In this document: piece after piece, positions 1 through 64,000 of the stretch | Layout of the letters: every line of letters begins with the position of its first letter | Numbering within the stretch: the first letter of the stretch is position 1 | DNA from: Chloroflexota bacterium | GTDB taxonomy: Bacteria; Chloroflexota; Dehalococcoidia; Dehalococcoidales; UBA2162 | Direction: 5' to 3' | Length of the DNA: 64,000 nucleotides | Assembly: GCA_043812795.1 (NCBI GenBank) | Contig: JBDRLU010000033.1 | Location: 27,763-91,762, forward strand | The notes under the pieces: generated by a model | What the model saw: only the letters and a program-made list of their open reading frames with translations | Database searches by the model: none | What the model was told of the DNA's origin: nothing | Made by a program: the position numbers and the translations under genes

Positions 1-100
1 GCCCCGTCCGTACCAGGCATAGTGGTTTTCCGCCCCCAGCCGGATAGCGTTCCTGTCCAGAGTGAGCGGTAGCATGTGATGGTGAGCATCGATAATCAAC
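1..100 (-). CDS. amidohydrolase-family protein, N-terminal fragment (gene continues beyond window start)
   Basis: Minus frame reads (TTG)LIIDAHHHMLPLTLDRNAIRLGAENHYAWYGRG. IDAHHH resembles the HxH metal-binding start of amidohydrolase-type TIM-barrel hydrolases. GGGAGG lies 8 nt upstream of the TTG at 100. Confidence 0.4.
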
Positions 101-135
101 TTAGATACCTCCCGTAAATAGTGTTACTTTCCTAT

Positions 136-175
136 TTGTTGAAACGCCACCCTTCGACAGGCTCAGGGTGAACGG
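136..175. repeat. REP-like intergenic repeat, family 1 (core CCCTTCGACAGGCTCAGGGTGAACGG)
   Basis: The core at 150-175 recurs with one mismatch at 38939-38964. The flanking TTGTyGAAmC is also shared. Both copies are intergenic. Confidence 0.6.
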
Positions 176-235
176 TACGGACTCCGGTTTGTTTCGCTGC
201 GACACCCTGGTACTTCCCTTGAATAGCTTTAGGGG

Positions 236-1390
236 CTAATCGCTGGCACCGAGTAATTCGTGGGCTTTCTTCAGCCAGTCGGCGATGGGAATTTGCTGGG
301 GGCATACTTCTTCACACGTACCGCATTCCAGACACTGGTCGGCCCGCTGCTCTTCCTTCAGCCCGTTGGGCCCGCAGTAGTGCAGGCGGGGGACGCGCAG
401 CTCATTATACATGACGGCATTGTTATAGAGGTCGAAGATTTGCGGAATTTCCACACCGTTGGGGCAGGGCAGACAATACTGGCACCTGGTGCAGGGAATT
501 GGGCTGAGGTCGCGATAAGTGACGCGTACTCTATCGAGAAACTCAAGCTCGTTGGCAGAGAGCGTACCCGGCCCGGAGCGGTCGGCAATGGCCAGGTTCT
601 CGGTGACCTGTTCCATGGTGCTCATGCCACTGAGAGCGAGGGAGACCTCTGGCTGGTTCCAGACCCAGAGCAGTCCCCATTCAGCCAGTGTCCGCTTTTG
701 CGGGGCGTCAGCCCAGAGCTTGGCGACCGGTGCCGGCGGTCCTTTGGTAAGCCGGCCTCCACGTAACGGTTCCATGACGACCACGGCCAGTCCTTTGTCG
801 CTGGCGTACTTGAGCCCGCGCGTACCGGCCTGGTAATTGACGTCCATGTAGTTGTATTGAATCTGGCAAAAAGTCCAGCCGCCGTAGGCGTCGATTATTT
901 CCTTGAAAACATCAAACTCATCGTGAAAGGAAAAACCCAGATGGCCGATGCGCCCGTCGGCAATTTGTTTTTCCGCCCAGCGTAAGACACCGCAGTCGCG
1001 CATCACGGGCCAGCGCTCTTTGTTCTGCCCGTGCAGCAGATAAAAGTCAACCCTGTCCGTCTGCAGTCGTTCGAGCTGCTCGTTGAAGTAGCGGTCGCAG
1101 TCCTGCGTTGACTGGACCAGCCATGAAGGTAGTTTGGTGGCCAGGTGGACTTTCTGGCGGTAGCCGTCCTGCAGGGCACGGCCTAATAATACTTCACTCC
1201 GCCCGGCATGGTAGGGATAAGCTGTGTCCACATAATTGACACCGTGGTCGATAGCGTGGCGTATCATCCGGATTGCCTCAGGCTCGTTGATATTCCCCGG
1301 ATTACTATCAAGTGTGGGCAGACGCATCGCTCCGAAACCCAATGCCGATGGCCTGTAGTCCAGTTTCCCGAATTTCCGGTATTTCATCAC
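236..1390 (-). CDS. aldo/keto reductase with C-terminal 4Fe-4S ferredoxin-type domain
   Basis: 384-aa ORF. The N-terminal AKR pattern is LGFGAMRLP...GVNYVDTAYPYHAGRSE. The C-terminus has two Cys clusters (CTRCQYCLPCP and CLECGTCEEVCP). Confidence 0.85.
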   Translation of the reverse strand: MMKYRKFGKLDYRPSALGFGAMRLPTLDSNPGNINEPEAIRMIRHAIDHGVNYVDTAYPYHAGRSEVLLGRALQDGYRQKVHLATKLPSWLVQSTQDCDRYFNEQLERLQTDRVDFYLLHGQNKERWPVMRDCGVLRWAEKQIADGRIGHLGFSFHDEFDVFKEIIDAYGGWTFCQIQYNYMDVNYQAGTRGLKYASDKGLAVVVMEPLRGGRLTKGPPAPVAKLWADAPQKRTLAEWGLLWVWNQPEVSLALSGMSTMEQVTENLAIADRSGPGTLSANELEFLDRVRVTYRDLSPIPCTRCQYCLPCPNGVEIPQIFDLYNNAVMYNELRVPRLHYCGPNGLKEEQRADQCLECGTCEEVCPQQIPIADWLKKAHELLGASD

Positions 1391-1543
1391 CCACCCCTAA
1401 TTTGAAAATGATACTGACATTTTCCCCCATTTTGCTTTAGAAAGCAAACCGCGGATAGAGGAGTAAGTCATTTGAGAAGTTGGCCTGTCTGAGTTATTAT
1501 GGGCTAGAGTCCTTTTGACCAAGTACGAGGAGGCGAATCACCG

Positions 1544-2338
1544 GTGGACTTATCGGCTCTGGACCAGCCCGCAATTCTTGAAGTCATCTTCCCGCTGGTC
1601 TATTCTCCTTTTTACTCGACGGCTTACAGTGTAGCGCTGCCGGATATTCCCGGCCATTTCATTGAGGTCGAAGAAGGCGTCAAAATCCATTGCGGTTTCT
1701 GGCTGAAGGACAAGGGATTCCCGACCATCCTTTATTTCCACGGTAACGGAGAGACGGTGGCTGATTATCATTCGATGGCCCCTTTTTATAACGACCGTGG
1801 CATAAATCTTTTTGTGGCCGATTACCGGGGCTACGGCCTGAGTAGCGGTAAGCCGACCGTCTCTAATTTGATAAATGATGCTCACCTTGTCTTCGAAAGT
1901 TTCCAGAAAATTATCGGGCAAGAAAGGTGCAGCCAGAGCCTTTTCATCATGGGGCGTTCTCTGGGCAGCATGCCGGCGCTGGAGGTTGCCTTAAATTACC
2001 AGGATGATATTCGAGGCCTGATTATCGAGAGTGGTGCCGCCAATAACCTCCGCCGGCTATGGGAGTATCTGGACATCGCCGAACAGGGAGTCCTTGATGA
2101 GAATAGTCCATTCCTCAATAAAGTCAAGATTAGACAGGTCGCTAAACCAACGCTGATTATCCACGGTGAATACGATGAGATTATCCCGGTAAACGAAGCC
2201 GAAGAACTGTACCGGAATTCAGCCGCCAGGGACAAGAAGCTGCTCATTATCCGTGGTACCGGGCATAACGACCTGCTGGCAGCCGGACATAAGATGTATT
2301 TCGAAGCAATCGAAAAGTTTATCGAAGCCCATGGCTGA
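1544..2338 (+). CDS. alpha/beta-fold hydrolase
   Basis: 264-aa ORF with the nucleophile elbow GRSLGS, a late HG..D and a GHND histidine region. GAGGAGG lies upstream of the GTG start. Confidence 0.8.
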   Translation: MDLSALDQPAILEVIFPLVYSPFYSTAYSVALPDIPGHFIEVEEGVKIHCGFWLKDKGFPTILYFHGNGETVADYHSMAPFYNDRGINLFVADYRGYGLSSGKPTVSNLINDAHLVFESFQKIIGQERCSQSLFIMGRSLGSMPALEVALNYQDDIRGLIIESGAANNLRRLWEYLDIAEQGVLDENSPFLNKVKIRQVAKPTLIIHGEYDEIIPVNEAEELYRNSAARDKKLLIIRGTGHNDLLAAGHKMYFEAIEKFIEAHG

Positions 2339-2353
2339 GCGAGAGGTGAAGCA

Positions 2354-3147
2354 ATGGAACAACTAATCGAAAGAGCCGCCCGTGATTTAGTCGATTCAAA
2401 GTATGCTATTGCCTTGACGGGGGCCGGAATTTCCACCGAGTCCGGCATTCCTGATTTCCGCGGCCCGTCCGGAGTGTGGACGAAAAACCCGGAAGCGGAG
2501 AGACGGGCATACCGGAGTTACGAGCGGTTCCTGGAAGACCCGAAGGGGTGGTGGGAGGAGCGATTCAATAGTCCCAGTTTACTGGGTGACTTCCGGACAA
2601 TAACGCCTAACGCCGGACATTATGCCCTGGTTGACCTTGAGAAACTAGGTGTCATCAAATGCGTCCTTACGCAGAATGTCGATGGGTTGCATGAAAAAGC
2701 AGGGACACAGCATCTCCTCGAATATCACGGCAATGCGTTGAAGTTGAGGTGTGTCTCCTGCCTGGCCCGCTTTGCCGAAGATGAATTCGACCTGGCCACG
2801 ATGAGAGAGAGGCCGGTATGTTGCCGCCACGCTGTCCCAAATGTGGCGGCATTGTTAAAACTGACGGGGTGGCCTTCGGTGAACCGATTCCCTCCGATGT
2901 TGCCCGCAATAGTCTCGCCGAAGCCGGGAAGTGCGACTTGATGCTTATCTGCGGGACATCGGCGGTCGTCTATCCTTTTGCGGCTTTACCGCGTCTGGCT
3001 AGAGAACGGATTGGTGTAACCATCATCGAAATAAATGCCGACCCGACACCTTTGACCGAGGACGGTATTTCGGACTACCTGGTACGGGGGAAGACCGGCG
3101 AAATTCTGCCGAAAATAGTCGAGGCCATAAAAAAATTGCGGAAATAG
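2354..3147 (+). pseudogene. Sir2-family NAD-dependent protein deacylase, interrupted by a frameshift near 2801-2820
   Basis: ORF 2354-2941 carries GAGISTESGIPDFRG, QNVDGLH and the first CxxC. ORF 2818-3147, in the -1 frame, carries the second CPKCGG, VAFGEPIP and the C-terminal Rossmann half. Together they make one colinear sirtuin. Confidence 0.8.
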
Positions 3148-3228
3148 TTGACTCATTGTGATATATTTTTTTCAAGTATTTAAGGTCAAAAGGACACACG
3201 GATTTTGCTAGGCTGAAGGGAGCAACAG

Positions 3229-3900
3229 GTGAATTCTGGAACTATCGGACTCATGGGCGCCATGGAGTTGGAAGTTAAGCTTATCGCCGAAAGTATTACC
3301 TTGAAGGGGACCGAGCAACATGTCGAGCGTACTTTTTATCGCGGCCAGTTCGCCGGTCGTGATGTGGTCATCGTTCAGTCAGGAGTTGGTAAGGTGCGGG
3401 CGGCGACGGCCTGTCAGTTTCTTCTGGAACATTTTGGCGTCGAGCGGCTTATCTTCGCTGGTGTCGCTGGCGGACTCAGACCGGGCCTGAGTATCGGCGA
3501 TATCATTGTCTCGGAACGGGCGATGGAATGGGACTTCCACTCTCTGATGCTGCCGCGTTGCTGGTACCATGCTGACCCGGCCCTGGTCTCGCTGGCGGTA
3601 CGGTCGGCCGAGCGCTTAGGCCGTAAAGTACATATCGGCTCGGTACTGACGGGTGACCGGCCCATCTTTAAAAACGAGCAGAAGCAGGACTTGTGGCGGA
3701 CATTCAATGCCGACTGCGTTGAGATGGAAGGAGCGGCGGTAGCCCAGGTGTGTGTTCTCAATGCGATACCCTTTGTCCTCATTCGGGCGGTATCCGACCT
3801 GGCTGACGAACACTCTTTCGTCAACCTGGTGCGTAATTTAAGAGAGGTTGTCGCCTGGCCGGCTGAAGTGGCGCTGGAAATGGTCAAAAGCCTCGTCTAA
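3229..3900 (+). CDS. mtnN: 5'-methylthioadenosine/S-adenosylhomocysteine nucleosidase
   Basis: 223-aa ORF with N-terminal GLMGAMELEV, the VEMEGAAVAQVC motif and SD.A near the C-terminus. All are typical of Pfs/MtnN. Confidence 0.8.
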   Translation: MNSGTIGLMGAMELEVKLIAESITLKGTEQHVERTFYRGQFAGRDVVIVQSGVGKVRAATACQFLLEHFGVERLIFAGVAGGLRPGLSIGDIIVSERAMEWDFHSLMLPRCWYHADPALVSLAVRSAERLGRKVHIGSVLTGDRPIFKNEQKQDLWRTFNADCVEMEGAAVAQVCVLNAIPFVLIRAVSDLADEHSFVNLVRNLREVVAWPAEVALEMVKSLV

Positions 3901-3912
3901 CCGTTGGAGGTG

Positions 3913-4953
3913 ATGGTGAAAGTTATCGATTTGCGTAGCGATACGGTGACTCTACCGACCGATGAGATGCGCCGGGCCATGGCTGAAGCCAGTGTTGGCG
4001 ACGACGTATATCAGGAAGACCCCACCGTGAATGCTCTGGAAGAATTGGGCGCGCAGATGATGGGAAAAGAGGCTGCCCTCTTTACTGCCAGCGGGACAAT
4101 GAGCAACCTACTGGCCGTATTATCCCAGACGCACCGCGGTGATGAAATTATTGTCGGGAATGAAGCCCACACGTTCTGGTATGAGGTCGGCGGGGCGTCG
4201 GCCCTGGGCGGGGTAGTAATACGTACGGTTCCCAACGATGAAAAGGGTCAGATTGACCCCACGATGATTGAGGCGACTATCCGTGGCCAGAATATCCACT
4301 TTCCTCCGACGACATTACTATGCCTGGAAAATACACATAACCGCTGTGGTGGGGCCGTCCTTACGCCTGAATACACCGCCGTCGCCGCCGAAGTCGCCCA
4401 CCGGCATGGCCTCCACGTGCACCTGGATGGTGCCCGTATCTTCAATGCGGCCATTGCCTTAGGTATCCCTGCCAGGGAACTGACGAAGGACGTGGACTCG
4501 GTCAGTTTTTGTTTGTCCAAGGGACTGAGCGCCCCGGTCGGCTCTTTATTTTGTTCGACGGGCGAATGTGTTGACCGGGCGCGTAAATGGCGGAAGATGC
4601 TTGGCGGCGGGATGCGTCAGGCCGGCGTGATTGCGGCGGCGGGCATCGTTGCCCTCAAAACAATGATAACCCGTCTCAAGGAAGACCACGATAACGCCCG
4701 GCGCCTTACCCGTGGCTTAGCCCGCATTCCGGGTATCATCGCACCCGAAGAAGTACCGACCAATATTATTATTTTCCGGTCTCCGGAAGTTATTTCCGGT
4801 ACTGAGTTTCTTGAGCGGGCGACCGAGCGTGGTGTCAAGCTTACCCATCTCGGCGGACAGAGCTTCCGGGCGGTTACTCACCGTATGATTAGCGCGGAAG
4901 ACGTTGATGAAGCTTTGCACCGTATCGAAGTGCTTGTTAAAGAGATTCGTTAG
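3913..4953 (+). CDS. ltaE: low-specificity L-threonine aldolase (PLP-dependent)
   Basis: [12 protein letters not shown]...[12 protein letters not shown] is the classic threonine-aldolase N-terminus, and a CLSKGL lysine region is present. The start is ambiguous (TTG 3904, ATG 3913 or GTG 3916) after GGAGGTG. Confidence 0.8.
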
Positions 4954-4969
4954 GCGTACGGAGGCGGTA

Positions 4970-6028
4970 ATGCACAGAGTTTTGGTGATAAACCCCGGGT
5001 CAACCAGCACAGAAATTAACCTGTTCGAGGATGAGAGGGAAATAAGGACGGCACGGATGGTGCACCCGGTCGAGGACCTGAGAAAACTCACGAAGATAAT
5101 CGACCAGTTTCCCTACCGGAACGAGATCGTCAAGGCAAAAGTGGCCGAATGGGGGTTGAAGAGAGGCGATTTGGCGGCCGTGGTGGGACGGAGTGGCTTT
5201 CGCCTGAAGGAAAGCGGAGCCTACGGGGTCAATCAGAAGATGGTCGATGATGTGAAGGCCGGTCGGGTGCGGGTAGAGCATGCCTCCGTCCTTGGTGGTT
5301 TGCTGGCGAAAGAAATCGGCGATGCCTATGGTGCGCCCCCTTTCATTGCTCATACCGCGGCTCGTGATTTGGAGCCAATCGCTAAGGTCACAGGTATTCC
5401 TCAAATCGAAAGAAGGCCGGCTTATCATGTGCAGAATATTGTGGCCGTGGCGATACTGGCGGCCGTGACCATGAAAAAAGATATCAAAACGGTAAATTTT
5501 GTCGTTGCTCATCTCGAGGGCGGTATGTCGGTTGCCGCCGTGAGGGGTGGCGAAGTTATCGATGCCACCAGCGCCATGGACGAAGGGCCGTTCACGATGG
5601 AGCGTAGCGGAAACTTACCCGGAGTCTCCCTTATCGAGCTGTGCTTTTCCGGCAAATATACCAGAGAACAGATGTTAAAGCTGATAAGAGGCGAGGGGGG
5701 TATGGTGGCTTACCTGGGAACGAACAAATTCAGCGATGTCGAGGACAGAGTAAATCAGGGCGATGAGAAGGCGAAGTTTTACCTGGAGGCGATGTGCTAC
5801 CAGGCGGCCAAAGACATCGGAGCGATGGCGACCGTGCTAAAGGGTAAGGTTGATGCCGTCATCCTTACCGGTAAGATTCTGGATTCGAAAACTGCGGTCA
5901 ACTGGATAAAAGAGAGAGTTAAGTTTATTGCGCCGGTCGAGACATACCCGGAACAGGAAGCGTTGGTCTTTGTACAGGCGGGACTGAAGGTACTGCGCGG
6001 TGAGGAAAAGGCCAGGAAGTACGAGTAG
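4970..6028 (+). CDS. buk: butyrate kinase
   Basis: MHRVLVINPGSTSTEI..., EHASVLGG, VVAHLEGGMSVAA, ERSGNLP and LRGEEK are colinear with Buk. ATG 4970 follows GGAGGCGG, whereas the longer ORF start at 4904 would overlap ltaE. Confidence 0.8.
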   Translation: MHRVLVINPGSTSTEINLFEDEREIRTARMVHPVEDLRKLTKIIDQFPYRNEIVKAKVAEWGLKRGDLAAVVGRSGFRLKESGAYGVNQKMVDDVKAGRVRVEHASVLGGLLAKEIGDAYGAPPFIAHTAARDLEPIAKVTGIPQIERRPAYHVQNIVAVAILAAVTMKKDIKTVNFVVAHLEGGMSVAAVRGGEVIDATSAMDEGPFTMERSGNLPGVSLIELCFSGKYTREQMLKLIRGEGGMVAYLGTNKFSDVEDRVNQGDEKAKFYLEAMCYQAAKDIGAMATVLKGKVDAVILTGKILDSKTAVNWIKERVKFIAPVETYPEQEALVFVQAGLKVLRGEEKARKYE

Positions 6029-6124
6029 CTGGCGGTCCTAGGCTAAGTGTTATTCTAGTTGTATAAATCCCTTTGATTATTGCAGTATCTCTTTATTTGT
6101 CATTCTGCTACGAAGGATAGAGCA

Positions 6125-6874
6125 ATGGGAAAGATAGTTGCTATCGGTGGAGGACACATTGGAAGCCTGGGTCAACCTATCGAAACTACCGAAATAGATA
6201 AAGAAATAGTCAGACTGAGTGAGAGTAATAGCCCGAGACTGCTCTTTATTCCAACAGCAAGCACTGATGCTGAGTCGTATGTGGAAGCGGTTGACAACCA
6301 TTTCGGAAAAGACCTTGGCTGTATTATTGATACGCTATTTTTGATAAAAGAAAAACCTGGTATCTCGGAAATAAGGGAAAGGGTATTTAATGCGAACATT
6401 ATCTATGTCGGTGGTGGCAATACCCTAAAGATGCTAAGGATATGGCGGGGTCTTGGTGTAGATAATGTCCTTCATGAAGCTTACGGGAGAGGTGTAGTAA
6501 TGTCTGGACTTAGTGCTGGAGCAATATGTTGGTTCAAATACTGTAGCTCCGATTCAAGAAAATTTGCCAATCCAAATGCCGGATTGATTAAGATTACGGG
6601 TTTAAATTTTATCGATGCCTTGTGCTGTCCTCATTACAATACCGAGGCAGACAGAAAACCGCATCTTAAAGCATTAATGAGGAAAACATCGGGAGTCGCA
6701 TTGGCTATCGATGACTGCTGCGCCTTCGAGGTCATGGACGATAAATATAGAGTCATCGGCTCAAAAGAAGATGCCAACGCCTACAAAGTGTATTGGAGAA
6801 AGGGAGAATTCTACGAGGAAATCATCAAGAAACAGACGGGATTTCTAACGTTAAATAGCCTTTTGGCGAAGTGA
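6125..6874 (+). CDS. peptidase S51 family (dipeptidase E-like)
   Basis: YVGGGNTLKML, the nucleophile context SGLSAGAICWF and CCPHY match the S51 Ser-His arrangement. The gene is visibly more AT-rich than its flanks. Confidence 0.7.
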   Translation: MGKIVAIGGGHIGSLGQPIETTEIDKEIVRLSESNSPRLLFIPTASTDAESYVEAVDNHFGKDLGCIIDTLFLIKEKPGISEIRERVFNANIIYVGGGNTLKMLRIWRGLGVDNVLHEAYGRGVVMSGLSAGAICWFKYCSSDSRKFANPNAGLIKITGLNFIDALCCPHYNTEADRKPHLKALMRKTSGVALAIDDCCAFEVMDDKYRVIGSKEDANAYKVYWRKGEFYEEIIKKQTGFLTLNSLLAK

Positions 6875-6889
6875 TATTGGTGGTTGGGA

Positions 6890-7615
6890 CTACCCGAGCA
6901 GACAGAACTTGATATAGCTGGCAACGGCGGTAGCGGCCGTACTGACGCGTAAGACAGTGTCACCCAGAGAAACGGGAATAAAACCGGCACTTTTCGCCAG
7001 TCCGATTTCTTCCTGGGTAAAATCTCCCTCTGGACCAATCAAGACCAGAATACTGGTTGGCTTTACCGAGGCGAGTGCTTCGGTGATATGTTTTCTTTCC
7101 CCATATACTGCCAGGATAAGCTTAAGGTCGTAAACCTGGGACTGTGCCACGACTTTTTCCAGGCTGGTTACGGGTCCGATTAAGGGAATATCATTCCGCT
7201 GGCTCTGCTGGGCTGCACTTTGGGCGATGCGCCGCCAGCGCTCGAGTCTGGCTTCCTTTTTGTTTTCCGGCAGTTTGACGATGACGCGGGCTGTTGCCAG
7301 CGGGATAATGGTATCGACGCCGAGTTGCGTCAGACTATCCACGATTTCGTCCATCCCGGACTTTTTGGGCAGGGCGCAAGCCACCGTGATTTTGACCGGT
7401 TTACTCCCGGAGCTTTTTGTTGCCTTGATGGCGAGCACCGCCCGGGTTTTGTCCATTTCGGAAATCAGACTAACACATTCATTACCATCACCGTCAAAGA
7501 CAGTTACTTCATCATTTACCTTCAAGCGCAGGACGTCTTTCAGGTGATGCAGTTGCTCGGCATCGGAGATAGTGACGTAATCGCGGTCTATCTTCTTGAC
7601 ATAAAATCGGTGCAT
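6890..7615 (-). CDS. rsmE: 16S rRNA (uracil1498-N3)-methyltransferase
   Basis: 241 aa. It has an MHRFYV start, an N-terminal PUA-like region and C-terminal LIGPEGDFTQEE, as in RsmE. Confidence 0.85.
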   Translation of the reverse strand: MHRFYVKKIDRDYVTISDAEQLHHLKDVLRLKVNDEVTVFDGDGNECVSLISEMDKTRAVLAIKATKSSGSKPVKITVACALPKKSGMDEIVDSLTQLGVDTIIPLATARVIVKLPENKKEARLERWRRIAQSAAQQSQRNDIPLIGPVTSLEKVVAQSQVYDLKLILAVYGERKHITEALASVKPTSILVLIGPEGDFTQEEIGLAKSAGFIPVSLGDTVLRVSTAATAVASYIKFCLLG

Positions 7616-7652
7616 GCCAATTACCTTCCCGACTTGCTGACTCTATTGTACT

Positions 7653-9067
7653 TTATTCTTTGTCAGGTTGTGGAGATAATCCGGGAGCTTTATCTGTTGC
7701 GGGAGTGGAATCGGGGCCACGTGGCATGAGAAAGACAGTCGGTAACGCTAGAAGTAAGATGGCGCCGAAACCCACAAAGATAAAAAAGAAAGCCCGCTGT
7801 GGCTCAGTACCATTATGGAGGAGTACTGTAGCTAAAGCGATGCCGACGGCGCCGCCAATCTGGCGGAACATGCCGCGCAGTCCGGTAATCGTGGCTATTT
7901 TGTCCGGCATCAGCTCAATGCAGGCGTTATTGGCGGCTGGCGTTGCTATCCCCATGCCGATACCGGAAAGGGTCATGATGGCCCCTAATATCACGCTTAT
8001 GCTCAATGAAATACCTAATACACTGATGCCGGAAAGTTCAAGAGCAAGCAGGAAAAGACTGAGCGCAATAGCCAGTGTCCCCGCTATTATCGGCCGTCGG
8101 TAGCCATATCTGACCAGAAGGAAGCTCATGATGGCCGAAGTGATAGCCATGCCGACAGACCGTGGTGTTAGAATAAGGCCACTGGTAAAGGTAGGCATAT
8201 CGTAAACGGAAACTGCATAAAGAGGAATTAACGAGAAGACTCCGAAGGCGCTGGCGCCGTAAATTAAATTATAAATGTTGGCACCCAGAAATGGTCTTTT
8301 TTGCAGGAGTTCCAGGTTGATAATGGGGTCGGGTACTCTCTTTTCCTGTCGGATAAAATAAAATAAGGCCACCAGTCCTACGGCGATGAAGATGGCGAGC
8401 AGTAGCCAGGGTATTCCAGTGCCACGATTGCCTCCTTCGGTAAGCGCCAGCATGAAGGCGGTGAGAAAAACGGTGAGCAGGCCGGTACCGATAAGGTCGA
8501 TACTCCGGTTGCCGGTCTGACGGCCCCGGCGCAAAAGAAACTGTCCCATTATCAGTATGACCAGTCCGAAGGGTACATTGAGCCAGAAGATGGACTGCCA
8601 TCCCAAAGATGCGACCATCCAGCCGCCAAGGTTAGGGCCGATGATGGCCCCGGCAGGAAAGATACTACTAAAGAGGCCGATAGCCCGCTGGCGGGACCGG
8701 GGGAATTCATCGCTGACAATTCCGGCGGCTGCGGGCAGGAACCCCCACCACCGAGACCCTGAATGACCCGAAAGAAGATTAACCAGTTGATATTTGGTGC
8801 AATAGCACAGAGGACGGAGCCCAGGGTAAAGAGAAGAGTACATAGCATGAAGGTGGACTTCCTGCCAAAGTTCTCACTCATCTTGGCGGCAAGAGGCGTG
8901 GCACTAACCGACACCAGCTGGTAGGAACTGAGCAGCCAGCCGGCCAGTATTATCGAGACGTTAAAGTCGGATGTGATGACCGGGAAAGCGACGGACACGG
9001 TGGTCATACTCAGCGAAGCCAGAAACAGGGCCAGACTGACGACGAAAAAAACGAGGTACCTACGCAT
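7653..9067 (-). pseudogene. MFS transporter (drug:H+ antiporter-like), frameshifted in a G5 run
   Basis: The N-terminal ORF (8552-9067) ends its meaningful sequence at ...RVIQGLGGGG. The other frame (7653-8843) continues FLPAAAGIVSDEFPRSRQRAIG..., so the MFS motifs are colinear. The junction is the C5/G5 run at 8742-8746. Confidence 0.75.
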
Positions 9068-9134
9068 AACAAAAGTTCATTATAGCGCCGTATGGCCGCT
9101 TTGTTAATTGAATTAGAAGGCACGCTGGGTTGGC

Positions 9135-9611
9135 TCAGATATTTCGGCAGCCAGCTGGTGCAATGAGCAACACCGGTACCCCGGCATGGCGGGATACCCT
9201 ATCGGCGACGCTACCGTAAGCCCAGCGGCTGATGCCGGACCGGCCATGAGTACTCATTATAATCATATCCACCTGATTGTTGGTTGCGTAGTCGAGTATC
9301 GTATCGGCCGCATTACCGGACACAACCACCGGCCGGGCAGCGATGCCCTGAGCTTTCAATTTGTCCGCCATCATCGTGACGTATCGGGTAGCTTCGGCTT
9401 CTTTGTCAGTTTCGGCTTTTTTGAGCATATCTCCGCCGGCGGTACCGGCTTCCAGAAAAGACGAGACGGTGTAGGTAGGCAGGGGTTCCACCACGGTAAG
9501 CAGGATGACATCGGTCACATTACATCCTGAAGCCACGGCTTGTACGTGGGCCAGACTGCATTCGGCAAGTTCCGAACCATCGAGCGGCACTAAAATAGTT
9601 TTGTATAACAT
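9135..9611 (-). CDS. universal stress protein (UspA family)
   Basis: 158 aa. YKTILVPLDGSELAE and ...MSTHGRSGISRWAYGSVADRV match the USP ATP-binding pattern. Confidence 0.85.
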   Translation of the reverse strand: MLYKTILVPLDGSELAECSLAHVQAVASGCNVTDVILLTVVEPLPTYTVSSFLEAGTAGGDMLKKAETDKEAEATRYVTMMADKLKAQGIAARPVVVSGNAADTILDYATNNQVDMIIMSTHGRSGISRWAYGSVADRVSRHAGVPVLLIAPAGCRNI

Positions 9612-9686
9612 GTTCTCCTCCGTTTCCCAGTTACGTTTAGTTGACTATCAGTTTAGGGCGGTTTTCCTCAGGCAACCTCGCTAGAG

Positions 9687-9716
9687 ATTTTAAGCCTAAA
9701 TTCATCATAAAGTCAA
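9687..9716 (-). promoter_or_regulatory. putative sigma70-type promoter for the usp gene
   Basis: On the minus strand: TTGACT (9716-9711), an 18-nt spacer, then TAAAAT (9692-9687). It lies about 75 nt upstream of the usp start. Confidence 0.35.
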
Positions 9717-9795
9717 AGAGCGCGGCAGAAAGGTTACAAATTCCTTATTGACAAGCGACTGTCATTCTAGCCCTCGACCAGGGCTTGTGTTATTG

Positions 9796-9939
9796 TCAAC
9801 AACCCGGTTCTCCGGGATGGCCACAGCAGGTCTGCCGTTTCCGTATTTTGGTAAAAGCATTGCGGAATAGAAGGTATACTTTACGATGAAGCGGCATCGG
9901 AACTGACAGGTTGGTGATGAAAGCTTTGCCATGCGACAT
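9796..9939 (-). CDS. candidate 47-aa Cys-rich small protein (MSHGKAFITNLSVPMPLHRKVYLLFRNAFTKIRKRQTCCGHPGEPGC)
   Basis: Not in the ORF track because it is under 60 aa. The ATG at 9939 lies 7 nt downstream of a perfect AAGGAGG. A 6-bp hairpin (AGCCCT/AGGGCT) follows the stop. No family was recognised. Confidence 0.25.
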   Translation of the reverse strand: MSHGKAFITNLSVPMPLHRKVYLLFRNAFTKIRKRQTCCGHPGEPGC

Positions 9940-10174
9940 TCAGTTACCTCCTTTCTTCCCAAGGTAGGGAATTCTCTCTCGCGTAGGGTGACCCGTTGTG
10001 ATAGGGCATAGTTAACCTGCGATTAAGTTTTCCTGGACAAAGTCTAACCTTTGTGAAGTTAAATAATCATAAAATTTAGGGGTAAAAAATAACAAATTTA
10101 TGACGGATTAGCTGAATTTGAAATTACCGGGGTTGAAAGCAAAAGAAATCTATCGAAGAGAGACAAATCTCCTC

Positions 10175-10204
10175 TTGCATATCTGAAATACGACGGCATA
10201 TAAT
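10175..10204 (+). promoter_or_regulatory. putative sigma70-type promoter for the HEAT-repeat gene
   Basis: TTGCAT (10175-10180), an 18-nt spacer, then TATAAT (10199-10204). It lies 27 nt upstream of the ATG, which is preceded by AAGGAGG. Confidence 0.4.
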
Positions 10205-10230
10205 TTTATCAGGGAGATAAGGAGGAAACT

Positions 10231-10800
10231 ATGGGTGAAAGGAAGGATGCTACGCCGGCGAGTGAGTCAGAATTGCTAATTCGTTCCCTGCTGGCTAGGT
10301 TAAGCAGTGATGATGGTGAAGTGCGTCAGAAGGTACGTCGTTCTCTGGTAGTGATGGGGGAGGTGGTGATACCGCATTTGATAAGGAGATTGACCAACCG
10401 GAATGTACGGGTAAGGTGGGAAGCGGCTAAAGCATTGGGCGAGATTGCCAGCCCAAAGGCGGCGCCGGCCTTGGTTAAAGCCCTGGACGATAGAGAATTT
10501 GATATCCGCTGGCTGGCAGCCGAGGGACTAATTACCATGGGAGTTGGCGGCCTCGAGCCTTTGTTGCGGTCGCTTATGCGGCACTCACAATCGCTCTGGT
10601 TGAGGCAAGGTGCTCACCATATATTGAACCACATGACGGGCCGGGACTCGGAAATCGAGCATCACATTGTGGCTCATCCTCCCCGTAAAAAGGACTTTCA
10701 AGAAATACTGATGCCCGTGGTGGTGGCGCTCGATGGCCCGGCACCGCTGGTGGAAGTGCCGTTAGCGGCAAGGCGTGCTTTGGATGCCATCAGGAGCTAG
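10231..10800 (+). CDS. HEAT-repeat (PBS-lyase-type) protein
   Basis: Repeated units VRVRWEAAKALGEIASPKAAPALVKALDD / FDIRWLAAEGL are typical of HEAT_2/PBS-lyase repeats. Confidence 0.75.
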   Translation: MGERKDATPASESELLIRSLLARLSSDDGEVRQKVRRSLVVMGEVVIPHLIRRLTNRNVRVRWEAAKALGEIASPKAAPALVKALDDREFDIRWLAAEGLITMGVGGLEPLLRSLMRHSQSLWLRQGAHHILNHMTGRDSEIEHHIVAHPPRKKDFQEILMPVVVALDGPAPLVEVPLAARRALDAIRS

Positions 10801-10804
10801 TCTT

Positions 10805-12103
10805 CTATCGCCCGTATATTCTCAAGTTCCTTAACGGCCTGGGGTCGGCGCCCCAGGTGAAATAGACAACTACCAGAGAAACAGCGTACGTTACGGCGAA
10901 GATAACGAACACCAGCGAATATGACCCCGTAGCATCGAAGATAAACCCAGCCAAGGATGGGCCAGCTGCGGAAAGACTGATTACCACGAAGTGAACGAAG
11001 CCGTAGATTGTGCCGAAGCTGGTCCGCCCGAAAAGGTCCACGATGGCTAGTGGCATCAAGGCGACCAGGCCACCCATGGAAAACCCAAATACGAATACGA
11101 ACAGCCAGACCGTGGCCATGGTCTGCGTTTGCATCAGAATTAATACACCCGCCAGTTGCATGGCGAAGGACAATAGGACGACATAGCGGGTGGACATCCG
11201 GTCGACCAGCCAGCCGAAGACAAGCCGGCCGACTCCACCCATGGCGCCGGTGAAGCCAAGAGCGGAAGCTGCCGCCGTAGCGGCAATACCCATGTCAACG
11301 AAAAAACTGGCCTCATGAGTAATGATGGCTATTTCGCCAATCTGGGCCAGCGTAAAACTAAGGCACAATAACCATAGTGGCAGGCTGGTCAGCCAGGGAG
11401 GCATCCCGCCTCGCTTCGGAGGGCTGGTCGGTTTCGGCGGGGCACTTGAGACTGCCTTTATGGCTGCGGTGTTTAGTTCCGAACGTGTTTCACCATCAGG
11501 CAATAGCCCCATTTCTTCTGGCTTCGTTTTTAATATTAGAGCCAGAGGGATATCGATAGCAAATACGGCTATTCCCATAAAAATATAGGCTATGCGCCAG
11601 CCATACTTTTCGGTGATAAATCCCACCAACGGGACCAGGATAGCCGCACCTAGGGCCAGACCGGCCATGGCAATGCCCAGGGCGGTACCTCTCCTCCGGG
11701 TAAACCAGTTGGCGATAAGTACACCCACAGCCACCAGCCCGCCGATACCGAGACCAAAACCAACGAAGAAGTACATGGAGTACAGGTACCAGGTAGTGGT
11801 CGTGCGGCTAAGCAGGAACCACGAAATTCCGGTTATCGTGGCGCCGATAATCACAGTCATCTTTGCTCCGTAGCGTTCCAGCATTTTGCCGACCAGTAAG
11901 CCACTGGCTGCAGCAACAATGATATATATTGACTGGGCTACGGAAGCACTGCCTCGACTCCACCCGAATTCGGCAATGAGTGGCTTAAGCAAGATGCCAA
12001 AAGAGTAGAAACCCGTTCCGCCCGCGATAAAAGTAATACCGAGGCTGGCCAGTGTTATCCACCAGCCGTAAAAAATCCGGGGGCGTTTAGCCGTCTGTTG
12101 CAT
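10805..12103 (-). CDS. MFS transporter, oxalate/formate antiporter (OFA)-like
   Basis: 432 aa with 12 predicted TM segments. The N-terminus FYGWWITLASLGITFIAGGTGFYSFGILLKP is typical of OFA/MCT-like MFS. It is a paralog of the gene at 43534-44835. Confidence 0.8.
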   Translation of the reverse strand: MQQTAKRPRIFYGWWITLASLGITFIAGGTGFYSFGILLKPLIAEFGWSRGSASVAQSIYIIVAAASGLLVGKMLERYGAKMTVIIGATITGISWFLLSRTTTTWYLYSMYFFVGFGLGIGGLVAVGVLIANWFTRRRGTALGIAMAGLALGAAILVPLVGFITEKYGWRIAYIFMGIAVFAIDIPLALILKTKPEEMGLLPDGETRSELNTAAIKAVSSAPPKPTSPPKRGGMPPWLTSLPLWLLCLSFTLAQIGEIAIITHEASFFVDMGIAATAAASALGFTGAMGGVGRLVFGWLVDRMSTRYVVLLSFAMQLAGVLILMQTQTMATVWLFVFVFGFSMGGLVALMPLAIVDLFGRTSFGTIYGFVHFVVISLSAAGPSLAGFIFDATGSYSLVFVIFAVTYAVSLVVVYFTWGADPRPLRNLRIYGR

Positions 12104-12312
12104 TTTCCTTTTCTGTTCTTATCGTCTCAAACCGTTTGACAAGTGATTATGGTCTGGCGCAAACTTCTTGCATTCTACTACTTTAGCAACATCCGGTCAA
12201 TGAATATGTAAACTTGGTGCTGGCCGATGCCCTGCCCGGTAGTATTGCCGTCTTGACACAACTGGTTGGCGACTTTACACTGAATTTATAGCCCCCGGTG
12301 AGGTTTAAACAG

Positions 12313-12738
12313 ATGATATGTCCGAAATGTAAGAACGATATGATAGTGGTTGAGCACGAAGAGATTGAGCTTGATTATTGCCCCAATTGTCGGGGAGTAT
12401 GGTTCGATGCGGGAGAGCTTGAGCTTTTACTGGAGTCCATGAATATGGAAAGACCGCACCAGTTCGTGAGCGATATGCTCGATAGTGCCGAACACGGGAC
12501 TCCGGAAAAGCCGCGGAAGTGTCCTATTTGCTCGCAGCAGATGAAGAAAACTATGGTAGGTGAGGGGCCAAAGATTCTCATCGATATCTGCCGCAGGGGA
12601 GATGGACTGTGGTTTGATGGCGGGGAAGTGTCTCAACTGGCCAGGCAAATACCAGAACCCCCACCTGGACCGCATTCGCATGGCCAGATTAGTGATTTTC
12701 TGGCAGAAGTATTCAAAGAACAAGGACCAAACGGTTAG
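12313..12738 (+). CDS. double zinc-ribbon protein (zf-TFIIB-type, CPxC...CxxCxGxWFDxGE)
   Basis: There are two copies of the pattern: CPKC...CPNCRGVWFDAGELELL and CPIC...C..GDGLWFDGGEVSQL. ATG 12313 follows GGTGAGG. Confidence 0.65.
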   Translation: MICPKCKNDMIVVEHEEIELDYCPNCRGVWFDAGELELLLESMNMERPHQFVSDMLDSAEHGTPEKPRKCPICSQQMKKTMVGEGPKILIDICRRGDGLWFDGGEVSQLARQIPEPPPGPHSHGQISDFLAEVFKEQGPNG

Positions 12739-12765
12739 CAGAGATATGAATACGGAGGTGAATCG

Positions 12766-13344
12766 ATGGCAGCACTCTGGGTAATTATCGGTATTATCGT
12801 TATTTTAGGGCTTGTGTTCTGGGCGACTTATAACAGTCTGATCAGGTTGCGTAATCAGACCAAGAATGCCTGGGCGCAGATTGACGTCCAGTTGAAAAGA
12901 CGGCATGACCTCATTCCGAACCTGGTGGAAACAGTGCGGGGTTACATGAAATTCGAGCGTGAAACATTGGAGGCGGTCACTAAAGCTCGTAATGTTGCCG
13001 TGCAGGCTTCCTCGGCCGGGGCTGGTGCCGCCGAGCGCGGTAAAGCCGAAGGCGAACTTGGTGGTGCCCTCGCCCGTTTGATGGTCGTTGTAGAGCAGTA
13101 CCCCGACCTTAAAGCCAACCAGAACTTCCTGGCACTGCAAGAGGAACTTACCTCGACGGAGAACCGGATAAGCTTTGCCCGCCAGTACTACAATGACTCC
13201 ATTCTGAGGTACAACAACCAGACGCAGATGTTCCCCTCGAATATGGTTGCTAATATGGCTGGTTTCAAATCGGGCGAATTCTTTGAGGTTACGGCAGAGG
13301 CAGAGCGAGCAGCGCCCAAAGTCAATCTCACCAAAATGGAATAG
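12766..13344 (+). CDS. lemA: LemA family protein
   Basis: It has an N-terminal TM helix, then YNSLIRLRNQTKNAWAQIDVQLKRRHDLIPNLVETV, the canonical LemA core. Confidence 0.85.
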   Translation: MAALWVIIGIIVILGLVFWATYNSLIRLRNQTKNAWAQIDVQLKRRHDLIPNLVETVRGYMKFERETLEAVTKARNVAVQASSAGAGAAERGKAEGELGGALARLMVVVEQYPDLKANQNFLALQEELTSTENRISFARQYYNDSILRYNNQTQMFPSNMVANMAGFKSGEFFEVTAEAERAAPKVNLTKME

Positions 13345-13353
13345 CTTTAACTT

Positions 13354-14586
13354 ATGTGGGAGCAAATCAGGTCGAATCAAGTAAAGTCGGTGGTGCTGGT
13401 AGCCCTGATGGGTGTGTTATTGCTGGTCCTCGGCTACTTTCTGGGCGTATTGTTTCTTGATAGCGGGACAGGCGGACTGGTTATTGCCCTGGTAGTGTGG
13501 GGCATAATGAACCTGGTAGCTTTCTTTCAGGGGGACAGCATACTGCTGGCCATGTCTGGAGCCAAGAAAATCAAGCCCGCCGATCACCCTCGTCTCTATC
13601 ATGTGGTCGAGGAAATGAAAATTGCTTCCGGCCTAGAGAAGATGCCCGATATTTATATTATCGATGACCCGGCGTTGAATGCCTTCGCTACGGGACGGAA
13701 CCCGAACCGGGCTACGGTGGCGATTACCTCCGGCCTCCTGCAAAAGCTGAACCGTGATGAGCTCCAGGGGGTCATGGCCCATGAAATCTCTCATATTAAG
13801 AACCGGGACGTCCTGCTCATGGTATTGCTCAGTGTTCTTCTCGGCAGCATCGTCATTCTGGCATGGTACGCTTCGCGGTTCATGTTTTTTGGCGGTTTCG
13901 GTGGCGGCCGCAGGCGCAGCTCATCATCCGGCGGTGGGGGTGGGGCAGCACAGTTAATTATTATCGTCGTTGCTATTGTCCTGATGATACTGGCGCCGAT
14001 TATAGCTCAGCTTATCTATTTTGCCGTTTCCCGAAAGAGAGAATATCTGGCCGATGCCTCGGCAGCCCTGTACACCCGCTATCCGGAAGGGCTGGCTTCA
14101 GCCCTGGAAAAGCTGGCCACCTCGGAGGTTGGCGTTAAGGCGGCTAATCAGGCTACCGCACCGATGTATATTATTAATCCTTTCCAGAAAAAAGGTATGT
14201 CGGTCAATAGTTTAACGGCGACTCACCCACCCATTGCCGAACGAGTCCGTATTTTGCGTTCGATGGCCGGCGCCTCGCTGGCTGATTACGAGCAGGCTTA
14301 CCGGAAGGCCAAGGGTGGCGCCGGTGTCTTGCCGGCTTCGGCTCTTACGGGTGCCGGAGCTGTTTCGCTGCGGGCGGCGGCAGCGGGGACGACGCCAGTC
14401 GAGGAACACGAGCAAAAGGTTGAGCGAACGCGGGAAACCTCAGATTTAATGTGGCGGCTCAATAACTATAAGACTATCCCCTGTGAGTGTGGCACCACGC
14501 TGAGAGTACCGCCGCACTTCAAGTCACCTACGGTAAAATGCCCGCACTGCGGCCGCGTTCACCAGGTCTTAAAAACCCGAGGGTGA
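13354..14586 (+). CDS. M48-family Zn metallopeptidase (HtpX-like) with Gly/Ser-rich insert and C-terminal zinc ribbon
   Basis: It has the HEISHIKNRD (HExxH) motif, several TM helices and a later E..AD. The C-terminus carries CECG...CPHCG. Confidence 0.8.
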   Translation: MWEQIRSNQVKSVVLVALMGVLLLVLGYFLGVLFLDSGTGGLVIALVVWGIMNLVAFFQGDSILLAMSGAKKIKPADHPRLYHVVEEMKIASGLEKMPDIYIIDDPALNAFATGRNPNRATVAITSGLLQKLNRDELQGVMAHEISHIKNRDVLLMVLLSVLLGSIVILAWYASRFMFFGGFGGGRRRSSSSGGGGGAAQLIIIVVAIVLMILAPIIAQLIYFAVSRKREYLADASAALYTRYPEGLASALEKLATSEVGVKAANQATAPMYIINPFQKKGMSVNSLTATHPPIAERVRILRSMAGASLADYEQAYRKAKGGAGVLPASALTGAGAVSLRAAAAGTTPVEEHEQKVERTRETSDLMWRLNNYKTIPCECGTTLRVPPHFKSPTVKCPHCGRVHQVLKTRG

Positions 14587-14630
14587 CATTTCATTAGCGC
14601 TACAACCATAGGAGCACGGCGATGACTATC

Positions 14631-15452
14631 TTATGTTTGCTCCTCGAAGGGCTTATTTTTGGCTTTGGCCCACTCCACATCCGTCTTGATTCCTTCGGCG
14701 ATGTTGCGGAGCTTACCTATAATCCAGAAGTTGCCGGAAGCTCTCATTGCCGCCGTCTGTCCCATGATATCAGCGGCCTGATTGATTGACATTTTAGAGA
14801 GCATCAAGGCGAAAGGTTCATTAAGAGCTACCCGTCGGGCTAACTTCATTGTCTCCTCTTCGAGACGTTCCCGGGGTACGGCTCGATTTACCATGCCCAG
14901 ACGACAGGCTTCCCGGCCATCGATGAAATCACCGGTCCACAGGTGTTCCTTCGCTTTCCTCGGCCCGAGGTCCCAGAAGTAGGTGGGATATTCGTCATGG
15001 GCGCCTCCCCACCGCACCAGCCTGTCGGTAAATTGGGCGTCTTCCGCAGCGATGATGATGTCACAGGCCGAGGCCAGCATCCAGCTTCCCATGATGCAGT
15101 AGCCCTGCACCATGGCGATGGTCGGCTTGGGAATGTTACGCCACCGGTCGTGCATATACCAGAAAACTCCGCGGTCCATATCTTTCAGGGTACCCAGCGG
15201 TGTCTGGTCGCGCGGGTTCTCTTTCTCCTCTGCCTGCATCTCTTTAGTACCGAGGTCGTGACCGGCACCGAAGTTATCGCCGGCTCCCGCCACGACAATT
15301 ACTCTTACTTCACTGTCCTTTTCCGCCTCGGTAAAAGCATCATCCAATTCGCGGTAGACCTCTCGGCTGATGACGTTCATCACCCCGGGTCGGTTGACCG
15401 TGATTTTACCAATGTTATCAAGCTTTTCGTACAAGATGTATTTGTAGTCCAT
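14631..15452 (-). CDS. enoyl-CoA hydratase/isomerase (crotonase) family protein
   Basis: 273 aa with the crotonase pattern ITVNRPGVMNV...VVAGAGDNFGAGHDL... Confidence 0.85.
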   Translation of the reverse strand: MDYKYILYEKLDNIGKITVNRPGVMNVISREVYRELDDAFTEAEKDSEVRVIVVAGAGDNFGAGHDLGTKEMQAEEKENPRDQTPLGTLKDMDRGVFWYMHDRWRNIPKPTIAMVQGYCIMGSWMLASACDIIIAAEDAQFTDRLVRWGGAHDEYPTYFWDLGPRKAKEHLWTGDFIDGREACRLGMVNRAVPRERLEEETMKLARRVALNEPFALMLSKMSINQAADIMGQTAAMRASGNFWIIGKLRNIAEGIKTDVEWAKAKNKPFEEQT

Positions 15453-15500
15453 TATTGCCCCCTTTGTTTTAATTTCTTTCCCATCGAAATGTTAGTAGTT

Positions 15501-15968
15501 TCAAGTAATCTGTCCCCGCTGACCTGTCGTCTTTTGCTCTACCGGTATCGTCGTCCCTGTGGCTCGGGCGATAAGCTTGCCGTCCTGGTTGGTGACGGTC
15601 ATTTCAGAGATACCGGCCCGCCGGCCGCTTTTGACCACACGGCATTCGGCGGTCAGTTCGTCATTGATGGCAGCACCATTGATAAAATGAATGTTGAACT
15701 GGGCGGCCAAGCTGGGATAAGCTAGCGAGTTGGAGGCGTAGGCAAAGGCCTGGTCGGTAAGGGCCATGATGATACCGCCGAAGATTAAGCCATTGAAGTT
15801 CTGGTATTCGGGTAATAGTTTCATGGTCACTTTAGCATAGCCGGGGCTAAGCTCGACCAGCTTTATTTTCAGGAAAGAGGCGACTGGTTCTTTCCGTTCG
15901 CCGGCTTTTAGTATGGCGATGTTATCGGTGGCCTGTGTTTTTGATTGGTCAGGCATAAATTCCTCCAT
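15501..15968 (-). CDS. PaaI-type hotdog-fold acyl-CoA thioesterase
   Basis: 155 aa. NFNGLIFGGIIMALTDQA matches the PaaI/YbdB-type thioesterase signature. Confidence 0.8.
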   Translation of the reverse strand: MEEFMPDQSKTQATDNIAILKAGERKEPVASFLKIKLVELSPGYAKVTMKLLPEYQNFNGLIFGGIIMALTDQAFAYASNSLAYPSLAAQFNIHFINGAAINDELTAECRVVKSGRRAGISEMTVTNQDGKLIARATGTTIPVEQKTTGQRGQIT

Positions 15969-16004
15969 TAGTAAGCCGTCAGCTAATAGCTTTCAGCTTT
16001 ATTC

Positions 16005-16080
16005 ACCCATCCCCTCCTTTTGTTAAGAGGAGAGGGTTCACCCTGAAGGTTCTCCCTGAAGGGATAAAGGGTGAGGAGTC
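16005..16080. repeat. REP-like palindromic element, family 2 (CCTCACCCTTwATCCCT type)
   Basis: This intergenic block contains nested inverted repeats. Its minus strand, CTCCTCACCCTTTATCCCTTCAGGGAGA..., matches CCTCACCCTTAATCCCTCTCC at 53621-53641. Confidence 0.5.
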
Positions 16081-16087
16081 AATTTCT

Positions 16088-17272
16088 TTATCCAAGCTTA
16101 AATTTCTGGGCGGCCTGACGGAAACCATCGAGTGAGCCTTCGAGGGTGCGGTCATTGACGCAGTAAGCGATGCGGAAATAGCCGGGCGAGCCGAAGCTGC
16201 AGCCGGGCACGGTGAGCACACGGTACTCCTGTAATGCCCTGACGAAAGCAATATCGTCCTCACCGGGCGCCCTGGGGAACATATAAAAAGTCCCACGGGG
16301 TTTCATCATGGCATAACCCATCCGGCTCAACTGGTCGTATAATAAATCTCTTTTCTTCTGGTAATCGGCGATAGAGACGGTCGCCGCCGGTAAATGACGC
16401 ACTACCTGCTGCATCAAAGCCGGAGCATTGACGAAGCCCAGTATCCGGTTGCAGTAGATAAAACCATTGACCAGTTCATTGTGGTCCGTACATTCGGGAT
16501 GGATGGCAATATAGCCGATGCGTTCGCCGGGCAGGGCCAAATCTTTAGAGTGAGAGTTGACGACGATACTGTTGCGGGAATGGTGCCAGATATGCGGGCA
16601 TTTCACGCCGTCATAGACAATCTTGCGGTATGGCTCGTCACTGATTAAAAAGACCGGTGCCCCGTTTTTAGATTTTCTGTCGAGTAGTTCCCCGAGTCGA
16701 TGGATAAAGTCCTCGCTATAGACGGCCCCGGAGGGATTGTTGGGGGAATTAATGAGGACGGCTCTCGTGCGGCTGCCGATGGCCTTGCTAAGAACGTCGA
16801 GCCGGGGGATAAAATTTTCATCGGTCGGCAGCACCTTGGCGGCGCCGCCGTGGTTATCGATATAGTTCAAATACTCGGCAAAATAAGGAGCGAAGACGAT
16901 AACTCTGTCACCGGCGTTGAGGATGGTCTTGAGTACCACGTTCAGGGCGCCGGCGGCGCCGCAGGTCATGACGATATCGTTCATGGTGAAATTGACGCCG
17001 GTCTCGTCGGCTAACCGGGATGCGACGGCGGCCCTGGTCTCAGGATAGCCGGCATTCTCCATGTAACGGTGCATGCCCGGTACGGGGTTATCGGCCAGTC
17101 TTTTCAGTTCGCTGACAAATTCCGGCGGTGGTTCCATTATCGGGTTGCCCAGAGAGAGGTCGAAGACATTTTCGGCGCCGTAGCGCTGCTTGAGCTGAGT
17201 CCCTTCATCGAACATCTTCCTTATCCAGGACCCCGCCGCCATACTTTTCTGGACTTTCGCCGAGATGGGCAC
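16088..17272 (-). CDS. class I/II pyridoxal-phosphate aminotransferase (aspartate/aromatic type)
   Basis: 394 aa with NSPNNPSGAVY and the SHSKDLALPGERIGY lysine motif. Confidence 0.85.
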   Translation of the reverse strand: MPISAKVQKSMAAGSWIRKMFDEGTQLKQRYGAENVFDLSLGNPIMEPPPEFVSELKRLADNPVPGMHRYMENAGYPETRAAVASRLADETGVNFTMNDIVMTCGAAGALNVVLKTILNAGDRVIVFAPYFAEYLNYIDNHGGAAKVLPTDENFIPRLDVLSKAIGSRTRAVLINSPNNPSGAVYSEDFIHRLGELLDRKSKNGAPVFLISDEPYRKIVYDGVKCPHIWHHSRNSIVVNSHSKDLALPGERIGYIAIHPECTDHNELVNGFIYCNRILGFVNAPALMQQVVRHLPAATVSIADYQKKRDLLYDQLSRMGYAMMKPRGTFYMFPRAPGEDDIAFVRALQEYRVLTVPGCSFGSPGYFRIAYCVNDRTLEGSLDGFRQAAQKFKLG

Positions 17273-17282
17273 GTTGCCTCCG

Positions 17283-17750
17283 TCAGGCTACCGGTTTCTT
17301 TTTGGCCGCTTTCCCTCTCGTTTTCTGGGCTTCAATCTCGAAGGTGGTCACTTTGAGGGCTTGCTTGGGGCAGACCTCGACGCATTTGGGCTGGGCGCGT
17401 CCCTGGCACAAATCGCAGAGCACGACCGTTTTTTCCGAGCGTTTGAGGGAGATAGCTCCGAAGTCACAGGCTTCGATGCACCAGCCGCAGCCGATGCAGC
17501 GTATCTTGTCAACGCGAATGCTGTTGGTAGTCTCGTCCATCGTGAGCGCCTCACGCGGGCAGGCACTGATGCAGGGTGTTTTTTCACAGAAACGACAGGC
17601 GATGCTGACGGCGGACTGGCCATCGGTTACCAGGTGAATCCGAGACAACTCGGGGCAGAAGACACCTTCTTTTTCCGATGAGCAGACCATCTCGCAGATG
17701 CCGCAGCCGGTGCATAATTCCGTATCACAGATTATATACTTGCGTTCCAT
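17283..17750 (-). CDS. 4Fe-4S dicluster ferredoxin-domain protein (AOR-associated electron-transfer subunit)
   Basis: 155 aa with four CxxCxxC(xxx)C-type clusters (CTGCGICEMVC, CRFCEKTPCISAC, CIGCGWCIEAC, CDLCQGRAQPKCVEVC). It overlaps the stop of the AOR gene. Confidence 0.8.
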   Translation of the reverse strand: MERKYIICDTELCTGCGICEMVCSSEKEGVFCPELSRIHLVTDGQSAVSIACRFCEKTPCISACPREALTMDETTNSIRVDKIRCIGCGWCIEACDFGAISLKRSEKTVVLCDLCQGRAQPKCVEVCPKQALKVTTFEIEAQKTRGKAAKKKPVA

Positions 17751-19575
17751 ACTGTAGTCCTTTTACCGGCGCGATGGAGTCCTGCAACTCCAGCGAGCGC
17801 AGTTTACTCTCCGGAATTAAACCTTCAGCCGTCCAGCCCCGGGCCTCATAATAGCCATCAATCATCAGGCGGAGGCCTTTCTCGGTGACGGTAGTGCCTT
17901 TGCCTTCCGGCCCGGTCAGCGGGTCTTTAAACACGCGGGGCGGCAGCCAGTCGTCGCGGCATTGCCAGCCTTCGCGGATGTTGAAGGCTTTCTTCATATT
18001 ATTGATGCGTTCGCCGGCCAATTTCAATTCGGCGGCTGTCAGTTCCAGACCGGTAGCCTGAGAATAAAGATAAGCCGTCTCGGCATACATATCCTTGAAG
18101 CACCGCCGCATGAATTTGCAGATGACCAGCGAGTCGAGGACGGCGGCAAAATCTTCCGGCCCGGTAACCATAGCCCCGCGGCCCGGTTCATCCTGGAAAC
18201 GGTTGACCTGGCCGGAGGTATCTACTTCATAGGCCGGGGAGCGGTTGTGACAGGCGCCTCTCAGACCAGTCGCCAGCCCGATAGCCAGTGTTTTCATGGC
18301 CCGCGGGTCATAGCCGGGAATTTCAAGACCTTTGGAATGCATCGCCCAGTAGTCGGAACCGTGTCCCAGTTTGGTGGAAGCCAGTCTGGTACCCTCGGCC
18401 AGCAAATTGCCGAGGCTCTGACGCTGGCTGATTTTCTCAATCATGGCGATGAGAGCGTTGTGGTTGCCGAAGGTAAGCTCGATACCGTCGGTATCTTTTT
18501 CCGTCAACAGGCCTTTCTCAAAGCATTCCATGCCCCAGGCGATACTGCTGCCGGTGCTGATAGTATCCAGACCAGCATGGTCGCACAGTTCGGCGGCTTT
18601 CAAAATGCCGGGGACGTAATCGATACCGCAAAGAGGCCCGAGGGCGTAGAGAGACTCATAGTCCAATTCCCATTGGGCTCCCTGGTCAGGCCCGTCGGTG
18701 ACGGCGTAGATGTGGCCGCACGCTACCGGACAGTTAGCGCAGGACATCTGTTTGATAAGGTGGCGTTGGGCAAGGATTTCGCCGCTGACATTTTCGGCTT
18801 TATCGAAGGCCGACTGCTGGAAATTCCGCGTCGGCAAGGCTGACATGGTATTAAGCATTAAAACATTACCCGGCGTCCCCAGCCCGCGGTATTTTTCGGT
18901 GTCCCGCCCCTGGGCTTTTTTGATTAACTCGAGGCTGATTCTTTCCACCTCGGCAAGATTGTGCACCTTGATGGGACGGGTACCCCGTAAGGCGATGGCT
19001 TTTAATTTCTTGGCACCCATGACGGCACCGGTACCGGTACGGCCCGCCTGCCGGTAAATATCATTGCTGATGCAGGCATAGCGTACCAGGTTCTCTCCGC
19101 CCGGGCCGATAGAGGCGACGGTTACTCTCGGGTCACCGATTTCGTCTTTAATAAGGCTTTCTGTCTCCGGGCTGCCCTTGCCCCAGAGGCGGTCGGCTTT
19201 CTTGAAGTGGACGATTTCATTATCGATAAAAAGATAGGTCGGCGATGTGGCGGCACCGGTGATGACCAGAGCATCGAAGCCCGTCCGCTTCAGTGCCTGC
19301 GACCAGAAACTGGAGGAGATAGAATCGCCGATGAGTCCGGTAAGCGGTGACTTGGTGGCCACGGCATGCTTGTTCGCCGTCGGTATAATCGTGCCGGCCA
19401 GGGCGCTGCTGGCAAAAACCAGCGGGTTATCGGGAGAAAAGGGTTCGGTACCGGCAGGTAAGTACTGGTAGAGCAGGCGCGCCGCCAGCCCCACTCCGCC
19501 GATGTAGCCTTTCAAAAAGGACGGGCTGAGCTCTTCTCCCCTGACTTCTTTTGTCGTCAGGTTGATGATGAGCAT
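17725..19575 (-). CDS. aor: aldehyde:ferredoxin oxidoreductase (tungsten/pterin AOR family)
   Basis: The N-terminus is MLIINLTTKEVRGEEL.... AOR motifs include GLG..G, the CANCPVACGH cluster ligands and DxxGLC-like regions. The start is either ATG 19575 or the longer TTG at 19608. Confidence 0.9.
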   Translation of the reverse strand: MLIINLTTKEVRGEELSPSFLKGYIGGVGLAARLLYQYLPAGTEPFSPDNPLVFASSALAGTIIPTANKHAVATKSPLTGLIGDSISSSFWSQALKRTGFDALVITGAATSPTYLFIDNEIVHFKKADRLWGKGSPETESLIKDEIGDPRVTVASIGPGGENLVRYACISNDIYRQAGRTGTGAVMGAKKLKAIALRGTRPIKVHNLAEVERISLELIKKAQGRDTEKYRGLGTPGNVLMLNTMSALPTRNFQQSAFDKAENVSGEILAQRHLIKQMSCANCPVACGHIYAVTDGPDQGAQWELDYESLYALGPLCGIDYVPGILKAAELCDHAGLDTISTGSSIAWGMECFEKGLLTEKDTDGIELTFGNHNALIAMIEKISQRQSLGNLLAEGTRLASTKLGHGSDYWAMHSKGLEIPGYDPRAMKTLAIGLATGLRGACHNRSPAYEVDTSGQVNRFQDEPGRGAMVTGPEDFAAVLDSLVICKFMRRCFKDMYAETAYLYSQATGLELTAAELKLAGERINNMKKAFNIREGWQCRDDWLPPRVFKDPLTGPEGKGTTVTEKGLRLMIDGYYEARGWTAEGLIPESKLRSLELQDSIAPVKGLQYGTQVYNL

Positions 19576-19617
19576 CCGGCCGCTATATAGTTCCAAACTT
19601 AACCTCAAAGCTGCGAA

Positions 19618-20232
19618 TTATTTTTTGCCGGCTTTGACCGGTCTCATTGCTTTTATCTCGGCAGCGCCCCGATAGAAAGCCTCGAGGCTGGACTCGGTAA
19701 ATCTGGGTGGTAAGTGCGGACGGATATTCTCTATCCATGTCTCCGTCTCCAGTTCCAGAAATACCGATAGAGCGCCGAGCATCACCATGTTCAGCGCCCT
19801 CGGGTTGCCGACTTCACGGCCAATCCGGTTCGCCGGAATCAAGTATATCTCATCGGTGTATTGACCGAGAATTTCTTTGATTTCTTCCCAGGTGGGGTAA
19901 GGGGTGGTGCCGCCGATGACGGATACCGGGATGATGGTGACGTCGGACACGATAGCAACGCCCTTTGGTTTTAAGTACGGTGCCCAGCGGGCCGCTTCCA
20001 GTTGCTCGAAAGCGAGCAGGAAATCAACGTCGCCCTGCTTAATCATCGGGGAAAAGACCTGTTTCCCCCAACGGACATGGCTGACCACGCTCCCGCCCCG
20101 CTGCGACATACCGATAGAGTCCGACTTTTTGACATCATAGCCGCAATTCATGCCGATTTCAGCCATAGCATCACTGGCCAGAATAATCCCCTGGCCGCCA
20201 ACGCCTGCCACCAGAACATTGACGTCCTTCAT
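19618..20232 (-). CDS. iorB: indolepyruvate:ferredoxin oxidoreductase, beta subunit
   Basis: 204 aa with the pattern of the gamma-type domain of 2-oxoacid:ferredoxin oxidoreductases (VAGVGGQGIILAS). Its start overlaps the iorA stop by 4 nt. Confidence 0.85.
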   Translation of the reverse strand: MKDVNVLVAGVGGQGIILASDAMAEIGMNCGYDVKKSDSIGMSQRGGSVVSHVRWGKQVFSPMIKQGDVDFLLAFEQLEAARWAPYLKPKGVAIVSDVTIIPVSVIGGTTPYPTWEEIKEILGQYTDEIYLIPANRIGREVGNPRALNMVMLGALSVFLELETETWIENIRPHLPPRFTESSLEAFYRGAAEIKAMRPVKAGKK

Positions 20233-22073
20233 TTCTTACTTTCCCCGATAGCCTGTTGCGGGCAGACTTGGACGCAGATATTGCAGCCCGAACCGACGCA
20301 GAGACTCTCATCAATCCAGCCTTTCTCATTAGCGACGGAAATGGCCGGACAGCCCAAGCGCAGGCAAGCGTAGCAGCTATTACATTTTTCACTGTCAACT
20401 TTAAAGGGTGTCCCTGATGCCCTGACATTGAGCGGGCAGGGGCCCCGTACGATGATTACTGAAGGTTCGTCGGTTTCGACGCACCGACGGATGGTGGACT
20501 CGATGGCCGCCAGGTCGAAAGCGTTCACCACATTCACGTCTCTGACACCGATGCCGCGCGCCAGTTCTTCCAGCTTCACGACCTGAGTTTTTACCCCTCT
20601 GGCTGAAATGCCTGTTCCCGGATGGCCCTGATGACCGGTCATCGCCGTGGTCGCGTTATCCAGAATAATAACCGTGGTGTTGCCCTGATTATAAACCACG
20701 TCCACCAGCGGCGTGATGCCGGAATGGATGAAGGTGGAATCACCGATAATGGCGACAACTTTATTGGGCACACCGGCTTTTTCCAGCCCGAGTGCCTTAC
20801 CGATGCTGGCGCCCATGCAGGCGGTAGTATCCAGCGCCATGAGGGGAGGATATACCCCCAGCGTATAGCACCCGATATCACCGGTTACGATGAGGCCGCT
20901 CGTTTTTAACTGCCCCAGTATTTCTCTTTCCGGTGGAACGTCACTGTCAGGGCCGGGGTTATAGAAGCCAAGCCTTCTTAAGGCAAACTCGGCGGCGGTG
21001 TGTGGGCAGCCGGGACAGAGTAGCGGCGGCCTTGACGGCAGTTGTTTTGGCGTCTGGCCAGGTTTAGTCTGACGTTTTCGCGTTGACTTTATTAAACCGG
21101 CTTTGATGGCACCGTTTTCGACTATCTCAGGATTAAGCTCACCGGTGATGGGGAAAAATTCTTTGCCGGTTACGGGAATACCGAGGCCGCGCACTTCCTC
21201 TTCAAGAACCGGGTCAAGCTCCTCGACGACAATCACCCTTTCCACTTCTCTGGCGAATTTGCGAATAAGGTCCACGGGAAGGGGATAAGTGGTGACCAAC
21301 TTGAGAAAAGAGGCTTTCTTGAAGACCTCGCGGGCGTATTGATAGGCAACTCCGCTGGAGATTACGCCGAGCTTGCGGTCGGCCAGTAGCGTCTCGTTCA
21401 GAGGGAAGCTTTCCACGTAAGAGCGCAACTTGGCGGTGCGTTCTTCCATGACATAACGTCGGGCGCGGGCATACTGCGGCACCATGACAAATTTACCGGG
21501 TGAGCGTTTGAAGACGGCTTGTTTTAAACTGGCTGGTCGCTCTTTATTGACATCGACCACTGTTTTGCAATGAGAGATGCGGGTCGTCGAGCGCAGCAGT
21601 ACCGGCGTATCGAATTCTTCGCTGATATTAAAGGCGTGGTCCATTAACTCGTAAGCTTCCCGGCTGTCGGTCGGTTCGAGCATCGGTACTTTGGCGAATT
21701 TAGCATAGTGACGGTTGTCCTGCTCGCCCTGCGAGCTATGAATCCACGGGTCGTCACAGGAAATAACGACCAGTCCGCCCACGATGCCGGTTGTCGAAGC
21801 GGCAAAGAACGGGTCGGCGGCAACGTTCAGCCCGACGTGTTTCATTGAGACCAGTGCCCGGATACCGCTGTAGGCGGCGCCTAAAGCTACCTCCATGGCC
21901 ACTTTCTCATTGGTCGACCATTCGGTATAGATATCGTTGAAGTGGGCCAGCGCTTCCAATATCTCGGTGCTGGGTGTGCCGGGATAGGCGGTAGCCACCT
22001 TAATGCCGGCGTGGTAGGCACCGAGGGCGAGAGCTTCGTTGCCGGAAAGGAGTTTTAACATGATAGTGCTCAT
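20229..22073 (-). CDS. iorA: indolepyruvate:ferredoxin oxidoreductase, alpha subunit (TPP, 2x[4Fe-4S])
   Basis: 614 aa. It has the TPP motif GDSTFIHSG...NATTAMTGHQ and C-terminal CNSCYACLRLGCP / CVGSGCNICVQVCP. Confidence 0.9.
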   Translation of the reverse strand: MSTIMLKLLSGNEALALGAYHAGIKVATAYPGTPSTEILEALAHFNDIYTEWSTNEKVAMEVALGAAYSGIRALVSMKHVGLNVAADPFFAASTTGIVGGLVVISCDDPWIHSSQGEQDNRHYAKFAKVPMLEPTDSREAYELMDHAFNISEEFDTPVLLRSTTRISHCKTVVDVNKERPASLKQAVFKRSPGKFVMVPQYARARRYVMEERTAKLRSYVESFPLNETLLADRKLGVISSGVAYQYAREVFKKASFLKLVTTYPLPVDLIRKFAREVERVIVVEELDPVLEEEVRGLGIPVTGKEFFPITGELNPEIVENGAIKAGLIKSTRKRQTKPGQTPKQLPSRPPLLCPGCPHTAAEFALRRLGFYNPGPDSDVPPEREILGQLKTSGLIVTGDIGCYTLGVYPPLMALDTTACMGASIGKALGLEKAGVPNKVVAIIGDSTFIHSGITPLVDVVYNQGNTTVIILDNATTAMTGHQGHPGTGISARGVKTQVVKLEELARGIGVRDVNVVNAFDLAAIESTIRRCVETDEPSVIIVRGPCPLNVRASGTPFKVDSEKCNSCYACLRLGCPAISVANEKGWIDESLCVGSGCNICVQVCPQQAIGESKK

Positions 22074-22092
22074 TATAACATAATGTGGTGGG

Positions 22093-22142
22093 TGAGCGAA
22101 GCCAACGCCCTGTTATTGGGAGGAGCACATTTGCTTCGCTCA
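22093..22142. repeat. REP-like palindrome (10-bp perfect arms TGAGCGAAGC / GCTTCGCTCA)
   Basis: It is intergenic, between iorA and typA. The perfect 10-bp inverted repeat is separated by 30 nt and followed by a second small palindrome (AATCTC...GAGATT). Confidence 0.5.
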
Positions 22143-22241
22143 GTATAAACTCCGCGACGAAGCAATCTCCTTCGATGAGATTACTATGTCCCGATAAAAT
22201 CAGGACTTGTAGTGACAATATGGGAAAAGACTTCAGGTTGG

Positions 22242-24095
22242 CTATGGCCGCGCGTGGCTGCTTTCCACCTCGTCGCTGCGGCGGGTGGCATGGATATCCC
22301 TCAGACGCTGGGTCTGGGTCAGTAACTTTTTCCGTAACCGGATGTTGGCCGGCGTTACCTCAACCAGTTCATCTTTGTTGATAAAGTCGATAGCCTGCTC
22401 CAGACTCAGCTTGATGGGTGGCGTCAGCTTGATGGCGATGTCTGAGGTGGACGATCGGACGTTGGTCTTCTTCTTTTCTTTGCAAACGTTGACGGCGATA
22501 TCCTGTGCCCGTGGATTCAACCCGACTATCATGCCTTCATAGACGGCCGTGTTCGGTTCGATGAAGGTGAGGCCGCGGCCCTGGGCATTGTTCAGACCGT
22601 AGGTCACGGCTTTGCCCGGCTCCGAGGCGACCAGCACACCACTGCGGGTCGAAACAATATTCCCCCGCCAGGGCTCATAATCAAGAAAAATGGTATTCAT
22701 GACCCCTTCACCCCGGGTCGCTGTCAGAAAGGCGCTGCGGAAGCCAATAAGCCCTTTGGTGGGCACGTGGAATTCCAGGCGCATGTTACCCTTGCCATCG
22801 TTGCGCATGTTGGTGAGTTGGGCCTGCCGTTTGCCGAGCATTTCGGTTAGAATGCCAATGTTTTCCTCTTTAGTATCGAGGGTGAGGACTTCCACTGGCT
22901 CCATCAGCTTGCCGTCGATTACCTTGGTGATGGCTTCCGGCCTGGAAACTTCAAATTCATAGCCTTCGCGGCGCATGGTCTCAATCAAAATAGCCAGGTG
23001 CAGTTCACCCCGGCCTTTGACCAGGAAAGTATCCGGGCTATCGGTATCCTGGACTCTGAGGCTGAGGTTGGTCTCCAGTTCACGGTAAAGCCGCTCCCGC
23101 AACTGGCGGGTAGTGCTGAAGCGACCCTCACGTCCAGCGAAAGGTGAAGTGTTGACCCCGAAGGTCATCTCGACCGTAGGTTCGCCAATCTGGATACGGG
23201 GTAAGGCTTCGGGACTTTCGGGACTGGCGATAGTGTCGCCAATGCTCACTTTTTCGATGCCAGTTATAGCGGCGATATCGCCTGCCTCAACCTGGGCCAC
23301 CTCTAGGCGCTTCAAGCCGAGATAGGTAAATACGGAATTTACTTCATAATCCGTCGCCGTACCGTCGGCGGTCAGACTGACCACCTGGTCGTGCGCGGTA
23401 ATCTTACCGCGCCAGATACGACCGATGGCGATTCGGCCAATATGGCTGTCATAGTCCAGGTTAGAAACCAGCATCTGTAACGGCCCGTTTTCAGTCTGTG
23501 GGGGTGGTATCTTCTCCAGGATGCATTCGAACAGTGGGGTAATATCCTTGCCTTTGATACTGAGGTCGGTGGTAGCCGTACCTTCCCGGGCGCTGGCGTA
23601 AAGCACCGAGAAGTCAAGCTGGTCGGCACTGGTAGCTAATTCCAGGAAGAGGTCCTGGGTGAGCTGTAATACTTCGGCTATCCGTGCATTTTCGCGGTCT
23701 ATTTTATTGATGACCACGATAATTTTTAAACCTTTTTGCAGGGCCTGACGGAGGACAAATGTGGTCTGGGGCATCGGCCCCTCGACCGAGTCCACCAGCA
23801 GTAAACAGCCATCGGCCATGCTGATGACCCGCTCCACTTCTCCGCTGAAGTCAACGTGCCCTGGAGTATCGATGATATTGATTTTGACTCCCCGGTAAAC
23901 GACGGCAGTATTTTTGGCCATGATAGTAATGCCTTTTTCGCGCTCGAGGGCATTCTGGTCCATTATCAGTTCGCCCACCTGCTGGTTGTCCCGGAAGATT
24001 TTACTTTGCTTGAGCATGGCGTCCACCAGAGTGGTCTTACCATGGTCAACGTGGGCGATGATAGCGATATTTCTAATGTCACTGCGATAATTCAT
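22242..24095 (-). CDS. typA: translational GTPase TypA/BipA
   Basis: 617 aa. [27 protein letters not shown] and NKIDR match the G1-G4 motifs, and the protein is colinear with BipA throughout. Confidence 0.95.
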
Positions 24096-24320
24096 ATTTT
24101 ATCGGTTTTTCCTTTACTCTTTTTTAGAGAAAAGTGATATCCTTTCTTAAAAAACTATTGGACGACCTTTTCTCAATGCCGAGAGCATCGGTCATCCAAT
24201 CTGTCAGGTAAAGCGATAACTTTTATCTGAGACTGCTGAGTGTATTATACATCAATCGCAGGCTGGCAGCAAATAACTTGTGCGTGACCGTTTATAGACA
24301 AGTTGCTATCGGAATAAGGA

Positions 24321-24977
24321 GTGAGTAATAATTTGGGTGTTATCAAAGTGCTGAGCCAAACGCTTATGACAAAGAAAATACTTTCTCCGGCTATTCCTTA
24401 TATCACGGTTAGCGTTGGTCTGTTTGTTTTTCATAATGCCTGGGTGGCGATTCTCAGCTACCACGTGGGGATGTTAATCATGCTCTTCTTGGCCAGACCC
24501 GGAATTACAGTGAAGCAGTTTGTTAAGAGCAATAATTATCCGATTCCGGCTCTGACCGCCGTTGTCGGTGCTGGCGGGGGAGCGCTGCTTTACTTTTTAT
24601 GGCCGTTCTTATTGATACCGAGCGATATCAGTGCTTACACCCAGAGTATTGGCCTGGTAGGGAGAGCGTGGCCATTGTTCCTAGTCTATTATGTTCTGGT
24701 CAACCCGGTACTGGAAGAATACTACTGGCGGGGCTATTTAGGCAGTCAGACCAGGCAAGTGACGTTCAACGATTGGCTCTTCGGCGGATACCATGTAATT
24801 GTCCTGGCCGGTAAAATGGGAATAGTCTGGCTCATCGTTGCCTTCCTGCTGCTATCCTGCGGAGGATGGTTCTGGCGGCAAATGAACCGTCTGAGCCAGG
24901 GACTATTGCCGTCCGTGGTCTCGCATGTTGCCGCCGATATTACCGTTATGCTGACTATCTACCACGCGCTCGGATGA
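24321..24977 (+). CDS. CPBP-family intramembrane glutamic endopeptidase (CAAX protease-like)
   Basis: A multi-TM protein with the EEYYWRGYL motif 1 and later H...H/ HVAAD motifs. The start is uncertain (GTG 24321, TTG 24333 or ATG 24366). Confidence 0.7.
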   Translation: MSNNLGVIKVLSQTLMTKKILSPAIPYITVSVGLFVFHNAWVAILSYHVGMLIMLFLARPGITVKQFVKSNNYPIPALTAVVGAGGGALLYFLWPFLLIPSDISAYTQSIGLVGRAWPLFLVYYVLVNPVLEEYYWRGYLGSQTRQVTFNDWLFGGYHVIVLAGKMGIVWLIVAFLLLSCGGWFWRQMNRLSQGLLPSVVSHVAADITVMLTIYHALG

Positions 24978-25020
24978 TTATTTGAGGAAGCCCCAGCGCT
25001 TCTGATTTTTGAGGTAGTGC

Positions 25021-26496
25021 TTAAAACAGTCCTTTTAAAATCTTTCCGTACTTACCGAGAATCGTGCGGTGGAGTGCGGGGCTTGACTGAGCGACCGGGT
25101 ACCATTCCTTCTTCCATTCAAAGGGCTGGCAGGCATCGATAACAAGTTTGGAAGTGTATAGCGGTTTCGGCGGTACCTTGTATTTCCTTTTCTCCTCGGG
25201 AGAAACAGCGATGTCCCTGGAGGTAGTATTGCAATTTCGGAGGATTTGGATGGCGTGTTCCGGTTCAGCCCGCGTTACTATTGCCCAGATGACCTGGTTA
25301 ATATCAGACGGGTCAATATCATCGTCCACTACTACCGTGTACTTGCAGGCACCACCCAGACGGACCTGAGAAGCAATTACCCCGACTTCCGTGGCATGTC
25401 CGGAGTACTTCTGTTCGATGGAAATAATTTGTAACATGCTGCCATGTCCGGCCTCAGGGCACCAGATATCTTTGATACCGGGGATTCCGGCGGCGTCCAG
25501 TCTATCCCAGATAGTAGTCGAGGAGAGGAAAGCGGTCATCGGTGTCATTTCCTGGGGTGGGACGGAGGGGATGGCACAGGTGAGGATGGGGTTATCGCGG
25601 TAATAAACCGCCGATACCCGCATTACCGGTTCGGGTACGGACTCGAGGCCGAGATTGGCGTAGTAGCCGTTTCCTTCACCGAAAGGGCCTTCATTAGCCA
25701 AGTCACCCGGCCGGCATTCTCCCTCGATGACTATTTCGGCGCTGGCGGGCAGAGGTAGTCCGGTCTTTGGGCCGGTAAAAATTTCTATCGGTTGGCCTTT
25801 GAGCATCCCGGCATAGTCGTATTCCGAGATTTGTGACGGAACTTTTTTGGCGGAAGCAAACCATAATGCCGGGTCAATGCCCATGGCGATGGCTACAGGC
25901 ATGGGCTTGCCTCGGTCGAGATACTTTTCGTTCATGATGAGGCTGCCATGCTGTCCTTCCAGAATATGAATAATCAGACGGTTGCGGTCAACTAACATTA
26001 CCCGGTACACACCCAGGTTTACGTACCCCGTATCGGGGTCTTGCTGGATAACAGCGTGGCCGGTGCCCAGGTAACGACCGCCGTCCAGCTCATGGAATTT
26101 TGGCGAAGGAAACTTAAGCAGGTCAATCTTATTTCCGGTCATCTTGTTGGCCATCACCGGAGGCGAGGTCACCACTTTGGGTGGGATGAAATTAGATGCC
26201 TTGCTCTTCTTCCGCCAGTTCTGCATAATTTCTTTGCGTCCAATCCGGTTTTCGGGTAAACCCATCGCCATCGCGAGCCGGCGCCGTGAACTAATCTGGC
26301 CGAAAAGACAGGTATATCCTTTGGGATAGCCCGGAATGTCATCGAAGAGTAAAGCTGGTTGGGGAGTTTTGCCTTCATGATAGACCATTTCGGCAATGCT
26401 GCCCATTTCCAGGTTCCAGTCCACGCCGGATAAACGTTTCAGTTCGCCGTTTTTCTCTACCTGCTTGAGAAAGTCACGTAAGTCTTTGTAACCCAA
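25021..26496 (-). CDS. UbiD-family (prenylated-FMN dependent) reversible decarboxylase
   Basis: 491 aa. It starts DLRDFLKQVEKNGELKRL, and the length and overall pattern are typical of UbiD. UbiX is adjacent. Confidence 0.9.
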   Translation of the reverse strand: MGYKDLRDFLKQVEKNGELKRLSGVDWNLEMGSIAEMVYHEGKTPQPALLFDDIPGYPKGYTCLFGQISSRRRLAMAMGLPENRIGRKEIMQNWRKKSKASNFIPPKVVTSPPVMANKMTGNKIDLLKFPSPKFHELDGGRYLGTGHAVIQQDPDTGYVNLGVYRVMLVDRNRLIIHILEGQHGSLIMNEKYLDRGKPMPVAIAMGIDPALWFASAKKVPSQISEYDYAGMLKGQPIEIFTGPKTGLPLPASAEIVIEGECRPGDLANEGPFGEGNGYYANLGLESVPEPVMRVSAVYYRDNPILTCAIPSVPPQEMTPMTAFLSSTTIWDRLDAAGIPGIKDIWCPEAGHGSMLQIISIEQKYSGHATEVGVIASQVRLGGACKYTVVVDDDIDPSDINQVIWAIVTRAEPEHAIQILRNCNTTSRDIAVSPEEKRKYKVPPKPLYTSKLVIDACQPFEWKKEWYPVAQSSPALHRTILGKYGKILKGLF

Positions 26497-26531
26497 TTCC
26501 TTGTCCTCCTTCGGCCACTTATACCTTTATT

Positions 26532-26924
26532 CTAATGGGAGCCTTGCCCGGTTAGAGTAAGGGAATGGGCAAATTCCTCGGCCAGTTCGTCTGTATTGTG
26601 CAAGATTTCGGCGATTTCTGTCTCGGTTATATTGTCAATGTGTAAACCGGCGATGACGCAGGTCGCCTTCCGGGTATGCTTGCAAATAGCATAGGCTATT
26701 TTCTGGGCAACGGCGTCATCCTTATGGCCTGTTGCGGTTATTGTTGAGGTGAAGACCCGGCTGCTCTTGTCGTCAAACTGGCTTACGGCAACTGCTCCCA
26801 TGTGGATATTCCGGTTGTAGGCGCAGACCAAGATATCGTGTCCCAAGCCCCAGGCAGTGAGATAGACTTTCGTTCTGCCCTTTCCTTTTTCCAGGCGGTA
26901 AAGAGGCCTTGTTAGTTTGTCCAT
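26532..26924 (-). CDS. small UbiD-associated protein (possibly LpdD-like accessory subunit/chaperone)
   Basis: This 130-aa ORF is sandwiched between UbiD and UbiX. The assignment rests on position only, and motif-level similarity was not verified. Confidence 0.35.
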   Translation of the reverse strand: MDKLTRPLYRLEKGKGRTKVYLTAWGLGHDILVCAYNRNIHMGAVAVSQFDDKSSRVFTSTITATGHKDDAVAQKIAYAICKHTRKATCVIAGLHIDNITETEIAEILHNTDELAEEFAHSLTLTGQGSH

Positions 26925-26937
26925 AGCTGATAAGAGA

Positions 26938-27501
26938 TTACTGCTCGAATCCCGCCCAGCGCCGGGAAAGGTTATGTTTTATCGCCTGCAGGTCAAGGAT
27001 TTTAGCGACCGTGTGGTCGACGATGTCATCGATAGTCTTGGGCCTGTGGTAGAAGCTCGGCACCGGCGGTAATATGATGGCACCCATCTCGGCGAGGCGG
27101 AGCATATTCCGGAGGTGCCCCTGATGGAGTGGGGTCTCTCGGGCGAGCAAGGTTAAGTTCTTCCTTTCCTTGAGGGTTACATCGGCCGCTCTTACCAGCA
27201 GGTTATCCGCGATGGAATAAGCGATGGCGGACATCGTCTTCATGCTGCATGGCGCGACTACCATCCCATCTCTTAAGAAGGAGCCGCTGGAGATACAGGC
27301 AGAAAGGTCATCAATGTCATAACAGAAACTGGCCAGCTTTCTGACCTCGCTTACTTTATAAGTTGTTTCGTGCTCGATAATCTGCTCGCCGGTTTTGGAA
27401 ATTATCAGGTGTGTTTCAACCTTTGCTTGACGTAGCACCTCGAGTAGCCGGATGCCGTAGATTGAGCCGGTGGCTCCAGAAATTCCCACAATAAGCGGCA
27501 T
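26938..27501 (-). CDS. ubiX: flavin prenyltransferase UbiX
   Basis: 187 aa. MPLIVGISGATGSIYGIRLLE... and the CSMKTMSAIA motif are characteristic of UbiX/Pad1. Confidence 0.9.
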   Translation of the reverse strand: MPLIVGISGATGSIYGIRLLEVLRQAKVETHLIISKTGEQIIEHETTYKVSEVRKLASFCYDIDDLSACISSGSFLRDGMVVAPCSMKTMSAIAYSIADNLLVRAADVTLKERKNLTLLARETPLHQGHLRNMLRLAEMGAIILPPVPSFYHRPKTIDDIVDHTVAKILDLQAIKHNLSRRWAGFEQ

Positions 27502-27650
27502 ACTTCCCTTGCCCTCCCGTTCTAATTAGTGCCGATTGTATGCGTTTCATGATGTGTTGTCAAACGGTGGGTTGTGAAGCGATGGATTCTTTGCTTCATA
27601 CCATGGTGGACTTGACGATTAAATCCTGTGCGTGTATTATCGGTATCAAT

Positions 27651-28666
27651 ATGATAGTAGAAATGCGGACCGGGGCCACTAAACGTGAAATAAACGATGT
27701 GGTACAGAGGGCCAAGTCACTGGGGTTTGAAGTCCAGTTGAACCTGGGTACTGATAAAACAGTTGTTGCCATACTGGGCAGTAATACCGGGCAAACATCG
27801 ACCGATATCTTCGGGGTACTCCCCGGGGTAGAAACGGTAACCCGGATTATGAAGCCTTATAAACTTGCCTCGCGCGAGTTCAAAGCCGAGGACACTCTGG
27901 TTTCTATCGAGGGCATCGAGGTTGGCGGTAAGCGCGTTGTCGTCATGGCCGGGCCTTGCGCCGTCGAGCGCGAGGAGCAGATGATGGAAGCCGCCCGGGT
28001 AGTCAAGAAAGCCGGGGCGAGCATCCTGCGTGGCGGGCTTTCAAACCGCGGACTTCTCCCTTCAGCTTTCAAGGATTAGAGAAGGTCGGGCTGGAACTGC
28101 TGGCCCGGACTAAAGAAAAGTACGGTCTACCGGTGGTGACCGAGGTGGTTGACCCTCATGATGTTAGCCTGGTCTCCAAGTATGCCGATATACTGCAAGT
28201 TGGCTCGCGAAGTATGCAGAACTTTGCCTTGCTGAAGGCCGTCGGTAAGAGCAAGTGTCCGGTCGTGTTGAAGCGCGGATTTTCCTGTACGGTCACCGAG
28301 TGGCTTACTGCGGCCGATTACCTGCTGGCAGAAGGAGACAACCGGGTCATTCTTTGTGAGAGAGGCATCCGAACGTTTGAGGACAGCACCCGCTTTTCAC
28401 TGGACATTTCTTCTGTACCCGTGATTAAGCGGTTCAGTCATTTGCCGTTACTGGTTGACCCCAGCCATGCAGCGGGACATTATGCTCTCGTACCAGCAAT
28501 AGCGAGAGCGGCGGTGGCGGCCGGTGCGGATGGCCTTCTTATCGAAGTGCACCCAAATCCGAAGGAAGCCCTGGTAGATGGTCTGCAGTCACTCACTCCT
28601 TCGGACTTTGCCCGGTTGATGGAAGAGCTTAAGCTGATTGCCAAAGCAGTGGGTAGATATATTTAG
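27651..28666 (+). pseudogene. 3-deoxy-7-phosphoheptulonate (DAHP) synthase, type I-beta with N-terminal ferredoxin-like regulatory domain; frameshifted
   Basis: Frame 1 gives MIVEMRTGATKREINDVV...MAGPCAVEREEQMMEAARVVKKAGASILRGG. The next frame gives AFKPRTSPFSFQGLEKVGLELL...LCERGIRTFE...VDPSH.... The whole is colinear with Thermotoga-type DAHPS. The junction is at GGCGGGC (28032-28038). Confidence 0.85.
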
Positions 28667-28721
28667 TGCCGTAGGGGAATTTTCAATGGGGGGGAGATAA
28701 TCTGCCTTTGTGAGTATAGCG

Positions 28722-28754
28722 AATCGGCGGGAGGAATAATTCCTCCCGCCGATT
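28722..28754. terminator. intrinsic terminator between convergent DAHPS and E1-beta genes
   Basis: A perfect 13-bp stem, AATCGGCGGGAGG / CCTCCCGCCGATT, with a 7-nt loop, followed by TTCATTTT on the plus strand. Confidence 0.7.
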
Positions 28755-28775
28755 TTCATTTTACAGGGGTATGGC

Positions 28776-29762
28776 CTACACCATCTCTTTGACAGTTTTG
28801 ACGATGTCCTCCACCTGAGGTACGACGTACTTTTCCAGTTCGGCACCGTGAGGCAGAGCGATATTCTTGGCGGCTAGCCTCTTGATGGGAGTCTTAAGGC
28901 TCTTCACCACCTCAGGGGCGGCTTCGGTGACGCGGAAGGCAATCTCGCCGGCAAACCCGCCCCGTTTCATGCCGGTATGGGCGATAAGCAGTCGACCGGT
29001 CTTCTTGACCGATTTCACGATGGTTTCTACATCCATAGGGACGAGGCTGCGGAGGTCAACTACCTCGACGCTGATACCCTGTTTGCCCAGGGCTTCTGCC
29101 GCAGTGAGAGCTTTGGCCACCATAGCGGCGTAGGTTACCAGTGTCACGTCTTTCCCCTGCTTCTTGACAGCGGCTTTACCCAGCGGGACGATGTAATCTT
29201 CGGTGGGGACTTCTTCTTTCATCGTACCCAGGACCGAGCTCGACAGGTAAATTACCGGGCGATTGTCCCTGATGGCCGCTTTCATTAACCCTTTGGCATC
29301 GTAGGGGCTGGCGGGGGCTACTACCTTTAATCCGGGGCTATGAACGAGGAGAGCCTCGGCGGAAAGGGCATGGTCAGCCGTAGCGCCCGGGCCGCCGATA
29401 GTAGCGTGGATGACCACCGGGAGCGGGCCTTTATAATTATGTAACTGGTAATAATTGCCCAACTTTAGAAAGATGCCATCCAGACACAACGGAAAGAAGC
29501 CAGTGGAGGAAAGAAAAGCGATTGGTTTGAGTCCCGTAAGAGCGGCGCCAATCGTCATCTCGACAATAGCTATTTCCACAATGGGAGTATTCCGGACTCT
29601 GTCCCGGCCGAAGGCTTCTATTGCCCCCGGCATTCCGGCAAAAATGCGGAACCGGGTGATATCTTCCCCCCACATGACCACCTTCTTGTCTTTCCGCATC
29701 TCTTCGATAATAGCGGAACCCATTGCTTCCTGATAACTGAGCATCTGAGTTTTTTCTTTCAT
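28776..29762 (-). CDS. 2-oxoacid (pyruvate/acetoin/branched-chain) dehydrogenase E1 component, beta subunit
   Basis: 328 aa with a transketolase-like pyrimidine-binding domain plus C-terminal domain (GEDI...FGRDRVRNTPIVE...). Confidence 0.85.
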   Translation of the reverse strand: MKEKTQMLSYQEAMGSAIIEEMRKDKKVVMWGEDITRFRIFAGMPGAIEAFGRDRVRNTPIVEIAIVEMTIGAALTGLKPIAFLSSTGFFPLCLDGIFLKLGNYYQLHNYKGPLPVVIHATIGGPGATADHALSAEALLVHSPGLKVVAPASPYDAKGLMKAAIRDNRPVIYLSSSVLGTMKEEVPTEDYIVPLGKAAVKKQGKDVTLVTYAAMVAKALTAAEALGKQGISVEVVDLRSLVPMDVETIVKSVKKTGRLLIAHTGMKRGGFAGEIAFRVTEAAPEVVKSLKTPIKRLAAKNIALPHGAELEKYVVPQVEDIVKTVKEMV

Positions 29763-29789
29763 TAAACTGTCCTCCTCACTCTTCTTTCG

Positions 29790-30779
29790 CTATAGGACAT
29801 CGACTACGGCATCCTTCACGTAATCTTCATACTTGATGCGTGGAATCTTCATCGCCGCCTTAGCGGCCGCATCGAGCTCGGCTTTTATCTCCGCCTCGAG
29901 TTTGTTAACGTCCTTGGTGGTGAGTATTCCCATTTTCATCAATTGTTTCTGGTAGCGCGGCAGTGGGTCTTTCTTCCACCATTTCTCAATCTCGCCCTTG
30001 GGGCGGTAAACCTGCGGGTCGCCTTCCATGTGCGGACCTAAACGATAAGTTTCAGCGGCAATAAAGCTTGGCCCGCCACCCCGGCGGGCTTTGGCGATAC
30101 ACTTCTTCACCAGGTCATACATGGCAAGAATATCATTACCATCCACGGCATACGAGGGGATGCCATAACCCCTACCCCGGTCGGAGAAGTCCTTCAGGTT
30201 TTTATAGGTCTCACGTCGTGATGAAGTACCCATAGCATACTGGTTATTCTGTAAAACGAAGACCGCGGGCAAACCCCAGGCGGAGGCGACGACCATCGCC
30301 TCATGAACCGGTCCCCGGCTGGCGGCACCATCGCCGACCATAATGATAGATACCTGGTCGGTATGTCTCATCTGAGCGGAGAGGGCCGCCCCCAAATAGA
30401 TGGGGATATCTTCGCCGAGGGTATGGCTCCGGCCGAGATTGCCATATTCGGGGTGGATATAATAATAAGTGCCATGGCCGCCGGCTTTTGGCACATCACG
30501 GTACATTTCGCAGGCGATGATATCCCTGAAGGACAGGCCTTTGGCAAAAAGGGTCAACATCACTCTGGTCCGTATCAGCAGGTAGTCATCCTTTCTCAGG
30601 TTGGCCATGATCGCCAGAGATATTGCCTCTTCGCCTCTCCCCGGGTGGACGCTAAACATGCCCTCCTTCTCAATGGCGGCCAAGTCATGCATTTTATCAG
30701 CGAGGCGCCGGGCAGTGAGTAGGTTCCGATACAATTCTAACAACGTTTTCTTCGGGATATTAGTCGTAGCTGCTTCCAT
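29790..30779 (-). CDS. 2-oxoacid dehydrogenase E1 component, alpha subunit (TPP-binding)
   Basis: 329 aa with the TPP motif GDGAASRGPVHEAMVVASAWGLPAVFVLQNNQYAMGT. Confidence 0.85.
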   Translation of the reverse strand: MEAATTNIPKKTLLELYRNLLTARRLADKMHDLAAIEKEGMFSVHPGRGEEAISLAIMANLRKDDYLLIRTRVMLTLFAKGLSFRDIIACEMYRDVPKAGGHGTYYYIHPEYGNLGRSHTLGEDIPIYLGAALSAQMRHTDQVSIIMVGDGAASRGPVHEAMVVASAWGLPAVFVLQNNQYAMGTSSRRETYKNLKDFSDRGRGYGIPSYAVDGNDILAMYDLVKKCIAKARRGGGPSFIAAETYRLGPHMEGDPQVYRPKGEIEKWWKKDPLPRYQKQLMKMGILTTKDVNKLEAEIKAELDAAAKAAMKIPRIKYEDYVKDAVVDVL

Positions 30780-30845
30780 TTTCCCCTCCTTTTATTTTAA
30801 TGGTTATGCTTTTAGCCCGTCTAATAATTGCTTAAGAAAAAATAA

Positions 30846-30889
30846 AAAGAGGCATTGGAATTTTATGAGAAAGATTCCAATGCCTCTTT
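30846..30889 (-). terminator. strong intrinsic terminator located inside the 5' leader of the E1-alpha gene
   Basis: The 16-bp stem is AAAGAGGCATTGGAAT / ATTCCAATGCCTCTTT. On the minus strand it is followed by TTATTTTTTC. It lies downstream of the promoter at 30943-30971 and upstream of the E1-alpha RBS. Confidence 0.7.
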
Positions 30890-30892
30890 CAT
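30863..30892 (-). promoter_or_regulatory. leader mini-ORF (MKEALESFS*) overlapping the terminator 5' arm
   Basis: The ATG at 30892 is preceded by GGGAGACGAACGG (SD plus an 8-nt spacer). The ORF covers the left arm and loop of the hairpin. Confidence 0.3.
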
Positions 30893-30942
30893 CCGTTCGT
30901 CTCCCTAAGCCTGCATTAAAAATAATTGGCAATAACAGCACT

Positions 30943-30971
30943 GTTATACTCGAACCGCAGAGTCTTGTCAA
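30943..30971 (-). promoter_or_regulatory. consensus sigma70-type promoter (TTGACA-17-TATAAC), copy A of a 32-nt repeat
   Basis: On the minus strand: TTGACA (30971-30966), a 17-nt spacer AGACTCTGCGGTTCGAG, then TATAAC (30948-30943). Positions 30942-30973 match 34123-34154 at 30 of 32. Confidence 0.55.
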
Positions 30972-31013
30972 TAGTTTCGCTAAACCGGGTACCGACGAAA
31001 CAGACCGTACCTT

Positions 31014-32000
31014 TTATACTTTTAGCTTCATTTCCCCGTTTTCGATGACGGTAACGTCATCCAGCTTAACATTTCCGCCCGTCATCAGAACATCCTGGTG
31101 AATCGTACTGAGTGTCTGGCCACCAATGTCATTATTCCGGCCACAGGCAATGTGATAAGTTCCGATGGTAGCGTAATCGGAGGCGTAAGTACCCCGTAGT
31201 ATCTGGGACAGAATATGGTTTATCCCCAGACCTAATTCAGCGGCACAGTTGTTGGCATTTTGGTCAAGCGAAAGCGATTTTTTGAATCTCTCTGCCTGCT
31301 CAGCCATGTCAGACCGGATTGATTCGAGTTGTACTCTTCCCTTCTTCACTTCGAAACGAATTGGTTTTCGCAAGAGGTATCCCCAGCCTCTGACGGAAGC
31401 ATCAGCCACCACCACTCCCTCGGTGCTGCCTTCTACCGGCGCAATAGCAGCCTCACCATAGTCGGGCACGATGCCACCCGATAACGGATGGATAGCAATA
31501 GCCTTTCTATCCTTCAGACTCATGGTAACATCAGTCCCGTAAGGAGTGGTTATCCTGGCTGTGTTGGCTTTAGTCATCATCTCCGCCAGTTTTTCGCCCC
31601 GTTTCTTGACAATCTCGAGGGCTTCGAAAGAAATCGGGTCTTTTGAATAATAGTCGGTAGCTTCGGTCGGTATCATGTAACGCCTGGTCCCGGCGGCCCG
31701 TGCTTCTCTTACCGCAGTGGTGTGGCCCAAGAAAGAAGCTCTCTCACTGATTTCCAGGACGATATTAGAGGCCTTAATCGCCGCGATAATATTTGGTGGG
31801 GGTTCCTGCCCGATATGGTCGGAAGGTTCCATCGTGGCGACCATCGTCTGTGCTCCCATCGAGCGGCATAGCTCATCAAGAACAAAGGCAATAGACCTGG
31901 AACGGGCGAAGGGATGGGTGGCAATTAGAATATTCTGTCCGGGTTGGATTTTGATAATTTTTTCTAGGATTATCTTGAGGTTTTCTCTTGTGTCAGCCAT
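31014..32000 (-). CDS. M29 aminopeptidase-like / NicX-like metalloenzyme (tentative)
   Basis: 328 aa. The C-terminal ...YHIACGRNNDIGG...IHQDVLM resembles the HIAxG...H.D pattern of aminopeptidase T/S-type proteins. The assignment is by eye only. Confidence 0.45.
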   Translation of the reverse strand: MADTRENLKIILEKIIKIQPGQNILIATHPFARSRSIAFVLDELCRSMGAQTMVATMEPSDHIGQEPPPNIIAAIKASNIVLEISERASFLGHTTAVREARAAGTRRYMIPTEATDYYSKDPISFEALEIVKKRGEKLAEMMTKANTARITTPYGTDVTMSLKDRKAIAIHPLSGGIVPDYGEAAIAPVEGSTEGVVVADASVRGWGYLLRKPIRFEVKKGRVQLESIRSDMAEQAERFKKSLSLDQNANNCAAELGLGINHILSQILRGTYASDYATIGTYHIACGRNNDIGGQTLSTIHQDVLMTGGNVKLDDVTVIENGEMKLKV

Positions 32001-32107
32001 ACGTTCTCTCCTTTAAACTTCAAATGAATTACACGGAACTCTTATCGGGGATGAGGGGCAGGAAGAAGTTGCTCCTACCCCTCAATTTCCTGTTTGCATC
32101 CTGGTGT

Positions 32108-33964
32108 CTAGTAACCCATGGACTTTTTCAGGTCCTGGTCAATCCAGACAAATTTGGTAAAATCATCCAGATGGTGATGCTGCATCAATCTCTCACCGTG
32201 GAAACCTTTCAGCCATGGCCACCACATGTCATAGTTCATTGGTAAAGGTAGGATTATTTCCCAAGCTTGCTCAAGGGCTCTCAGGGACGCTTCCTTGAGG
32301 TAAGAGTACCGCAGGTCTGTGTTGGCAATGGTCTCATAGTCGAACAGTTTGTTATAGAGCTCATCCATCTTGGCGTCATTTATCCGGCTGTAGTTACCTG
32401 AGGCAACCGACCGGTGGGAGCCGAGCCGTCCTGAAGCCGAGTTCTTACTGCCGAGATACATCTCATTAAAGGTAAAGCCGCGCCCAAGTGATGTATAGAC
32501 GCCCTGTTCCTTGGGGTCTATCTTGAGGGTGACTCCTACTTTAGACCAGTAGTCCGCCACGACGGACAGGAGGTCCACATCGGCTTTGGTACACACTATT
32601 TCGGTAGCGAAACCGTTGGGGTAGCCCGCATCAGCCAGATACTGCTTGGCCTTGTCCGGTTTATAGCTGAAAAGTTCTTTGATATTTTCCGGTAGTTGGT
32701 CCACCGGTACGTTGGACTTCGGGAATACAGGCGAGGCTGGCCACCAGTTCAGTATCGCTTCACCGCCATAGAGGTTCTTGACGATGTTATCGAAGTCGAT
32801 GGCCATCTGCAGTCCCTGGCGAACCTTAATGTCTTTAAAAGGTAGCTCAGTCTTATCTATTCTCCCACAAATCATCTTCCCGCTGGTCTGCTGCGAGGTC
32901 ATGTACTGCAATACGGGCACCTGTGCTGTTAGTTCGTCCGCATCGTCTTTAGTAAGGTCATCCAGGTGGTCCACCTTACCGGTGCGGAAGGCCGCTTGCT
33001 GGGTAGACCTATCCAGGATAATCAACCACTTATAGCCATCTATGTAGGGGAGCTGATTTTCCGGAAAAAGAGGGTCCTTCGCCCAGTAGTTAGGGTTGCG
33101 AACATAAGTATATGAGCTTGAGGGAACGACGTCCACCAGCATGAACGGCCCGCTACCCACAACGTTCCTCCAGTCACTCATATTACCATATTTCTCCACC
33201 ACTTCTCGCGGTATCGTCCCGAAGAATTGCAATATGCCCTCCAAAGCGGCGGCTGTCTTCGTTCTTGAATCATTATCGCCCTTGACCACGACCGTGTACT
33301 TATCAGTGGCTTCCACCGAAACGAACCAGCCGGGGAGGCTTTGGTAGATGCCCCAGGAGGTGGGAGTGGTAAAACCACGGTTGATATTCCAGGCAACGTC
33401 CTCGGCTGTCACCTCCCGGCCGTTAACGAGCCGGCTTGCTTCGCTCTTTGGATTTAGATAGAAATGCACCCCCTTGCGGACATGAATAACAATAGTATCT
33501 TCATCAGGACATTCCCAGGCTTCAGCCAACAGACCGGTACGGTCTGGACCGAGAAAATGGCCGTTTTGGCGGATGAGGAATTCATTCGTACCTAGCGGAC
33601 CCCTCGTCCAGTCCACGGTTATCAGCTCCTCAGTGCAGGCGTTGGAACCGCGGGTACCGGAAATCGTGTTTATCGCATCATCAAAGCCGATTGGCTCGGT
33701 TGTGATGAGGCCCTGATACGACCCGCCGTACCTCGGCTTTTCCAGGGTCTTTACCACGGGCGTCCCATCGAGCTTGGTAAGTTTAACAGTCCCCATTTCT
33801 GTACTAGGTGATATTGGCGTTGTAGGTGTTGTCGGGGTTGTTGGTGTGGTGGGCGTCGTGGGGGTTGTTGGCGTGGTTGGGGTAGCAGCCGGAGCACAGG
33901 AAATTACTAGTAGGGTAGCCAAAATCAGGCAGCTGACAAGCAACCAGGCAATCCTTCTTTTCAT
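32108..33964 (-). CDS. ABC-transporter substrate-binding lipoprotein, family 5 (peptide/nickel type)
   Basis: The signal peptide plus lipobox is MKRRIAWLLVSCLILATLLVISC, followed by a (PTT)7 linker and an SBP_bac_5-like body. ATG 33964 follows GGAGGGAGGG. Confidence 0.85.
   Translation of the reverse strand: MKRRIAWLLVSCLILATLLVISCAPAATPTTPTTPTTPTTPTTPTTPTTPISPSTEMGTVKLTKLDGTPVVKTLEKPRYGGSYQGLITTEPIGFDDAINTISGTRGSNACTEELITVDWTRGPLGTNEFLIRQNGHFLGPDRTGLLAEAWECPDEDTIVIHVRKGVHFYLNPKSEASRLVNGREVTAEDVAWNINRGFTTPTSWGIYQSLPGWFVSVEATDKYTVVVKGDNDSRTKTAAALEGILQFFGTIPREVVEKYGNMSDWRNVVGSGPFMLVDVVPSSSYTYVRNPNYWAKDPLFPENQLPYIDGYKWLIILDRSTQQAAFRTGKVDHLDDLTKDDADELTAQVPVLQYMTSQQTSGKMICGRIDKTELPFKDIKVRQGLQMAIDFDNIVKNLYGGEAILNWWPASPVFPKSNVPVDQLPENIKELFSYKPDKAKQYLADAGYPNGFATEIVCTKADVDLLSVVADYWSKVGVTLKIDPKEQGVYTSLGRGFTFNEMYLGSKNSASGRLGSHRSVASGNYSRINDAKMDELYNKLFDYETIANTDLRYSYLKEASLRALEQAWEIILPLPMNYDMWWPWLKGFHGERLMQHHHLDDFTKFVWIDQDLKKSMGY
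33815..33883. repeat. coding low-complexity repeat encoding TPTTPTTPTTPTTPTTPTTPTTP linker
   Basis: The 9-nt periodicity uses varied synonymous codons. It lies inside the SBP gene, just after the lipobox. Confidence 0.8.
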
Positions 33965-34025
33965 CTTCCCTCCCTCCTGTTTTAATATATAATGCAGCCC
34001 AGTTAGTACAATTTTCACAATAAAA

Positions 34026-34047
34026 AAGGAGGCATAATAGCCTCCTT
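34026..34047 (-). terminator. intrinsic terminator inside the 5' leader of the SBP gene
   Basis: On the minus strand: AAGGAGGC-TATTAT-GCCTCCTT followed by TTTTTATTG. It lies between the promoter at 34124-34152 and the SBP RBS. Confidence 0.6.
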
Positions 34048-34072
34048 AAGTAGACTTCTGTTCCCTCCCCAT
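34046..34072 (-). promoter_or_regulatory. leader mini-ORF (MGREQKST*) ending at the base of the terminator
   Basis: The ATG at 34072 is preceded by GGGAGGCGAATAA. The TAA stop overlaps the first nucleotides of the hairpin 5' arm. Confidence 0.3.
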
Positions 34073-34123
34073 TTATTCGCCTCCCAGCTTGGTTTTTAAG
34101 AAAATTGTATAACGGCTGCAATT

Positions 34124-34152
34124 GTTATACTCGAACCGCAGAGCATTGTCAA
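34124..34152 (-). promoter_or_regulatory. consensus sigma70-type promoter (TTGACA-17-TATAAC), copy B of the 32-nt repeat
   Basis: On the minus strand: TTGACA (34152-34147), a 17-nt spacer ATGCTCTGCGGTTCGAG, then TATAAC (34129-34124). Confidence 0.55.
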
Positions 34153-34176
34153 TACTTAATTAAGTGTTCCGGGCTG

Positions 34177-34857
34177 TTATATGCCGAGTTCCTCTCCGCA
34201 GATGATGACGGTTATTCTATCCTTTTGCCGTTGCTGCTCGATAATAGTGACAAGTTTGCAGGCCCGTTGCGTCGTATGGCAGTCAACGCAATAGCCGACC
34301 TTGGTGCAGGGGAAGGTATGGTCGCGCCGTTTGCCATGGACAGGCGTGACATAGTTTTGAATCCGGTACATGGCAGCTTCCTGGTCGGGGACGATTTTGT
34401 TGATGCCGGCGATAATGATTACTTTTTTGGGGCCATATAATAGAGCGGCGACACGGTTGCCCTGCCCGTCGATATTGACCAGTTTGCCGTCCATGGTCAG
34501 AGCATTGGTGCTCGATAAGAAAACGTCGGCGAGGAGGCTCTCATTTCTGAGTCTCTCCACATCATCATCAGTGAGGTTGGGGACGCGGCGGTCGATGAAC
34601 CGGTACTCTTTCTTCCGTTTCCGCAGGGTATCGAGCAGCCCCATTTCTTCAAGGGTCAGTGAGCCGCCATGTGCCACCTTACACCCTTTCGGTATCAGGC
34701 TGAGTGCTTTCTTCAGGGCTGCTTCCCTGGTCTTGACGTAGCAGGCGGTCATGTTATTCTTTTCGAGCGACTTTATCACGCGGGCGGCGAGCGTTTCTTT
34801 GTACCATTCTTTAGCCGCAGCAGCTTTCTGAAATTCGTTCATTCTTAGTTGTGACAT
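34177..34857 (-). CDS. LUD-domain (LutC/YkgG-like, DUF162) protein
   Basis: 226 aa. The pattern ...VFLSSTNALTMDGKLVNIDGQGNRVAALLYGPKKVIIIAGINKIV... is typical of LUD-domain proteins. There is also a C-terminal Cys cluster, CTKVGYCVDC. Confidence 0.6.
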   Translation of the reverse strand: MSQLRMNEFQKAAAAKEWYKETLAARVIKSLEKNNMTACYVKTREAALKKALSLIPKGCKVAHGGSLTLEEMGLLDTLRKRKKEYRFIDRRVPNLTDDDVERLRNESLLADVFLSSTNALTMDGKLVNIDGQGNRVAALLYGPKKVIIIAGINKIVPDQEAAMYRIQNYVTPVHGKRRDHTFPCTKVGYCVDCHTTQRACKLVTIIEQQRQKDRITVIICGEELGI

Positions 34858-35020
34858 TTTTCTCCCCTTCTAAAATAAAATAGTCGTTAATTGATGCCAT
34901 ATTGAGCGGCTACCTGTAGTTAGAATAGACCCATCTTCATCATCCTCCACGGCAAAAAGTGTTGCTGTTATACTAGCAGGGCTTTGCCCCTCTTTACTTC
35001 CGATTCGAGCGGGATACTTG

Positions 35021-35944
35021 TTATCTGCGGTTGAGTGCCCAGGGGGTAGGCCCCGCCTTCATTACCTCCCCGGGTAGTTGCCTGCCCAGCAGGTTTTGCA
35101 CCATTTTCTCACATTCAATCAGTTTTTCCAAGTCTATCCCGGTAGCGATGCCCATAGCTTCCATCATATTGACGGTATCGGCGGAGGCGATGTTGCCGGT
35201 CGCTCCCGGGGCAAAGGGACAGCCGCCCAGGCCGGCAATGGAGCTATCGAAAATGGTGGCGCCGGCGAGCAGGGCGGCCAGCGTATTAGCCAGGCCCGCC
35301 CCGCGGGTATCATGAAAATGGAGGCGCAGTTTGGTGTTAGACCCCTGGAACTTTTGTAGATAGTCGCGCACCATTTCGCTTACCTGGGACGGGTTGGCCA
35401 TGCCGGTAGTATCGGCGAGCGATAATTCGTGTACCCCCATATTAAGGAACTGGCCGGTGATAGCCTGCACTTTTTGCGGGGGCACCCATCCCTCGATAGG
35501 ACAGCCGAAGGCGGTGGAGATAGCGGCGGTAACCGTCAAATGACCGTTTAGCGCCAGCTTAGCCGCTTCCGCCAGCGTCTTCATCGACTCAGCGACTGTC
35601 ATATTGACATTGCGCTGGTTGTGGCTCTCGCTGGCCGAAACAACCATCCCGATGTGTTTCACCCCGGCCTGGATAGCCCGCTCGACGCCTCGGGCGTTGG
35701 GGACGAGGGCTTCATAGATGACACCCTCTTTTTTCTGGATGCCGGCCATAACTTCGGCGGCATCGGCCAGCTGGGGGATAGCTCTGGGGTGGACGAATGA
35801 AGTAGCCTCTATTCTCTTGATGCCGGTCTCGGAGAGGCGGTCGATAATCTTGATTTTCTGGTCGGTTGGAATGAAACCCGATTCCATCTGGAAGCCATCC
35901 CGCGGCCCGACCTCGACAATAGTTACCTGTTTGGACAAAATCAT
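35021..35944 (-). CDS. hydroxymethylglutaryl-CoA lyase (HMGL-like family)
   Basis: It has VTIVEVGPRDGFQ at the N-terminus and the HFHDTRG metal site. Confidence 0.85.
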   Translation of the reverse strand: MILSKQVTIVEVGPRDGFQMESGFIPTDQKIKIIDRLSETGIKRIEATSFVHPRAIPQLADAAEVMAGIQKKEGVIYEALVPNARGVERAIQAGVKHIGMVVSASESHNQRNVNMTVAESMKTLAEAAKLALNGHLTVTAAISTAFGCPIEGWVPPQKVQAITGQFLNMGVHELSLADTTGMANPSQVSEMVRDYLQKFQGSNTKLRLHFHDTRGAGLANTLAALLAGATIFDSSIAGLGGCPFAPGATGNIASADTVNMMEAMGIATGIDLEKLIECEKMVQNLLGRQLPGEVMKAGPTPWALNRR

Positions 35945-35956
35945 AGGCTGTCTCCT

Positions 35957-37879
35957 TTAGCCAACCCCGGCAATTAGCCTCTCTACTTTAGTAACGTCCA
36001 GGGCGTTAATGTTACCATCCTGGTTAGCATCAGCCCCCGGCGTCGGGTCATCCAGATGGACGATAATCCGCTCTGTTTTGGTGATGTCCGTAGCGTCAAT
36101 CCGGCCATCGCCGTTGGCGTCACCGAGTAGGAGCCCTGATGAAGTAGTGAAACTTTTGTCTTCTCCGTAGCCGGTCATGTTGTCACCTGTTGCCTTAGCC
36201 CGGAAATGGTAGGTCGTGTTGTTAGACAGTCCGGTCAAGTTGGCGCTGAATAATCCGACATCGTTTATGGGCATTGGTGCCGTCTCATCGGTGTAATTTC
36301 CGGAGTTTAGCCCCCAATCAAAGGAGACCATGATACTGGCCGCCGCACCAAAGCTGTCAAGCGTACCGTTGAGTACGGCTGAACTACCGTTAACGTTGGT
36401 AGCATTATCGGTGGTAACGGTTGGCGCTACCGTTGCCTCTCCACCCAGCGAACCGTCACCGGAGACCCGCTGGGCATAAATGTCATTATCGGTACCGCTG
36501 CGAAAATCTGACCAAATGATGACAGCGCCGCTTGAGATGACAGAGCAAATCTGCGGTACGCTCTGGTGGTTACCGGCGGTGGAGATGGCCGTCCCGTTGT
36601 CCGTCCACTGGGTGAGACCGGCTGCGTTAACTCTTTGGGCAAAGATATCATAATAGCCGCTACGAGCATCTGACCATGTAATTATCGCCCCGCCTGCGCC
36701 ATCGGGACAAAGCTGGGAACCGGTCTGCCGGTTGGTGAGTGAACTGATGGCCGTCCCATTGTCCGTCCATTGTGCCACACCAGCGGCGTTCACTCGCTGG
36801 GCATAAATGTCTTCGAGGGTGCCGTTCCGGTCGTCGTCCCAAGAGATAATAGCCCCACCCGAGCCGTCAGGGCAGAGCTGAGGGGCAGCCTGATAATCGC
36901 CGGTATTGCAAACGGCGGTGCCGTTATCCGTCCACTGCGGCGTACCCGCCGTGCTTACCCGCTGCGCATAAATATCAAAGTTGGTTTCCTGGCGATTGTC
37001 TACCCAAGTGATAATAGCTCCTCCGGAACCGTCGGAGCATATTTGGAGATAAGCTTGATTATTGCCAGCCCGGCAAACGGGCGTGCCATTATCGGTCCAC
37101 TGCGGCACACCAGTGGCATTTACTCTCTGGGTGTAAACATCGGTGCTGAGAACAGGGCGCATATCCTCCCATGCGATAACCGCTCCGCCGGAACCATCGG
37201 AACAAATTACGGGCCTTGACTGTCCTTCACTGGCGCTGGATACGGCTATACCATCAGCCGTCCATTGTGGCGCACCTGCTGAGTTTACTCTCTGGGCATA
37301 AATATCCGTGTTGGCACCATTACGCGAGTCGTCCCAGGCAATGATAGCCCCTCCGGAACCGTCAGGGCACAATTGCGGGTATTCCTGCTTGTTCGTCGCC
37401 GTGCAGACGGCGGTGCCGTTATCGGTCCACTGTGGTATGCCGGCAGCATTGAGCCTCTGGGCATAAATATCGTAGTTGCCGTTGCGCAAGTCCTGCCAGA
37501 CGATGATAGCCCCACCGGAACTGTCAGGACAAAGTTGAGGGTAATCCTGTTTGTTAGTGGCCGTGCAGATGGCGGTGCCATTATTCGCCCACAGGGGCAC
37601 GCCGCCGGCGCTTATTCTCTGTGCATAAATATCATAGTCGACGCGGCGGTCGTCCCGCCAGACGATGATAGCTCCACCGGCGCCGTCCGAGCAGATTTGG
37701 GCTGGTTCCTGGGTGCCATTAGTAGTGCACACAGGCACATTGACCGTCGGGTCACCGGGCCAGGCTCGGAGACTGTCAGGATATACGTCTCCTTCCACAG
37801 CTACTTCCGGTAGCGCCGCTCCCCACAGTGGCAGGGTAAGTATTACCACCATGACTGCATGCCACAGTTTAATCTTCAT
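35957..37879 (-). CDS. secreted repeat protein: about 8 tandem 54-55-aa repeats + FN3-like domain + C-terminal type-I dockerin
   Basis: A signal peptide is present. The repeats have the form DIYAQRVNAAGxPQWTDNGTAVC....QxxPQLCPDGSGGAIIxW.D.R. The C-terminus, GDANGDGRIDATDIT...DANQDGNINALDVT, is a duplicated Ca-binding dockerin motif. Confidence 0.75.
   Translation of the reverse strand: MKIKLWHAVMVVILTLPLWGAALPEVAVEGDVYPDSLRAWPGDPTVNVPVCTTNGTQEPAQICSDGAGGAIIVWRDDRRVDYDIYAQRISAGGVPLWANNGTAICTATNKQDYPQLCPDSSGGAIIVWQDLRNGNYDIYAQRLNAAGIPQWTDNGTAVCTATNKQEYPQLCPDGSGGAIIAWDDSRNGANTDIYAQRVNSAGAPQWTADGIAVSSASEGQSRPVICSDGSGGAVIAWEDMRPVLSTDVYTQRVNATGVPQWTDNGTPVCRAGNNQAYLQICSDGSGGAIITWVDNRQETNFDIYAQRVSTAGTPQWTDNGTAVCNTGDYQAAPQLCPDGSGGAIISWDDDRNGTLEDIYAQRVNAAGVAQWTDNGTAISSLTNRQTGSQLCPDGAGGAIITWSDARSGYYDIFAQRVNAAGLTQWTDNGTAISTAGNHQSVPQICSVISSGAVIIWSDFRSGTDNDIYAQRVSGDGSLGGEATVAPTVTTDNATNVNGSSAVLNGTLDSFGAAASIMVSFDWGLNSGNYTDETAPMPINDVGLFSANLTGLSNNTTYHFRAKATGDNMTGYGEDKSFTTSSGLLLGDANGDGRIDATDITKTERIIVHLDDPTPGADANQDGNINALDVTKVERLIAGVG
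36452..37750. repeat. coding tandem repeats (period 162-165 nt, about 8 copies) within the dockerin protein gene
   Basis: Repeat boundaries were counted from the translated protein (aa 44-476). The copies are diverged, at roughly 50-70% aa identity by eye. Confidence 0.75.
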
Positions 37880-38010
37880 TGCTTGCCTCTAGGACCATAC
37901 AAAAAAGAAGAGGGACTATGTAAATTGCATAGTCCCTCTTTGATAACGTTTGACCCCCGGGTGACAACCCTTTTCGTGGCGGACGAGGGAGGGATAATTT
38001 TATGGTTCAT
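37876..38010 (-). promoter_or_regulatory. 44-codon upstream ORF spanning the leader terminator and ending in ATGA overlap with the dockerin-protein start
   Basis: I translated it by hand: MNHKIIPPSSATKRVVTRGSNVIKEGLCNLHSPSSFLYGPRGKQ*, with no internal stop. It is preceded by AAGAGGTGGGGGCGTAA. Its TGA (37878-37876) overlaps the main ATG (37879-37877). Confidence 0.3.
37908..37940 (-). terminator. intrinsic terminator in the 5' leader of the dockerin-protein gene
   Basis: A perfect 13-bp stem, AAGAGGGACTATG / CATAGTCCCTCTT, with a 7-nt loop. On the minus strand it is followed by CTTTTTTG, about 20 nt before the RBS. No upstream same-strand gene exists for it to terminate. Confidence 0.65.
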
Positions 38011-38089
38011 TTACGCCCCCACCTCTTTTACACCAGGTGCGGGAAAGTGCCCGCTCGGCCTTTCAGCCGTTATTAGTTGAGACGCTTTC

Positions 38090-38118
38090 AATATAGTCTG
38101 TTCATAAAGTAAAGTCAA
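38090..38118 (-). promoter_or_regulatory. sigma70-type promoter (TTGACT-17-TATATT) for the dockerin-protein gene
   Basis: On the minus strand: TTGACT (38118-38113), a 17-nt spacer, then TATATT (38095-38090). It lies about 200 nt upstream of the start codon. Confidence 0.5.
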
Positions 38119-38213
38119 TATGTCCGTGAGCTGCCGGTGGAGGATTGGACGGTCCCGATTTGACGGAGCGGAGCGCGTATAATATAGTGCGGTCGGAGAA
38201 GGTAATACGCAAT

Positions 38214-38822
38214 ATGACGACGACGATTTTTCTCATCCGCCACGGGCAAACTGAATCGAATGTTAACGGTTTCTTTACCGGCTGGACCGACGAGGACATC
38301 AACGAAGCAGGCCAAATCCAGTCCCGCCGTCTGGCCCGGCGGCTGGCCGGATTTCCTATTACTTCGGTCTATACCAGCCCGCTACGGCGAGCGTATACTA
38401 CTGCTATGATTCTCGCCGGACATCATCGGGTTGAGCCGGAGGCATCAGACGACTTGATAGATATAAAGCTGGGGGACTGGCAGGGACGGCCGATGGATGA
38501 AATCCAGCGAAGATGGCCGGACCGGTGGAAGGAATGGCGGGCTAATCCATCTGACGTTAACATACCCAACGGTGAGAATCTGAGTCAGGTGGCCGAGCGT
38601 GCGGTGAGGAGCTTTGACCGGATAGTAGCCGCTAACCCGGGTAAGCAAGCGGTCATCGTTACCCATAATTTAATCGTTAAAGTGCTGGTGGCGCACGTCC
38701 TCGGCGTACCTTACGGCATCAATCGCCGGTTTCAGGTCAGTAATGCCTCGTTGAACACGGTAGAGGTCACCGATGGCTCTTTGCGTCTGGTCAGGCTTAA
38801 CGATACGTCACATCTGGAATAA
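38214..38822 (+). CDS. histidine phosphatase family protein (phosphoglycerate mutase-like)
   Basis: MTTTIFLIRHGQTESN carries the RHG catalytic motif, and a later VTHN region is present. ATG 38214 is preferred over the upstream in-frame start at 38145. Confidence 0.85.
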   Translation: MTTTIFLIRHGQTESNVNGFFTGWTDEDINEAGQIQSRRLARRLAGFPITSVYTSPLRRAYTTAMILAGHHRVEPEASDDLIDIKLGDWQGRPMDEIQRRWPDRWKEWRANPSDVNIPNGENLSQVAERAVRSFDRIVAANPGKQAVIVTHNLIVKVLVAHVLGVPYGINRRFQVSNASLNTVEVTDGSLRLVRLNDTSHLE

Positions 38823-38920
38823 TGGATTACCTCCTCTCAAGCGGACTGCCTAGAGGACGGGGGGAAAGATTTAGGCATTTTTATGGGAACGTGAATATTG
38901 AAATACCGTTCATGGTGAGC

Positions 38921-38964
38921 TTGTCGAACCATGAATCGCCCTTCGACAGGCTCAGGGCGAACGG
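38921..38964. repeat. REP-like intergenic repeat, family 1 (second copy)
   Basis: TTGTCGAACCATGAATCGCCCTTCGACAGGCTCAGGGCGAACGG matches 136-175. Confidence 0.6.
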
Positions 38965-39045
38965 ATGAGATCCTTTGCTCGCAGTGAATGGCTGAAGAGG
39001 ACGCCATCTTTTACTTTAAGAGTTTTAGATAACGGATCCCCAGTC

Positions 39046-40146
39046 TTAGCGCAAGCAGTTCCAGTAGTCTTTCAAATAGTTTTTTACGTCTCGGATAACT
39101 ATCTTGACATCCGTTAAGGAGTGGTCAATATTGAGCCAGGGTGGGGCCGGTCTCGGATCGCGTAGTGGGACGTCGATACCAGCCAACCCGCAGATTAAGG
39201 CCAGCCAGGCATGGGGCAAGACTCTTTTGTTATAGCCCGAGGCGATTAAATCGATTACTTTCTCGTCACAAAGCCGGGATATTTCCCTGACCTGTTCGCC
39301 AATTAATTTGAATCCATCTACCTCCAGCCCCAGGCTGGTCAGGCCGTCGCTGACGTGGGGGTCGGAGCCACCGTTACGGATAATGATTTGAGGCCTGAAC
39401 TCTTCGGCTACCGGCCGGACAATCTCTTCGAAGACCAGTCGATAGGATTCTTGGCCGGAATAGAGGGGCATGGGCACATTGATGGTGAAACCTTTACCTT
39501 TGCCGGTGCCAATCTGATTGGGGAAACCGGTGCCGGGGTAGACTGTCCTCGGGTCCTGGTGGAGGTCGATGAACAGGACGGTCGGGTCTTCAGCGAAATA
39601 GCCGGCCGTCCCGTTGCCGGCATGAGCATCGGTGTCCAGGATAAGGATGCGCTCCAGCTTATATTTTTGCTGTAGATATTTAGCACAAAAGGCAACATCG
39701 TTATAAATACAGAAGCCTTCCCCGTAATCGGGTTTGGCGTGATGCAGTCCGCCGCCGATGGAGACTACCTTTTCCGCGCCGTCGGTTTGAATCAGGTCGG
39801 CGGCCAGCTTGGCCTGGCCGATGACAAGCCGGGCCGCTGCCTCGACTTTGCCCGGCCTCCCCTTCGGCTTATTATCTTTGCTCTGGAACCGGGAAAAATC
39901 ACCGGGGTAGGTTAAGCCTGCATTAGCCGCGGCATAATAGCCTTTATTGAAGGCGATATAGTCCTTGTTACAGATAAGACATAAATCTTTGTCGCTTGCT
40001 GACTTGGCCAGTAGGACTCGGTAGGTCCCATCGGGGAGCTTGTCCTTTAAGAATACGGGGAATGTTTGGTAACGGTCGCCGCGGAAGTGATGCCCCGGCC
40101 CGAAATCATATTCCTTCAGTTCTTCCCGGTACAAGATGGTGAGCAT
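39046..40146 (-). CDS. histone-deacetylase-family enzyme (AcuC/acetylpolyamine amidohydrolase-like)
   Basis: GGGLHHAKPDYGEGFCIYNDVA and DTDAHAGNG are the HDAC Zn and active-site motifs. Confidence 0.85.
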   Translation of the reverse strand: MLTILYREELKEYDFGPGHHFRGDRYQTFPVFLKDKLPDGTYRVLLAKSASDKDLCLICNKDYIAFNKGYYAAANAGLTYPGDFSRFQSKDNKPKGRPGKVEAAARLVIGQAKLAADLIQTDGAEKVVSIGGGLHHAKPDYGEGFCIYNDVAFCAKYLQQKYKLERILILDTDAHAGNGTAGYFAEDPTVLFIDLHQDPRTVYPGTGFPNQIGTGKGKGFTINVPMPLYSGQESYRLVFEEIVRPVAEEFRPQIIIRNGGSDPHVSDGLTSLGLEVDGFKLIGEQVREISRLCDEKVIDLIASGYNKRVLPHAWLALICGLAGIDVPLRDPRPAPPWLNIDHSLTDVKIVIRDVKNYLKDYWNCLR

Positions 40147-40251
40147 CTTCTACATTGTAGGTGAATTGCGCCATATTGGCAACGTAAAACATTGACTGTG
40201 GTAGTACGAGAGACTAGGATATAGCTCAACCGACTGATTAAAGGTACCAGC

Positions 40252-40788
40252 ATGATTGGGCAATTCTTTTTTGCAGAACCTTGGGAACAGAAAGAAGCCT
40301 CGGTAGAATGGGGCGAATACCGGATTGAGGTCGTCCGAATATCCGAACCGGGGCCGACGGTTGAAGTGAGTAATCTTTTTCACCGATTGTACGCTCAGTC
40401 ACAGCATGGTGAAGAAACGAGTCCCTATTTTGCCGGATACTTGAGATTTAGGGCGAAGGCCTTTCCACGCTCCGGCGGCAGGCAGGATAATGATAGTATT
40501 GCTGGCAGTGCCGAATACCGGTACTGGCCTTCCCTGAATCTGGGTTACATCGAGTACGTCCAGGTCGATGCCGGTACGCGTCGAAAAGGCCTTGGCGTCA
40601 AACTGGTCAACTTTATCGTTGATTACATGCGACGTAAGGGTAGCTGGCGCGTTTATGCCTTTGCCGTCAATGCCATGGGGTGCCGGTTACTGGCGCGGGC
40701 GGGATTTACGGATGAGACACCTGAAGACCCGGCCAGCCCGCGTCGGAAATGGTTCTTCTGTAACACGAGACGTCGGCCGGTGACTTAA
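40252..40788 (+). CDS. GNAT-family N-acetyltransferase (divergent)
   Basis: YVQVDAGTRRKGLGVKLVNFIVDYMRRKG matches the acetyl-CoA-binding motif A (Q/RxxGxG/A). The N-terminal half is unrecognised. Confidence 0.6.
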   Translation: MIGQFFFAEPWEQKEASVEWGEYRIEVVRISEPGPTVEVSNLFHRLYAQSQHGEETSPYFAGYLRFRAKAFPRSGGRQDNDSIAGSAEYRYWPSLNLGYIEYVQVDAGTRRKGLGVKLVNFIVDYMRRKGSWRVYAFAVNAMGCRLLARAGFTDETPEDPASPRRKWFFCNTRRRPVT

Positions 40789-41708
40789 CGCTGTCCGAAG
40801 CTATCACCCGGTTTCAGAGATACGGCCTGAGCATACTGGGCGGCCGGTATTTTAGCCGAAGCTTCCGGTTGTACCCGTTTGGCCAGAATGGAACCGCTCT
40901 GGCCAGCTATCACAATGCCTTTCTCATTGCATTCCACAATCTGTCCCGGGGCTTTGTCGGAAGGCTGTTGTATCAACTCAGAATCGAAGATTTTGAGCTT
41001 CTTGCCAGCGAAGCAGGTAATGGCTCCCGGCTGGGGATTGGTGCCCCGAATCAGGTTGTAAACTTTCGTGGCTGGCTGCGACCAGTCGATGACGGAGTCC
41101 TTCTCGGTGCACAGGCCCTCATAGGTGGCCTGCGATTCGTCCTGGGGAATGCGTGGAGCGTGGCCCTGTTTGACCAGTTCGACGGCTTCCACCAGTGTCT
41201 GCACGCCCAGAGGGAAAAGTTTATCGAAATAAAGGGAACCGACCGTATCGTCGGGTAAGATGTCAACCTCTTTCTGCAGCAGGATAGGCCCGGTATCGAT
41301 ACCGCGGTCGGGCCAGAAGATGGTGAGACCGGTCCCGGTCTCACCGTTGATGATAGGCCAGTTGATGGCACTGCCTCCCCGGTGTTTGGGCAATAAAGAG
41401 GGGTGGTATTGGATTGTTTCCAGCCGCGGGCACTTCAATATTTTTTCCGGAACGATATCGGTAACGAAAGCCATGATGCCCAGGTCGGCTTTAAGTCCGG
41501 CAAACTGGGTGTAAACGGCGGGGTCACGCATTCGCGTTGGCTGGAAAACGGGGATGCCTTGTTTCCCGGCCGATTCGACGAGCGGGTCTAACCTCCCTCC
41601 CGGTACCGAAGGCGGCGCGTACACGGCGATGACCTCCTCACGTTTTTCCAGTAACGATTGGAGAATTTTCTCACCGAAAGCCGCCTGTCCGATTAAGACG
41701 ATGCGCAT
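40785..41708 (-). CDS. formyltransferase, Fmt/ArnA/FDH-N superfamily (stand-alone, 307 aa)
   Basis: MRIVLIGQAAFGEKIL..., YHPSLLPKHRGGSAINWPIINGETGTGLTIFWPDRGIDTGPILLQ and the C-terminal beta-barrel domain are present. By eye it is closer to the 10-formyl-THF dehydrogenase N-domain/ArnA branch (GQxxFG, SAINW) than to canonical Fmt (GTPxFA, APIQR). Confidence 0.8.
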   Translation of the reverse strand: MRIVLIGQAAFGEKILQSLLEKREEVIAVYAPPSVPGGRLDPLVESAGKQGIPVFQPTRMRDPAVYTQFAGLKADLGIMAFVTDIVPEKILKCPRLETIQYHPSLLPKHRGGSAINWPIINGETGTGLTIFWPDRGIDTGPILLQKEVDILPDDTVGSLYFDKLFPLGVQTLVEAVELVKQGHAPRIPQDESQATYEGLCTEKDSVIDWSQPATKVYNLIRGTNPQPGAITCFAGKKLKIFDSELIQQPSDKAPGQIVECNEKGIVIAGQSGSILAKRVQPEASAKIPAAQYAQAVSLKPGDSFGQR

Positions 41709-41740
41709 TGCTCAACTCCTCGTTAATGTCCAAGATTGTG

Positions 41741-43384
41741 TCAGGCAGTAGCCGACATGGTCGAAGTCAGGTGGCCGTATTCCATGGTCTGGTCGATAAT
41801 GACGTTGATGCAGGCGGGTAGTCCTGACGAGAATGACCTCTCGAGGGCGGGCCGAATTTGCTCCGGTCTTTCCACGAACTCACCGTGGCCACCGAGGGCT
41901 TCGACCATTTTATCGTAGCGGGCTTTCCCGAGCGCCCGGCCTAAGGCGACCGACCCCTGTGGTACCGGTGACCAGGCTCGGTTATTGCCGATGACGGAAA
42001 CGACGGGGATGTTATGACGGGCCATGGTATCGAATTCCATGGCGTTCAGGCCGAAGGCGCCGTCGCCGTTGACAATGAGCACCTGCTTATCCGGCTCGGC
42101 CAGTTTGGCGGCCATGGCAAAGCCGGTGCCTACGCCCAGACACCCCAGCTTACCCGGGTCGAGCCAGTGGCCGGGGTAGTTTATTTTCAGGATTTGAGCG
42201 GCGTAGGAAACGATATCGCCGCCGTCACCGACCACGATGGCATCGCGGTCGAGAAAGTCGCGTACTTCGCGGAGCAGCCTGACCGGATGGATGGGCACGG
42301 CATCCGAGTGCATGAATGGCTCCAGTTCTTTTGTCCTGGCGGCTTCAACGGCCCGGAGTTTTTCCAGCCACTCAGGATGCTTGGTTACTTTGCCGGCGGG
42401 AAGTTCGGCCAAGAGTTGCTTGAGCACTTCTTTGGTATCGCCAAGGATACCGACATCGATAGGCCGGTTGTGGCCGATTTCGGTCTGGTCGATATCAATC
42501 TGGATAACCTTGACTCCTTTATTGAATAGTGGCGGCGCCCCGTAATTCAAACGGAAGTCAATTACTGTACCGATGAGGACAATAACGTCGGCCTGGCCGA
42601 GGGCGAGACGCCGTGAATAAACGGAGAACTGCGGATGGTCGGCCGGGATACAGCCACGCCCCATGCCATTGAGAAAGACAGGGGCGCCGATGGTTTCAAT
42701 GAACTTTTGTAGCTCCTCGCTGGCGTGAGACCAGTATACGGTGCTTCCCGCCATTACCGCTGGTCGCTGGGCTTTACTGAGTAATTCAGCGGCTGCCTTC
42801 ACCAGCTCGGGATTGCCCGGTACCCTAGCGGTCGTCCGTGATTTAGCCGGTTCGGGGAAGACAACTTCGGATTCCTCGACGGTAGCATTGAAGATATCCA
42901 TCGGGCATTCCAGTACGACCGGGCCGGGTTTGCCGGCCAGAGCATACTTATAAGCCATACTGATATACTCGGGAATCCGCTTCGTTTCATAGACAGTGCG
43001 GGCCCATTTGGTAATCGGTTTCATGAACTCCAGGTGGTCCATTTCCTGGAGGGGGCTTTTTTCAAACGAACCGACCGGACTACGTCCGGCCAGGACGAGC
43101 ATGGGGCTGCCGGCTTGGTAGGCATTGGCCACGGCCGTGACTACATCGGTGACGCCCGGCCCGGCGGTGACTACTGCCACGCCCATCTGCCCGGTAACCC
43201 GCGACCACCCCTCGGCGGCGTGCCCGGCGGCTTGTTCGTGACGGACATCGATTATCTTCATCCCCTCACTATCAGCACCGTGGAAAATAGCGGCGATATG
43301 CCCGCCCCAAAGGCCGAACAAATATCTTACTCCTTCTGCTTTCAAAGCCTTCGCCGCCAGTGTCCCGCCATCAACTTTAGCCAT
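41741..43384 (-). CDS. TPP-dependent enzyme of the oxalyl-CoA decarboxylase / 2-hydroxyacyl-CoA lyase subfamily
   Basis: 547 aa. It has the three-domain ALS-like layout, LQEMDH (compare YEEMDQ of Oxc), FLNGMGRGCIPADHPQ (compare Oxc MGMAKGLLPDNHPQ and HACL MGKGVVPDNHP) and the TPP motif GDGAFGLNAMEFDTMARHNIPVVSVIGNN. Confidence 0.8.
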   Translation of the reverse strand: MAKVDGGTLAAKALKAEGVRYLFGLWGGHIAAIFHGADSEGMKIIDVRHEQAAGHAAEGWSRVTGQMGVAVVTAGPGVTDVVTAVANAYQAGSPMLVLAGRSPVGSFEKSPLQEMDHLEFMKPITKWARTVYETKRIPEYISMAYKYALAGKPGPVVLECPMDIFNATVEESEVVFPEPAKSRTTARVPGNPELVKAAAELLSKAQRPAVMAGSTVYWSHASEELQKFIETIGAPVFLNGMGRGCIPADHPQFSVYSRRLALGQADVIVLIGTVIDFRLNYGAPPLFNKGVKVIQIDIDQTEIGHNRPIDVGILGDTKEVLKQLLAELPAGKVTKHPEWLEKLRAVEAARTKELEPFMHSDAVPIHPVRLLREVRDFLDRDAIVVGDGGDIVSYAAQILKINYPGHWLDPGKLGCLGVGTGFAMAAKLAEPDKQVLIVNGDGAFGLNAMEFDTMARHNIPVVSVIGNNRAWSPVPQGSVALGRALGKARYDKMVEALGGHGEFVERPEQIRPALERSFSSGLPACINVIIDQTMEYGHLTSTMSATA

Positions 43385-43533
43385 TTCCTTGCCTCCTTCT
43401 CATCAATAGAAATCCACGTATCAGGGAGGTAACCCCCCAAGTTTGACAGACCTATTCATAGCATATTTCATCGGCTGAACGCAAGAGACTTTTTGTGATT
43501 TAACCAGGGGGCCGCCGGAAGAGGAATCTCGAA

Positions 43534-44835
43534 TTATCCGCCGGTTGGTAGTGGCTGTTGTTTCGGAGCAGCGGGCATGGTGAACATGAGGGCGGCACTC
43601 ACCAGGCCGGCGATGGCTAGAACAAGCCAGGTGGGATCGTACCTGCCACGGGTATCGAAGACCCACCCGACCAGTGGCGGCGTAATCACTGACATGACCG
43701 TAGTGAAAATTTGCTGCAAGCCGAAGATACTGCCAAAATGCCGGGCACCGAAATATTCTCTGATGAGAGTTGCCCTCAGGGGCGTGGCGGCACCGAAACC
43801 GATGCCATACAGGACGATGAATGGAACGGTCATCCAGGAAGAACCAGGCTTGATACCAGCGAAGAAGAATAAGGCGGCAGCCATCAGCATGGTAGAAATG
43901 CCCGTCAGGTAGCGCTTCTGGAAAATATCAACCAGCCAGCCCCACATGAACCGGGCGGGGACGCTCACTAAAAGGAATAACATCGCTACCATTGCCGCCG
44001 CTGCCCGGCTCAAACCTACCATCGGACTGGCCAGTTAAGGCACTACGTGTAATGTCACCGCACCGATGCTGGCCCAATGGAACATCTCGGCGAATCCCAG
44101 TTGCCAGAAGGCCCTGGTCCGGGAGGCTTCCCGGACGCCGGGATTATATTCGCTGAAGCGGACTCTTGGTGAGTCCTTTGAACTATCCGGTTTAACTCCA
44201 TCGGGGAGCAGGCCGTAGTCTTCGGGCCTATCTCGGTAAACGAAAGCGAGTGGTATACCGACGATGGCGACCATGGCGGCGACGAGGAGTAGTACCGTGC
44301 GCCAGCCGTAGGCATCAACCAGAAATACCAGCACCGGGACGCCGTAGCCGCCGAGGCCGATACCCATGGCCACAATGCCATTGACCTTGCCGATGCTCTT
44401 CTTGAACCATCGGGCAATGGCGGCGGCTGGTGCCATGTGCGTCGCGAGCGAGCTGCCGGCAGCGGCGACCAGGAAACTGGCGTATAACATGGGCAGATTT
44501 CTCGTCTGGCTGAGCAGAGCGTAGCCGAGAGCTTCGACCGCCACACCGATGAGTATTAACCACTTCGCCGGGAAACGGTCAACTGCCCGGCCGAAAAACG
44601 GGCTTAAGACGCCGGTCTCGATGCTGCGTAAGGACATCGCCAGTGAAATCTGGGCATAGCTCCAGCCGAATGAGGCGGCAATCGGGGTTATCAGTGTCGT
44701 CAGTCCCTTGGATACGACACCAACGACGAAAATATTTTCCACCACATAAGCGGCGACGATATACCAACCGTAAAAGACCGTTTTCGTCTTTTTGATGAGA
44801 GCTGTGGCGGAGAAGCTATTTACTTTCACGGACAA
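43534..44835 (-). pseudogene. OFA-type MFS transporter interrupted by an in-frame TAA (44035-44037)
   Basis: ORFs 44035-44835 and 43534-44022 are in the same frame. The read-through is ...VTLHVVP*LASPMVGLSRAAA, where related MFS proteins typically have Tyr (VPY). It is a paralog of 10805-12103. Confidence 0.75.
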
Positions 44836-44924
44836 CCTGTTCCAGTGGACTGGCCTGATACTATGCCGGGCGGCTTATCGATGATAGACCCTACACTGCC
44901 TTGACCACCACCATGGTACGGTCA

Positions 44925-44953
44925 ATAATATGGTGTGGTATGCCCGTTGTCAA
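44925..44953 (-). promoter_or_regulatory. sigma70-type promoter (TTGACA-17-TATTAT) upstream of the OFA-MFS gene
   Basis: On the minus strand: TTGACA (44953-44948), a 17-nt spacer, then TATTAT (44930-44925). Confidence 0.45.
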
Positions 44954-44957
44954 TTTT

Positions 44958-45737
44958 CTAAATAGCTGGCTTCGTCGCTTTCCAGATTCTGGCGGCTCCG
45001 AGTACTACTCGGAGTTCCTCTTTCATTTTAATACCTGCTTTGCTGAGTAAGCCTTCCAGGTCGGAATTAATAAATTCCAGATAATATTTACCTTCATAAA
45101 GTTTGACCAGATGGTAAATCAGAAACCGGCCAAGTTTATTTTGAGGCAATGCGTAATCAATAATCAGTATCGTCCCTTCCGGTCTGGTCACTCTCACCAT
45201 TTCTCGCAATGCCCTTTCCCGGATGGTCAGCGGCATATCGTGTAAGGCGAAAGAGATACAGGAAACATCGAAGGTACTGGCGGCAAAGGGCAGGTTGGCA
45301 GCATCGGCAGCCTGGAATTTCACCCCGTGTTTATTGTGGCGATGGGCTATTTCAAGCATGGCTTCCGACAGGTCGATGCCGGTAACATCATAACCCTTAC
45401 GGGCGAAAGCAAACGCCTGCTTTCCTGTGCCAGTGGCGACATCCAGTATCTTCGCCCCGTCCCTGGCATCGGCAAAAGTAACTGCTCTATCCCTCAACTT
45501 CGAGACGGGCCTGGTTACGATATCGTAAAAAGGGGCTAACCCCTTGAATACTCTTTCTATCAGCGAGTAGTATTCTTTTTCTTCAGACGTTATTTTGTTA
45601 GCTTGGTTCTTACTCAATTCTATTACCATCACCTTCGCTAGCTGGGGCACCACCAGATGCTTATTGTACCATCCTTTTGTTTTCAGCAAATCAGCTATGG
45701 TGACCGTTTGGGACAGGAGAGTTGAGAATAACGCCAA
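44958..45737 (-). CDS. class I SAM-dependent methyltransferase (UbiE/COQ5-like)
   Basis: ILDVATGTGKQAFAFARKGYDVTGIDLSEAML is SAM motif I plus post-I. The start is uncertain (TTG 45737 or an internal ATG). Confidence 0.75.
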   Translation of the reverse strand: MALFSTLLSQTVTIADLLKTKGWYNKHLVVPQLAKVMVIELSKNQANKITSEEKEYYSLIERVFKGLAPFYDIVTRPVSKLRDRAVTFADARDGAKILDVATGTGKQAFAFARKGYDVTGIDLSEAMLEIAHRHNKHGVKFQAADAANLPFAASTFDVSCISFALHDMPLTIRERALREMVRVTRPEGTILIIDYALPQNKLGRFLIYHLVKLYEGKYYLEFINSDLEGLLSKAGIKMKEELRVVLGAARIWKATKPAI

Positions 45738-45798
45738 AAGGCTGCTACAATAGAAATCTCACAAAGATTTTTGACGGACTAGTAGAGAAAAAGGGGGT

Positions 45799-47679
45799 AT
45801 GGTGATGTCAAAAAGTACGGTGGGTGGTTATGCCGGTAAAATTCTCCGGGTTGACCTGACCAGAGAACGTATCAGCGAAGAAACTCTGGACGAAGCGACT
45901 TTGAGGAAATGGGTCGGTGGGGTCGGGTTCGGGGCGAAGTACCTTTATGAAGAAGTCTCCCCGCGGGTCAAATGGGACAGCCCGGGCAACCGGCTCATCG
46001 TTGCCAGCGGCCCGCTGGGCGGGACAAGGGTAGGTGGCTCGGGGACGATTTCCATCAGTGCTAAAGGCTGTCTGACCAACGGGGCGACCTCGACCCAGGC
46101 CAATGGTTTCATGGGTGCTTACATGAAATTCGCCGGCTATGATGCGGTCATCTTCAAAGGCAAAGCCAAACGGTGGGTCTATCTTTATATGCACGATGGT
46201 ACCGCCGAACTCAGGGATGCCCAGCACCTGGTGGGTAAAAATACCTGGGAGACCGAAGACATGATAAAGGCGGAGTTAGGCTATAACGAGCGAGGGATGA
46301 GCGTTTTCGGTATCGGGCCAGCGGGCGAGAACCTGGTGAAATTTGCCGGTATTTTCGGCGATAAAGACCATGCCGCCGGTCACAACGGCATCGGGGCGGT
46401 GATGGGTGCCAAAAAGCTGAAGGCTTTTTGTGCCGCCCGGGGCCGGGGCAGTGTTCCGGTCAAGGACTCGGGGCAACTGTTGCCGGCGGTTGAAGCTATC
46501 TGGAAAGGACTCGAGAGCGACCCAACGACAAAGGCGGTACTCGACTGGGGTACCGGCGGGACTTACGAAGCCGGGGAACAAAGAGTGACCGCGGGAACGC
46601 TGCCGGTCAAGAACTACCTGACTACTCTTTACCCGGAGGCACGGGTGATGACGTGCCAGTACACCCGGGAACACTGGAATGCCAAACCGAACCCGTGCTG
46701 GGCCTGCCGGTCACACCATTGCCACATGATTACTATTACGGATGGGCCTTACCGGGGGCTGACCGTGGAAGAGCCGGAGTACGAGATGTTTGCTGCCTGG
46801 GGGTCCCTGGTGGGTAATACCGACCCGGCGGAAGCCCTTGTGCTGTCCAATCTGCTCACTTTGCTGGGGCTGGAAGGCAACGAAGCCGGCTTTCTGATGT
46901 CGATGTTGATTGAGCTTTATGAGAAGGGTGTACTTACGAAGAAAGATACCGACGGGCTCGAGTTGACGTGGGGCAACACGGCGGCGATGCGGACGCTGCT
47001 GGAGCGGATAGCCTACCGTGAGGGTGCTTTTGCCAAGCTGCTGGGTGAAGGCACAGTGCGGGCGGCCAAGGCGCTGGGGAAAGAGGCGCAGGACTGCGGA
47101 ATTTATGCCCTGAAAGGCCATTCTCCGCGGGGACATGACCACCGGGGGATGTGGCGGGAAATGTTCGATACGGTTACTTCCGACATCGGCACTTATGAAT
47201 CAGGCTACTGGGGACCGCCCGACCCCGATGTGCCCGGACTGCGGCACCGCTTTGCTCCCGACGAAGTGTCCACACATATCGCCAAGTCGAAAGGGAGACG
47301 TCAGTTCGAGGATGCCCTGGGCACTTGCGTTTTCTGCACGCGGGTGCCTCTCCAGCTGGTAGTGAATGCCTTTAATGCCGTCACCGGTTGGGACTTCACG
47401 CCGAAGGAGGCTCAGGACGTCGGCTTCAGAGCGGCTAATGCGCTGCGTGCGTTCAATATTCGGCACGGTGTTTCGGTAGAGCTGGAACGTCCGTCTCCGC
47501 GCTGGTCGTCGACGCCGGTGGATGGCCCGGCTAAAGGTATCAGTGTCGAGCCGCACTGGGACAGTATGCTGGACAATTACTATTCATTGATGGGCTGGGA
47601 CAGAAAGACAGGAAAACCCTTCCCGGAGACTTTGAAGAGCCTCGGGCTGGAAAATATTGCCGCCGACCTTTGGAAGTAA
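45799..47679 (+). CDS. aldehyde:ferredoxin oxidoreductase family protein (second paralog)
   Basis: 626 aa. GGYAGKILRVDLT at the N-terminus and the overall AOR_N/AOR domain pattern are present. Confidence 0.9.
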   Translation: MVMSKSTVGGYAGKILRVDLTRERISEETLDEATLRKWVGGVGFGAKYLYEEVSPRVKWDSPGNRLIVASGPLGGTRVGGSGTISISAKGCLTNGATSTQANGFMGAYMKFAGYDAVIFKGKAKRWVYLYMHDGTAELRDAQHLVGKNTWETEDMIKAELGYNERGMSVFGIGPAGENLVKFAGIFGDKDHAAGHNGIGAVMGAKKLKAFCAARGRGSVPVKDSGQLLPAVEAIWKGLESDPTTKAVLDWGTGGTYEAGEQRVTAGTLPVKNYLTTLYPEARVMTCQYTREHWNAKPNPCWACRSHHCHMITITDGPYRGLTVEEPEYEMFAAWGSLVGNTDPAEALVLSNLLTLLGLEGNEAGFLMSMLIELYEKGVLTKKDTDGLELTWGNTAAMRTLLERIAYREGAFAKLLGEGTVRAAKALGKEAQDCGIYALKGHSPRGHDHRGMWREMFDTVTSDIGTYESGYWGPPDPDVPGLRHRFAPDEVSTHIAKSKGRRQFEDALGTCVFCTRVPLQLVVNAFNAVTGWDFTPKEAQDVGFRAANALRAFNIRHGVSVELERPSPRWSSTPVDGPAKGISVEPHWDSMLDNYYSLMGWDRKTGKPFPETLKSLGLENIAADLWK

Positions 47680-47714
47680 TGCCATTATTTCCCACGGTCT
47701 GAGGATAGAGAGTA

Positions 47715-48023
47715 TTGAGTACGGGCAAAGTCAGGGTAGAAATCCGCCCCTGGTTGAGCGATGGGCTTAGTCCTAACGGGTCGGGGGCCGTCGTTCTGGA
47801 AGAGCAAATAGAAAAAGGGGCTACGGTCAGTGGCTTGCTTACCCGATTGGCCGCCGAACACAAGGCCCTGGGTAAAGTGTTGTTCGAGCCGGACGGTCGC
47901 CAGCTTAACGGTGAGGTGTGCATCGTAGTCGATGGCCGGCTGTTACAGTTGCCCGGGGAACTGGACAAGGGGCTGAAGGACGGGACGACTATTACGCTGC
48001 TGCCGGTAATCGACGGCGGGTAA
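47715..48023 (+). CDS. MoaD/ThiS-family ubiquitin-like beta-grasp protein with C-terminal Gly-Gly
   Basis: 102 aa ending ...TITLLPVIDGG followed by stop. It lies immediately downstream of the AOR paralog. Confidence 0.7.
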   Translation: MSTGKVRVEIRPWLSDGLSPNGSGAVVLEEQIEKGATVSGLLTRLAAEHKALGKVLFEPDGRQLNGEVCIVVDGRLLQLPGELDKGLKDGTTITLLPVIDGG

Positions 48024-48098
48024 GCCAATGGTAGCCAGCAGGTCGCCGCTATGGTTCGACAAGCTTAGGGAGTTTTGCCCTAAAGTAACTAGATTAAT

Positions 48099-48188
48099 GT
48101 CATTCTGACCCTGAACGCAGTGAAGGGGAAGAATCCGTCCTATCCACTCCAAGAACGGATTCTTCGTCGTTTCACTCCTCAGAATGAC
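48099..48188. repeat. 90-nt palindromic REP/MITE-like element
   Basis: Terminal 10-bp inverted repeats are GTCATTCTGA (48099-48108) and TCAGAATGAC (48179-48188). Inner 11-bp arms are GAAGAATCCGT (48128-48138) and ACGGATTCTTC (48155-48165). The element is intergenic. Confidence 0.6.
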
Positions 48189-48227
48189 TTTTGGGGCAAG
48201 GCTGGCTCAGGGCGAGCGGGAAGAATC

Positions 48228-49439
48228 TTAGTAAATTATCTTCTCTTCGACCAGCCGGGCTATCTCTTCCTTCGATAGCCCCAGCAACTGGCCGAAGACG
48301 TAATCGTTCTGCTCGCCGAGGAGAGGGGCGTAGCGCGGCGGCTTGCGGCCGAGGCCGCTGGCCTGCCAGGGCAGGTCGTACAGGGTCAGCCCACCGGCGA
48401 TGGGATGGTCCACATTTAAGAAAATGCCGCGTTCTTGAAAATGGGGGTCGAAGAAGACGCCTTCGATATTGAGCACCGGCGCGGCGGCCACGCCTGCTTT
48501 CTGCAATAGTTCAGCGGCCTCGTAGTCCGTGTGGGTGAGTGTCCATTCCGTGACGTGCTTATCGAGTTCATCCAGATTCCCAAGGCGGTGGGATAAGTCG
48601 GAGAATTTCGGGTCGCCGGTCCACGTGGGATTACCGATGGCTGTACAGAAAGCCTGCCATTCGTCTTCGGTCTTGACGGCGATGGAGACCCACTTGTCAT
48701 CGCCTTTACAGCGATAGTTGCCGTGCGGGGCCATGTGGGGCCGTAAATTCCCCTGGCAGCCCGCCACCCGCCCGTTCATGAAATAGTCCATCATGGCCTC
48801 ACCGATAAGCGATGTCGTCACTTCGCTCTGCGAGAGGTCGATATATTGCCCCTGGCCGGTCCGTTCGCGATATCTGAGGGCGGCCATGACGGTAAAGGCG
48901 CCATAAAGGGTCGCCACCACATCGGCATAGGCGTGCTTGAAGCCTAATGGGCGGTCGTCCCGGTAGCCGAGCATACTATCGATACCGGCGAGGGCACTTA
49001 ATAATGGCGCGTAGGCCAGCATTTCGGATAGCGGCCCGTACTGCCCGGCCGGAGACAGCGAGAGCATGATAATATCCGGCTTGATTTTGACCAGAGAGTC
49101 GTAGTCGAGGCCGTGGCGTTTCAAGGTGCCCACGCCGAAGTTTTCATTGACGATATCGCTTTTCCGGATGAGTTCTAAAATAAGCTCGTGTCCTCTGGGC
49201 GTCGTCCAGTCCAGCGTGATGCTCATTTTACTGCGGTTATTGTTGTGGAAGGCAGGATTGACTTCTAGGGTATCGCCCAGTTCAAACACTCTACCGAGGC
49301 GGAGGCCGTCCAGCCTCTTTTTCGATTCAATCTTGATGACTTCGGCACCATGGTCGGCGAGAATATGGCCTAAAACGGTGCCCGCCCACACCCAGCCGAA
49401 ATCGACGACACGGTAGCCTTCGAAAGGTAGCTTCGCCAT
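48228..49439 (-). CDS. family III CoA-transferase (CaiB/BaiF/Frc family), pair 1 subunit B
   Basis: 403 aa. YRVVDFGWVWAGTVLGHILADHGAEVIKIES matches the N-terminal family III signature. Its start overlaps the upstream stop (TAATG). Confidence 0.85.
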   Translation of the reverse strand: MAKLPFEGYRVVDFGWVWAGTVLGHILADHGAEVIKIESKKRLDGLRLGRVFELGDTLEVNPAFHNNNRSKMSITLDWTTPRGHELILELIRKSDIVNENFGVGTLKRHGLDYDSLVKIKPDIIMLSLSPAGQYGPLSEMLAYAPLLSALAGIDSMLGYRDDRPLGFKHAYADVVATLYGAFTVMAALRYRERTGQGQYIDLSQSEVTTSLIGEAMMDYFMNGRVAGCQGNLRPHMAPHGNYRCKGDDKWVSIAVKTEDEWQAFCTAIGNPTWTGDPKFSDLSHRLGNLDELDKHVTEWTLTHTDYEAAELLQKAGVAAAPVLNIEGVFFDPHFQERGIFLNVDHPIAGGLTLYDLPWQASGLGRKPPRYAPLLGEQNDYVFGQLLGLSKEEIARLVEEKIIY

Positions 49440-50653
49440 TATATCGTCCCCTCCTTCCGGAGTGCGTCCAGGTCGGCTTTGGAGTAGCCGAGTTTTTCAC
49501 AATATATCTCTTCGTTGTGCTCGCCGAGGCGCGGCGCCGCCCGTTGGATAAGAAAAGGTGTTTTCGAAAGCTGGTAGCCGGCACCGGGGTATTTCAGCTT
49601 ACCGGCCGCGGGATGGTCAATTTCGACGAAATAGCCCCGCTCTTTCAGGTGCTCGTCGTTGGCGACGTCCTCGACCGTCCTTATCGGCGCGGCGGGCACG
49701 CCGTTGCTCTGGCAAAGCTGAAAAATTTCTTCCTTGGTGTGCTGCATCAGCCAGGGCATCAGGTAGGCATCGGCCTGCGTGGCATATTCGTCGCTGGTCT
49801 TGATGCGGTCCTTGAAGATAGGGTCGTCGGCCCAGGCCGGATTGCCCATGATGCCGAGAAATTTTTGCCACTGGCGGTTCTGCGGCGTATCGATGCAGAC
49901 ATAGCCGTCCTTGCAGGGATAGACGGCATCGGTATAGCCCTGGTGGATGACGCGGAAGCCGGTGCGGGTACGGATGCCCTCTTCATCGAGGAAGGCCTGC
50001 GCTCCGTGCCCGATATGAAAAGTCGCCCAGCACTGGGCTTCGGCGAGGTCGATGTGGCTGCCTTCGCCCGTCCGGTCGCGGTTGAAGAGAGAAATCATGG
50101 TGACGAGGGCGCCCTGGAGTCCGGCCTGATAATGGGCCTGGCACATGGGCGGGGCTAACGGCTCGCGCTCGGGATAGCCGCTGGCGGCGCTGATGCCCCC
50201 TAAAGCACAGGTATTGATATCGTAGGCTTTCCAGTCTTTATACGGGCCGGTCAGGCCGAAAGGCGAGAGGGAGAGCATGATGAGCTTCGGGTTGATTTCT
50301 TTTACCGACTCGAAATCAAGCTTGAGTTCTTTTACCAGCGGGTAGGGGTAATTGTGGACAAAGATATCGGCGTCTTCGAGCAGTTTGAGAAAGATTTCAC
50401 GGCCGGCCGGCGGCTGCGGGGCGAGGGTGACGCCGAATTTATTGATATTGAGGTAGAGGAACAGGCCGCTTTTTTCGATATCCGGGGTGTCCCCGGGGAA
50501 GGGGCCGTGGCGGCGGGCTTCTTCACCGGTGTGCGGCGGCTCGATTTTGACGACCTCCGCCCCCAAGTCCGCCAGCAGTTTGGTACAAAATGGGGCCGAG
50601 ATAAAAGACCCCCACTCCACCACCTTCAAGTCAGCTAACGCTTGCTCAGCCAA
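49439..50653 (-). CDS. family III CoA-transferase, pair 1 subunit A
   Basis: 404 aa. LKVVEWGSFISAPFCTKLLADLGAEVVKIEPP matches the same family signature. Confidence 0.85.
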   Translation of the reverse strand: MAEQALADLKVVEWGSFISAPFCTKLLADLGAEVVKIEPPHTGEEARRHGPFPGDTPDIEKSGLFLYLNINKFGVTLAPQPPAGREIFLKLLEDADIFVHNYPYPLVKELKLDFESVKEINPKLIMLSLSPFGLTGPYKDWKAYDINTCALGGISAASGYPEREPLAPPMCQAHYQAGLQGALVTMISLFNRDRTGEGSHIDLAEAQCWATFHIGHGAQAFLDEEGIRTRTGFRVIHQGYTDAVYPCKDGYVCIDTPQNRQWQKFLGIMGNPAWADDPIFKDRIKTSDEYATQADAYLMPWLMQHTKEEIFQLCQSNGVPAAPIRTVEDVANDEHLKERGYFVEIDHPAAGKLKYPGAGYQLSKTPFLIQRAAPRLGEHNEEIYCEKLGYSKADLDALRKEGTI

Positions 50654-50941
50654 ATCCGGTCTGCCTCCTCTAAGTTAACCGAGGACATTATATACGGTAA
50701 GGCTGGTTCGACTCAATGGGAAGGGTTTTGGTCAGCAGTATATATCTGGACTTTAGCATTATTATGGAGTCTGAATGCCGATGATGCGGCGAAGACACAA
50801 AAAGTTTAGCCTGTTTGACAACCTTAACAAGATGTAAGATTACAAAGTAGGTTGAAAGCCTCTATGATAGTACTAATCTTACACAAAGAAGTTAACTCGA
50901 TGAAGGCCGCCACAAGACCGACTAAAACACTTAGATATATA

Positions 50942-51724
50942 CTAGAGCAAGTTGGACTGTTTCCACCTTCTATCAAAGTTCTCGTTTAATGCTTCGTAAA
51001 TGTTCTTACTACTCGCTTCATCCAACATGATAGCAAATGATTCCTTCGCGCCCAAATCCTTTATACTGTGACCGAGAAGTACTACAGAACTCGGAGAAAT
51101 AATGTATCTATCATGCAAATCAGTGTTAGGATAATTCCCGAAATCGATATTAGGATTTTCTGATTTGAAATCCTTAAGTTCCCTGAGCAACTTAGTTCTT
51201 GCATTCGTGTTTGTAATGTTTTCGATCCTAGTCAAGAATTTGATAGGTCTTCCTTTCACCTCTTTTACAATATCAAGTGTTCTCTCGCTACAATAGGGGT
51301 CTACAATCTTTATCTCACCATCAAGCGTGTTTAAGATGCTATTTGCTAAAATCCTTTTACTTGAATATCTCTGCTCAGGTTCGAAATAGAGTATCTCTAA
51401 CTCGCCCTCTCCTCTGAGAGACTTCAACTGTTCTTTGCCAGGTTTCATTATCTCGTAATAAACCCCGCTACTTTGCAGGTTAGTATAGATTCTGTCACCA
51501 GCTCTATTGAGAGATTGTGTTATGCTCGTTACTTTGATGTTTACCTCTTGTACATCCCGGAGGATAGAAGCTATTTGTTCTGCAGTCAATCTCTTTATTA
51601 ACAATTTGTCTTTAGCAACCCAAAGAATCCATAATGCCCGCTCGAGGATTGTATTACAATCCTCGAGCCGAGGGATGTCGCTAATGTCAGCGGTTAAGAA
51701 TCTCTCCTGGATGGTTAAGGCCAT
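50942..51724 (-). CDS. hypothetical protein: N-terminal winged-helix-like module + C-terminal degenerate PLD/MIT_C-like domain (DPY...LHDRYII...LLGHS)
   Basis: This 260-aa ORF is the last gene of an AT-rich cassette. The C-terminal half reads IKIVDPYCSERTLDIV...FLTRIEN...DLHDRYIISPSSVVLLGHSIKDLG. It resembles a single HxK-like PLD motif with K replaced by R, as in the MITD1 C-terminal PLD-like fold. The assignment is by eye. Confidence 0.5.
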   Translation of the reverse strand: MALTIQERFLTADISDIPRLEDCNTILERALWILWVAKDKLLIKRLTAEQIASILRDVQEVNIKVTSITQSLNRAGDRIYTNLQSSGVYYEIMKPGKEQLKSLRGEGELEILYFEPEQRYSSKRILANSILNTLDGEIKIVDPYCSERTLDIVKEVKGRPIKFLTRIENITNTNARTKLLRELKDFKSENPNIDFGNYPNTDLHDRYIISPSSVVLLGHSIKDLGAKESFAIMLDEASSKNIYEALNENFDRRWKQSNLL

Positions 51725-51730
51725 ATTATT

Positions 51731-52141
51731 TTACTTCTCCACGAATCCGCCTTCTACAAGTTGCTCACCCGTGTTAGTCAGAACCAATGCCTTCGCTTTA
51801 TCCTTTTTCTCTTTATCTTCCATCATGTAACCCTTTTTAATATTGTAAAACACCGCTAGATGTATGTTTTTTGGGAAGGGTTCTTTAGCTGATCTGAAGC
51901 CATTTTCCAAGTCGCTAACATTAAAAGGTGATACCGATTCATGCTTCTCAAGATAGTACCCTATCACCAACGTTTTATGGATTCCGCTTTTAGGTTTCTT
52001 AGACAACAGGAATTCTTTTAGGGACATCTTCTTTGGTGAACTACTCGGCTCAGTTTGAGATTTCGATTCTAATTTACTAATTCTTTTTTCATGGTCTTCC
52101 ATTTGCTTTTTTAATGCGTTGAGCGTATCTTCAACTGACAT
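51731..52141 (-). CDS. hypothetical protein: N-terminal coiled-coil + winged-helix-like module
   Basis: This 136-aa ORF overlaps the upstream gene by 11 nt and lies 6 nt from the downstream gene. Its pattern is TLVIGYYLEKH...FNVSDLENGFRSA...PKNIHLAVFYNIKKGYM...LTNTGEQLVE. Confidence 0.5.
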   Translation of the reverse strand: MSVEDTLNALKKQMEDHEKRISKLESKSQTEPSSSPKKMSLKEFLLSKKPKSGIHKTLVIGYYLEKHESVSPFNVSDLENGFRSAKEPFPKNIHLAVFYNIKKGYMMEDKEKKDKAKALVLTNTGEQLVEGGFVEK

Positions 52142-52571
52142 CCTTCTTGCCCTCCTTGCTCACCTTTTTGAGCATATCTTTGAGTGATTTCTCAACAACA
52201 TTCAAGGCTACCACATGATAACTTAACTTCCCTTTTGTAGTCGTCTTGATCTTATTATCATCTCGAAGGGTTTTTAGCCAAGGCAGCAGAGAACCTTTAG
52301 GAACACCTAATTCATCCATCAATTCACTATTACTCGCATCATCGGTAGGAGTTAATTCAGCTTCTTTAGCATATAACTTGCCAATCAAATAAAGTATGAT
52401 GCATTCCGTACCTGTCAGTTTATCCTTGGGTAGAACGTCAATCTTACCGTCTTTGGTGATTCGAATTAGTTGCTTCGCAAGGTCAAAATTCTTTTCAAGT
52501 GCACTTCCATAATCAACAGTCATCTCTTCAATTATTTTTCGTTTCAAGGTACTAAGAGTTTGATTGGCCAT
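52131..52571 (-). CDS. hypothetical protein with winged-helix-like module
   Basis: This 146-aa ORF is the first gene of the cassette, and GGAAGGTGA precedes the ATG. Its pattern is ECIILYLIGKLY...SNSELMDELGVPKGSLLPWLKTLRDDNKI...KGKLSYHV. Confidence 0.5.
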   Translation of the reverse strand: MANQTLSTLKRKIIEEMTVDYGSALEKNFDLAKQLIRITKDGKIDVLPKDKLTGTECIILYLIGKLYAKEAELTPTDDASNSELMDELGVPKGSLLPWLKTLRDDNKIKTTTKGKLSYHVVALNVVEKSLKDMLKKVSKEGKKDVS

Positions 52572-52608
52572 ATATCACCTTCCAAATATAATAATAATCT
52601 ATATACAA

Positions 52609-52638
52609 GCATAATCCTAATTTAGTATAATGTCAAGG
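52609..52638 (-). promoter_or_regulatory. possible promoter of the three-gene cassette
   Basis: On the minus strand: TTGACA (52638-52633), an 18-nt spacer, then TATGCT (52614-52609). It sits in a very AT-rich 280-nt upstream region. Confidence 0.3.
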
Positions 52639-52850
52639 GCTTTCTGTCTATGTTCGTATTAGTATTTATAATCCAATAATTCTTCGAACCATGCATAGAT
52701 TATTTTTATACTATCTTATTTATGTATGGCAAAAATCAAGGTGTGTGAAAAGCTCTGGCTTCACTAACATCCACTGCTGTGGAGAAATAGAATTTGCTGA
52801 AGTAGCGGAACGGCTGCCGGTATTCTAGCTCACGTACGTCTTACCCGGGG

Positions 52851-53582
52851 TTATTTATAAATCGAAGACATAAAAGTAATATAGTAAATTTCGCCGGACT
52901 TGTAGGTGCCGACAGCGCCATAGGTATTCAGGTCGTTGATAAGCACGTTTTCGTAATCATAAACATTTACTGTCCAGGTTATCAGGGCGGCATTGGCCAC
53001 CTGCTCGACCGTGCCGTAGCGTATCGCCCAGAAAACGTTTTGATAGACGCCACCCAGGCTGGAGTAATGGTATTTCCCCAGGGCCGCCATTTCCTTGCTG
53101 TTCTGGAGGGCCAGCCCGTAAAGGTTTACTCCCCACTGGAGTTCAGGAACACCGGCTTTTCTCCGTTCGGCGTTGATGATGGCGAAGATAGTCTGGTCGA
53201 TTTCATCTTCTTTTAGTGCCGTTGTCCCCGAAATCATGGCATCATATTTACTTTGCAGGTCGGCGAATTTATCATTCAGTTCGCTATATCTGGTATTCAG
53301 GTCGTCGTAGTTAGCCTGGGCAGTCTGGATGGCCGCCGTTTGCGTTTCATATTGTTTTTGCAGGTCTTCATAGCGGGTATTCAAGGCCTGATATTGGGCG
53401 TCGCCAAGATTGGCGGCGTTGAGTTGCGACTGCAGGGCGGCGACCTGTCCTTTGACGGTCTCCAGTTCGGCCTTCACGGCATCGTACTCTTGCTGGGATA
53501 CCCCTGATTTGCAGCCAAGCATCGTCGCCAGAATAACGATTGACAGAAGCGAAAAGAGACTGATTTTTATTTTCCTGGCCAT
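52851..53582 (-). CDS. lipoprotein with coiled-coil region and C-terminal CAP/SCP (YkwD-like) domain
   Basis: The signal peptide plus lipobox is LSIVILATMLGC. A Q/A/L-rich heptad region follows, then INAERRKAGVPELQW...NSKEMAALGKYHYS, typical of CAP domains. Confidence 0.7.
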   Translation of the reverse strand: MARKIKISLFSLLSIVILATMLGCKSGVSQQEYDAVKAELETVKGQVAALQSQLNAANLGDAQYQALNTRYEDLQKQYETQTAAIQTAQANYDDLNTRYSELNDKFADLQSKYDAMISGTTALKEDEIDQTIFAIINAERRKAGVPELQWGVNLYGLALQNSKEMAALGKYHYSSLGGVYQNVFWAIRYGTVEQVANAALITWTVNVYDYENVLINDLNTYGAVGTYKSGEIYYITFMSSIYK

Positions 53583-53620
53583 ATCACACCTTCCACGGCG
53601 ATATTGTTTTTAAAGGGCGA

Positions 53621-53654
53621 CCTCACCCTTAATCCCTCTCCTAGAAGGAGAGGG
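53621..53654. repeat. REP-like element, family 2 (CCTCACCCTTAATCCCTCTCC + 8-bp hairpin CCCTCTCC/GGAGAGGG)
   Basis: It shares CCTCACCCTTwATCCCT with the minus strand of 16060-16080. Confidence 0.5.
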
Positions 53655-53665
53655 AAAATAATGAT

Positions 53666-53684
53666 AAGAGGGCTTCGCCCTCTT
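53666..53684 (-). terminator. hairpin downstream of tRNA-Gly
   Basis: AAGAGGGC-GAA-GCCCTCTT on the minus strand, followed by ATCATTATTTT. Confidence 0.45.
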
Positions 53685-53741
53685 CTAGCAACTCCATTAA
53701 GACCGCTGCTTCAACAAAAACCAAATTGAACCTTTTTAAAG

Positions 53742-53816
53742 TGGAGCGGGTGATGGGATTCGAACCCACGACGTCTTGCTTGGGAAGCAAGCACTCTACC
53801 GCTGAGTTACACCCGC
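53742..53816 (-). tRNA. tRNA-Gly (anticodon CCC), CCA encoded
   Basis: I folded the cloverleaf by hand. The acceptor stem is GCGGGTG/CACCCGC and the D stem ACTC/GAGT. The anticodon stem CTTGC/GCAAG carries the loop TTCCCAA. The T arm is GTGGG-TTCGAAT-CCCAT, followed by discriminator T and CCA. Confidence 0.9.
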
Positions 53817-53905
53817 CTGAATTAAATTCATTCTAGCCTAAAAGATGGGGCATGTAAAGGAAAAGAGCTTGCTCTTTTCGGGGAAAATGAGGGACCGGCC
53901 CGGCC

Positions 53906-54736
53906 TTATCCTTTTGGAGCGGCAACCGGGCAGGCGGGAGTAAGACCAGCTTCGGCAATCCGGAGCAGAGAGCTCTTACCGGATTCGGACAGCCCGAAGG
54001 TATCCAGATTCTTCTTGAGGGTATCCAAATCACCAAAGCCGCCGGCGTACCCGTTCAAGCGGGCGATTGCGGTAGAGTCCCGGAAACTTTCAGGCTCCGG
54101 GTAAATTTTGTATAAGGTATCCACCACGTCATGCCTTAGTTTCAAATAATACTTCTGGTGATAGTCCTCGGCCACATAAAAAGCGGTAAAGGGTTCGATG
54201 CCCGTGTAGACGGTCTTGCCCAGCCTTGCCTCTTCTGCCTGTCTGGACTCGATGGCGAGTTTATGCTGTTCTTCATTGGTATAAAAGATAGCCGACCGAT
54301 ATTGTTCCGAATAAGGTTGACTGGTGATATCGTGCCCGCTCCAGAAGGCGGTTAATAATTGCTGGTAAGAGACAACGGACGGGTCGTATTCAACCGCCAC
54401 GGTCTCGCTATGGTCGCCGATGTTGTAGTAAGTGGGCGCCGCCGTCGTGCCTCCGGCATACCCTACCCTGGTGCGGATAACTCCTTCGATACTCCCGAAC
54501 TGGGAGTCGGCACCCCAGAATCAGCCCAGGGCGAAATAAGCCGTCTCCACAGAGTTGTGAGGTACCGTATCCAGCAAAGGCGGCTCCAGCTTTGCCGATG
54601 GAATAGCTGAATAATCGCTGCTATTTATCGAACGCTTACATCCGAACATCGGAAAAACACTCACCAAAGTCAAGAAGACTAAAATCGATAGGCCTATTTT
54701 CCCAGACATGAGTTTGCCAACTACTTTACATATCAT
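53906..54736 (-). CDS. msrA: peptide-methionine (S)-S-oxide reductase MsrA, predicted selenoprotein (in-frame TGA at 54521-54523) with lipoprotein signal and C-terminal extension
   Basis: ORFs 54521-54736 and 53906-54400 are in one frame with a single TGA between them. The read-through is ...ETAYFALG-U-FWGADSQFGSIEGVIRTRVGYAGGTTAAPTYYNIGDHSETVAVEYDP..., and the TGA replaces the Cys of the GCFWG active site. The N-terminus is MSGKIGLSILVFLTLVSVFPMFGC. Confidence 0.7.
54491..54507 (-). promoter_or_regulatory. candidate bacterial SECIS hairpin
   Basis: On the minus strand: ACUCCC-AGUUC-GGGAGU (6-bp stem with GU in the loop), starting 13 nt after the UGA. Confidence 0.45.
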
Positions 54737-54823
54737 TATAACCTATCTCAGGTTATGCCGCAACAAGACGGATTGTGGTAGGTCCTGTTTGCATTAACCT
54801 ATCTCGGCCAAAACCGTGGAATC

Positions 54824-56032
54824 TTATTCGAAGACGCCGTCGTTGAAGAGCGCGAGGAACTCGTCCGGCGGCATGCCGAGCAACTCGCGGCAAACATACT
54901 CGGTGTGTTCGCCGAGGCAGGCGGCCGCTCTTTCTCCGACGGCCGGCGTCAGAGGCAGGCGGAACAACTCGCCGAGGTGCAGGTAATTACCCATTTCGGC
55001 GTGTTTAAGCTCCCAGAAAGTGTTGCGGGCCAGCAACTGCCGGTCCTGGACGAGGTCGCGCGGGCTATTGACGATACCCGCGGCCACGCCATGGCCTTCC
55101 AGCATTTCCATCATGGCCCCGGCGGTGAAATTGATTGTCCACTCGCCGACCAGCCTGTCCAACTCGTCCTCGTTCTTTTTTCTGGCGGCAAAGGAGGCAA
55201 AGGCTTTTCTTTTTGTCCAGGGGAGGTTGCCGGTAGCCTCGCCGAAGTTACGCCAGTCCTCTTCCGTTATTACGGAGATAGCACACCACCTATCGTCGCC
55301 CTGGCACGGGTACACGCCGTTCGGTGCCGCATCGCCGCAACGGTTGCCCTGTCTCGTTGTCTCCCGACTATTCAGGGCATAGTCCATAATCGAAGAGGCG
55401 AGGAACTGGGTGCTGGCTTCCAGTTGCGAAACATCGATGTTCTGACCGTTACCGGTCTTTTTCTTATGGATTAAGGCGGCGAGTAAGCCGCAGGCGCTCA
55501 AGGCCCCGCTGATAAAATCAGGGTAACCGCCGAAAGGCTGCACCGGCTCTCGGTCGGGCCAGCCGGTCAGGGAGGTAAAACCGGCCATGCCGACCAGATT
55601 GGTGCCCGTGCCCGAAACTCCGTTCAACGGTCCGGTCTGCCCCATCTGGCTGATACTTAGCGTGATGATATCCGGTTTTAGCTGCTTGACGTGCTCGTAG
55701 TCGAGGCCGTACCGGGCCATGATGCCGGGCGTAAAGTTATCGGTAATGACATCCCCCCATTCGACCAGCCGCCGGACGACGCGGTCAGCTTTGGGATGGC
55801 TCAGGTTAAGGGCGAGGCCGTATTTATTGGCGGCAAAAAAAGCATAATAGCCGCTGCGGTCGATGCCGGGCACATTGTCTTTGTACGGCCCGGATACCCT
55901 GAGGAAATCGGGGTGAGTGGCCGACTCGACGTGAATTACCGTGGCACCGTAGTCGGCCAGGAACTTCATCATCAGCGGCCCGGCCACGCTCCAGGTAAAA
56001 TCGACTATTTTGATACCTTCAAGGGCTTTCAT
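54824..56032 (-). CDS. family III CoA-transferase, pair 2 subunit B
   Basis: 402 aa. IKIVDFTWSVAGPLMMKFLADYGATVIHVES is most similar to the 48228-49439 product. Confidence 0.85.
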   Translation of the reverse strand: MKALEGIKIVDFTWSVAGPLMMKFLADYGATVIHVESATHPDFLRVSGPYKDNVPGIDRSGYYAFFAANKYGLALNLSHPKADRVVRRLVEWGDVITDNFTPGIMARYGLDYEHVKQLKPDIITLSISQMGQTGPLNGVSGTGTNLVGMAGFTSLTGWPDREPVQPFGGYPDFISGALSACGLLAALIHKKKTGNGQNIDVSQLEASTQFLASSIMDYALNSRETTRQGNRCGDAAPNGVYPCQGDDRWCAISVITEEDWRNFGEATGNLPWTKRKAFASFAARKKNEDELDRLVGEWTINFTAGAMMEMLEGHGVAAGIVNSPRDLVQDRQLLARNTFWELKHAEMGNYLHLGELFRLPLTPAVGERAAACLGEHTEYVCRELLGMPPDEFLALFNDGVFE

Positions 56033-56041
56033 CGCTGGCTT

Positions 56042-57277
56042 CTAGATTACACCTCTCTGTTTTAAATCGAGTAATTGTTCTGCTGACATGCCCATCTCGT
56101 CCTGGTAAATTTCGGCGTTATGTTCTCCCACGCGGGGGGCTGGACGGCGTATTTCGACAGGCTGCTCTGAAAATTTAGCGAAGGCCCGGGGGCAGGTAAC
56201 ATTGCCCAGTCCGGGGTGTTTAACGGTTGTCCAGAATTCTCTGGCTTTGAGCTGCTTATCGGCAAGCAGGTCTTTCAGTTCATAGACCGGAAAGAGCATC
56301 AGGCCTCTCTTCAAAGCCCCCTCGAAAAGTTCGGCTCTGGTGTGCCGGGCAAAGAAGGCAGTTATCGGCTTCTCGATGGCGGCCCAATCTGCGGCGGTCA
56401 CTCTGGCTAAATCGAACGAGGCCCAGTCTTTTTCTTTCAGGTAATCGGGGGCCATCTTCTCCTCGTCCATCCACTCGACCAGCGGGCGGTTGGTCTTCAC
56501 GCCCCGGGCGCCGCCGTAAATCGTCAGGGTGATGAAGCCGTCCTGACATTGCCACGTTTGTTTTTGGGTAGCCGCCGAGGTCAGCCCGGTACGGCGGTTA
56601 CCGGCACGCTTGACCAGATTGGCATTCAATGTCCAGTGGGGAATGGTATTGATGGTGACCGGCACCAGGCATTGTTGCATGGAAACATCAACGTGTTGAC
56701 CCTGGCCGCAGGTCTCCCGGTAACAGAGGGCAATCAGGGTAGCGAGAGCGGCGTAGGTGCCGGCAAACAGGTATGCCTGGGGCGGCCCGCCGACGGTCAC
56801 CGGCGGTCTATCGGCATCTCCGGTCAGCCAGGTGATGCCGCCCATACCCATTGAAGTAAGGTCGGAGGCTTTGTAGTCGCAGTACGGCCCCTCCTGGCCG
56901 AAGGGAGTAATTGAGGTGAGGATGATTTTAGGATTGTCCGCCTTGATATTGTCGTAACCCAAGCCGAGCCGGTCGAGATAGCCGGGCGGGTAGGACTCAA
57001 TGATTACATCTGAAGTTGTAGCCAGCTTGCGGAAGATAACCTGTCCTTCGGGAGTTTCAATGTCCAGGCTGATGCCTCTTTTGCTGAGGTTATAAGCAAG
57101 CCAGTATAAACTACTCTTTGAATGTCCCTTCTTACGGCTGAAGGGGCCGAGCCTTCGTGATGAGTTGCCACCAGGCTTTTCCACCTTGATGACGTCGGCG
57201 CCCATATCGCCGAGCAATTTCCCGGCGAAGCAGCCTTTTTCATCGCAAAGGTCCAAGCACCGATAGCCCTCGAGCAT
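56042..57277 (-). CDS. family III CoA-transferase, pair 2 subunit A
   Basis: 411 aa. CLDLCDEKGCFAGKLLGDMGADVIKVEKP matches the same family signature. Confidence 0.85.
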   Translation of the reverse strand: MLEGYRCLDLCDEKGCFAGKLLGDMGADVIKVEKPGGNSSRRLGPFSRKKGHSKSSLYWLAYNLSKRGISLDIETPEGQVIFRKLATTSDVIIESYPPGYLDRLGLGYDNIKADNPKIILTSITPFGQEGPYCDYKASDLTSMGMGGITWLTGDADRPPVTVGGPPQAYLFAGTYAALATLIALCYRETCGQGQHVDVSMQQCLVPVTINTIPHWTLNANLVKRAGNRRTGLTSAATQKQTWQCQDGFITLTIYGGARGVKTNRPLVEWMDEEKMAPDYLKEKDWASFDLARVTAADWAAIEKPITAFFARHTRAELFEGALKRGLMLFPVYELKDLLADKQLKAREFWTTVKHPGLGNVTCPRAFAKFSEQPVEIRRPAPRVGEHNAEIYQDEMGMSAEQLLDLKQRGVI

Positions 57278-57295
57278 ACCCTGCCCCGCTGCGTC

Positions 57296-58462
57296 CTAGT
57301 CCTTTTTGGCTGGTGGCGCCGGATATTTCACCTGACCGCCGGCCCGCGACGGTAAGATAACCGTGGCTGACCCGGGCAGAGTAACCTCGCCCCGCTGGTT
57401 TTGTGCCCAGCATTTAATATCCACCAGGTACTGGTCGCCTTCCTGGTATTTCCGGGCGACTTCACCCATTAACCACGTCGTATCGCCGACAACATTGAAC
57501 CGGCGCAGGTCGCCGCGCAGTTTCTTCAAGAAGCCGTTGTCGCCCATCCAGTTGGTTATCAGGTTAAAAAGCCAGGAAATCCGCTCGCAACCGTAGTCAT
57601 AGGCGCCGGGCAGTCCGATGGTCTGTGCCCGGCTGTCTTCCATGTGTACCAGTTCGGGCACATCGGCCAGGCCGGTCTTGGTATCAATCATATCGCTGCC
57701 GGCATGTCGCTGGAGAAATGACAGGGCTAAGCCGTGGGCCTTCATGAAAGGACTGCCGGCGCCCATCAGCCAGGCATAGATATCACGGCGGCTGAGCGGT
57801 CCTTTAACGACCGGGACTATTTTATCGCCTTCAGCGACATCTTCCCAGTAACGCGGCTTATCACCACGGATTTCTTCAGCACGATAATCGGCGTAAATTT
57901 TCTCGATGTCCTCCGGAGTGTAGGTGGCCGATTCAATATCACTATATTTCCCTTTTTCCTGGCTGGCCTGCCGGCCGGCCCGGACGCACCAGTCCAGGTC
58001 TTTGGCGACGAGTTCTCCCCGCTGGTTGTAATAGAGAATGTCATGGTACTGGATAACGGTCTTGCCAGCCATCTGACTCTGTTTTACCTGCACATCCACC
58101 ATCTCGTTGGAGTAGGTAAAAGTATCGCCTTCCAGTACCGGCTGATAAAATTCCCACTCGTCGCCGGAATGCCAGGCATGAATGCCGGGCATCCCTCTCC
58201 CCTGGGCAGCCCAATAGACGCTATACAGAAAAGCGGGCGGGGCAACCAGACGTCCGTATTTAGTCTTGCGGGCATATTCGGGGTCGGTATAGAGCGGATT
58301 ACCGTCCCCGATACCATCGCAGAAATGCCGGATAGTATCGGCGGTGGCGGCGGTGTTGAAGTAAGGCCGGCGGGGTTTCCAGACGATGCCGATTCTTTCT
58401 TTTAGCTCGGCGATGGCTTCGTCGGTGATTTGCTCATAGATTTTCTGCTTCCGTTCCGTCAT
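57296..58462 (-). CDS. double hotdog-fold (MaoC/FAS1-dehydratase-like) acyl-CoA hydratase/dehydratase
   Basis: 388 aa. The N-terminal half has IRHFCDGIGDGNPLYTDPEYA (N-terminal hotdog of acyl dehydratases), and a second hotdog-like half follows. The call is family-level only. Confidence 0.6.
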   Translation of the reverse strand: MTERKQKIYEQITDEAIAELKERIGIVWKPRRPYFNTAATADTIRHFCDGIGDGNPLYTDPEYARKTKYGRLVAPPAFLYSVYWAAQGRGMPGIHAWHSGDEWEFYQPVLEGDTFTYSNEMVDVQVKQSQMAGKTVIQYHDILYYNQRGELVAKDLDWCVRAGRQASQEKGKYSDIESATYTPEDIEKIYADYRAEEIRGDKPRYWEDVAEGDKIVPVVKGPLSRRDIYAWLMGAGSPFMKAHGLALSFLQRHAGSDMIDTKTGLADVPELVHMEDSRAQTIGLPGAYDYGCERISWLFNLITNWMGDNGFLKKLRGDLRRFNVVGDTTWLMGEVARKYQEGDQYLVDIKCWAQNQRGEVTLPGSATVILPSRAGGQVKYPAPPAKKD

Positions 58463-58562
58463 GGTCTCTCCTCCTTCGACACGGTATGCTGGTTTTAGTC
58501 TGGACTGTCCTCAGCTACGTTATCAAAAAGTCTCAGCCGAGTCAATCGGGTAACTCGCACGT

Positions 58563-59771
58563 TTACCGCACCAGGATGGTAGCCTGGCTGGCGGCGGGTT
58601 CGCCGTCAATCATGCCGCCGCTATTCTGGGCCAGAGCGGCTTTTGGCCCTTTGCCGTTATGGCCGGGTACTTGCCGGCGCCCGGCTTCGCCGCGCAGTTG
58701 CCAGACTAGCTCGGCTATCTGGGCCAGGCCGGTAGCGCCGATGGGATGGCCGCGGGCGGCCAGCCCGCCGCTGGTATTAACCGGCAGGCGGCCGGTAAGT
58801 GTAGTCGTCCCATCTTCAACCAGCCTGGGTGCATCTTCCGCCGAGCAGAAGCTACAGGCGACATACCTCATCATTTCCGCGGGCGACATGGCATCGTGGA
58901 CTTCGGCTACTTCGATGTCTTCCGGGCCGATGCCGGCCTGCTCGTAAGCCATGGTCACCGGCTCGGCATAGCCGCCGCGGAGGCCGATAAGTTTTTGCGC
59001 CTCGGCATCATCGTTCTGGGGATTACGAAAATAGTTCGACCGCAGGACGGAGGCAGCGATAGCGACCGGCGGCCTCGAAGTGAACCGGTTAGCTACGTCC
59101 TTAGCACATAAAATAGCGGCCGCGGCGCCATCGGCCATGCTTGAGCACATATATAAAGTGAGTGGGTAGCAGACGACTCTTGAGTTCAGTACCTCTTCTA
59201 TAGTCATCGGTTGCTGGAATTGGGCATGCGGATTAAGGGAGCCATTATATTTGTTTTTGACGGCTACTCTGGCAAAGTGTTCCCGGGTCCAACCGAAATA
59301 GGTCATGCACTTGCGCAGTATCATGGCATAGTTGGCCACAAAGGTGAAACCTAAATTACCCGATACCTCGACGTCACTGTTCTGTCCCATCGCCAGGAGG
59401 GCACGGGATGTATCCTCGCAAAATAGTTTCTCGGCACCAACGGCCAGGGCTACATCGTAGAGACCGGCGCCGATGGCAATCCATGCCTCACGCAGGGCGA
59501 TGGCCGAACTGGCGCAGGCACCTTCGACGTTGACCACAGGTATCCCGCTGAAACCCGAATTGTGCAGGATAACCTGTCCCCGCACTGCCTCCTGTCCGGT
59601 GGTAATCCCACCCACGGCATTGCCGACATAGGCTGCTTCAATAGCCTTGGGGTCGATACCGGCATCATGGATTGCATTCCAGATGGCCACCCGTCCCAGG
59701 TCGCTCAGGCTCTGGTCGAGGTACCTGCCGAATTTGGTCATACCGACGCCGATAAGGGCTACTTCTCTCAT
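58563..59771 (-). CDS. thiolase-domain protein (SCP-x/BbsB/DitF-type, non-acetoacetyl)
   Basis: 402 aa. It has MREVALIGVGMTKFG, the active-site region NVEGACASS and C-terminal NTSGGL...GHPIGATG. Confidence 0.85.
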   Translation of the reverse strand: MREVALIGVGMTKFGRYLDQSLSDLGRVAIWNAIHDAGIDPKAIEAAYVGNAVGGITTGQEAVRGQVILHNSGFSGIPVVNVEGACASSAIALREAWIAIGAGLYDVALAVGAEKLFCEDTSRALLAMGQNSDVEVSGNLGFTFVANYAMILRKCMTYFGWTREHFARVAVKNKYNGSLNPHAQFQQPMTIEEVLNSRVVCYPLTLYMCSSMADGAAAAILCAKDVANRFTSRPPVAIAASVLRSNYFRNPQNDDAEAQKLIGLRGGYAEPVTMAYEQAGIGPEDIEVAEVHDAMSPAEMMRYVACSFCSAEDAPRLVEDGTTTLTGRLPVNTSGGLAARGHPIGATGLAQIAELVWQLRGEAGRRQVPGHNGKGPKAALAQNSGGMIDGEPAASQATILVR

Positions 59772-59780
59772 GCTGTACCT

Positions 59781-60218
59781 CTAATGTTGGTCGACCGGCT
59801 TGAATTTCCAGCCGATAATGTCATTGCCGTGTTCATCAAATTTAATCTTACCGATAACCAGTTCCATCTCCTGTCCTATTTGCAGTGCATCCGGTTCCGG
59901 CTGGCAGCCTTCAATCAGTGTAAAAAGGCGCACTTTTTCCGGGAGAACGACGAAAGCTTGAATATAGGGTGTGGTAAAACCGGGTGGCCCCTGCATCGAT
60001 ACGGTGAAGCTCTCCAGCTTGCCTCTCGTACTCAGGTGGATTTCGCTCATCGTGTCATCCTTCATGCAGTTAGGGCAGATAGCGGCCTTAGGGAACGTGG
60101 TCAGGCCACATTCCTCACACTTACTCCCGATAAGATAAGGCCGGTCATTGGCGGATTCCGGGATATGGAACCAGCCTTCTTTTATCAGGGTAACCCTCTT
60201 CTCTGTTTTGTTGTTCAT
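59781..60218 (-). CDS. Zn-ribbon + OB-fold protein (DUF35; thiolase partner, BbsA-like)
   Basis: It has the rubredoxin-like CEECG...CPNC followed by an OB-fold region, and lies immediately upstream of the thiolase. ATG 60218 is preferred over the ORF start at 60293. Confidence 0.75.
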   Translation of the reverse strand: MNNKTEKRVTLIKEGWFHIPESANDRPYLIGSKCEECGLTTFPKAAICPNCMKDDTMSEIHLSTRGKLESFTVSMQGPPGFTTPYIQAFVVLPEKVRLFTLIEGCQPEPDALQIGQEMELVIGKIKFDEHGNDIIGWKFKPVDQH

Positions 60219-60396
60219 GGCTACTTCAAAATCACCTAATGTTATCACGTAGAATGTTTTGAGTAAACAAGAATCATCCGACCCGTACTTCATTACAATG
60301 ACAGATAGGTGCAGCAGCTATAACAAACGGAACTTACGCAGTATCCGGTAACTTCTACTGTTCCCCCAGTTTGCCTTCCGTGATAAGATATTAGTA

Positions 60397-61282
60397 ATGA
60401 GGATTGGGGCTTTTCAGTTAAACGAGCCCGTCCCCGAACTCAGGGAGCCGCACGTATTAACGATGCTACGGCCCTGGGTGGATGTCGGTAGTGTGGGGAC
60501 GCTGACGCTGGCCTGGCTGGAACGGCATTTTCAGGCGAAAGACCTGGGTCGGCTGTCCCGGCCCGGTGATTTTTTTGATTTCACCCGGTACCGGCCAACT
60601 ATCTATACGGAGGATGGGGAGCGGCGGCTGGCTATCCCTAATGCCTATATCACCTATGCCAGGCAGGAAACTGGTAACGACTTCCTCTTCGTCCATCTTC
60701 TCGAGCCTCATAACCACGGTGAGGTCTATGTCGATTCGCTGGTGCGTATCCTGACGAAGTTCGGGGCGAAAAGGTATTGCCTCATCGGGGAGCATGTACG
60801 ATTATATGCCCCATACCCGGCCGTTACTGGTGACAGGGTCGGCAGTCGGTGAGGGAGCCAGACAGGCTCTGGCCGAAATGAAAGTCGGCTCCAGCGACTA
60901 CCAGGGTCCGACGTCAATAACCGGCCTCATCACACAACGTGCACCGAGCCTGAATATGGATACGATGAGCCTTATCGTCCATCTGCCTCAATACACCCAA
61001 CTGGATGAGGACTATATGGGAACGGCGCGGGTGATGGAACTTCTCGGCCCTCTCTATCATGTGCCGGTGGATGAAGCTTACCTTAATGAAGCGGCGCGGC
61101 AGATAGAGCAGGTCAACCGGGCACTAGAGCGGAACCCGCAATTGAAAGCGGTCATCGAACAGTTGGAGAACCAGTACGAAGCGCGGACTCAACCGAAGCA
61201 GGAAACGGAAAAACCGCCGCTCTCACCGGAGATAGAAAAGTTCCTTTCGGAAATGGAAAAGCGCTTCCGCGACAATCAATAG
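60397..61282 (+). pseudogene. PAC2-family (proteasome-assembly-chaperone-like) protein, frameshifted in a G4 run
   Basis: Frame 1 gives ...LRPWVDVGSVG...FFDFTRYRP...KRYCLIG. The next frame gives (S)MYDYMPHTRPLLVTG.... The junction is at ATCGGGGAGC (60787-60790). Removing one G restores CLIGSMYDYMPHTRP. Confidence 0.7.
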
Positions 61283-61318
61283 CTAAGCCCTTCTAGCAAA
61301 TTGTAAGCACCTATATCT

Positions 61319-61354
61319 AAATCCTAAATGTTTAATATTTAGAGTTTAGGATTT
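61319..61354. terminator. hairpin between convergent PAC2 and vWA genes
   Basis: Perfect 10-bp arms AAATCCTAAA / TTTAGGATTT with a 16-nt AT-rich loop, followed by TGGATTT. Confidence 0.45.
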
Positions 61355-61416
61355 TGGATTTCTTCGGACGGGGTTGCTGCGTCTTTCCGATGAAGGACCC
61401 GCAATGACACCAGAGC

Positions 61417-63444
61417 TTACTGGATTTTCTTCTTTTTGTTGGAAATGTAGTCCACCAGCAGGTATTGCCCCAGGTTGCTGGCGTTGGTATAAAAGACCCG
61501 CCCTTTGTTGACCCTTGCCATTTGTAAGACAAAACTGCCGAAGGAACGGCCGCTCTCGAGCATAAAGGTATTGATGACGATGCCCTTGCGGGTGCAATTC
61601 TTAACTTCCCGTAGGGTTAACTGGAGGGTGCGCAGGCTGGCCGGATATTGAAAGAAAATGTTACCGGACTCGATATGGGCAGTCGGCTCTCCATCCGAGA
61701 CCATTATTATCTGCTTATTGCTCGACCGCTCTCTGGCCAGTAGATTCCGCGCCAGGTACAGGCCGTGCTGGATGTTGGTGTAAGGGTCGAATTCATCCCA
61801 GCCCAGGTAGTTAAGGTCCTCTTTCTTAATCCGGCGAGCATAGCTGGAGAAGCCGACGATATAAAGGGTGTCTTTGGGGTACTGGGTGCGGATGAGGGTG
61901 TCCAGGGCAATAGCCACCCGCTTGGCAGCTTCGAAATTACCTCGCATCGGCATCGAAAGGCTGAGGTCCAGCATCAGAACAGTAGCCGAGCGGGTCAGGC
62001 CTTCCGTTTTGTAAATTTCGAAATCATCGACGCTCAGTTTCACCGGGGGTGCCTTGGCCTCACGGTAAATAGAGTTCATGATGGTCTTTTGCAGGTTAAT
62101 ATCGAAGTCATCACCAGCTTCGTATTTGCGGGTTTCCTCTATCCTTTCCCCGCCGGTACCCTTTAGCTTCAGGGAATGCCGTCCGGTGCGGTCTTTGCGC
62201 AGTTCGGCAAAGATATCCTCCAGAGCCTTCTGGCCAAGCTTTCTCATACCGCGCGGAGTCAGTTCGTATTTGCCATCCTTGTAGCGGATGTAGCCGGCTT
62301 CCTCCAGAGCACGGGTAATATTACGTAGTTTGTCCAGTTCGTCGGCGGCTTCCTCTCCCATTAACTGCTTGACTAGGTTGTCATCCACGCCATCCAACGA
62401 ACGGTTGTGCTGCGATTCCCTGAGTTGCGTCTCCAGTTTATCCATCTGCTGAAGTGTTTCCATCAACTTAAGGGCTTCACTATAAGAAATCGGCTCATCG
62501 CCGGAAAAGGGATATTGCCGGTGTAGCCGGTCACTGGGATAAAGGGCTTCTAGATTGGCGGCAAGTTTGGCCATTTCGTACTGCGTACCGTCATCGAGCA
62601 TGGAACGCAGCGTGTTTTCCAATGCTTGCCTGTCTTCCGGCGACATGCTTTCGAGTAACGACTGTGCCTGAGCAATCTGGCTTTGTAGTTGTTCGATAAG
62701 TTCGTCCAGGTTTTTGGGGGGATTGGGGCCGAAGAACTGCCCGAATTCTCGCATGAAGCGGTCGAAATCAGGCTCTTCGCCTTTCATCCGCTGCTCAAGC
62801 ATCTGGTTGATGGCTTCAATCAGGTTCCTCATACCAGCCAAGGCGTTAGCATCCAGGTTCTGGACTTTCTGCATCAGGTCACGGCTGTATGATTCCATGG
62901 CATGTTTTTTTAGCATATCCATTAATTCCTGGAATTGCTGCCGGGCCTGGTCATCCATGAAATCGTATTGTGACAGCTCTTTTATCTTGCCGCCGATATC
63001 CGGGGGCAAGTCATCGAGCTTCTCCAGATTTTGGGCGGCCCTATCCTCGATGTTTTTGGTCAATCGCTGCTGAATTTCCGGGCTAAGCTCGCCGGAGGTC
63101 CCGGTGGCTCGTTGTCTGGTCTGTTCCAGCCGTTGCTTAATGCCAAACCGCTCGGTTCGGACGATATCGTCCAGCTTCCGGCGTATTTCATCGACGACCG
63201 AGCCCAGATTATATTTATCGAGCTGGTTTTGTTTTTTCTGGCGTAGCCGCTGGAGCAGGTCCTGAATACCGGGTAAGCGCCGCCCCGAGCTATCGCGAAC
63301 ACCCATACGTTGCATCAGGTGCATCCCGTAGGTAGGGTCGCCGTAAGTCATCAGATTACGGCCGAGTTCTTCCATTAACTGGTCGGCATCCAGTTTGAAA
63401 AAGTCCTGACTTCCATCCCATTCCGAATAACGAAACTTACCCAT
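61417..63444 (-). CDS. von Willebrand factor A (vWA) domain protein with long helical N-terminal region
   Basis: 675 aa. The C-terminal vWA has a MIDAS-like LMLDLSLSM...IIMVSDGEPTAH. Its start lies 1 nt after the stop of the upstream AAA+ gene. Confidence 0.8.
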   Translation of the reverse strand: MGKFRYSEWDGSQDFFKLDADQLMEELGRNLMTYGDPTYGMHLMQRMGVRDSSGRRLPGIQDLLQRLRQKKQNQLDKYNLGSVVDEIRRKLDDIVRTERFGIKQRLEQTRQRATGTSGELSPEIQQRLTKNIEDRAAQNLEKLDDLPPDIGGKIKELSQYDFMDDQARQQFQELMDMLKKHAMESYSRDLMQKVQNLDANALAGMRNLIEAINQMLEQRMKGEEPDFDRFMREFGQFFGPNPPKNLDELIEQLQSQIAQAQSLLESMSPEDRQALENTLRSMLDDGTQYEMAKLAANLEALYPSDRLHRQYPFSGDEPISYSEALKLMETLQQMDKLETQLRESQHNRSLDGVDDNLVKQLMGEEAADELDKLRNITRALEEAGYIRYKDGKYELTPRGMRKLGQKALEDIFAELRKDRTGRHSLKLKGTGGERIEETRKYEAGDDFDINLQKTIMNSIYREAKAPPVKLSVDDFEIYKTEGLTRSATVLMLDLSLSMPMRGNFEAAKRVAIALDTLIRTQYPKDTLYIVGFSSYARRIKKEDLNYLGWDEFDPYTNIQHGLYLARNLLARERSSNKQIIMVSDGEPTAHIESGNIFFQYPASLRTLQLTLREVKNCTRKGIVINTFMLESGRSFGSFVLQMARVNKGRVFYTNASNLGQYLLVDYISNKKKKIQ

Positions 63445-63445
63445 G

Positions 63446-64000
63446 TTAGCGCCTGTAGATTGTTTTACCTTCTATTCGGGACTTATTCAGCCTCTTGTTC
63501 ACATGGAGGCCCTCGAGAACGAACTCCACGGCGGCCGCCATCACTTCCGGCCTTTCGGAATCGTTAACGACTTTGACGATATCAGCCAGGCCGACAATCT
63601 CCTTGACGTTACGCACGTAAGTCTTGGCACCCATCGTGTCCGAGACTTCGACACTGAAGCCACCGGAAAATTGGGTCACTATTTCTTCAAGCTTATGCAT
63701 ACGGTAATAGCGGTTGAAAACATCGAACACGGCTTTCTTGATTAAATCATCGATAACCTTGTCCTCTTTGTTATCTTCGAAACTTTCCAGCTCCACCTTG
63801 CCGCTGGTCGAGGAAATGATGTAGGAGAGGTCGCTGATACGGGGCACGGCCAGCTTCTCACCGAGCAAGGTAGCCCGCCTGACGGCATTACTTAAAATGG
63901 TCTCATAATTGGCAATTGATACCCGGACACTTACGCCGGAACGCTGGTTGATATCGGGGCTTTTGCGGGCTAATTGGGTTATTCCGGCGATAAATCTCCT
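63446..64000 (-). CDS. AAA+ ATPase (ChlI/MoxR-like), C-terminal part (gene continues beyond window end)
   Basis: The frame is open to the window edge: RRFIAGITQLARKSPDINQRSGVSVRVSIANYETILSNAVRRATLLGEKLAVPRISDL.... This resembles the lid/C-terminal region of Mg-chelatase-type AAA+ proteins that pair with vWA partners. Confidence 0.6.
   Translation of the reverse strand, partial: RRFIAGITQLARKSPDINQRSGVSVRVSIANYETILSNAVRRATLLGEKLAVPRISDLSYIISSTSGKVELESFEDNKEDKVIDDLIKKAVFDVFNRYYRMHKLEEIVTQFSGGFSVEVSDTMGAKTYVRNVKEIVGLADIVKVVNDSERPEVMAAAVEFVLEGLHVNKRLNKSRIEGKTIYRR

Follow-up and report, generated by a model that had tools for sequence, protein, structure and literature searches.

A ThDP-dependent enzyme and a stand-alone formyltransferase (FT) resembling the N-domain of 10-formyl-THF dehydrogenase (FDH) are encoded side by side in a Chloroflexota bacterium (GCA_043812795.1), and the two probably make up a conserved module that links the formyl-CoA pool to the folate C1 pool through the reaction formyl-CoA + THF <-> 10-formyl-THF + CoA. 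This assignment draws on family relationships and gene neighbourhoods, and the recurring partnership across many bacteria points to a little-known, direct bridge from formyl-CoA to folate C1 units. The pair lies in the window, by which we mean the whole 64,000-nt stretch of DNA that was analysed (JBDRLU010000033.1:27763-91762) and from whose first base all positions are counted.

Organization of the locus

Both genes are on the minus strand, with the ThDP enzyme upstream and FT downstream, and the open reading frames have the lengths given in the original prediction (547 and 307 aa), with every motif quoted there found in the translations. The gap between them, predicted to be 33 nt, is 32 nt. 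This spacer carries a GAGGAG ribosome-binding site 7 nt 5′ of the FT ATG, as read from the sequence, and a scan of its 32 nt found no terminator-like sites. A spacer this short with its own GAGGAG site implies that the ThDP enzyme and FT are co-transcribed. The features of the region are as follows.

40785..41708, minus strand: FT, stand-alone FDH-N-like formyltransferase, 307 aa (open reading frame and Pfam Formyl_trans_N and Formyl_trans_C)
41709..41740, minus strand: 32-nt intergenic spacer between the ThDP enzyme and FT (sequence read directly)
41741..43384, minus strand: ThDP-dependent enzyme, 547 aa (open reading frame and Pfam TPP_enzyme_N/M/C)
43534..44835, minus strand: MFS transporter gene, monocarboxylate/OFA-like (MFS_1), with an in-frame TAA at 44035-44037
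44925..44953, minus strand: sigma-70-like promoter match, TTGACA-17-TATTAT, 11/12 (consensus scan only)
45799..47679, plus strand: aldehyde:ferredoxin oxidoreductase, AOR (AFOR_N and AFOR_C)
48228-49439 and 49439-50653, minus strand: family III CoA-transferase pair (CoA_transf_3)
54824-56032 and 56042-57277 (54824..57277), minus strand: second family III CoA-transferase pair (Pfam)

The MFS gene ends 149 nt upstream of the ThDP enzyme and is putatively the first gene of an MFS-ThDP-FT operon. An OFA-type transporter had been predicted 150 nt upstream; the transporter is present, but it is split by the TAA into two in-frame open reading frames (44035-44835 and 43534-44022) and is only weakly OFA-like (63.6 bits), its best NCBIfam match being the L-lactate MFS transporter at 95.6 bits, with both scores far under cutoff. 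The sequence at 44925..44953, ~90 nt 5′ of the MFS start, is a candidate promoter for the three genes, as a consensus match and not as proof of function. The AOR expected nearby is present and divergently transcribed, and, judging from context, it may handle an aldehyde co-product or substrate. An AOR of 75% identity occurs near a ThDP homologue of 55% identity at one other locus, and weaker AOR homologues occur at three more.

Four Frc-like CoA-transferases within 15 kb had also been proposed. There are indeed four CoA_transf_3 genes, but the two tested, those at 48228-50653, reach only about 196.5-198.5 bits against the Frc model TIGR03253 (cutoff 504.2) and are not Frc equivalogs. A CoA-transferase pair 36-43% identical to these two directly precedes ThDP homologues of 55-59% identity. 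Genes of the MaoC-like dehydratase and thiolase-like types come after the second pair of the window. The window encodes no true Frc or OXC.

Family assignment of the ThDP enzyme

On sequence comparison, the ThDP enzyme belongs to the formyl-CoA-forming HACL/OXC branch and not to the acetolactate synthases (ALS), as had been predicted. Its best PDB matches are HACL/S proteins (346-318 bits), ahead of OXC (267 bits) and ALS (about 200 bits or less), and the close solved relatives include TbHACL/S (8vzd), RuHACL (6xn8), AcHACL (7pt1) and the OXC structures 2c31 and 2q27. Formyl-CoA condensation has been demonstrated for the nearest solved HACL/S relatives (PMC11271303). The CoA-independent benzaldehyde lyase matches at about 267 bits, level with OXC, so the CoA dependence of the ThDP enzyme can only be inferred. 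The best NCBIfam model is PRK05858 (564.5 bits, just under its cutoff of 587), whose label, 'acetolactate synthase', is a family name without verified function. Scores against the actinobacterial HACL model NF058623 (407.2 bits, cutoff 600) and the OXC models TIGR03254 and PRK09259 (317 and 342 bits, cutoffs 739.4 and 557) are also below threshold. A biosynthetic ALS was considered and rejected, with 345.6 bits on TIGR00118 (cutoff 538) and no gene for an acetolactate synthase small subunit adjoining the ThDP enzyme.

Alignment to TbHACL/S, with reference residues and motifs taken from PMC11271303, places E50 and Q113 at the catalytic Glu and the active-site Gln, and the MG(K/R)G..P.DHP segment is also conserved. 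The ThDP enzyme differs from HACL/S in having G-G-H (positions 27-29) for the G-I-P motif and in missing the C-terminal lid contacts R-K-x-Q-x3-W, the alignment stopping at residue 532 before the tail TMEYGHLTSTMSATA. YSRR (258-259) aligns with AARS of TbHACL/S, and would correspond to the part of AcHACL described as contacting CoA (R273/S274; PMC8760513).

Conservation of the pair and neighbourhoods of FT homologues

FT lies directly 3′ of the ThDP gene in all eight assessable orthologues (at least 73% ThDP identity), while the flanks of the pair are otherwise unrelated among these loci; beside ThDP homologues of 48-61% identity, FT was found in none of 71 cases. The adjacency of the two genes is far beyond chance and, as the original prediction required, conserved. 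In a neighbour census across 80 species genomes, the sole recurrent neighbours of FT were CoA_transf_3 proteins, ThDP enzymes of the HACL/OXC clade and FTHFS (formate-THF ligase), enriched within two genes of FT at p = 2e-6, 1e-4 and 0.0017, respectively. The ThDP enzymes partnered with FT fall into at least five lineages with 26-74% mutual identity, and the nearest characterised relative is always HACL or OXC. At one locus the FT-adjacent transferase is a true Frc (709.7 bits, cutoff 504.2). FT is co-operonic with FTHFS at six loci, five in MAGs and one on an isolate plasmid. This plasmid (CP031587.1), from the cultured Paracoccaceae strain La 6, carries the operon GntR-oxc-frc-'fmt_2'-fhs beside serine-cycle-type genes, in which 'fmt_2' is the FT homologue, oxc scores 937 bits on TIGR03254 (cutoff 739.4) and 950 bits on PRK09259 (cutoff 557), and frc scores 691.4 bits (cutoff 504.2). 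No ACP-like genes accompany FT, making a free thiol cofactor the likely acceptor. At ~80% of FT loci there is no ThDP, CoA-transferase or FTHFS gene within 8 kb, and the FT family may thus serve a housekeeping function that is wider or of another kind.

Family assignment of FT and alternative functions

The family of FT was likewise called correctly from the start: FT belongs, by homology, to the FDH-N clade and not to canonical Fmt. Among solved structures it is closest to FDH N-domains (230 bits, 39-40% identity), followed by Fmt (169 bits) and ArnA (121 bits), and in a neighbour-joining tree FT and the FDH N-domains are split from verified Fmts, including def-fmt fusions, with 100% bootstrap, the FDH N-domains nesting within a clade of stand-alone FT-like proteins. 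His102, Ser104 and Asp138 are invariant across the FT family, and the surrounding motifs are FDH-like. A structural search did not separate FDH-N, Fmt, ArnA and HypX (TM 0.61-0.66). A 10-formyl-THF dehydrogenase proper was rejected, as the 307 aa of FT hold Formyl_trans_N and Formyl_trans_C only and, unlike the true FDHs in the search, are fused to no PP-binding carrier or Aldedh domain.

Given this kinship, FT might be a 10-formyl-THF hydrolase (a stand-alone, PurU-like 'FDH hydrolase') that yields formate and THF and so keeps the folate pools in balance, with the pairing a matter of C1 housekeeping. FDH-N was classically named a hydrolase domain, although what it catalyses, according to PMC6802093, is transfer of formyl to the thiol of pantetheine, and the many FT loci that are 'orphans' in unrelated contexts are as expected for a housekeeping gene. 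A hydrolase would, however, create an ATP-wasting futile cycle at the six loci where FT is co-operonic with FTHFS, and it leaves the enrichment of Frc, CoA-transferases and formyl-CoA-forming ThDP enzymes unexplained; we regard it as unlikely. We give a similarly small chance to an N-formyltransferase acting on another acceptor of the same pathway, such as an amine metabolite, amino sugar or peptide, in the manner of ArnA and the sugar enzymes. FT shares its two-domain fold with ArnA-N and the sugar N-formyltransferases, and the flanks are variable, both of which would suit such a role, but the census found no amine-forming, sugar-nucleotide or NRPS genes recurrent by FT, no amine acceptor is apparent in the La 6 oxc-frc-FT-fhs operon, and ArnA and the sugar enzymes (121 bits or less) are much farther from FT than FDH-N.

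It is very improbable that FT is a methionyl-tRNA formyltransferase that has diverged, either serving the organism as its Fmt or present as a specialised extra copy, even though public records annotate it by this name and the fmt equivalog TIGR00460 is its best NCBIfam model. FT scores 184.7 bits on this model, under the cutoff of 201.5, and representatives of its clade score 132-176, whereas verified Fmts (33-35% identical) reach 240-356. Loop 1 has 16-19 residues in FT and FDH-N, 5 fewer than in Fmt, where 17 of 18 sequences have 23, and the Fmt insertion in this loop (PD+PxGRG++L..PPVK) is absent from FT. In E. coli Fmt, the loop-1 insertion serves initiator tRNA recognition. Nor was def among the recurrent neighbour families of FT in the census, and def-fused formyltransferases fall within the Fmt clade, on the far side of the bootstrap split. 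Homologues of FT from MAGs of Proteobacteria and Actinomycetes share 53-55% identity with it, whereas solved proteobacterial Fmts are only 30-33% identical to FT, and strain La 6 carries the gene on a plasmid, under the label fmt_2. Least probable of all is that the pair is merely inherited within one Dehalococcoidia lineage as a block of synteny, with no functional coupling. Direct ThDP-FT pairs are indeed seen only with ThDP orthologues at 73% identity or more, and the loci lack phylogenetic independence, but the pair has entirely different flanks from locus to locus, and FT occurs with different ThDP lineages, gene orders and phyla, including the alphaproteobacterial isolate plasmid.

Proposed function of the module

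Formyl-CoA is the compound common to the neighbours of FT, and FT is for this reason read as a reversible formyl-CoA:THF formyltransferase; its position beside several formyl-CoA-forming ThDP lineages, true Frc and FTHFS is what a link between formyl-CoA and THF predicts. In the proposed mechanism, the ThDP enzyme would act as a CoA-thioester-dependent lyase, decarboxylase or synthase with formyl-CoA as product or substrate, as homology and context suggest. The formyl-CoA pool, presumably from cleavage of 2-hydroxyacyl-CoA or oxalyl-CoA, would then be coupled to the folate C1 pool by FT, whose His/Ser/Asp site would shuttle the formyl group between THF (at N10) and free CoA (at the pantetheine thiol).

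Two roles for this module can be envisaged. As a drain, FT would keep formyl-CoA from cleavage as 10-formyl-THF, which fits loci where an acyl-CoA synthetase, and not a formyl-CoA-consuming transferase, is near. As a supply or priming route, FTHFS and FT would make formyl-CoA from formate and ATP, and so start or refill an Frc/ThDP cycle that is catalytic in labile formyl-CoA, or feed C1 condensation in the synthase direction; this fits the ThDP-Frc-FT-FTHFS operons and the direction of the LctF reaction discussed below.

The formyl-CoA/THF link originally read from the gene pair thus stands in part. The protein families, their adjacency and their contexts fit it, but two of its elements do not hold as stated. 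Formyl-CoA:THF transfer was called undescribed, and it has been carried out in vitro by LctF (PMC11730586) and proposed for the HypX N-domain (PMC6802093). Entry of C1 units without formate-THF ligase is contradicted at the loci where FTHFS genes are co-operonic with FT, five in MAGs and one on an isolate plasmid; these count against FT replacing the ligase. The known examples of the reaction proceed in the direction from THF to CoA. In the literature searched, metabolic coupling of a formyl-CoA lyase to folate through FT was not found.

Comparison with known systems

The FDH N-domain hands its formyl group to a 4′-phosphopantetheine thiol (PMC6802093) and, like FT, consists of Formyl_trans_N and Formyl_trans_C with a short loop and the motifs YHPSLLP and TIFW.D.G.DTG..LLQK. 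FT differs from FDH in being stand-alone, with no PP-binding or aldehyde dehydrogenase domain and no ACP gene nearby, and in being bacterial and beside formyl-CoA enzymes; its proposed acceptor is free CoA, and nothing in the proposal calls for oxidation to CO2. LctF, of lactacystin biosynthesis in Streptomyces lactacystinicus, transfers formyl from 10-formyl-THF to CoA in vitro to give formyl-CoA (PMC11730586). It is, like FT, a stand-alone Fmt-like protein, and by analogy its reaction is the one proposed here for FT, but LctF is encoded in a PKS/NRPS cluster for secondary metabolism, feeds an acyltransferase domain and was shown only in the THF-to-CoA direction. The N-domain of HypX (HoxX; PDB 6j0p and 6j1f), which has an FDH-N-like fold, as FT has, binds THF, and CoA formylation from 10-formyl-THF has been proposed for it on structural grounds (PMC6802093), making free CoA plausible in place of the 4′-phosphopantetheine arm. 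HypX is a distant relative of FT (about 20% identity, E 1.6e-12). Unlike FT, it has its N-domain joined to a decarbonylase resembling enoyl-CoA hydratase, which produces CO for [NiFe]-hydrogenase; it holds CoA as a bound prosthetic group, and Asp takes the place of its catalytic Ser.

Fmt (TIGR00460) has the same two Pfam domains as FT and uses 10-formyl-THF as donor, and FT is set apart from it by the sub-cutoff score, the lack of the loop-1 insertion, the separate clade, the lack of a def neighbour and the 'fmt_2' copy on an isolate plasmid. Homologues of the ThDP enzyme are flanked by family III CoA-transferases. In the textbook oxalate route, formyl-CoA is converted to formate via Frc, followed by FTHFS. 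A further parallel is the oxalate Frc/Oxc cycle, with priming of the YfdE type (PMC3720670). Such a cycle uses formyl-CoA only catalytically and requires a source of the first thioester, and FT homologues sit inside oxc-frc or ThDP-Frc operons; the pathway as described contains no formyltransferase.

The gene pair and its surroundings

The two genes under study encode a ThDP enzyme of the 2-hydroxyacyl-CoA lyase (HACL)/oxalyl-CoA decarboxylase (OXC) branch and a stand-alone formyltransferase (FT) resembling FDH-N, the N-terminal domain of 10-formyl-THF dehydrogenase (FDH). The genes on this strand are listed below.

Genes of the pair and the adjoining transporter gene
43534-44835, minus strand: MFS transporter gene, upstream of the ThDP gene on the same strand and ending 149 nt from it
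41741..43384, minus strand: ThDP-enzyme ORF, 547 aa, Pfam TPP_enzyme_N/M/C
40785..41708, minus strand: FT ORF, 307 aa, Pfam Formyl_trans_N and Formyl_trans_C

All sequence motifs quoted in the original prediction are present in the two translated ORFs, which are separated by a 32-nt spacer with GAGGAG inside it, 7 nt before the FT ATG. The upstream MFS gene, described there as of the oxalate/formate antiporter type, is present, but it is interrupted by a single in-frame TAA at 44035-44037 (…HVVP*LASPMVGLS…) and its product shows only weak similarity to lactate and oxalate/formate transporters. The joined halves correspond to a normal 12-TM-sized MFS protein, and the stop could mark a pseudogene, have arisen recently as a nonsense mutation, or be an error of sequencing or assembly. 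A predicted sigma-70-like site with a good consensus match lies ~ 90 nt upstream of this gene. The aldehyde:ferredoxin oxidoreductase (AOR) gene was confirmed and is divergently transcribed, accompanied by a ThiS/MoaD-like gene 35 nt downstream of it (47715-48023, plus strand); the small protein encoded there ends in GG and may be linked to a tungsten or molybdenum cofactor sulfur-carrier system. The window also holds two family III CoA-transferase gene pairs, together with MaoC-like dehydratase and thiolase-like genes. Four family III genes are thus nearby as predicted, but they are generic members scoring far under the formyl-CoA transferase (Frc) cutoff and are not Frc equivalogs. In the window, neither formate-THF ligase (FTHFS) nor a true Frc adjoins the ThDP-FT pair, and an Rfam scan of 38-48.5 kb found no riboswitch and no other RNA family.

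Elsewhere in the window, 35957-37879 (minus strand) encodes a secreted 640-aa protein with about eleven tandem copies of a ~ 45-residue repeat (…GGAII.W.D.R….DIYAQRV…G…W…NGT…) and two C-terminal dockerin-like Ca-binding repeats (DANGDGRIDATD…DANQDGNINALD), which looks to be a repeat protein of cell-surface or propeller-like type; the opposite strand carries several long spurious overlapping ORFs. The G+C content of the window is ~ 52-55%, and a low-G+C island at 50900-53600 (0.44-0.46 vs 0.52-0.58), between the two CoA-transferase pairs, may have been horizontally acquired. It contains three co-directional genes (260, 136 and 146 aa, the 260-aa product giving no match in a Pfam scan) and also encodes a CAP-domain lipoprotein with a coiled-coil N-terminus.

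Identity of the formyltransferase

FT is named methionyl-tRNA formyltransferase (Fmt) in the public record, but five sequence tests say otherwise and the label appears to be wrong. On the fmt equivalog model FT scores 184.7 bits against a cutoff of 201.5, and among solved structures it matches FDH-N (230 bits) ahead of Fmt (at most 169), ArnA (121) and HypX (50). A homologue search exhaustive over 1.84 billion representatives returned a clean split between stand-alone relatives, 36-50% identical to FT, with 135-176 bits on the fmt model, and relatives of 33-35% identity, def-fmt fusions among them, with 240-356 bits; at 410-920 aa the relatives carry Aldedh domains, as true FDHs or as fragments of FDH, two with a PP-binding match. 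Neighbour-joining of 67 sequences split verified Fmts from the FT and FDH-N clade in 100% of 200 bootstraps and placed FDH N-domains nested among stand-alone FT-like proteins, in a tree of poor internal resolution. None of the FT or FDH sequences has the 5-residue stretch inserted in the Fmt loop (PD+PxGRG++L..PPVK), and FDH-type motifs around the catalytic His/Ser/Asp are common to both. Fmt was rejected as the primary reading of FT on the sub-cutoff score, the FDH-N match, the tree split and the absent loop insertion; a simple hydrolase was likewise rejected as the primary reading, since it would waste ATP in a futile cycle where FT and FTHFS are co-operonic and would leave the enrichment of formyl-CoA enzymes beside FT unexplained.

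An AlphaFold2 model of FT (pLDDT 80.7) placed FDH-N first in a Foldseek search against the PDB, with TM-scores alike for Fmt, ArnA and HypX (0.61-0.66), so that the structural search does not discriminate among the four. Net charge of the C-terminal domain, taken as a proxy for tRNA binding, was uninformative, as the FT and Fmt groups overlap. No canonical fmt or def was found in the window or in 1.9 Mb of fetched loci, and the reading of FT as the only canonical Fmt is contradicted at the level of the FT family. No ACP-like partner that might mimic the FDH carrier domain adjoined FT at the examined loci. Fusions among the top 150 representatives were of the FDH type (PP-binding and ALDH) or, in the Fmt clade, to def, with none to ThDP, CoA-transferase or ECH domains. 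The sole conserved small ORF near FT, found in one Dehalococcoidaceae group ~ 40 nt downstream of the gene, encodes a 77-aa stand-alone AsnC/Lrp ligand-binding-like protein (fetched loci L007, 6586-6819, L009, L014 and L029).

Identity of the ThDP enzyme

The nearest solved relatives of the ThDP enzyme are the 2-hydroxyacyl-CoA lyases/synthases (HACL/S) of Chloroflexi and Proteobacteria (346-318 bits); actinobacterial HACL comes next (289 bits), then OXC and benzaldehyde lyase (~ 267 bits). Acetolactate synthases reach at most 200 bits, compared with 346-318 for HACL/S, and were rejected as the primary reading; the enzyme may also resemble M. tuberculosis IlvG (Rv1820). It reaches no curated NCBIfam cutoff, the top model being PRK05858 'acetolactate synthase' (564.5 vs 587 bits), which indicates a distinct subfamily within the formyl-CoA-forming branch. 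The original placement of both proteins, FT with FDH-N and not Fmt, and the ThDP enzyme in the HACL/OXC branch and not with acetolactate synthase, was borne out. Catalytic Glu50 and active-site Gln113 of TbHACL/S are kept; G-G-H stands where the loop has G-I-P, and the enzyme lacks the residues of the C-terminal lid through which HACL/S touches acyl-CoA (PMC11271303). The enzyme would probably be CoA dependent, judging from homology and from the CoA-transferase pairs that precede its 55-59% identical homologues.

Conservation of the ThDP-FT pair

Conservation was followed in 80 metagenome loci fetched with the ThDP enzyme as start. Orthologues at least 73% identical occurred in 9 of the 80, and wherever enough downstream DNA was available (8/8), FT lay directly downstream, as the predicted conservation of the adjacency would have it. 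None of the 71 loci with ThDP homologues of 48-61% identity had FT. The flanks of the pair are wholly variable (acyl-CoA synthetase and enoyl-CoA hydratases, glycerol genes, a corrinoid methyltransferase pair, or, in the window, the MFS gene), with no conserved third gene around it, indicating that ThDP-FT travels as a two-gene module.

Several observations concern the surroundings of these homologues. In two of the loci, L092 (3725-5659) and L086, the pair divergently adjoins a URO-D-like methyltransferase and a B12-binding corrinoid protein, a methyl-transfer system that would likewise connect with folate C1 units. A sister clade of the ThDP enzyme (55-59% identity; L097, L098, L102, L104, L107, L108, L114 and L117), never found with FT, is directly preceded by a CoA-transferase pair 36-43% identical to those of the window, which suggests a heteromeric CoA-transferase and ThDP-lyase module for some acid. 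An AOR of L123 (8414-10282), 75% identical to that of the window, lies ~ 0.8 kb from a ThDP homologue of 55% identity, and in L161, L164 and L022 more weakly similar AORs are found close to ThDP or FT genes; the association is weak but recurring, and aldehyde handling would fit it.

Neighbourhoods of the FT family

The FT family is present in at least 593 species-level genomes, among them Chloroflexota, Nitrospirota, Actinomycetes, Pseudomonadota and Rokubacteria. Gene neighbourhoods were surveyed in the best-scoring 80 FT loci with gene calls from a longest-ORF heuristic; as best-scoring matches, both 80-locus samples are biased towards Dehalococcoidia. The only recurrent immediate neighbours were CoA_transf_3 (10/131), ThDP enzymes (6/131) and formate-THF ligase (5/131), and deformylase was absent from the recurrent families in these loci. 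Comparing genes at most two positions from FT with the rest of the same loci, with crude gene calls and non-independent loci, gave enrichment of CoA-transferase (12/211 vs 1/538, p = 2e-6), ThDP enzyme (10/211 vs 2/538, p = 1e-4) and FTHFS (5/211 vs 0/538, p = 0.0017). FT is an orphan at about 80% of its loci, where no ThDP, CoA-transferase or FTHFS gene lies within 8 kb.

Gene orders differ between locus groups: ThDP-FT, ThDP-FT-CoAT (CoAT, family III CoA-transferase), GntR-ThDP-Frc-FT-FTHFS, CoAT-FT-ThDP, and CoAT-FT followed by a benzoyl-CoA-reductase or 2-hydroxyacyl-CoA-dehydratase-like set. The partner ThDP enzymes share just 26-74% mutual identity, each having HACL or OXC as its nearest characterised relative, and the transferase adjoining FT in L054 is a true Frc (709.7 vs 504.2 bits). 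Formyl-CoA is the one thing common to all FT partners. In two Chloroflexota MAGs (L006, 9000-13192, and L015, 8980-13191), CoAT-FT precedes a set resembling class I benzoyl-CoA reductase or 2-hydroxyacyl-CoA dehydratase, made up of two HGD-D-family subunits and two BcrAD/BadFG ATPases, with a divergent 656-665-aa ThDP enzyme on the opposite strand.

The arrangement also occurs in a cultured isolate, Paracoccaceae bacterium La 6, whose plasmid pLA6_002 (CP031587.1; locus L166, 65036-83950) carries the operon ydfH(GntR)-oxc-frc_5-fmt_2-fhs_2. Here oxc is a genuine OXC (950 vs 557 bits) and frc a genuine Frc (691 vs 504 bits), and 'fmt_2' is an FT-family member, 47% identical to FT of the window and scoring 132 bits on the fmt model. 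Both its place on a plasmid and the '_2' suffix, as Prokka names genes, imply that this organism has a separate fmt. The operon is apparently part of an island for C1/oxalate assimilation, together with nearby sucCD-like genes (malate-CoA ligase model 516 vs 604 bits; succinate-CoA ligase model 580 vs 370), ppc, a gene resembling ketopantoate reductase, glyA2 and a TctABC-type transporter. One solute-binding gene of the island is annotated 'argininosuccinate lyase'.

A proposed link between formyl-CoA and the folate pool

We propose that FT catalyses formyl-CoA + THF <-> 10-formyl-THF + CoA, which would couple the formyl-CoA of the ThDP enzyme to the folate pool. The proposal rests on homology, kept catalytic residues and an adjacency, both conserved and repeatedly re-invented, to Frc, FTHFS and ThDP enzymes that form formyl-CoA. 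In FDH-N, 10-formyl-THF gives up its formyl group to a 4'-phosphopantetheine thiol, and the same transfer with CoA was proposed for the HypX N-domain from crystal structures, ahead of direct experimental results (PMC6802093 and references therein); stand-alone LctF converts 10-formyl-THF and CoA to formyl-CoA in vitro (PMC11730586). The analogy originally drawn between the carrier arm and CoA thus holds, and the step, then thought undescribed, has been described. Nor is FT a general replacement for FTHFS, as originally suggested, because the two are co-operonic in six loci. We rate the chemistry as known, and the widespread family and proposed metabolic coupling as new; the full-text literature, subscription journals aside, gave no paper that ties HACL, OXC or Frc to an FDH-N-like formyltransferase.

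If the proposal is true, formyl-CoA would be no dead-end for hydrolysis or transfer to oxalate but would in many bacteria pass straight to and from the folate C1 pool, and the textbook oxalate route (Oxc -> Frc -> formate -> FTHFS) would need revision. It would address the gap in bacterial 2-hydroxyacyl-CoA lyase pathways, where the actinobacterial pathway has no known enzyme to account for what becomes of formyl-CoA (PMC7176365). It would also offer a testable candidate for the formylating C1 donor in ThDP-dependent ketone activation by sulfate reducers, which 'remains elusive', with a Wood-Ljungdahl intermediate suspected (PMC7888143), and a natural folate-linked formyl-CoA source for synthetic formyl-CoA elongation pathways. 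A systematic mis-annotation would be corrected as well, since the current labels are 'methionyl-tRNA formyltransferase' and 'acetolactate synthase'.

Direction of transfer and comparison with known systems

Transfer from CoA to THF is expected to be downhill from thioester and formyl-folate energetics. Modules with an acyl-CoA synthetase nearby fit a drain role. Operons with both Frc and FTHFS fit best a supply or priming role, in which formate and ATP would give 10-formyl-THF and then formyl-CoA, starting a cycle otherwise only catalytic in the labile thioester; if true, this would explain how that cycle is primed. We consider it improbable, though worth stating, that FT and formate-THF ligase form the missing natural route from formate, or a Wood-Ljungdahl C1 unit, to formyl-CoA, with HACL/S-type ThDP enzymes then acting in vivo as synthases of 2-hydroxyacyl-CoA from aldehydes or ketones. 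This synthase direction, if true, would mirror in nature the engineered formyl-CoA elongation pathways, and it would provide a candidate for the formyl donor of ThDP-dependent ketone activation in anaerobes. Both precedents for the proposed coupling of formyl-CoA to folate, LctF and HypX, run from THF to CoA, with product removal, and a priming role analogous to that considered for FT has been discussed for YfdE (PMC3720670).

Follow-up and report, generated by a model that had tools for sequence, protein, structure and literature searches.

The AT-rich block at positions 50690-52850 of the window (the whole 64,000-nucleotide stretch of Chloroflexota DNA that was analysed) carries three genes on the minus strand, which encode proteins of 146 aa (A), 136 aa (B) and 260 aa (C). 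Judged by sequence comparison, this operon recurs as a unit at unrelated chromosomal sites in Bacteria and Archaea. None of the three proteins is a member of a curated family. C is the probable effector of the cassette, and we give an even chance to the reading that the block represents a copy of a self-contained conflict module of three genes, which spreads horizontally and serves either defence or addiction.

Composition and layout of the block

The GC content of the block is 0.384 (38%), while other 2161-nt windows have a mean of 0.535 (sd 0.024, minimum 0.476), which gives z = -6.3. The tetranucleotide L1 distance within the window lies at z = +15.9. The sharp GC drop that was originally predicted is thus borne out, except that the 60-65% GC ascribed to the flanks is slightly too high, as the CoA-transferase genes measure 56-59%. 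GC3 is 0.37, 0.42 and 0.44 in the three cassette genes and 0.59-0.74 in the flanking genes. Gene A occupies 52131-52571, gene B 51731-52141 and gene C 50942-51724, all on the minus strand. They are packed exactly as predicted, with an 11-nt overlap between A and B and a 6-nt gap between B and C. The three genes are translationally coupled and under purifying selection, with dN/dS values of 0.04-0.64 where dS is estimable.

On the 3' side of C lies an AT-rich non-coding tail (50654-50941, minus strand, ~40% GC), which holds a 10-bp inverted repeat. It has no similarity to any other cassette locus, since similarity ends at the C stop codon, and no ORF or recognisable gene remnant was found in it. 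A decayed gene, for example that of a methyltransferase (MTase), was considered for this tail and rejected, as no signal was found. On the other side, an AT-rich spacer (52721-52850, minus strand, GC 0.34-0.41) extends from the conserved promoter region to 52851, where the lipoprotein gene upstream of the cassette stops. The closest cassette (L008) is similar only as far as 52682.

Spread across Bacteria and Archaea

The same operon is found in unrelated chromosomal contexts in MAGs of ~25 phyla. Fifty GTDB species representatives of ~25 phyla carry it, one of them a complete Freyarchaeota chromosome. Bacterial hosts include Dehalococcoidia, WOR-3, Planctomycetota, Nitrospirota and CPR, and archaeal hosts include Bathyarchaeia, Asgard, DPANN and methanogen lineages. 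In one Dehalococcoidia MAG the cassette lies between B12 mutase and fatty-acid synthesis genes; on archaeal contigs it directly follows S5-L30 ribosomal genes and adjoins SRP54. A tight chain of at least two small ORFs, usually two, precedes C in 38 of 42 loci, and the GC of the cassette is lower than that of the rest of the locus in nearly every case. Two loci, L001 and L011, have a 1,959-bp segment in common with 92% nucleotide identity, sharp limits and unrelated flanks. The C proteins of Thermodesulfovibrionia and Planctomycetota share 85% identity, and across the two domains those of Freyarchaeota or archaeal contigs share 70% with WOR-3. The recurrence in many phyla of both domains, together with the nearly identical segment, supports the original prediction that the block is foreign by composition and a transferable unit.

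Vertical co-inheritance was considered for L001 and L009, in which cassette and flank both show ~80% identity, and was rejected. The divergence is a mosaic per gene, with amino-acid identities of 96% in A, 55% in B and 73% in C, so equal averages for cassette and flank are not evidence of co-inheritance. B evolves fastest of the three genes.

The 140 neighbours of the cassette in 42 loci contain 199 Pfam families, mostly housekeeping, so that no clear defence-island signal emerges. The commonest family is the N6_N4 DNA methylase (3 members), followed by 12 families with two members each, among them rve, Peptidase_M78, Fic, ResIII, Helicase_C and HNH_3. The PADLOC mad2 profile gives five matches among the neighbours, and these are not the small partner genes. 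An MTase gene lies directly 3' of C in L011, L012 and L030, and a 63-aa MTase remnant is present in L001. In L001 and L011 the MTase is truncated while A-B-C is intact, and the block in the window has no cognate DNA methyltransferase of a restriction-modification type. Searches of IMG/VR viral contigs, PLSDB plasmids and INPHARED phages found no relative of C, and viral structures in BFVD give generic PLD or wHTH matches only.

Insertion site and mobility

The four flanking genes are confirmed as CoA-transferase III genes (Pfam E 1e-84 to 1e-101). As predicted, they form two same-order paralogous pairs, which are distantly related (32% between the genes at 49439 and 56042, 35% between those at 48228 and 54824). 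The separation of the pairs is however 4.2 kb and not the 2.2 kb of the claimed insertion. Besides the cassette, this gap holds a CAP-domain lipoprotein gene, a tRNA and an MsrA gene, all of host-like composition. The idea that the block splits one pathway cluster is therefore unsupported. Neither the flanking proteins nor C had an exact match on record, and a single metagenome scan, for which the lipoprotein was used, yielded nothing closer than a 33% relative. None of the fetched cassette loci shares the flanks of the window. These searches thus gave no cassette-free relative and no empty site for this locus, and we count the lack of an empty site against a conflict module.

The tRNA-Gly(CCC) gene (53742-53816, minus strand) lies where the prediction had placed it, 1.17 kb from the start of A and on the same strand, with the cassette on its 3' side. 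This position led to the earlier idea of an integrative island which entered at the tRNA gene, later lost its integrase and left the block behind, and a tyrosine recombinase does adjoin the cassette in one distant relative (L046). However, the link to the tRNA is not supported. A lipoprotein gene of 732 bp with host-like composition (GC 0.49, GC3 0.60) separates the tRNA from the cassette, and no direct repeat of the tRNA 3' end was found at the far block boundary. A tRNA is present within ~6 kb in only 8 of 43 related loci, of no constant type, side or distance. No other Rfam family is found in the 48-58 kb region. Among the 140 neighbours of the 42 loci, no tyrosine recombinase family of the integron-integrase type occurs twice or more; only the DDE-type families rve and rve_3 reach two members, and none exceeds two. 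Furthermore, the cassette has the same compact form at every locus and so gives no impression of being left over from a larger island, which leaves the proposed loss of mobilisation machinery unsupported. Based on the tRNA position, the missing repeat and the 8/43 count, we rejected this model as very improbable.

A second possibility is that the cassette is a minimal element which mobilises itself, C being a nuclease or recombinase that inserts or homes it and A and B accessory DNA-binding proteins. The cassette does move between genomes with no known integrase or transposase, and the transferred segments have sharp limits. The PLD superfamily contains nucleases (Nuc, NucT) as well as the phosphodiesterase Tdp1, which acts on covalent DNA adducts and resolves them. 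Nevertheless, we know of no PLD-family transposase. No recombinase domain is found in the three ORFs or in any other gene between the CoA-transferase pairs, and the prediction stands that the block has no integrase, transposase or terminal direct repeat of its own. Across the loci, neither terminal inverted or direct repeats nor target-site duplications nor conserved end sequences were found; DNA similarity stops at the gene ends, that is, at the C stop codon and variably 111-192 nt upstream of A. Only one cassette copy lies within the window. One transferred unit carries a fragment of the neighbouring MTase gene, which suggests illegitimate or homologous recombination and not precise transposition. 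A self-mobilising element is thus improbable, and a conflict module would instead spread by gene transfer and recombination, without a recombinase of its own.

The third possibility concerns the 10-bp inverted repeat in the tail, TGTAAGATTA (50833-50842) and TAATCTTACA (50874-50883), which could be part of an attC site if the block were an integron gene cassette at a secondary site. Integrons occur in Bacteria as well as Archaea and mediate transfer between them (PMC9668308). The host range of the cassette overlaps that reported for archaeal integrons, and the sense strand of the tail reads AGTTAAC, 7 nt, TGTAAGATTA, 31 nt, TAATCTTACA, 4 nt, GTTAAGG, loosely like the R''-L''-loop-L'-R' order. 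However, the predicted fold leaves the R boxes unpaired and is no stabler than shuffles. Candidates with paired R'' and R' occur downstream of C in 3 of 41 loci compared with 10 of 252 control windows, which is no enrichment. In addition, the cassette has its own promoter and three genes, and other genes directly follow other cassettes. The integron reading is therefore rejected as extremely improbable. The repeat was also considered as an intrinsic terminator and rejected, since the consensus scan is negative and the AT-rich stem has a 31-nt loop with no T-run after it; its hairpin is no stabler than shuffled sequence (z -0.8 and -1.0). The repeat reported in the original prediction is thus present, but it is neither conserved nor a convincing terminator nor an attC site.

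Promoter and candidate operator region

The region ahead of A (52572-52720, minus strand) was analysed by a promoter scan, a hexamer count and an alignment of five cassettes from different contexts. With 25% GC it agrees with the 27% sample of the original prediction, which had also noted an AT-rich upstream region. The scan gives a -35 box TTGACA (52636-52631), a 17-nt spacer and a -10 box TATGCT (52613-52608), and a Shine-Dalgarno sequence GGAAGGTG precedes the ATG of A. GATTAT boxes are found on the sense strand at 52599-52594, 52616-52611 and 52673-52668 and on the opposite strand at 52698-52703, that is, four hexamers in 149 nt where 0.27 are expected (P = 0.0002). A 16-nt inverted repeat is also present (52587-52602 and 52695-52710). 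Invariant in the alignment are ATTATTnGATTAT, TTGAC, the GATTAT at -10 and AGATTATnATTA near +1; upstream of the ATTATTnGATTAT box the cassettes are not conserved. The operon has a sigma-70-type promoter of its own, which conserved GATTAT boxes flank and overlap, and we infer that A, B or C binds this candidate operator region.

The small partner proteins A and B

A is a small winged-helix protein with 644 homologues, every one unnamed. Its wHTH spans approximately residues 54-121, its N-terminal 50 residues are conserved, and the mean column identity in the family alignment is 66%. The AF2 model is poor (pLDDT 62) and has a helix-helix-helix-wing topology, for which AspA, MarR and ArsR are the best folds, none significant (E > 0.05). 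Members of the A family weakly match the wHTH models DUF7343, AbiEi_4 (3 of 30 members), TrmB, PadR and IclR, and other cassettes have different small wHTH proteins in place of A.

B begins with a coiled coil (HEKRIxxLE), followed by a linker and by a globular C-terminal domain that is conserved and possibly a wHTH. It has 332 homologues and no consistent Pfam family, and its PDB matches are limited to a weak one to MarR (E 0.06) and to coiled coils. The idea that A, B and the N-terminus of C are paralogues was rejected, as hhalign found nothing.

Fold and motif of C

The AF2 model of C (pLDDT 85) has an N-terminal winged helix (residues ~26-92), a short helix of 10 residues (94-103) and a PLD-fold domain (108-260). 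C has 571 homologues (531 representatives at 50% clustering), nearly all of 250-280 aa. His204-Asp205-Arg206, Gly218 and Gly225 are invariant, and Asp142, Tyr144, Tyr207, Phe250 and Trp254 are near-invariant. The HDR motif at 204-206 precedes the strand 207-209, and Asp142 comes after the strand 138-141.

The fold is common to C and the HKD nucleases such as Nuc, NucT, DISARM DrmC and Mokosh MkoC, and on visual inspection C shows the motif arrangement H-x-[K/R]...G-x-S-x-[N/K]...E. However, C departs from the HxK(x)4D(x)6GSxN signature. The lysine is replaced by Arg206, invariant across 70 diverse family members, the aspartate four residues on is missing, and the last part reads G218-H-S-I-K. 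The motif of C agrees with that of the HDR-type MIT_C-like PLD domain 'PB-PLD1', a predicted nuclease effector in Menshen NsnC and the BrxL C-termini, with a signature of D/E after beta-2 and HDR before beta-5 (PMC12065111). C shows this signature too, on a PLD fold, with its acidic residue following beta-2 and HDR ahead of beta-5. While MIT_C and PB-PLD1 domains are fused to MIT, inactive-PIN or Lon-like modules, the domain in C is fused to a winged helix, and instead of the ParB-DUF262 and ABC ATPase partners of Menshen it has two small partner proteins. To our knowledge, catalysis has been demonstrated for no HDR-type member.

Profile searches with the 70 family members point to defence effectors. 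By PADLOC, the C-terminal part of PDC-S05 is matched by 70/70 members, NsnC by 13/70 (best E 3e-7), DrmC by 5/70 and MkoC by 2/70; the cassette is not itself a defined PADLOC system. In Pfam (E <= 0.05), PLDc_2 is matched by 6/70 and MIT_C (PF16565) by 4/70 (best E 0.008), while C of the window has no Pfam match. The PDC-S05 match has an E value of 2.9e-12 for C of the window and 2.8e-17 for the best member. PDC-S05, a PADLOC candidate system, consists of one gene whose product starts with a Virulence_RhuM domain, and one cold-seep representative protected E. coli ~1000-fold from T7 and T5 (bioRxiv 10.1101/2024.09.26.614923). C lacks the RhuM-type domain, has a winged helix in its place and belongs to a three-gene operon. 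The likeness is confined to positions 185-302 of the 306 in the PDC-S05 profile, ~120 C-terminal residues, and we count this against a conflict module.

The Foldseek search of the PDB gives a different best match. Over its full length C resembles TrmBL2 (TK0471/PF0496), a TrmB-family chromatin protein of Thermococcales of similar size (~260 aa), with E 4.5e-9, ~275 aligned columns and a TM-score of 0.36-0.39. Nuc (1byr) follows with E 7e-7 and a TM-score on target of 0.69, and MITD1 (4a5z, 2ymb) with E 2-4e-5 and 0.52-0.53. Further matches are FAM83, NucT (6ehi), Tdp1, bacterial PLDs and vaccinia F13. That C finds its best structural counterpart over the full length in a chromatin protein or regulator, and not in a nuclease, also counts against a conflict module. 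TrmBL2 has an N-terminal wHTH, a helix and a PLD-fold C-terminal domain without the sugar-binding subdomain (PMC4877046), a domain order that C resembles, and it binds DNA non-specifically and forms filaments (PMC4877046; PMC3031468).

The cassette could thus be a transferable chromatin or regulatory module, with C as a TrmBL2-like nucleoid protein or global repressor and A and B as co-regulators. The PLD-like domain would then be non-catalytic and serve oligomerisation or ligand sensing, and the module would coat or silence DNA, perhaps AT-rich foreign DNA including its own locus. Consistent with this, no other match of C extends over the full length, at least A and C and maybe B are predicted DNA binders, HxR stands in place of HxK, the A-type protein of L021 has a sub-threshold Pfam TrmB match, and the surroundings are mostly housekeeping genes. 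On the other hand, the TM-score to TrmBL2 is low and sequence similarity is not detectable: TrmB (PF01978) and Regulator_TrmB (PF11495) are unmatched by C and the 70 family members at E <= 0.05, and a PDB profile search with C found no TrmB-family chain. The short helix after the wHTH of C contrasts with the long dimerisation helix of TrmBL2. The HDR and the glycines are invariant and Asp142 is nearly so even among members with 23-50% identity, which suggests strong selection on a pocket, and TrmBL2 differs from C in this HDR/Asp142 pocket. The nearest sequence relatives of the PLD domain are defence-system effector domains. Moreover, the gene for TrmBL2 stands alone and is conserved vertically within one archaeal order, while C is always the last gene of a transferred operon, and rampant cross-domain transfer with a fast-evolving middle gene is atypical of chromatin proteins. 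We regard the chromatin reading as rather unlikely.

Proposed mechanism and its meaning

The conflict module that we propose would act against phages or plasmids, or else as an addiction system of a toxin-antitoxin-like kind. In it, the winged helix of C would place it on DNA, and the PLD-fold domain would cleave a phosphodiester or bind a phosphate-bearing ligand. A would be a winged-helix autorepressor acting at the GATTAT boxes, and B a sensor, specificity or neutralising partner restraining C; these roles of A and B are guesses. C may also be a non-catalytic binder, because the HKD lysine is replaced by arginine, mammalian PLD1/2 K-to-R mutants are catalytically dead, and the MIT_C domain of MITD1 is a membrane binder without known catalysis.

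The layout of the cassette, with its promoter and candidate operator repeats, resembles that of the tripartite toxin-antitoxin operons (omega-epsilon-zeta) and of AbiE, whose antitoxin AbiEi is a wHTH protein. These are likewise compact and translationally coupled, have their own promoter and operator repeats, begin with a DNA-binding regulator and end with the largest protein, and are scattered in the chromosomes of both domains without mobility genes. The difference is that C itself bears a DNA-binding domain. No cassette component significantly matches a known toxin or antitoxin family. That A-B-C is an undescribed minimal immune or addiction system of Bacteria and Archaea, with an HDR-type PLD effector guided by its winged helix, a restraint by a winged-helix repressor and by a coiled-coil protein that is hypervariable, and no mobility gene, is a tentative proposal whose chances fall a little short of even.

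If C is catalytic, this would settle whether the HDR-type 'pseudo-PLD' domains of MITD1, the BrxL C-termini and Menshen (PB-PLD1) have enzymatic activity, a question that would be easy to handle in a small soluble system of three proteins. If the cassette is a defence system, it would lengthen the short list of archaeal immune systems other than CRISPR and restriction-modification. At 50-85% protein identity across ~25 phyla, this 2-kb operon is an unusually clean case of recent cross-domain gene flow, set in anoxic sediments and groundwater. For the Chloroflexota genome, the AT-rich block is accessory cargo that lies outside the CoA-transferase pathway.

Composition and context of the cassette

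The 50690-52850 block has a GC content of 38.4%, compared with a mean of 53.5% (sd 2.4, minimum 47.6) for all other 2161-nt windows (z = -6.3), and its tetranucleotide distance to the remaining sequence gives z = +15.9. The GC dip reported in the original prediction is thus real and extreme within the window. Three minus-strand genes occupy the block: A (52131-52571, 146 aa), B (51731-52141, 136 aa) and C (50942-51724, 260 aa). Their tight packing is as originally described, with an 11-nt overlap of A and B and a 6-nt gap from B to C. Their GC3 values are 0.37, 0.42 and 0.44, versus 0.59-0.74 in the neighbouring genes. The AT-rich non-coding tail after C does contain the 10-bp inverted repeat noted before. 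Weaker GC dips occur elsewhere in the window, at 5700-7000 (0.44), covering a 264-aa ORF at 6080-6874, and at 23500-24500 (0.47).

The four flanking genes encode family III CoA-transferases. They form two pairs of the same gene order, as proposed earlier, and are distant paralogues (32% and 35% identity). The cassette lies between these pairs as predicted; however, it does not simply split them. The pairs are 4.2 kb apart, and the gap also holds a gene (52851-53582) whose lipoprotein product combines a coiled coil with a CAP domain, a tRNA-Gly(CCC) gene (53742-53816, on the minus strand like the cassette and the sole tRNA of the window) and an MsrA gene (53906-54736, minus strand). All three are host-like in composition, so the cassette is not alone there. 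No relative of this locus without the cassette was found in flanking-protein look-ups, a metagenome scan or the fetched loci.

Within its reading frame, the MsrA gene carries a TGA codon (54521-54523) that falls exactly on the catalytic position (ETAYFALG-TGA-FWGADSQFG). Its product has a lipoprotein-type signal peptide (…VFPMFGC…) and matches the Pfam 'selenoprotein MsrA helical domain'. The protein is probably secreted, a methionine sulfoxide reductase that contains selenocysteine, and ORF callers would split its gene. Just upstream of the first CoA-transferase pair, at 45799-48023, are ORFs of 626 and 102 aa that, from reading their sequences, resemble an aldehyde:ferredoxin oxidoreductase and a protein of the MoaD/ThiS type. 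A Pfam-confirmed MaoC-like hydratase gene (57296-58462) is found downstream of the second pair.

Distribution and transfer

None of A, B and C has a Pfam or NCBIfam match above the curated cut-off. In metagenomes, C has 571 homologues, A 644 and B 332, all of them unnamed. A scan of GTDB with one genome per species gave 50 loci, every one in a MAG. The bacterial loci belong to Dehalococcoidia, Anaerolineae, WOR-3, Coatesbacteria, Nitrospinota, Nitrospirota, Ignavibacteria, Aminicenantes, Zixibacteria, Planctomycetota, Verrucomicrobiota, Thermodesulfovibrionia and Patescibacteria. The archaeal ones belong to Bathyarchaeia, Freyarchaeota (a complete chromosome), Heimdallarchaeota, Aenigmatarchaeota, Micrarchaeota, Methanomassiliicoccales and Methanosarcinales. 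The three-gene unit recurs in unrelated places: in a Dehalococcoidia MAG it has a B12-dependent mutase gene on one side and fatty-acid synthesis genes on the other, on archaeal contigs it lies directly 3' of the ribosomal S5-L30 genes, and on another archaeal contig it is found between SRP54 and a NUDIX gene. At 38 of 42 loci C comes last, after a tightly packed series of at least two small ORFs; usually there are two, each about 110-190 aa long. Loci that lack an A or B like that of the window have other small proteins of like style instead, among them one with the 'HEKRIxxLE' coiled coil and another whose winged helix matches the TrmB type below threshold.

Some copies show further variation. 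Extra small-gene pairs adjoin the cassette in a Heimdallarchaeota locus (L037, 2470-3460), where the genes are of A/B-like size and the second has a B-type coiled-coil start, and in a Chloroflexota locus (L011, 1674-2711; 150 and 136 aa), where the likeness to A and B is by size only. This suggests duplication or exchange of partner genes. In the closest relative of the window cassette (L008, 146-700), tblastn recovers only residues 51-146 of A, although DNA similarity runs on through its 5' part; A may be frameshifted there, or the assembly may be in error.

In nearly all loci the cassette is AT-richer than the remainder (for example, GC of 0.38 versus 0.54, 0.28 versus 0.50 and 0.56 versus 0.63). 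A Dehalococcoidia locus (L001) and L011, from another Chloroflexota MAG, have a 1,959-bp segment in common (92% identity); their flanks are unrelated. The identity of C reaches 85% between a Thermodesulfovibrionia and a Planctomycetota MAG, 77% between Acidiferrales and Verrucomicrobiota, and about 70% between WOR-3 and the Freyarchaeota chromosome or archaeal contigs. Several of the copies in Dehalococcoidia show no more than 46-55% identity to that of the window. The block is a foreign, self-contained operon that has spread across domains. Its genes are under purifying selection (dN/dS 0.04-0.64, where dS is estimable). L001 and a second Chloroflexota copy, L009, are 96% identical in A, 55% in B and 73% in C; from this mosaic divergence, alleles recombine and B is the fastest-evolving gene.

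Mode of mobility

DNA similarity between copies ends at the C stop codon and 111-192 nt upstream of A, and no terminal repeats common to the compared copies were found. In one subfamily the transferred unit takes in the 5' 190 nt of a DNA methyltransferase gene, which looks like recombination and not precise transposition. Such a gene (DPPF or SPPY motif) lies directly 3' of C in some cassettes (L001, 8793-8984; L011, 5186-5545; L012, 3670-5190; L030, 7065-7841). Truncation leaves 63 aa of it in L001 and 119 aa in L011, both with an intact A-B-C, so the methylase is dispensable.

The tRNA linkage of the original prediction does not hold for the family. Only 8 of 43 loci have a tRNA gene at a distance of up to about 6 kb, and neither its type nor its side is constant; a decayed tRNA island is unlikely. 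An integron cassette, suggested by a loose attC likeness of the tail, is also unlikely: the fold is no more stable than those of shuffled sequences, and attC-like candidates are not enriched after C at other loci. The 140 nearest neighbour genes match 199 Pfam families. Among these N6_N4 DNA methylase is the commonest (3), and those found twice include rve, Peptidase_M78, Fic, ResIII, Helicase_C, HNH_3, Clp protease, CbiA and PDZ; the remaining neighbours are housekeeping genes. No relatives of C were found in IMG/VR, PLSDB or INPHARED. Self-mobilisation by C is unlikely.

A tyrosine recombinase gene (L046, 3804-4895) stands directly upstream of a distant copy in Micrarchaeota, the sole case among 42 loci. 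Two copies of a 28-nt repeat, TATCCCCnGCAGTAGTGGGTGTCAATG, lie upstream of the cassette region in L009 (511-538 and 1157-1184, bracketing a reverse-strand ORF) and one lies downstream of it in L011 (5433-5460); the repeat is absent from the window. Both loci also have a hairpin, GGGACAGC…GCTGTCCC, just upstream of the cassette, which in L009 directly follows the second repeat copy.

Predicted proteins and function

The model of C (pLDDT 85) consists of a winged helix (about 26-92), a short helix and an alpha/beta domain (108-260). Foldseek matches the latter to the PLD-fold proteins Nuc (7e-7), FAM83, NucT and MITD1 (2e-5) in the PDB. Among 70 family representatives (23-50% identity), G96, H204, D205, R206, G218 and G225 are invariant and D142, Y144, Y207, F250 and W254 nearly so. 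The PLD motif of C is thus of the HDR and not the HKD type. Exactly this MIT_C-like signature, with HDR ahead of beta-5 and an acidic residue following beta-2, is described in the 2025 Menshen analysis for 'PB-PLD1', the predicted nuclease effector domain of NsnC, which is reported there at BrxL C-termini too (PMC12065111). The profile matches of the C family are consistent with such a signature: all 70 representatives match the C-terminal part of PADLOC PDC-S05, 13 match NsnC, five DrmC and two MkoC, while Pfam PLDc_2 and MIT_C match six and four. In E. coli, one representative of PDC-S05 that has a RhuM domain gave about 1000-fold protection from T7 and T5 (bioRxiv 10.1101/2024.09.26.614923).

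Gene C of the window also contains a perfect 29-nt palindrome, GCTCGAGGATTGTAATACAATCCTCGAGC (51640-51668), with 14-nt arms and two XhoI sites, encoding LEDCNTILE. Its length is far beyond chance expectation, and no perfect palindrome with arms of at least 10 nt is found at the equivalent position in other cassette copies.

A is predicted to be a winged-helix protein. Its model is weak (pLDDT 62) with a clear topology; the best folds are AspA, MarR and ArsR, with non-significant E-values, and family members weakly match several wHTH models, AbiEi among them. In B, a coiled coil at the N-terminus is followed by a conserved C-terminal domain. DNA binding is predicted for at least two of the three products, A and C, and C, encoded last, has an HDR-type PLD domain.

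Upstream of A is a sigma-70-type promoter (TTGACA, 17-nt spacer, TATGCT). Three elements are invariant in an alignment of five cassettes from different contexts: a ATTATTnGATTAT box 5' of the -35 element, a GATTAT that overlaps the -10 and, near the transcription start, AGATTATnATTA. GATTAT occurs four times in the 149-nt promoter region of the window (0.27 expected, P = 0.0002), and two of these hexamers are inside a 16-nt inverted repeat bracketing the promoter. This region is a plausible candidate operator for one of the winged-helix proteins.

We see about an even chance that the cassette is a conflict module, either for defence or for addiction, in which C would be an effector directed to DNA, A an autorepressor and B a fast-evolving sensor or neutraliser. 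The main rival, which we find rather improbable, sees the cassette as a transferable module of TrmBL2 type that serves in chromatin or regulation and whose PLD domain is non-catalytic. It is favoured by the arginine in place of the HKD lysine in C, by the mostly housekeeping neighbours and by the archaeal chromatin protein TrmBL2 being the top PDB match of C (E 4.5e-9) and the sole full-length one. The family itself is uncharacterised; A-B-C represents a new operon around an already known effector-type domain.

Follow-up and report, generated by a model that had tools for sequence, protein, structure and literature searches.

A compact cassette of three genes, pA, pB and pC, lies within a 64,000-nucleotide stretch of DNA from a Chloroflexota bacterium (the window). 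With about an even chance of being right, the cassette can be read as a self-contained, mobile, three-component DNA-targeting conflict module, serving either anti-invader defence or toxin-antitoxin-like addiction, in which pC would be a dimeric nuclease effector. An undescribed module of this type is the most likely identity of the cassette because the MITD1-type domain, which is predicted in pC, is DNA-cutting in Druantia. The genes, their domains and the surrounding sequence features are as follows.

52571..52131, minus strand: pA, an open reading frame of 146 aa
pA, residues ~55-130, behind an N-terminal region of ~50 aa: C-terminal winged helix, assigned from profile matches
52141..51731, minus strand: pB, an open reading frame of 136 aa
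pB, residues 3-28: long N-terminal helix ('HEKRISKLE', coiled-coil-like), followed by a low-complexity linker and a predicted winged helix at residues 41-130
51724..50942, minus strand: pC, an open reading frame of 260 aa; predicted winged helix followed by a PLD-fold domain of the MITD1 type
51440..51667, minus strand: winged helix of pC, residues 20-95 (AF2, Foldseek)
50951..51406, minus strand: PLD-fold, MIT_C-like domain of pC, residues 107-258 (Foldseek, profiles)
51293..51301, minus strand: D142-P-Y144 of pC, with the acidic residue right after the second beta strand (138-141) of the PLD-like domain
51104..51115, minus strand: H204-D-R-Y207 of pC, a derived HxK-type motif right before strand 207-209
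52597..52690, minus strand: putative promoter/leader region (consensus scan and DNA homology to the closest relative, locus L007)
52636..52608, minus strand: sigma-70-like TTGACA-17-TATGCT within the promoter/leader region (consensus scan)
52580-52575, minus strand: AGGTGA ribosome-binding site preceding pA (read from the sequence)
50700..52900: low-GC tract of ~2.2 kb that holds the cassette (GC 0.30-0.45 against 0.5-0.67 in the flanks)

The pA and pB frames share 11 nt, and 6 nt separate the pB stop from the pC start. The three reading frames, their lengths, the operon packing, the foreign composition of the tract and the DPY and HDRY motifs had all been described in the earlier note and were found as described. 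The three are real genes and not chance reading frames because conserved homologs number in the hundreds for each (at E<=1e-3, pC has 571, pB 332 and pA 644). DNA homology with L007 ends at position 52682 of the window and takes in the operon and promoter only, and the promoter/leader region appears from this comparison to move together with the cassette. The neighbours in the window are purely metabolic genes. The earlier note had placed the cassette next to a tRNA gene; tRNA-Gly(CCC) at 53742-53816, however, is 1.17 kb away on the upstream side of pA, a gene for a 243-aa, CAP-domain lipoprotein-like product stands between the two, and tRNA adjacency was dropped as a general trait, as it is seen at about 5 of 40 loci. 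A perfect palindrome within pC was also discarded as a feature of the cassette, being kept in none of the homologous loci.

pC takes on a two-domain architecture in its AF2 model (pLDDT 81.7 overall, mostly 85-94 in the C-terminal domain). The N-terminal winged helix is built from three helices (26-39, 48-57 and 65-73) and two strands (79-84 and 87-92), and the C-terminal half is predicted to adopt a PLD fold of the MITD1/MIT_C type. In a Foldseek search of the PDB, 47 matches were obtained at E<=1e-3 and, besides chains of TrmBL2, all of them are members of the PLD superfamily. The partners of the PLD domain are FAM83/DUF1669, NucT, MITD1, PLDs, PLD3/4 and NgoAVII R (E 1e-4 to 2.5e-7), with the MIT_C domain of MITD1 (PF16565; 2ymb, 4a5z) matched at E 4e-6 and a TM-score on the target of 0.57. 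Two profiles were used at the sequence level, a shallow one (A1) and a diverse one (A2) made from 110 pC-family representatives at 22-50% identity. With A2, hhalign yields a colinear DPY...LT...HDR...G match to MITD1, whose sequence was verified against 2ymb_A (E 0.002, 85 columns), whereas A1 yields nothing. Pfam MIT_C and PLDc_2 are each matched by 8 of the 110 family members (best E for MIT_C 7.2e-6, with the hits that were inspected singly lying below the 25-bit cut-off), but pC's own sequence matches neither model even at E<=10. Together, these results uphold the PLD/MIT_C-like C-terminus proposed in the earlier note. Searches of PDB sequences with pC, A1 and A2 returned no relatives, and scans of all three proteins against Pfam, NCBIfam and PHROGs gave nothing above threshold. 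The pC family comprises 462 representative clusters at 50% identity, and the best 120 of the 571 homologs are 56-79% identical.

The conserved residues of pC cluster around the two motifs. H204, D205, R206 and G218 are invariant among the 110 representatives, and D142, Y207, K222 and S229 are conserved in at least 90% of them; in A1, D142-P-Y144 is invariant throughout. Loss of the DPY/HDR residues among homologs had been named in the earlier note as a refutation, and the two motifs thus pass this check. The canonical HxK(x)4D(x)6G(S/T)xN motif of PLD enzymes is not reproduced, as pC reads H204-D-R206...G218-H-S220-I-K222: the histidine is kept, lysine is replaced by arginine, there is no aspartate at H+7, and GSxN has become GxSxK. 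G218 nevertheless sits at H+14, the canonical HKD-motif spacing, with S220 and K222 after it.

This arrangement is shared with domains that are already known from defence systems. The PB-PLD1/MIT_C signature consists of an aspartate or glutamate after beta2 and HDR before beta5, and it marks a predicted nuclease or effector domain in Menshen NsnC and at the C-termini of BrxL (PMC12065111). In pC, D142 follows beta2 (138-141) and H204-D-R precedes beta5 (207-209). MITD1-like PLD domains furthermore form the DNase of Druantia DruE, in which a pocket of Asp, His, Asp-Arg-Tyr, His-x-Arg and Ser is needed for defence, mutation of the pocket abolishing it, and in which D1740A loses ssDNA degradation in vitro (bioRxiv 10.64898/2026.05.13.724313). 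The invariant residues of pC belong to the same classes as those of the nuclease pocket, a likeness that is drawn from the description of the pocket and is not residue by residue. The earlier note had found the three proteins homologous to no family that could be named, which does not hold for the C-terminal domain of pC, given these two precedents. The setting is different in each case. Menshen NsnC has an inPIN N-terminal domain and works with the ParB-like NsnA and the ATPase NsnB, none of which is present here; BrxL carries a Lon/AAA+ module that pC lacks; and DruE joins tandem MITD1-like PLD domains to an SF2 helicase, whereas pC has one PLD-like domain in 260 aa. In contrast to all three, pC is accompanied by two small winged-helix proteins.

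PADLOC models were expected by the earlier note to return no hit. No match to Menshen was found for the cassette and none of any kind for pA or pB, and the DruE model matches the PLD-domain region of pC faintly (E 0.054). pC does, however, match both models of the candidate PDC-S05 with residues ~115-248 (E 2.9e-12 and 5.5e-11), although of the 306 profile positions only 185-302, in the C-terminal part, are aligned. PDC-S05 is a single-gene candidate with a RhuM domain, whereas the cassette is a three-gene operon; the RhuM region is absent from pC, and no Virulence_RhuM match is seen in pC or the 110 relatives. In a preprint, T7, T5 and T4 plated 10- to 1000-fold less efficiently in the presence of a PDC-S05 representative. 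A further match leads from pC to NCBIfam VPA1262_N_dom (E 2e-6; 26.9 bits against a curated 80), and VPA1262 is cargo of a GMT mobile island.

The likeness to eukaryotic MITD1 stops at the C-terminal domain. pC carries a winged helix at its N-terminus and no MIT domain, for which neither pC nor its 110 relatives show a match, and it is encoded in a prokaryotic operon, whereas MITD1 is known for binding membranes and not DNA. In one subfamily of pC, a DnaJ-type zinc finger takes the place of the winged helix as N-terminal partner. MITD1 is a membrane binder according to the title of Hadders et al. 2012 (cited in PMC12065111), and since it keeps HDR all the same, conservation of HDR does not prove catalysis in pC.

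The two smaller proteins are predicted to be winged-helix proteins as well. In pA, the assignment comes from a profile (A5), for which ~60 of 62 PDB matches are wHTH regulators, aligned at residues ~70-130 and including HlyU, Lrp/AsnC, AdcR and SmtB (E 0.005-1). Members of the pA family also weakly match Pfam TrmB (four members), HTH_IclR, AbiEi_4 (three members) and MarR_2, and none of the 644 pA homologs has a name or a Pfam domain. In pB, the AF2 model (pLDDT 84.2) was compared with the PDB by Foldseek, and every match is a wHTH protein of the MarR, MepR, PadR or AspA type (E 2e-3 to 2e-2). Matches of pA and pB to the MarR/ArsR-type families of Pfam are sub-threshold only, with none above the curated cut-off. 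An N-terminal coiled coil is found in pB and in most other proteins that occupy the two partner slots. The earlier note had described three related winged-helix paralogs, of which the winged helices stand for all three proteins and the specific paralogy is weakly supported. Comparison of pA, pB and the pC N-terminus by hhalign returns little or no signal: pA and pB are joined by a weak colinear one (E 0.005, probability 7%), and the wing of pB aligns with that of pC over 22 columns (E 0.025). The one point in favor of paralogy is that slot A is occupied by B-family proteins at several loci. The kinship of the three winged helices is one of fold.

Three winged-helix proteins in one operon could also form a non-catalytic set of regulators or nucleoid proteins, which is considered unlikely. 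pC would then be TrmB/TrmBL2-like and use its PLD fold to dimerise or to sense a ligand, pA and pB would act as co-regulators, and the trio would control host genes or its own, or coat AT-rich DNA, without cutting it. This reading draws on the best full-length Foldseek match of pC, TrmBL2 (5bqt, 5box, 5bpd), which combines a wHTH with a PLD fold and is almost as long as pC (E 2e-8 over ~290 columns). It is also favored by the four TrmB-matching members of the pA family, by putative AT-rich, operator-like palindromes upstream of slot A at several loci, and by MITD1, in which HDR has no known enzymatic role. The superposition with TrmBL2 is loose, however (TM-score 0.38, rmsd 16-22 Å), and neither pC nor any of its 110 relatives matches Pfam TrmB (PF01978) or Regulator_TrmB, as opposed to the eight that match MIT_C and the eight that match PLDc_2. 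pC moreover retains HDR and D residues of the catalytic type, and its invariant residues correspond to the classes of the DruE pocket and not to a sugar-binding set. Conserved neighbouring target genes are absent, and a mobile, patchy distribution over two domains of life with a consistently foreign GC content would not be expected of housekeeping regulators.

The fold of pC is shared with the single-motif PLD nucleases Nuc/NucT, BfiI and NgoAVII R, the Foldseek matches being NucT 6ehi (E 1.7e-6) and NgoAVII 4rct (E 2e-4). These enzymes likewise have one H-x-basic motif per chain and a fusion to a DNA-binding domain. By analogy, a single motif per chain with glycine at H+14 implies that pC would build its active site as a dimer. 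The motifs themselves differ, with HxK(x)4D(x)6GSxN in the nucleases and HxR...GxSxK in pC, and sequence-level searches with pC gave no match to Nuc/NucT, BfiI or NgoAVII R.

From these relatives, it could be reasoned that the cassette is a PLD-type restriction system in the manner of BfiI and NgoAVII, with pC as the R protein recognizing its site through the winged helix, pA and pB as controller (C) proteins, and the cognate methyltransferase lost or encoded elsewhere. The reading is improbable, even though an N6/N4 methyltransferase gene follows directly after pC, in the same orientation, at a few loci, intact in L011 and L029 and truncated in L010 and L005/L006, and N6_N4_Mtase is the commonest neighbour family (3 of 130). 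The copies of L005, L010 and L011 are homologous across phyla. Unlike in PLD-type restriction enzymes, the methyltransferase partner is usually absent: it adjoins only ~4 of 40 loci, two of which have a decayed copy beside an intact cassette, and no methyltransferase gene was found near the cassette in the window. As a restriction enzyme would kill an unprotected host, the cassette evidently needs no partner methyltransferase. A conserved fourth gene was rejected, since what comes after pC in L005/L006, a small reading frame, is the fragment of a methyltransferase, and such genes occur in one sub-clade only.

The cassette recurs intact at about 40 loci in many bacterial and archaeal phyla. The three genes, whose co-occurrence had been put forward in the earlier note as a check, stand together in ~38 of 41 full-length loci and in all four loci that were anchored on pA. 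Slots A and B are polymorphic among several wHTH families, and pC is constant. Copies are 50-79% identical across the domains of life, and those of Chloroflexota share 50-59% amino-acid identity with those of Bathyarchaeia, Asgard archaea, DPANN and Thermoplasmatota. The GC content of the cassette is below that of its flanks in 39 of 39 other loci. The cassette-bearing hosts are uncultured anaerobes, both bacterial and archaeal, from sediments and groundwater. Judged by the sequences, the cassette spreads horizontally and crosses the boundary between bacteria and archaea.

At these loci, the cassette is a solitary low-GC insertion of 1.8-2.2 kb in unrelated contexts, usually without an integrase nearby. 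Loci that are orthologous to the flank through its CoA-transferase (71-74% identity) are devoid of the cassette, and since upstream synteny is lost in them, no precise insertion junction was found. Flanking direct repeats were rejected as target-site duplications, as 32 of 33 loci, among them the window with its own 13-mer, have no more of them than chance would give. The sole exception is L012, in which the unit is bounded by a direct repeat of 43 nt, 28 of them perfect, with its copies 1,785 nt apart. A viral or plasmid origin was rejected as well, no relatives being present in IMG/VR viral contigs (pattern-limited scan), PLSDB plasmids or BFVD.

It is very improbable that the cassette serves the maintenance or mobility of a small integrated element, in which the winged-helix proteins would be replication, partition or excision factors and pC would move the cassette itself by nicking or strand transfer. 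The solitary insertions in housekeeping contexts of both domains and the repeat of L012 would suit such a role, as would weak matches of pA and pB to DnaD-like, RepL and AspA wHTH proteins. PLD-family nucleases also form a covalent phospho-histidine intermediate, so that transesterification is possible in principle. The chance-level repeats elsewhere, the missing relatives on viruses and plasmids, and the window, in which no terminal inverted repeats were found, speak against it, and the weak replication-protein matches reflect just the shared winged-helix fold. Barely credible is the extension of this idea to a minimal mobile element in which pC, by strand transfer via phospho-histidine, would be a new class of recombinase inserting the ~2-kb operon into the chromosomes of bacteria and archaea, for all that it would explain the solitary, foreign-GC siting, the missing integrase and the 28/43-nt direct repeat of L012.

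The genomic neighbourhood bears on the conflict module directly. The earlier note had expected a location in defence islands or mobile elements, but housekeeping genes dominate the flanks. Restriction-modification or mobile-element genes make up ~10% of the 130 nearest reading frames, and for this reason no clear defence-island signature is recognized. The minority consists of restriction-modification, TIR or integrase genes, and some loci have defence neighbours, namely a CAP12/Pycsar-type TIR gene, an MmeI-like restriction-modification enzyme and the N6/N4 methyltransferases. The housekeeping flanks and the metabolic neighbours in the window count against a conflict module, as do the failure of pC itself to match Pfam MIT_C or PLDc_2, the exchange of lysine for arginine in HxK, the best full-length match being the non-catalytic TrmBL2, and the lack of PADLOC matches for pA and pB.

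Speaking for such a module are the predicted PLD fold of pC with its conserved motifs, the precedents in Menshen, BrxL and DruE, and the matches to PDC-S05 and VPA1262. The behaviour of the unit also favors it, with a conserved trio, slots that change beside a constant pC, high identity between bacteria and archaea, low GC, DNA homology confined to operon and promoter, orthologous loci devoid of the cassette, and defence neighbours at some loci. In the DNA-targeting conflict module that is preferred here, pC would be the effector and its N-terminal winged helix would put it on DNA. The single PLD-fold domain, with D142, H204-D-R206-Y and G218/S220/K222, would pair with that of a second pC, and the two would form one composite phosphodiesterase site, as in Nuc and BfiI and as in DruE with its two tandem copies. 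pA and pB would bind the AT-rich promoter or operator, pC itself, or both, and would either hold pC repressed or inactive or supply its target specificity. Their polymorphism at the level of families, beside a constant pC, would fit diversifying roles as regulators, sensors or antitoxins. The weak match of three pA-family members to the wHTH of AbiEi_4 is the sole hint of a toxin-antitoxin or abortive-infection link.

The pC family and its two partner families have no Pfam domain, curated family membership or functional name, and the sole significant match in the libraries is the partial one of pC to PDC-S05. The HDR-type MIT_C-like domain has already been described as an effector domain, and the cassette is not categorically new. 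If it acts in defence or addiction, it would be a compact, three-gene addition to the few immune modules that are common to archaea and bacteria, and it would offer a minimal, tractable model of MITD1-type PLD nuclease chemistry, in which a DNA-binding handle carries a single domain of 150 residues. It would also bear on whether eukaryotic MITD1 retains a latent enzymatic site of prokaryotic descent. The polymorphic winged-helix partners beside a constant effector would make it a useful case for the exchange of sensing and regulatory modules. More tentatively, the cassette may be a working, undescribed immune or addiction system that crosses domains and whose MITD1-type nuclease domain, also present in Asgard archaea, would mark the prokaryotic source of eukaryotic MIT_C.

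The three proteins pA, pB and pC (in transcription order) are encoded by real genes, which lie at the site given in the earlier note, on the minus strand. The flanking genes are metabolic.

52571..52131, minus strand: pA, ORF, 146 aa
52141..51731, minus strand: pB, ORF, 136 aa
51724..50942, minus strand: pC, ORF, 260 aa
52636..52608, minus strand: promoter-like TTGACA-17-TATGCT, 5′ of pA
Flanking gene: aldehyde:ferredoxin oxidoreductase
Flanking gene: ThiS-like protein
Flanking genes: family-III CoA-transferases (three)
Flanking gene: CAP-domain lipoprotein-like
Flanking gene: methionine sulfoxide reductase

pA and pB overlap by 11 nt, pB and pC are separated by 6 nt, and an AGGTGA ribosome-binding site precedes pA. 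The GC content is 0.30–0.45 across ~50,700–52,900 versus 0.5–0.67 on both sides. At E ≤ 1e-3 there are 571 database homologs of pC, 332 of pB and 644 of pA, none with a name or a Pfam domain; a metagenome-assembled genome of Chloroflexota is the origin of the identical ones. The pC gene harbors a palindrome at 51638–51670 (codons ~19–29, coding for LEDCNTILE), CGGCTCGAGGATTGTA-A-TACAATCCTCGAGCGG, which is perfect over 14+14 nt and reaches 15/16 pairs with its flanks. Its chance expectation is ~1e-5 in 2.7 kb, yet it is absent from all ~40 homologous loci and specific to the window copy. The methionine sulfoxide reductase ORF (53906–54400, minus strand) is short at its N-terminus, because it matches only positions 54–148 of the 153 of the PMSR profile; its start may be mis-set, or the gene may be split or frameshifted. 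A signal-peptide-like ORF of 71 aa (54521–54736, minus strand) lies just 5′ of it on the same strand.

The AlphaFold2 (AF2) model of pC (26 homologs in the alignment, mean pLDDT 81.7) takes on an N-terminal three-helix and β-hairpin unit (residues ~20–95), a low-confidence linker and a C-terminal α/β domain. Foldseek gives 47 matches in the PDB at E ≤ 1e-3. The best are to TrmBL2, an archaeal protein of winged helix (wHTH) and PLD fold that aligns along the full length of pC (E 2e-8, TM-score 0.38). At the domain level, FAM83/DUF1669, NucT, MITD1, bacterial PLDs, PLD3/4, vaccinia F13, PPK1 and the NgoAVII R protein are matched, with TM-scores of ~0.55–0.6, normalized to the target, for single-domain targets; these PLD-fold matches support the PLD/MIT_C-like C-terminus proposed earlier.

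Among 110 representatives with 22–50% identity to pC, H204, D205, R206 and G218 are invariant, and ≥90% share D142, Y207, K222, D223, G225 and S229; D142 of the DPY motif and the whole HDR motif (H204-D205-R206) are conserved among homologs. G218 lies 14 residues past the histidine, which is the canonical HKD-motif spacing, whereas the motif itself reads HxR...GxSxK instead of the HKD-type HxK...GSxN. In the model, D142 comes after strand two of the domain, and the HDR motif stands ahead of strand five. The Pfam models MIT_C and PLDc_2 do not match pC alone; each matches 8 of the 110 relatives (best MIT_C E 7e-6), and the inspected MIT_C matches fall in the C-terminal half. A diverse pC-family profile is colinear with MITD1 (sequence checked against PDB 2ymb) over 85 columns (pairwise E 0.002), with DPY, LT, HDR and G in register. 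pC also matches both models of the PADLOC candidate system PDC-S05 over the C-terminal ~120 positions (E 2.9e-12 and 5.5e-11) and, below the cut-off, the NCBIfam model of the VPA1262 N-terminal domain (E 2e-6). Sequence and model together place the C-terminal domain of pC among PLD-like domains of the MITD1 (HDR) type.

The constant element of the cassette is the HDR-type PLD domain; 462 representative clusters contain it, and with few exceptions it forms the C-terminal part of a protein of ~260 aa. In distant pC relatives, the N-terminal winged helix is swapped for a DnaJ-type zinc finger. A subfamily of 220–250 aa (P0173, P0176, P0180, P0227, P0244, P0260, P0261, P0266) carries this CXXCXGXG finger and keeps the HDR-type domain, and one relative (P0218) has pentapeptide repeats instead of the winged helix.

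In the Menshen study, the effector domain “PB-PLD1” is characterized by an acidic residue after β2 and an HDR motif before β5; its site is termed “highly similar” to MIT_C, and it occurs at many BrxL C-termini with a predicted nuclease activity (PMC12065111). The pocket of DruE, a Druantia protein with MITD1-like PLD domains, is built by Asp1740, His1830, Asp1917-Arg1918-Tyr1919, Arg1951, His1999, Arg2001 and Ser2022. Defence is lost in the D1740A, D1917A and R1918A variants, and D1740A also loses ssDNA degradation in vitro (bioRxiv 10.64898/2026.05.13.724313). One PDC-S05 representative confers 10- to 1000-fold protection (cold-seep preprint), and VPA1262 has been published as part of the cargo of a GMT mobile island. 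Because of the Menshen and DruE studies, the HDR-type class is already known and now experimentally backed as a DNase, which by analogy may extend to pC. The main rival reading, a non-catalytic TrmB-like regulator or chromatin set, draws on the architecture match of pC to TrmBL2 and on the reputation of MITD1 as non-enzymatic, but is unlikely given that no TrmB profile matches pC or any of the 110 relatives, that the invariant residues are of catalytic type and that the cassette has a selfish distribution.

In the AF2 model of pB (pLDDT 84.2), a linker joins a long helix at the N-terminus to a canonical winged helix, and all Foldseek matches listed are MarR/MepR/PadR/AspA-type DNA binders. For pA, a profile of 26 diverse members was compared with the PDB. 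It matches almost exclusively winged-helix regulators (HlyU, Lrp/AsnC, AdcR, SmtB, MJ223) at residues 70–130; these matches are individually marginal (E 0.005–1) yet mutually consistent. The fold results for pA, pB and pC support a winged helix in all three as well as the PLD/MIT_C-like reading. That the modules are specific paralogs is not supported: hhalign aligns A and B colinearly but weakly (E 0.005, probability 7%), pB and pC share a 22-column match of their wing regions (E 0.025), and nothing further was found among the three.

Scanning GTDB with each species represented by one genome yields 45 loci, all in metagenome-assembled genomes. The bacterial hosts are Dehalococcoidia, WOR-3, Coatesbacteria, Nitrospinota, Ignavibacteria, Aminicenantes, Zixibacteria, Planctomycetota, Nitrospirota, Verrucomicrobiota and Patescibacteria; the archaeal hosts are Bathyarchaeia, Freyarchaeota, Heimdallarchaeota, Aenigmatarchaeota, Micrarchaeota, Methanomassiliicoccales and Methanosarcinales. 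Two archaeal copies (loci L001, L004) are 57–59% identical to the Chloroflexota proteins, on contigs that bear archaeal-type ribosomal, SRP54 and Rpb4 genes. The three genes do co-occur: in ~38 of 41 full-length loci, the pC homolog is directly preceded by two ORFs of 100–230 aa on its own strand, and pC is present in 4/4 loci found from pA homologs. The two upstream positions, slots A and B, are polymorphic. In most loci slot B is taken by relatives of pB, which also fill slot A in at least nine; relatives of pA occur in 22 loci, and the other slots hold several further small families, the majority of which combine a ‘HEKRIxxLE’ helix at the N-terminus with a wHTH-like C-terminal part. Extra slot-type small proteins (coiled-coil and wHTH-like) 3′ of pC in L036 (2470–3457) and L026 (6015–6524) suggest tandem or expanded versions of the module. 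AT-rich near-perfect palindromes of 22–26 nt, ~20–100 nt 5′ of slot A in L008, L014, L021, L022, L025 and L027, look operator-like, but palindromes of this kind readily arise by chance in AT-rich DNA. No complete PADLOC v2 system model and no Pfam or NCBIfam family matches the three-gene cassette, and searches of the accessible literature did not find it. Its class of effector domain is known, as is the general logic of DNA-binding partners plus a nuclease, and the cassette is not categorically new.

The GC content of the cassette is below that of its flanks in 39/39 loci (mean 0.37 versus 0.46). Homology at the DNA level with the closest relative is confined to the operon plus ~110 bp of promoter; related contigs carry orthologous CoA-transferase pairs without the cassette, with upstream synteny lost too. 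The 130 nearest ORFs in 37 loci give little support to a siting in defence islands or mobile elements: they are mostly housekeeping singletons, and N6/N4 methyltransferases, integrases, ImmA/IrrE peptidases, Fic and HNH proteins and ResIII helicases form a minority. “Next to a tRNA” was too strong: tRNA-Gly(CCC) (53742–53816) and pA are 1.17 kb apart, a single gene intervening, and tRNA proximity is not general across the loci. In the Dehalococcoidia loci L005 (8189–8384) and L008 (3443–3638), a tRNA-Gly(TCC)-tRNA-Met pair is located 0.4–1.4 kb 3′ of pC, whereas the tRNA of the window is upstream of the cassette. Among pA-anchored loci, L134 (2705–3832) and L135 (844–1971) have a CAP12/Pycsar-type TIR-domain gene directly 5′ of the cassette and in the same orientation, and a convergent 923-aa MmeI/Eco57I-like restriction-modification enzyme adjoins pC on a Thermoplasmatota contig (L132, 1821–4592).

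Flanking direct repeats are at chance level in all loci tested except L012 (Coatesbacteria; slot B and pC only). Here, a 43-nt direct repeat (5014–5056 and 6799–6841, 1,785 nt apart) bounds the unit, perhaps as the trace of an insertion or recombination event. The two copies agree fully over the first 28 nt, which form an intrinsic-terminator hairpin with T-run (shuffled controls ≤13 nt). A 13-nt direct repeat (12/13) in the window, CGAAGACA[C/T]AAAA at 50790–50802 and 52863–52875, lies at the edges of the low-GC tract and is probably due to chance, since its length is within the shuffled-control range.

An N6/N4 DNA methyltransferase gene follows pC directly 3′ on the same strand in L005 (6793–6984), L010 (5186–5542), L011 (3670–5187) and L029 (7065–7838). 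L011 and L029 retain the intact gene, and N-terminal fragments (‘IYLDPPFNS’) are all that is left of it in L005/L006 and L010. The L029 gene is small and unrelated to the others. The copies of L005, L010 and L011 belong to one cassette sub-clade and are homologous across Chloroflexota and WOR-3, which argues that the methyltransferase travelled with the cassette and then decayed. The cassette clearly survives this loss; that it is a PLD-type restriction system whose methyltransferase was lost is improbable. A module for mobile-element maintenance or self-mobilisation is less probable still, and no relatives were found in IMG/VR (pattern-limited scan), PLSDB or BFVD.

The preferred reading, held with roughly even confidence, is a mobile DNA-targeting conflict module for defence or addiction. 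The assigned folds, the conserved motifs, the linkage of the genes and the horizontal spread are firm. pC would be a winged-helix-tethered, dimeric PLD nuclease of the MITD1 type, and pA and pB would serve as winged-helix regulators, antitoxins or specificity partners; this catalysis, the dimerisation, the partner roles and any phenotype of the cassette are what we infer. The cassette is widespread in both domains of life and, if pC is active like its characterized analogs, would offer a minimal system for studying a nuclease chemistry that has only recently been characterized.
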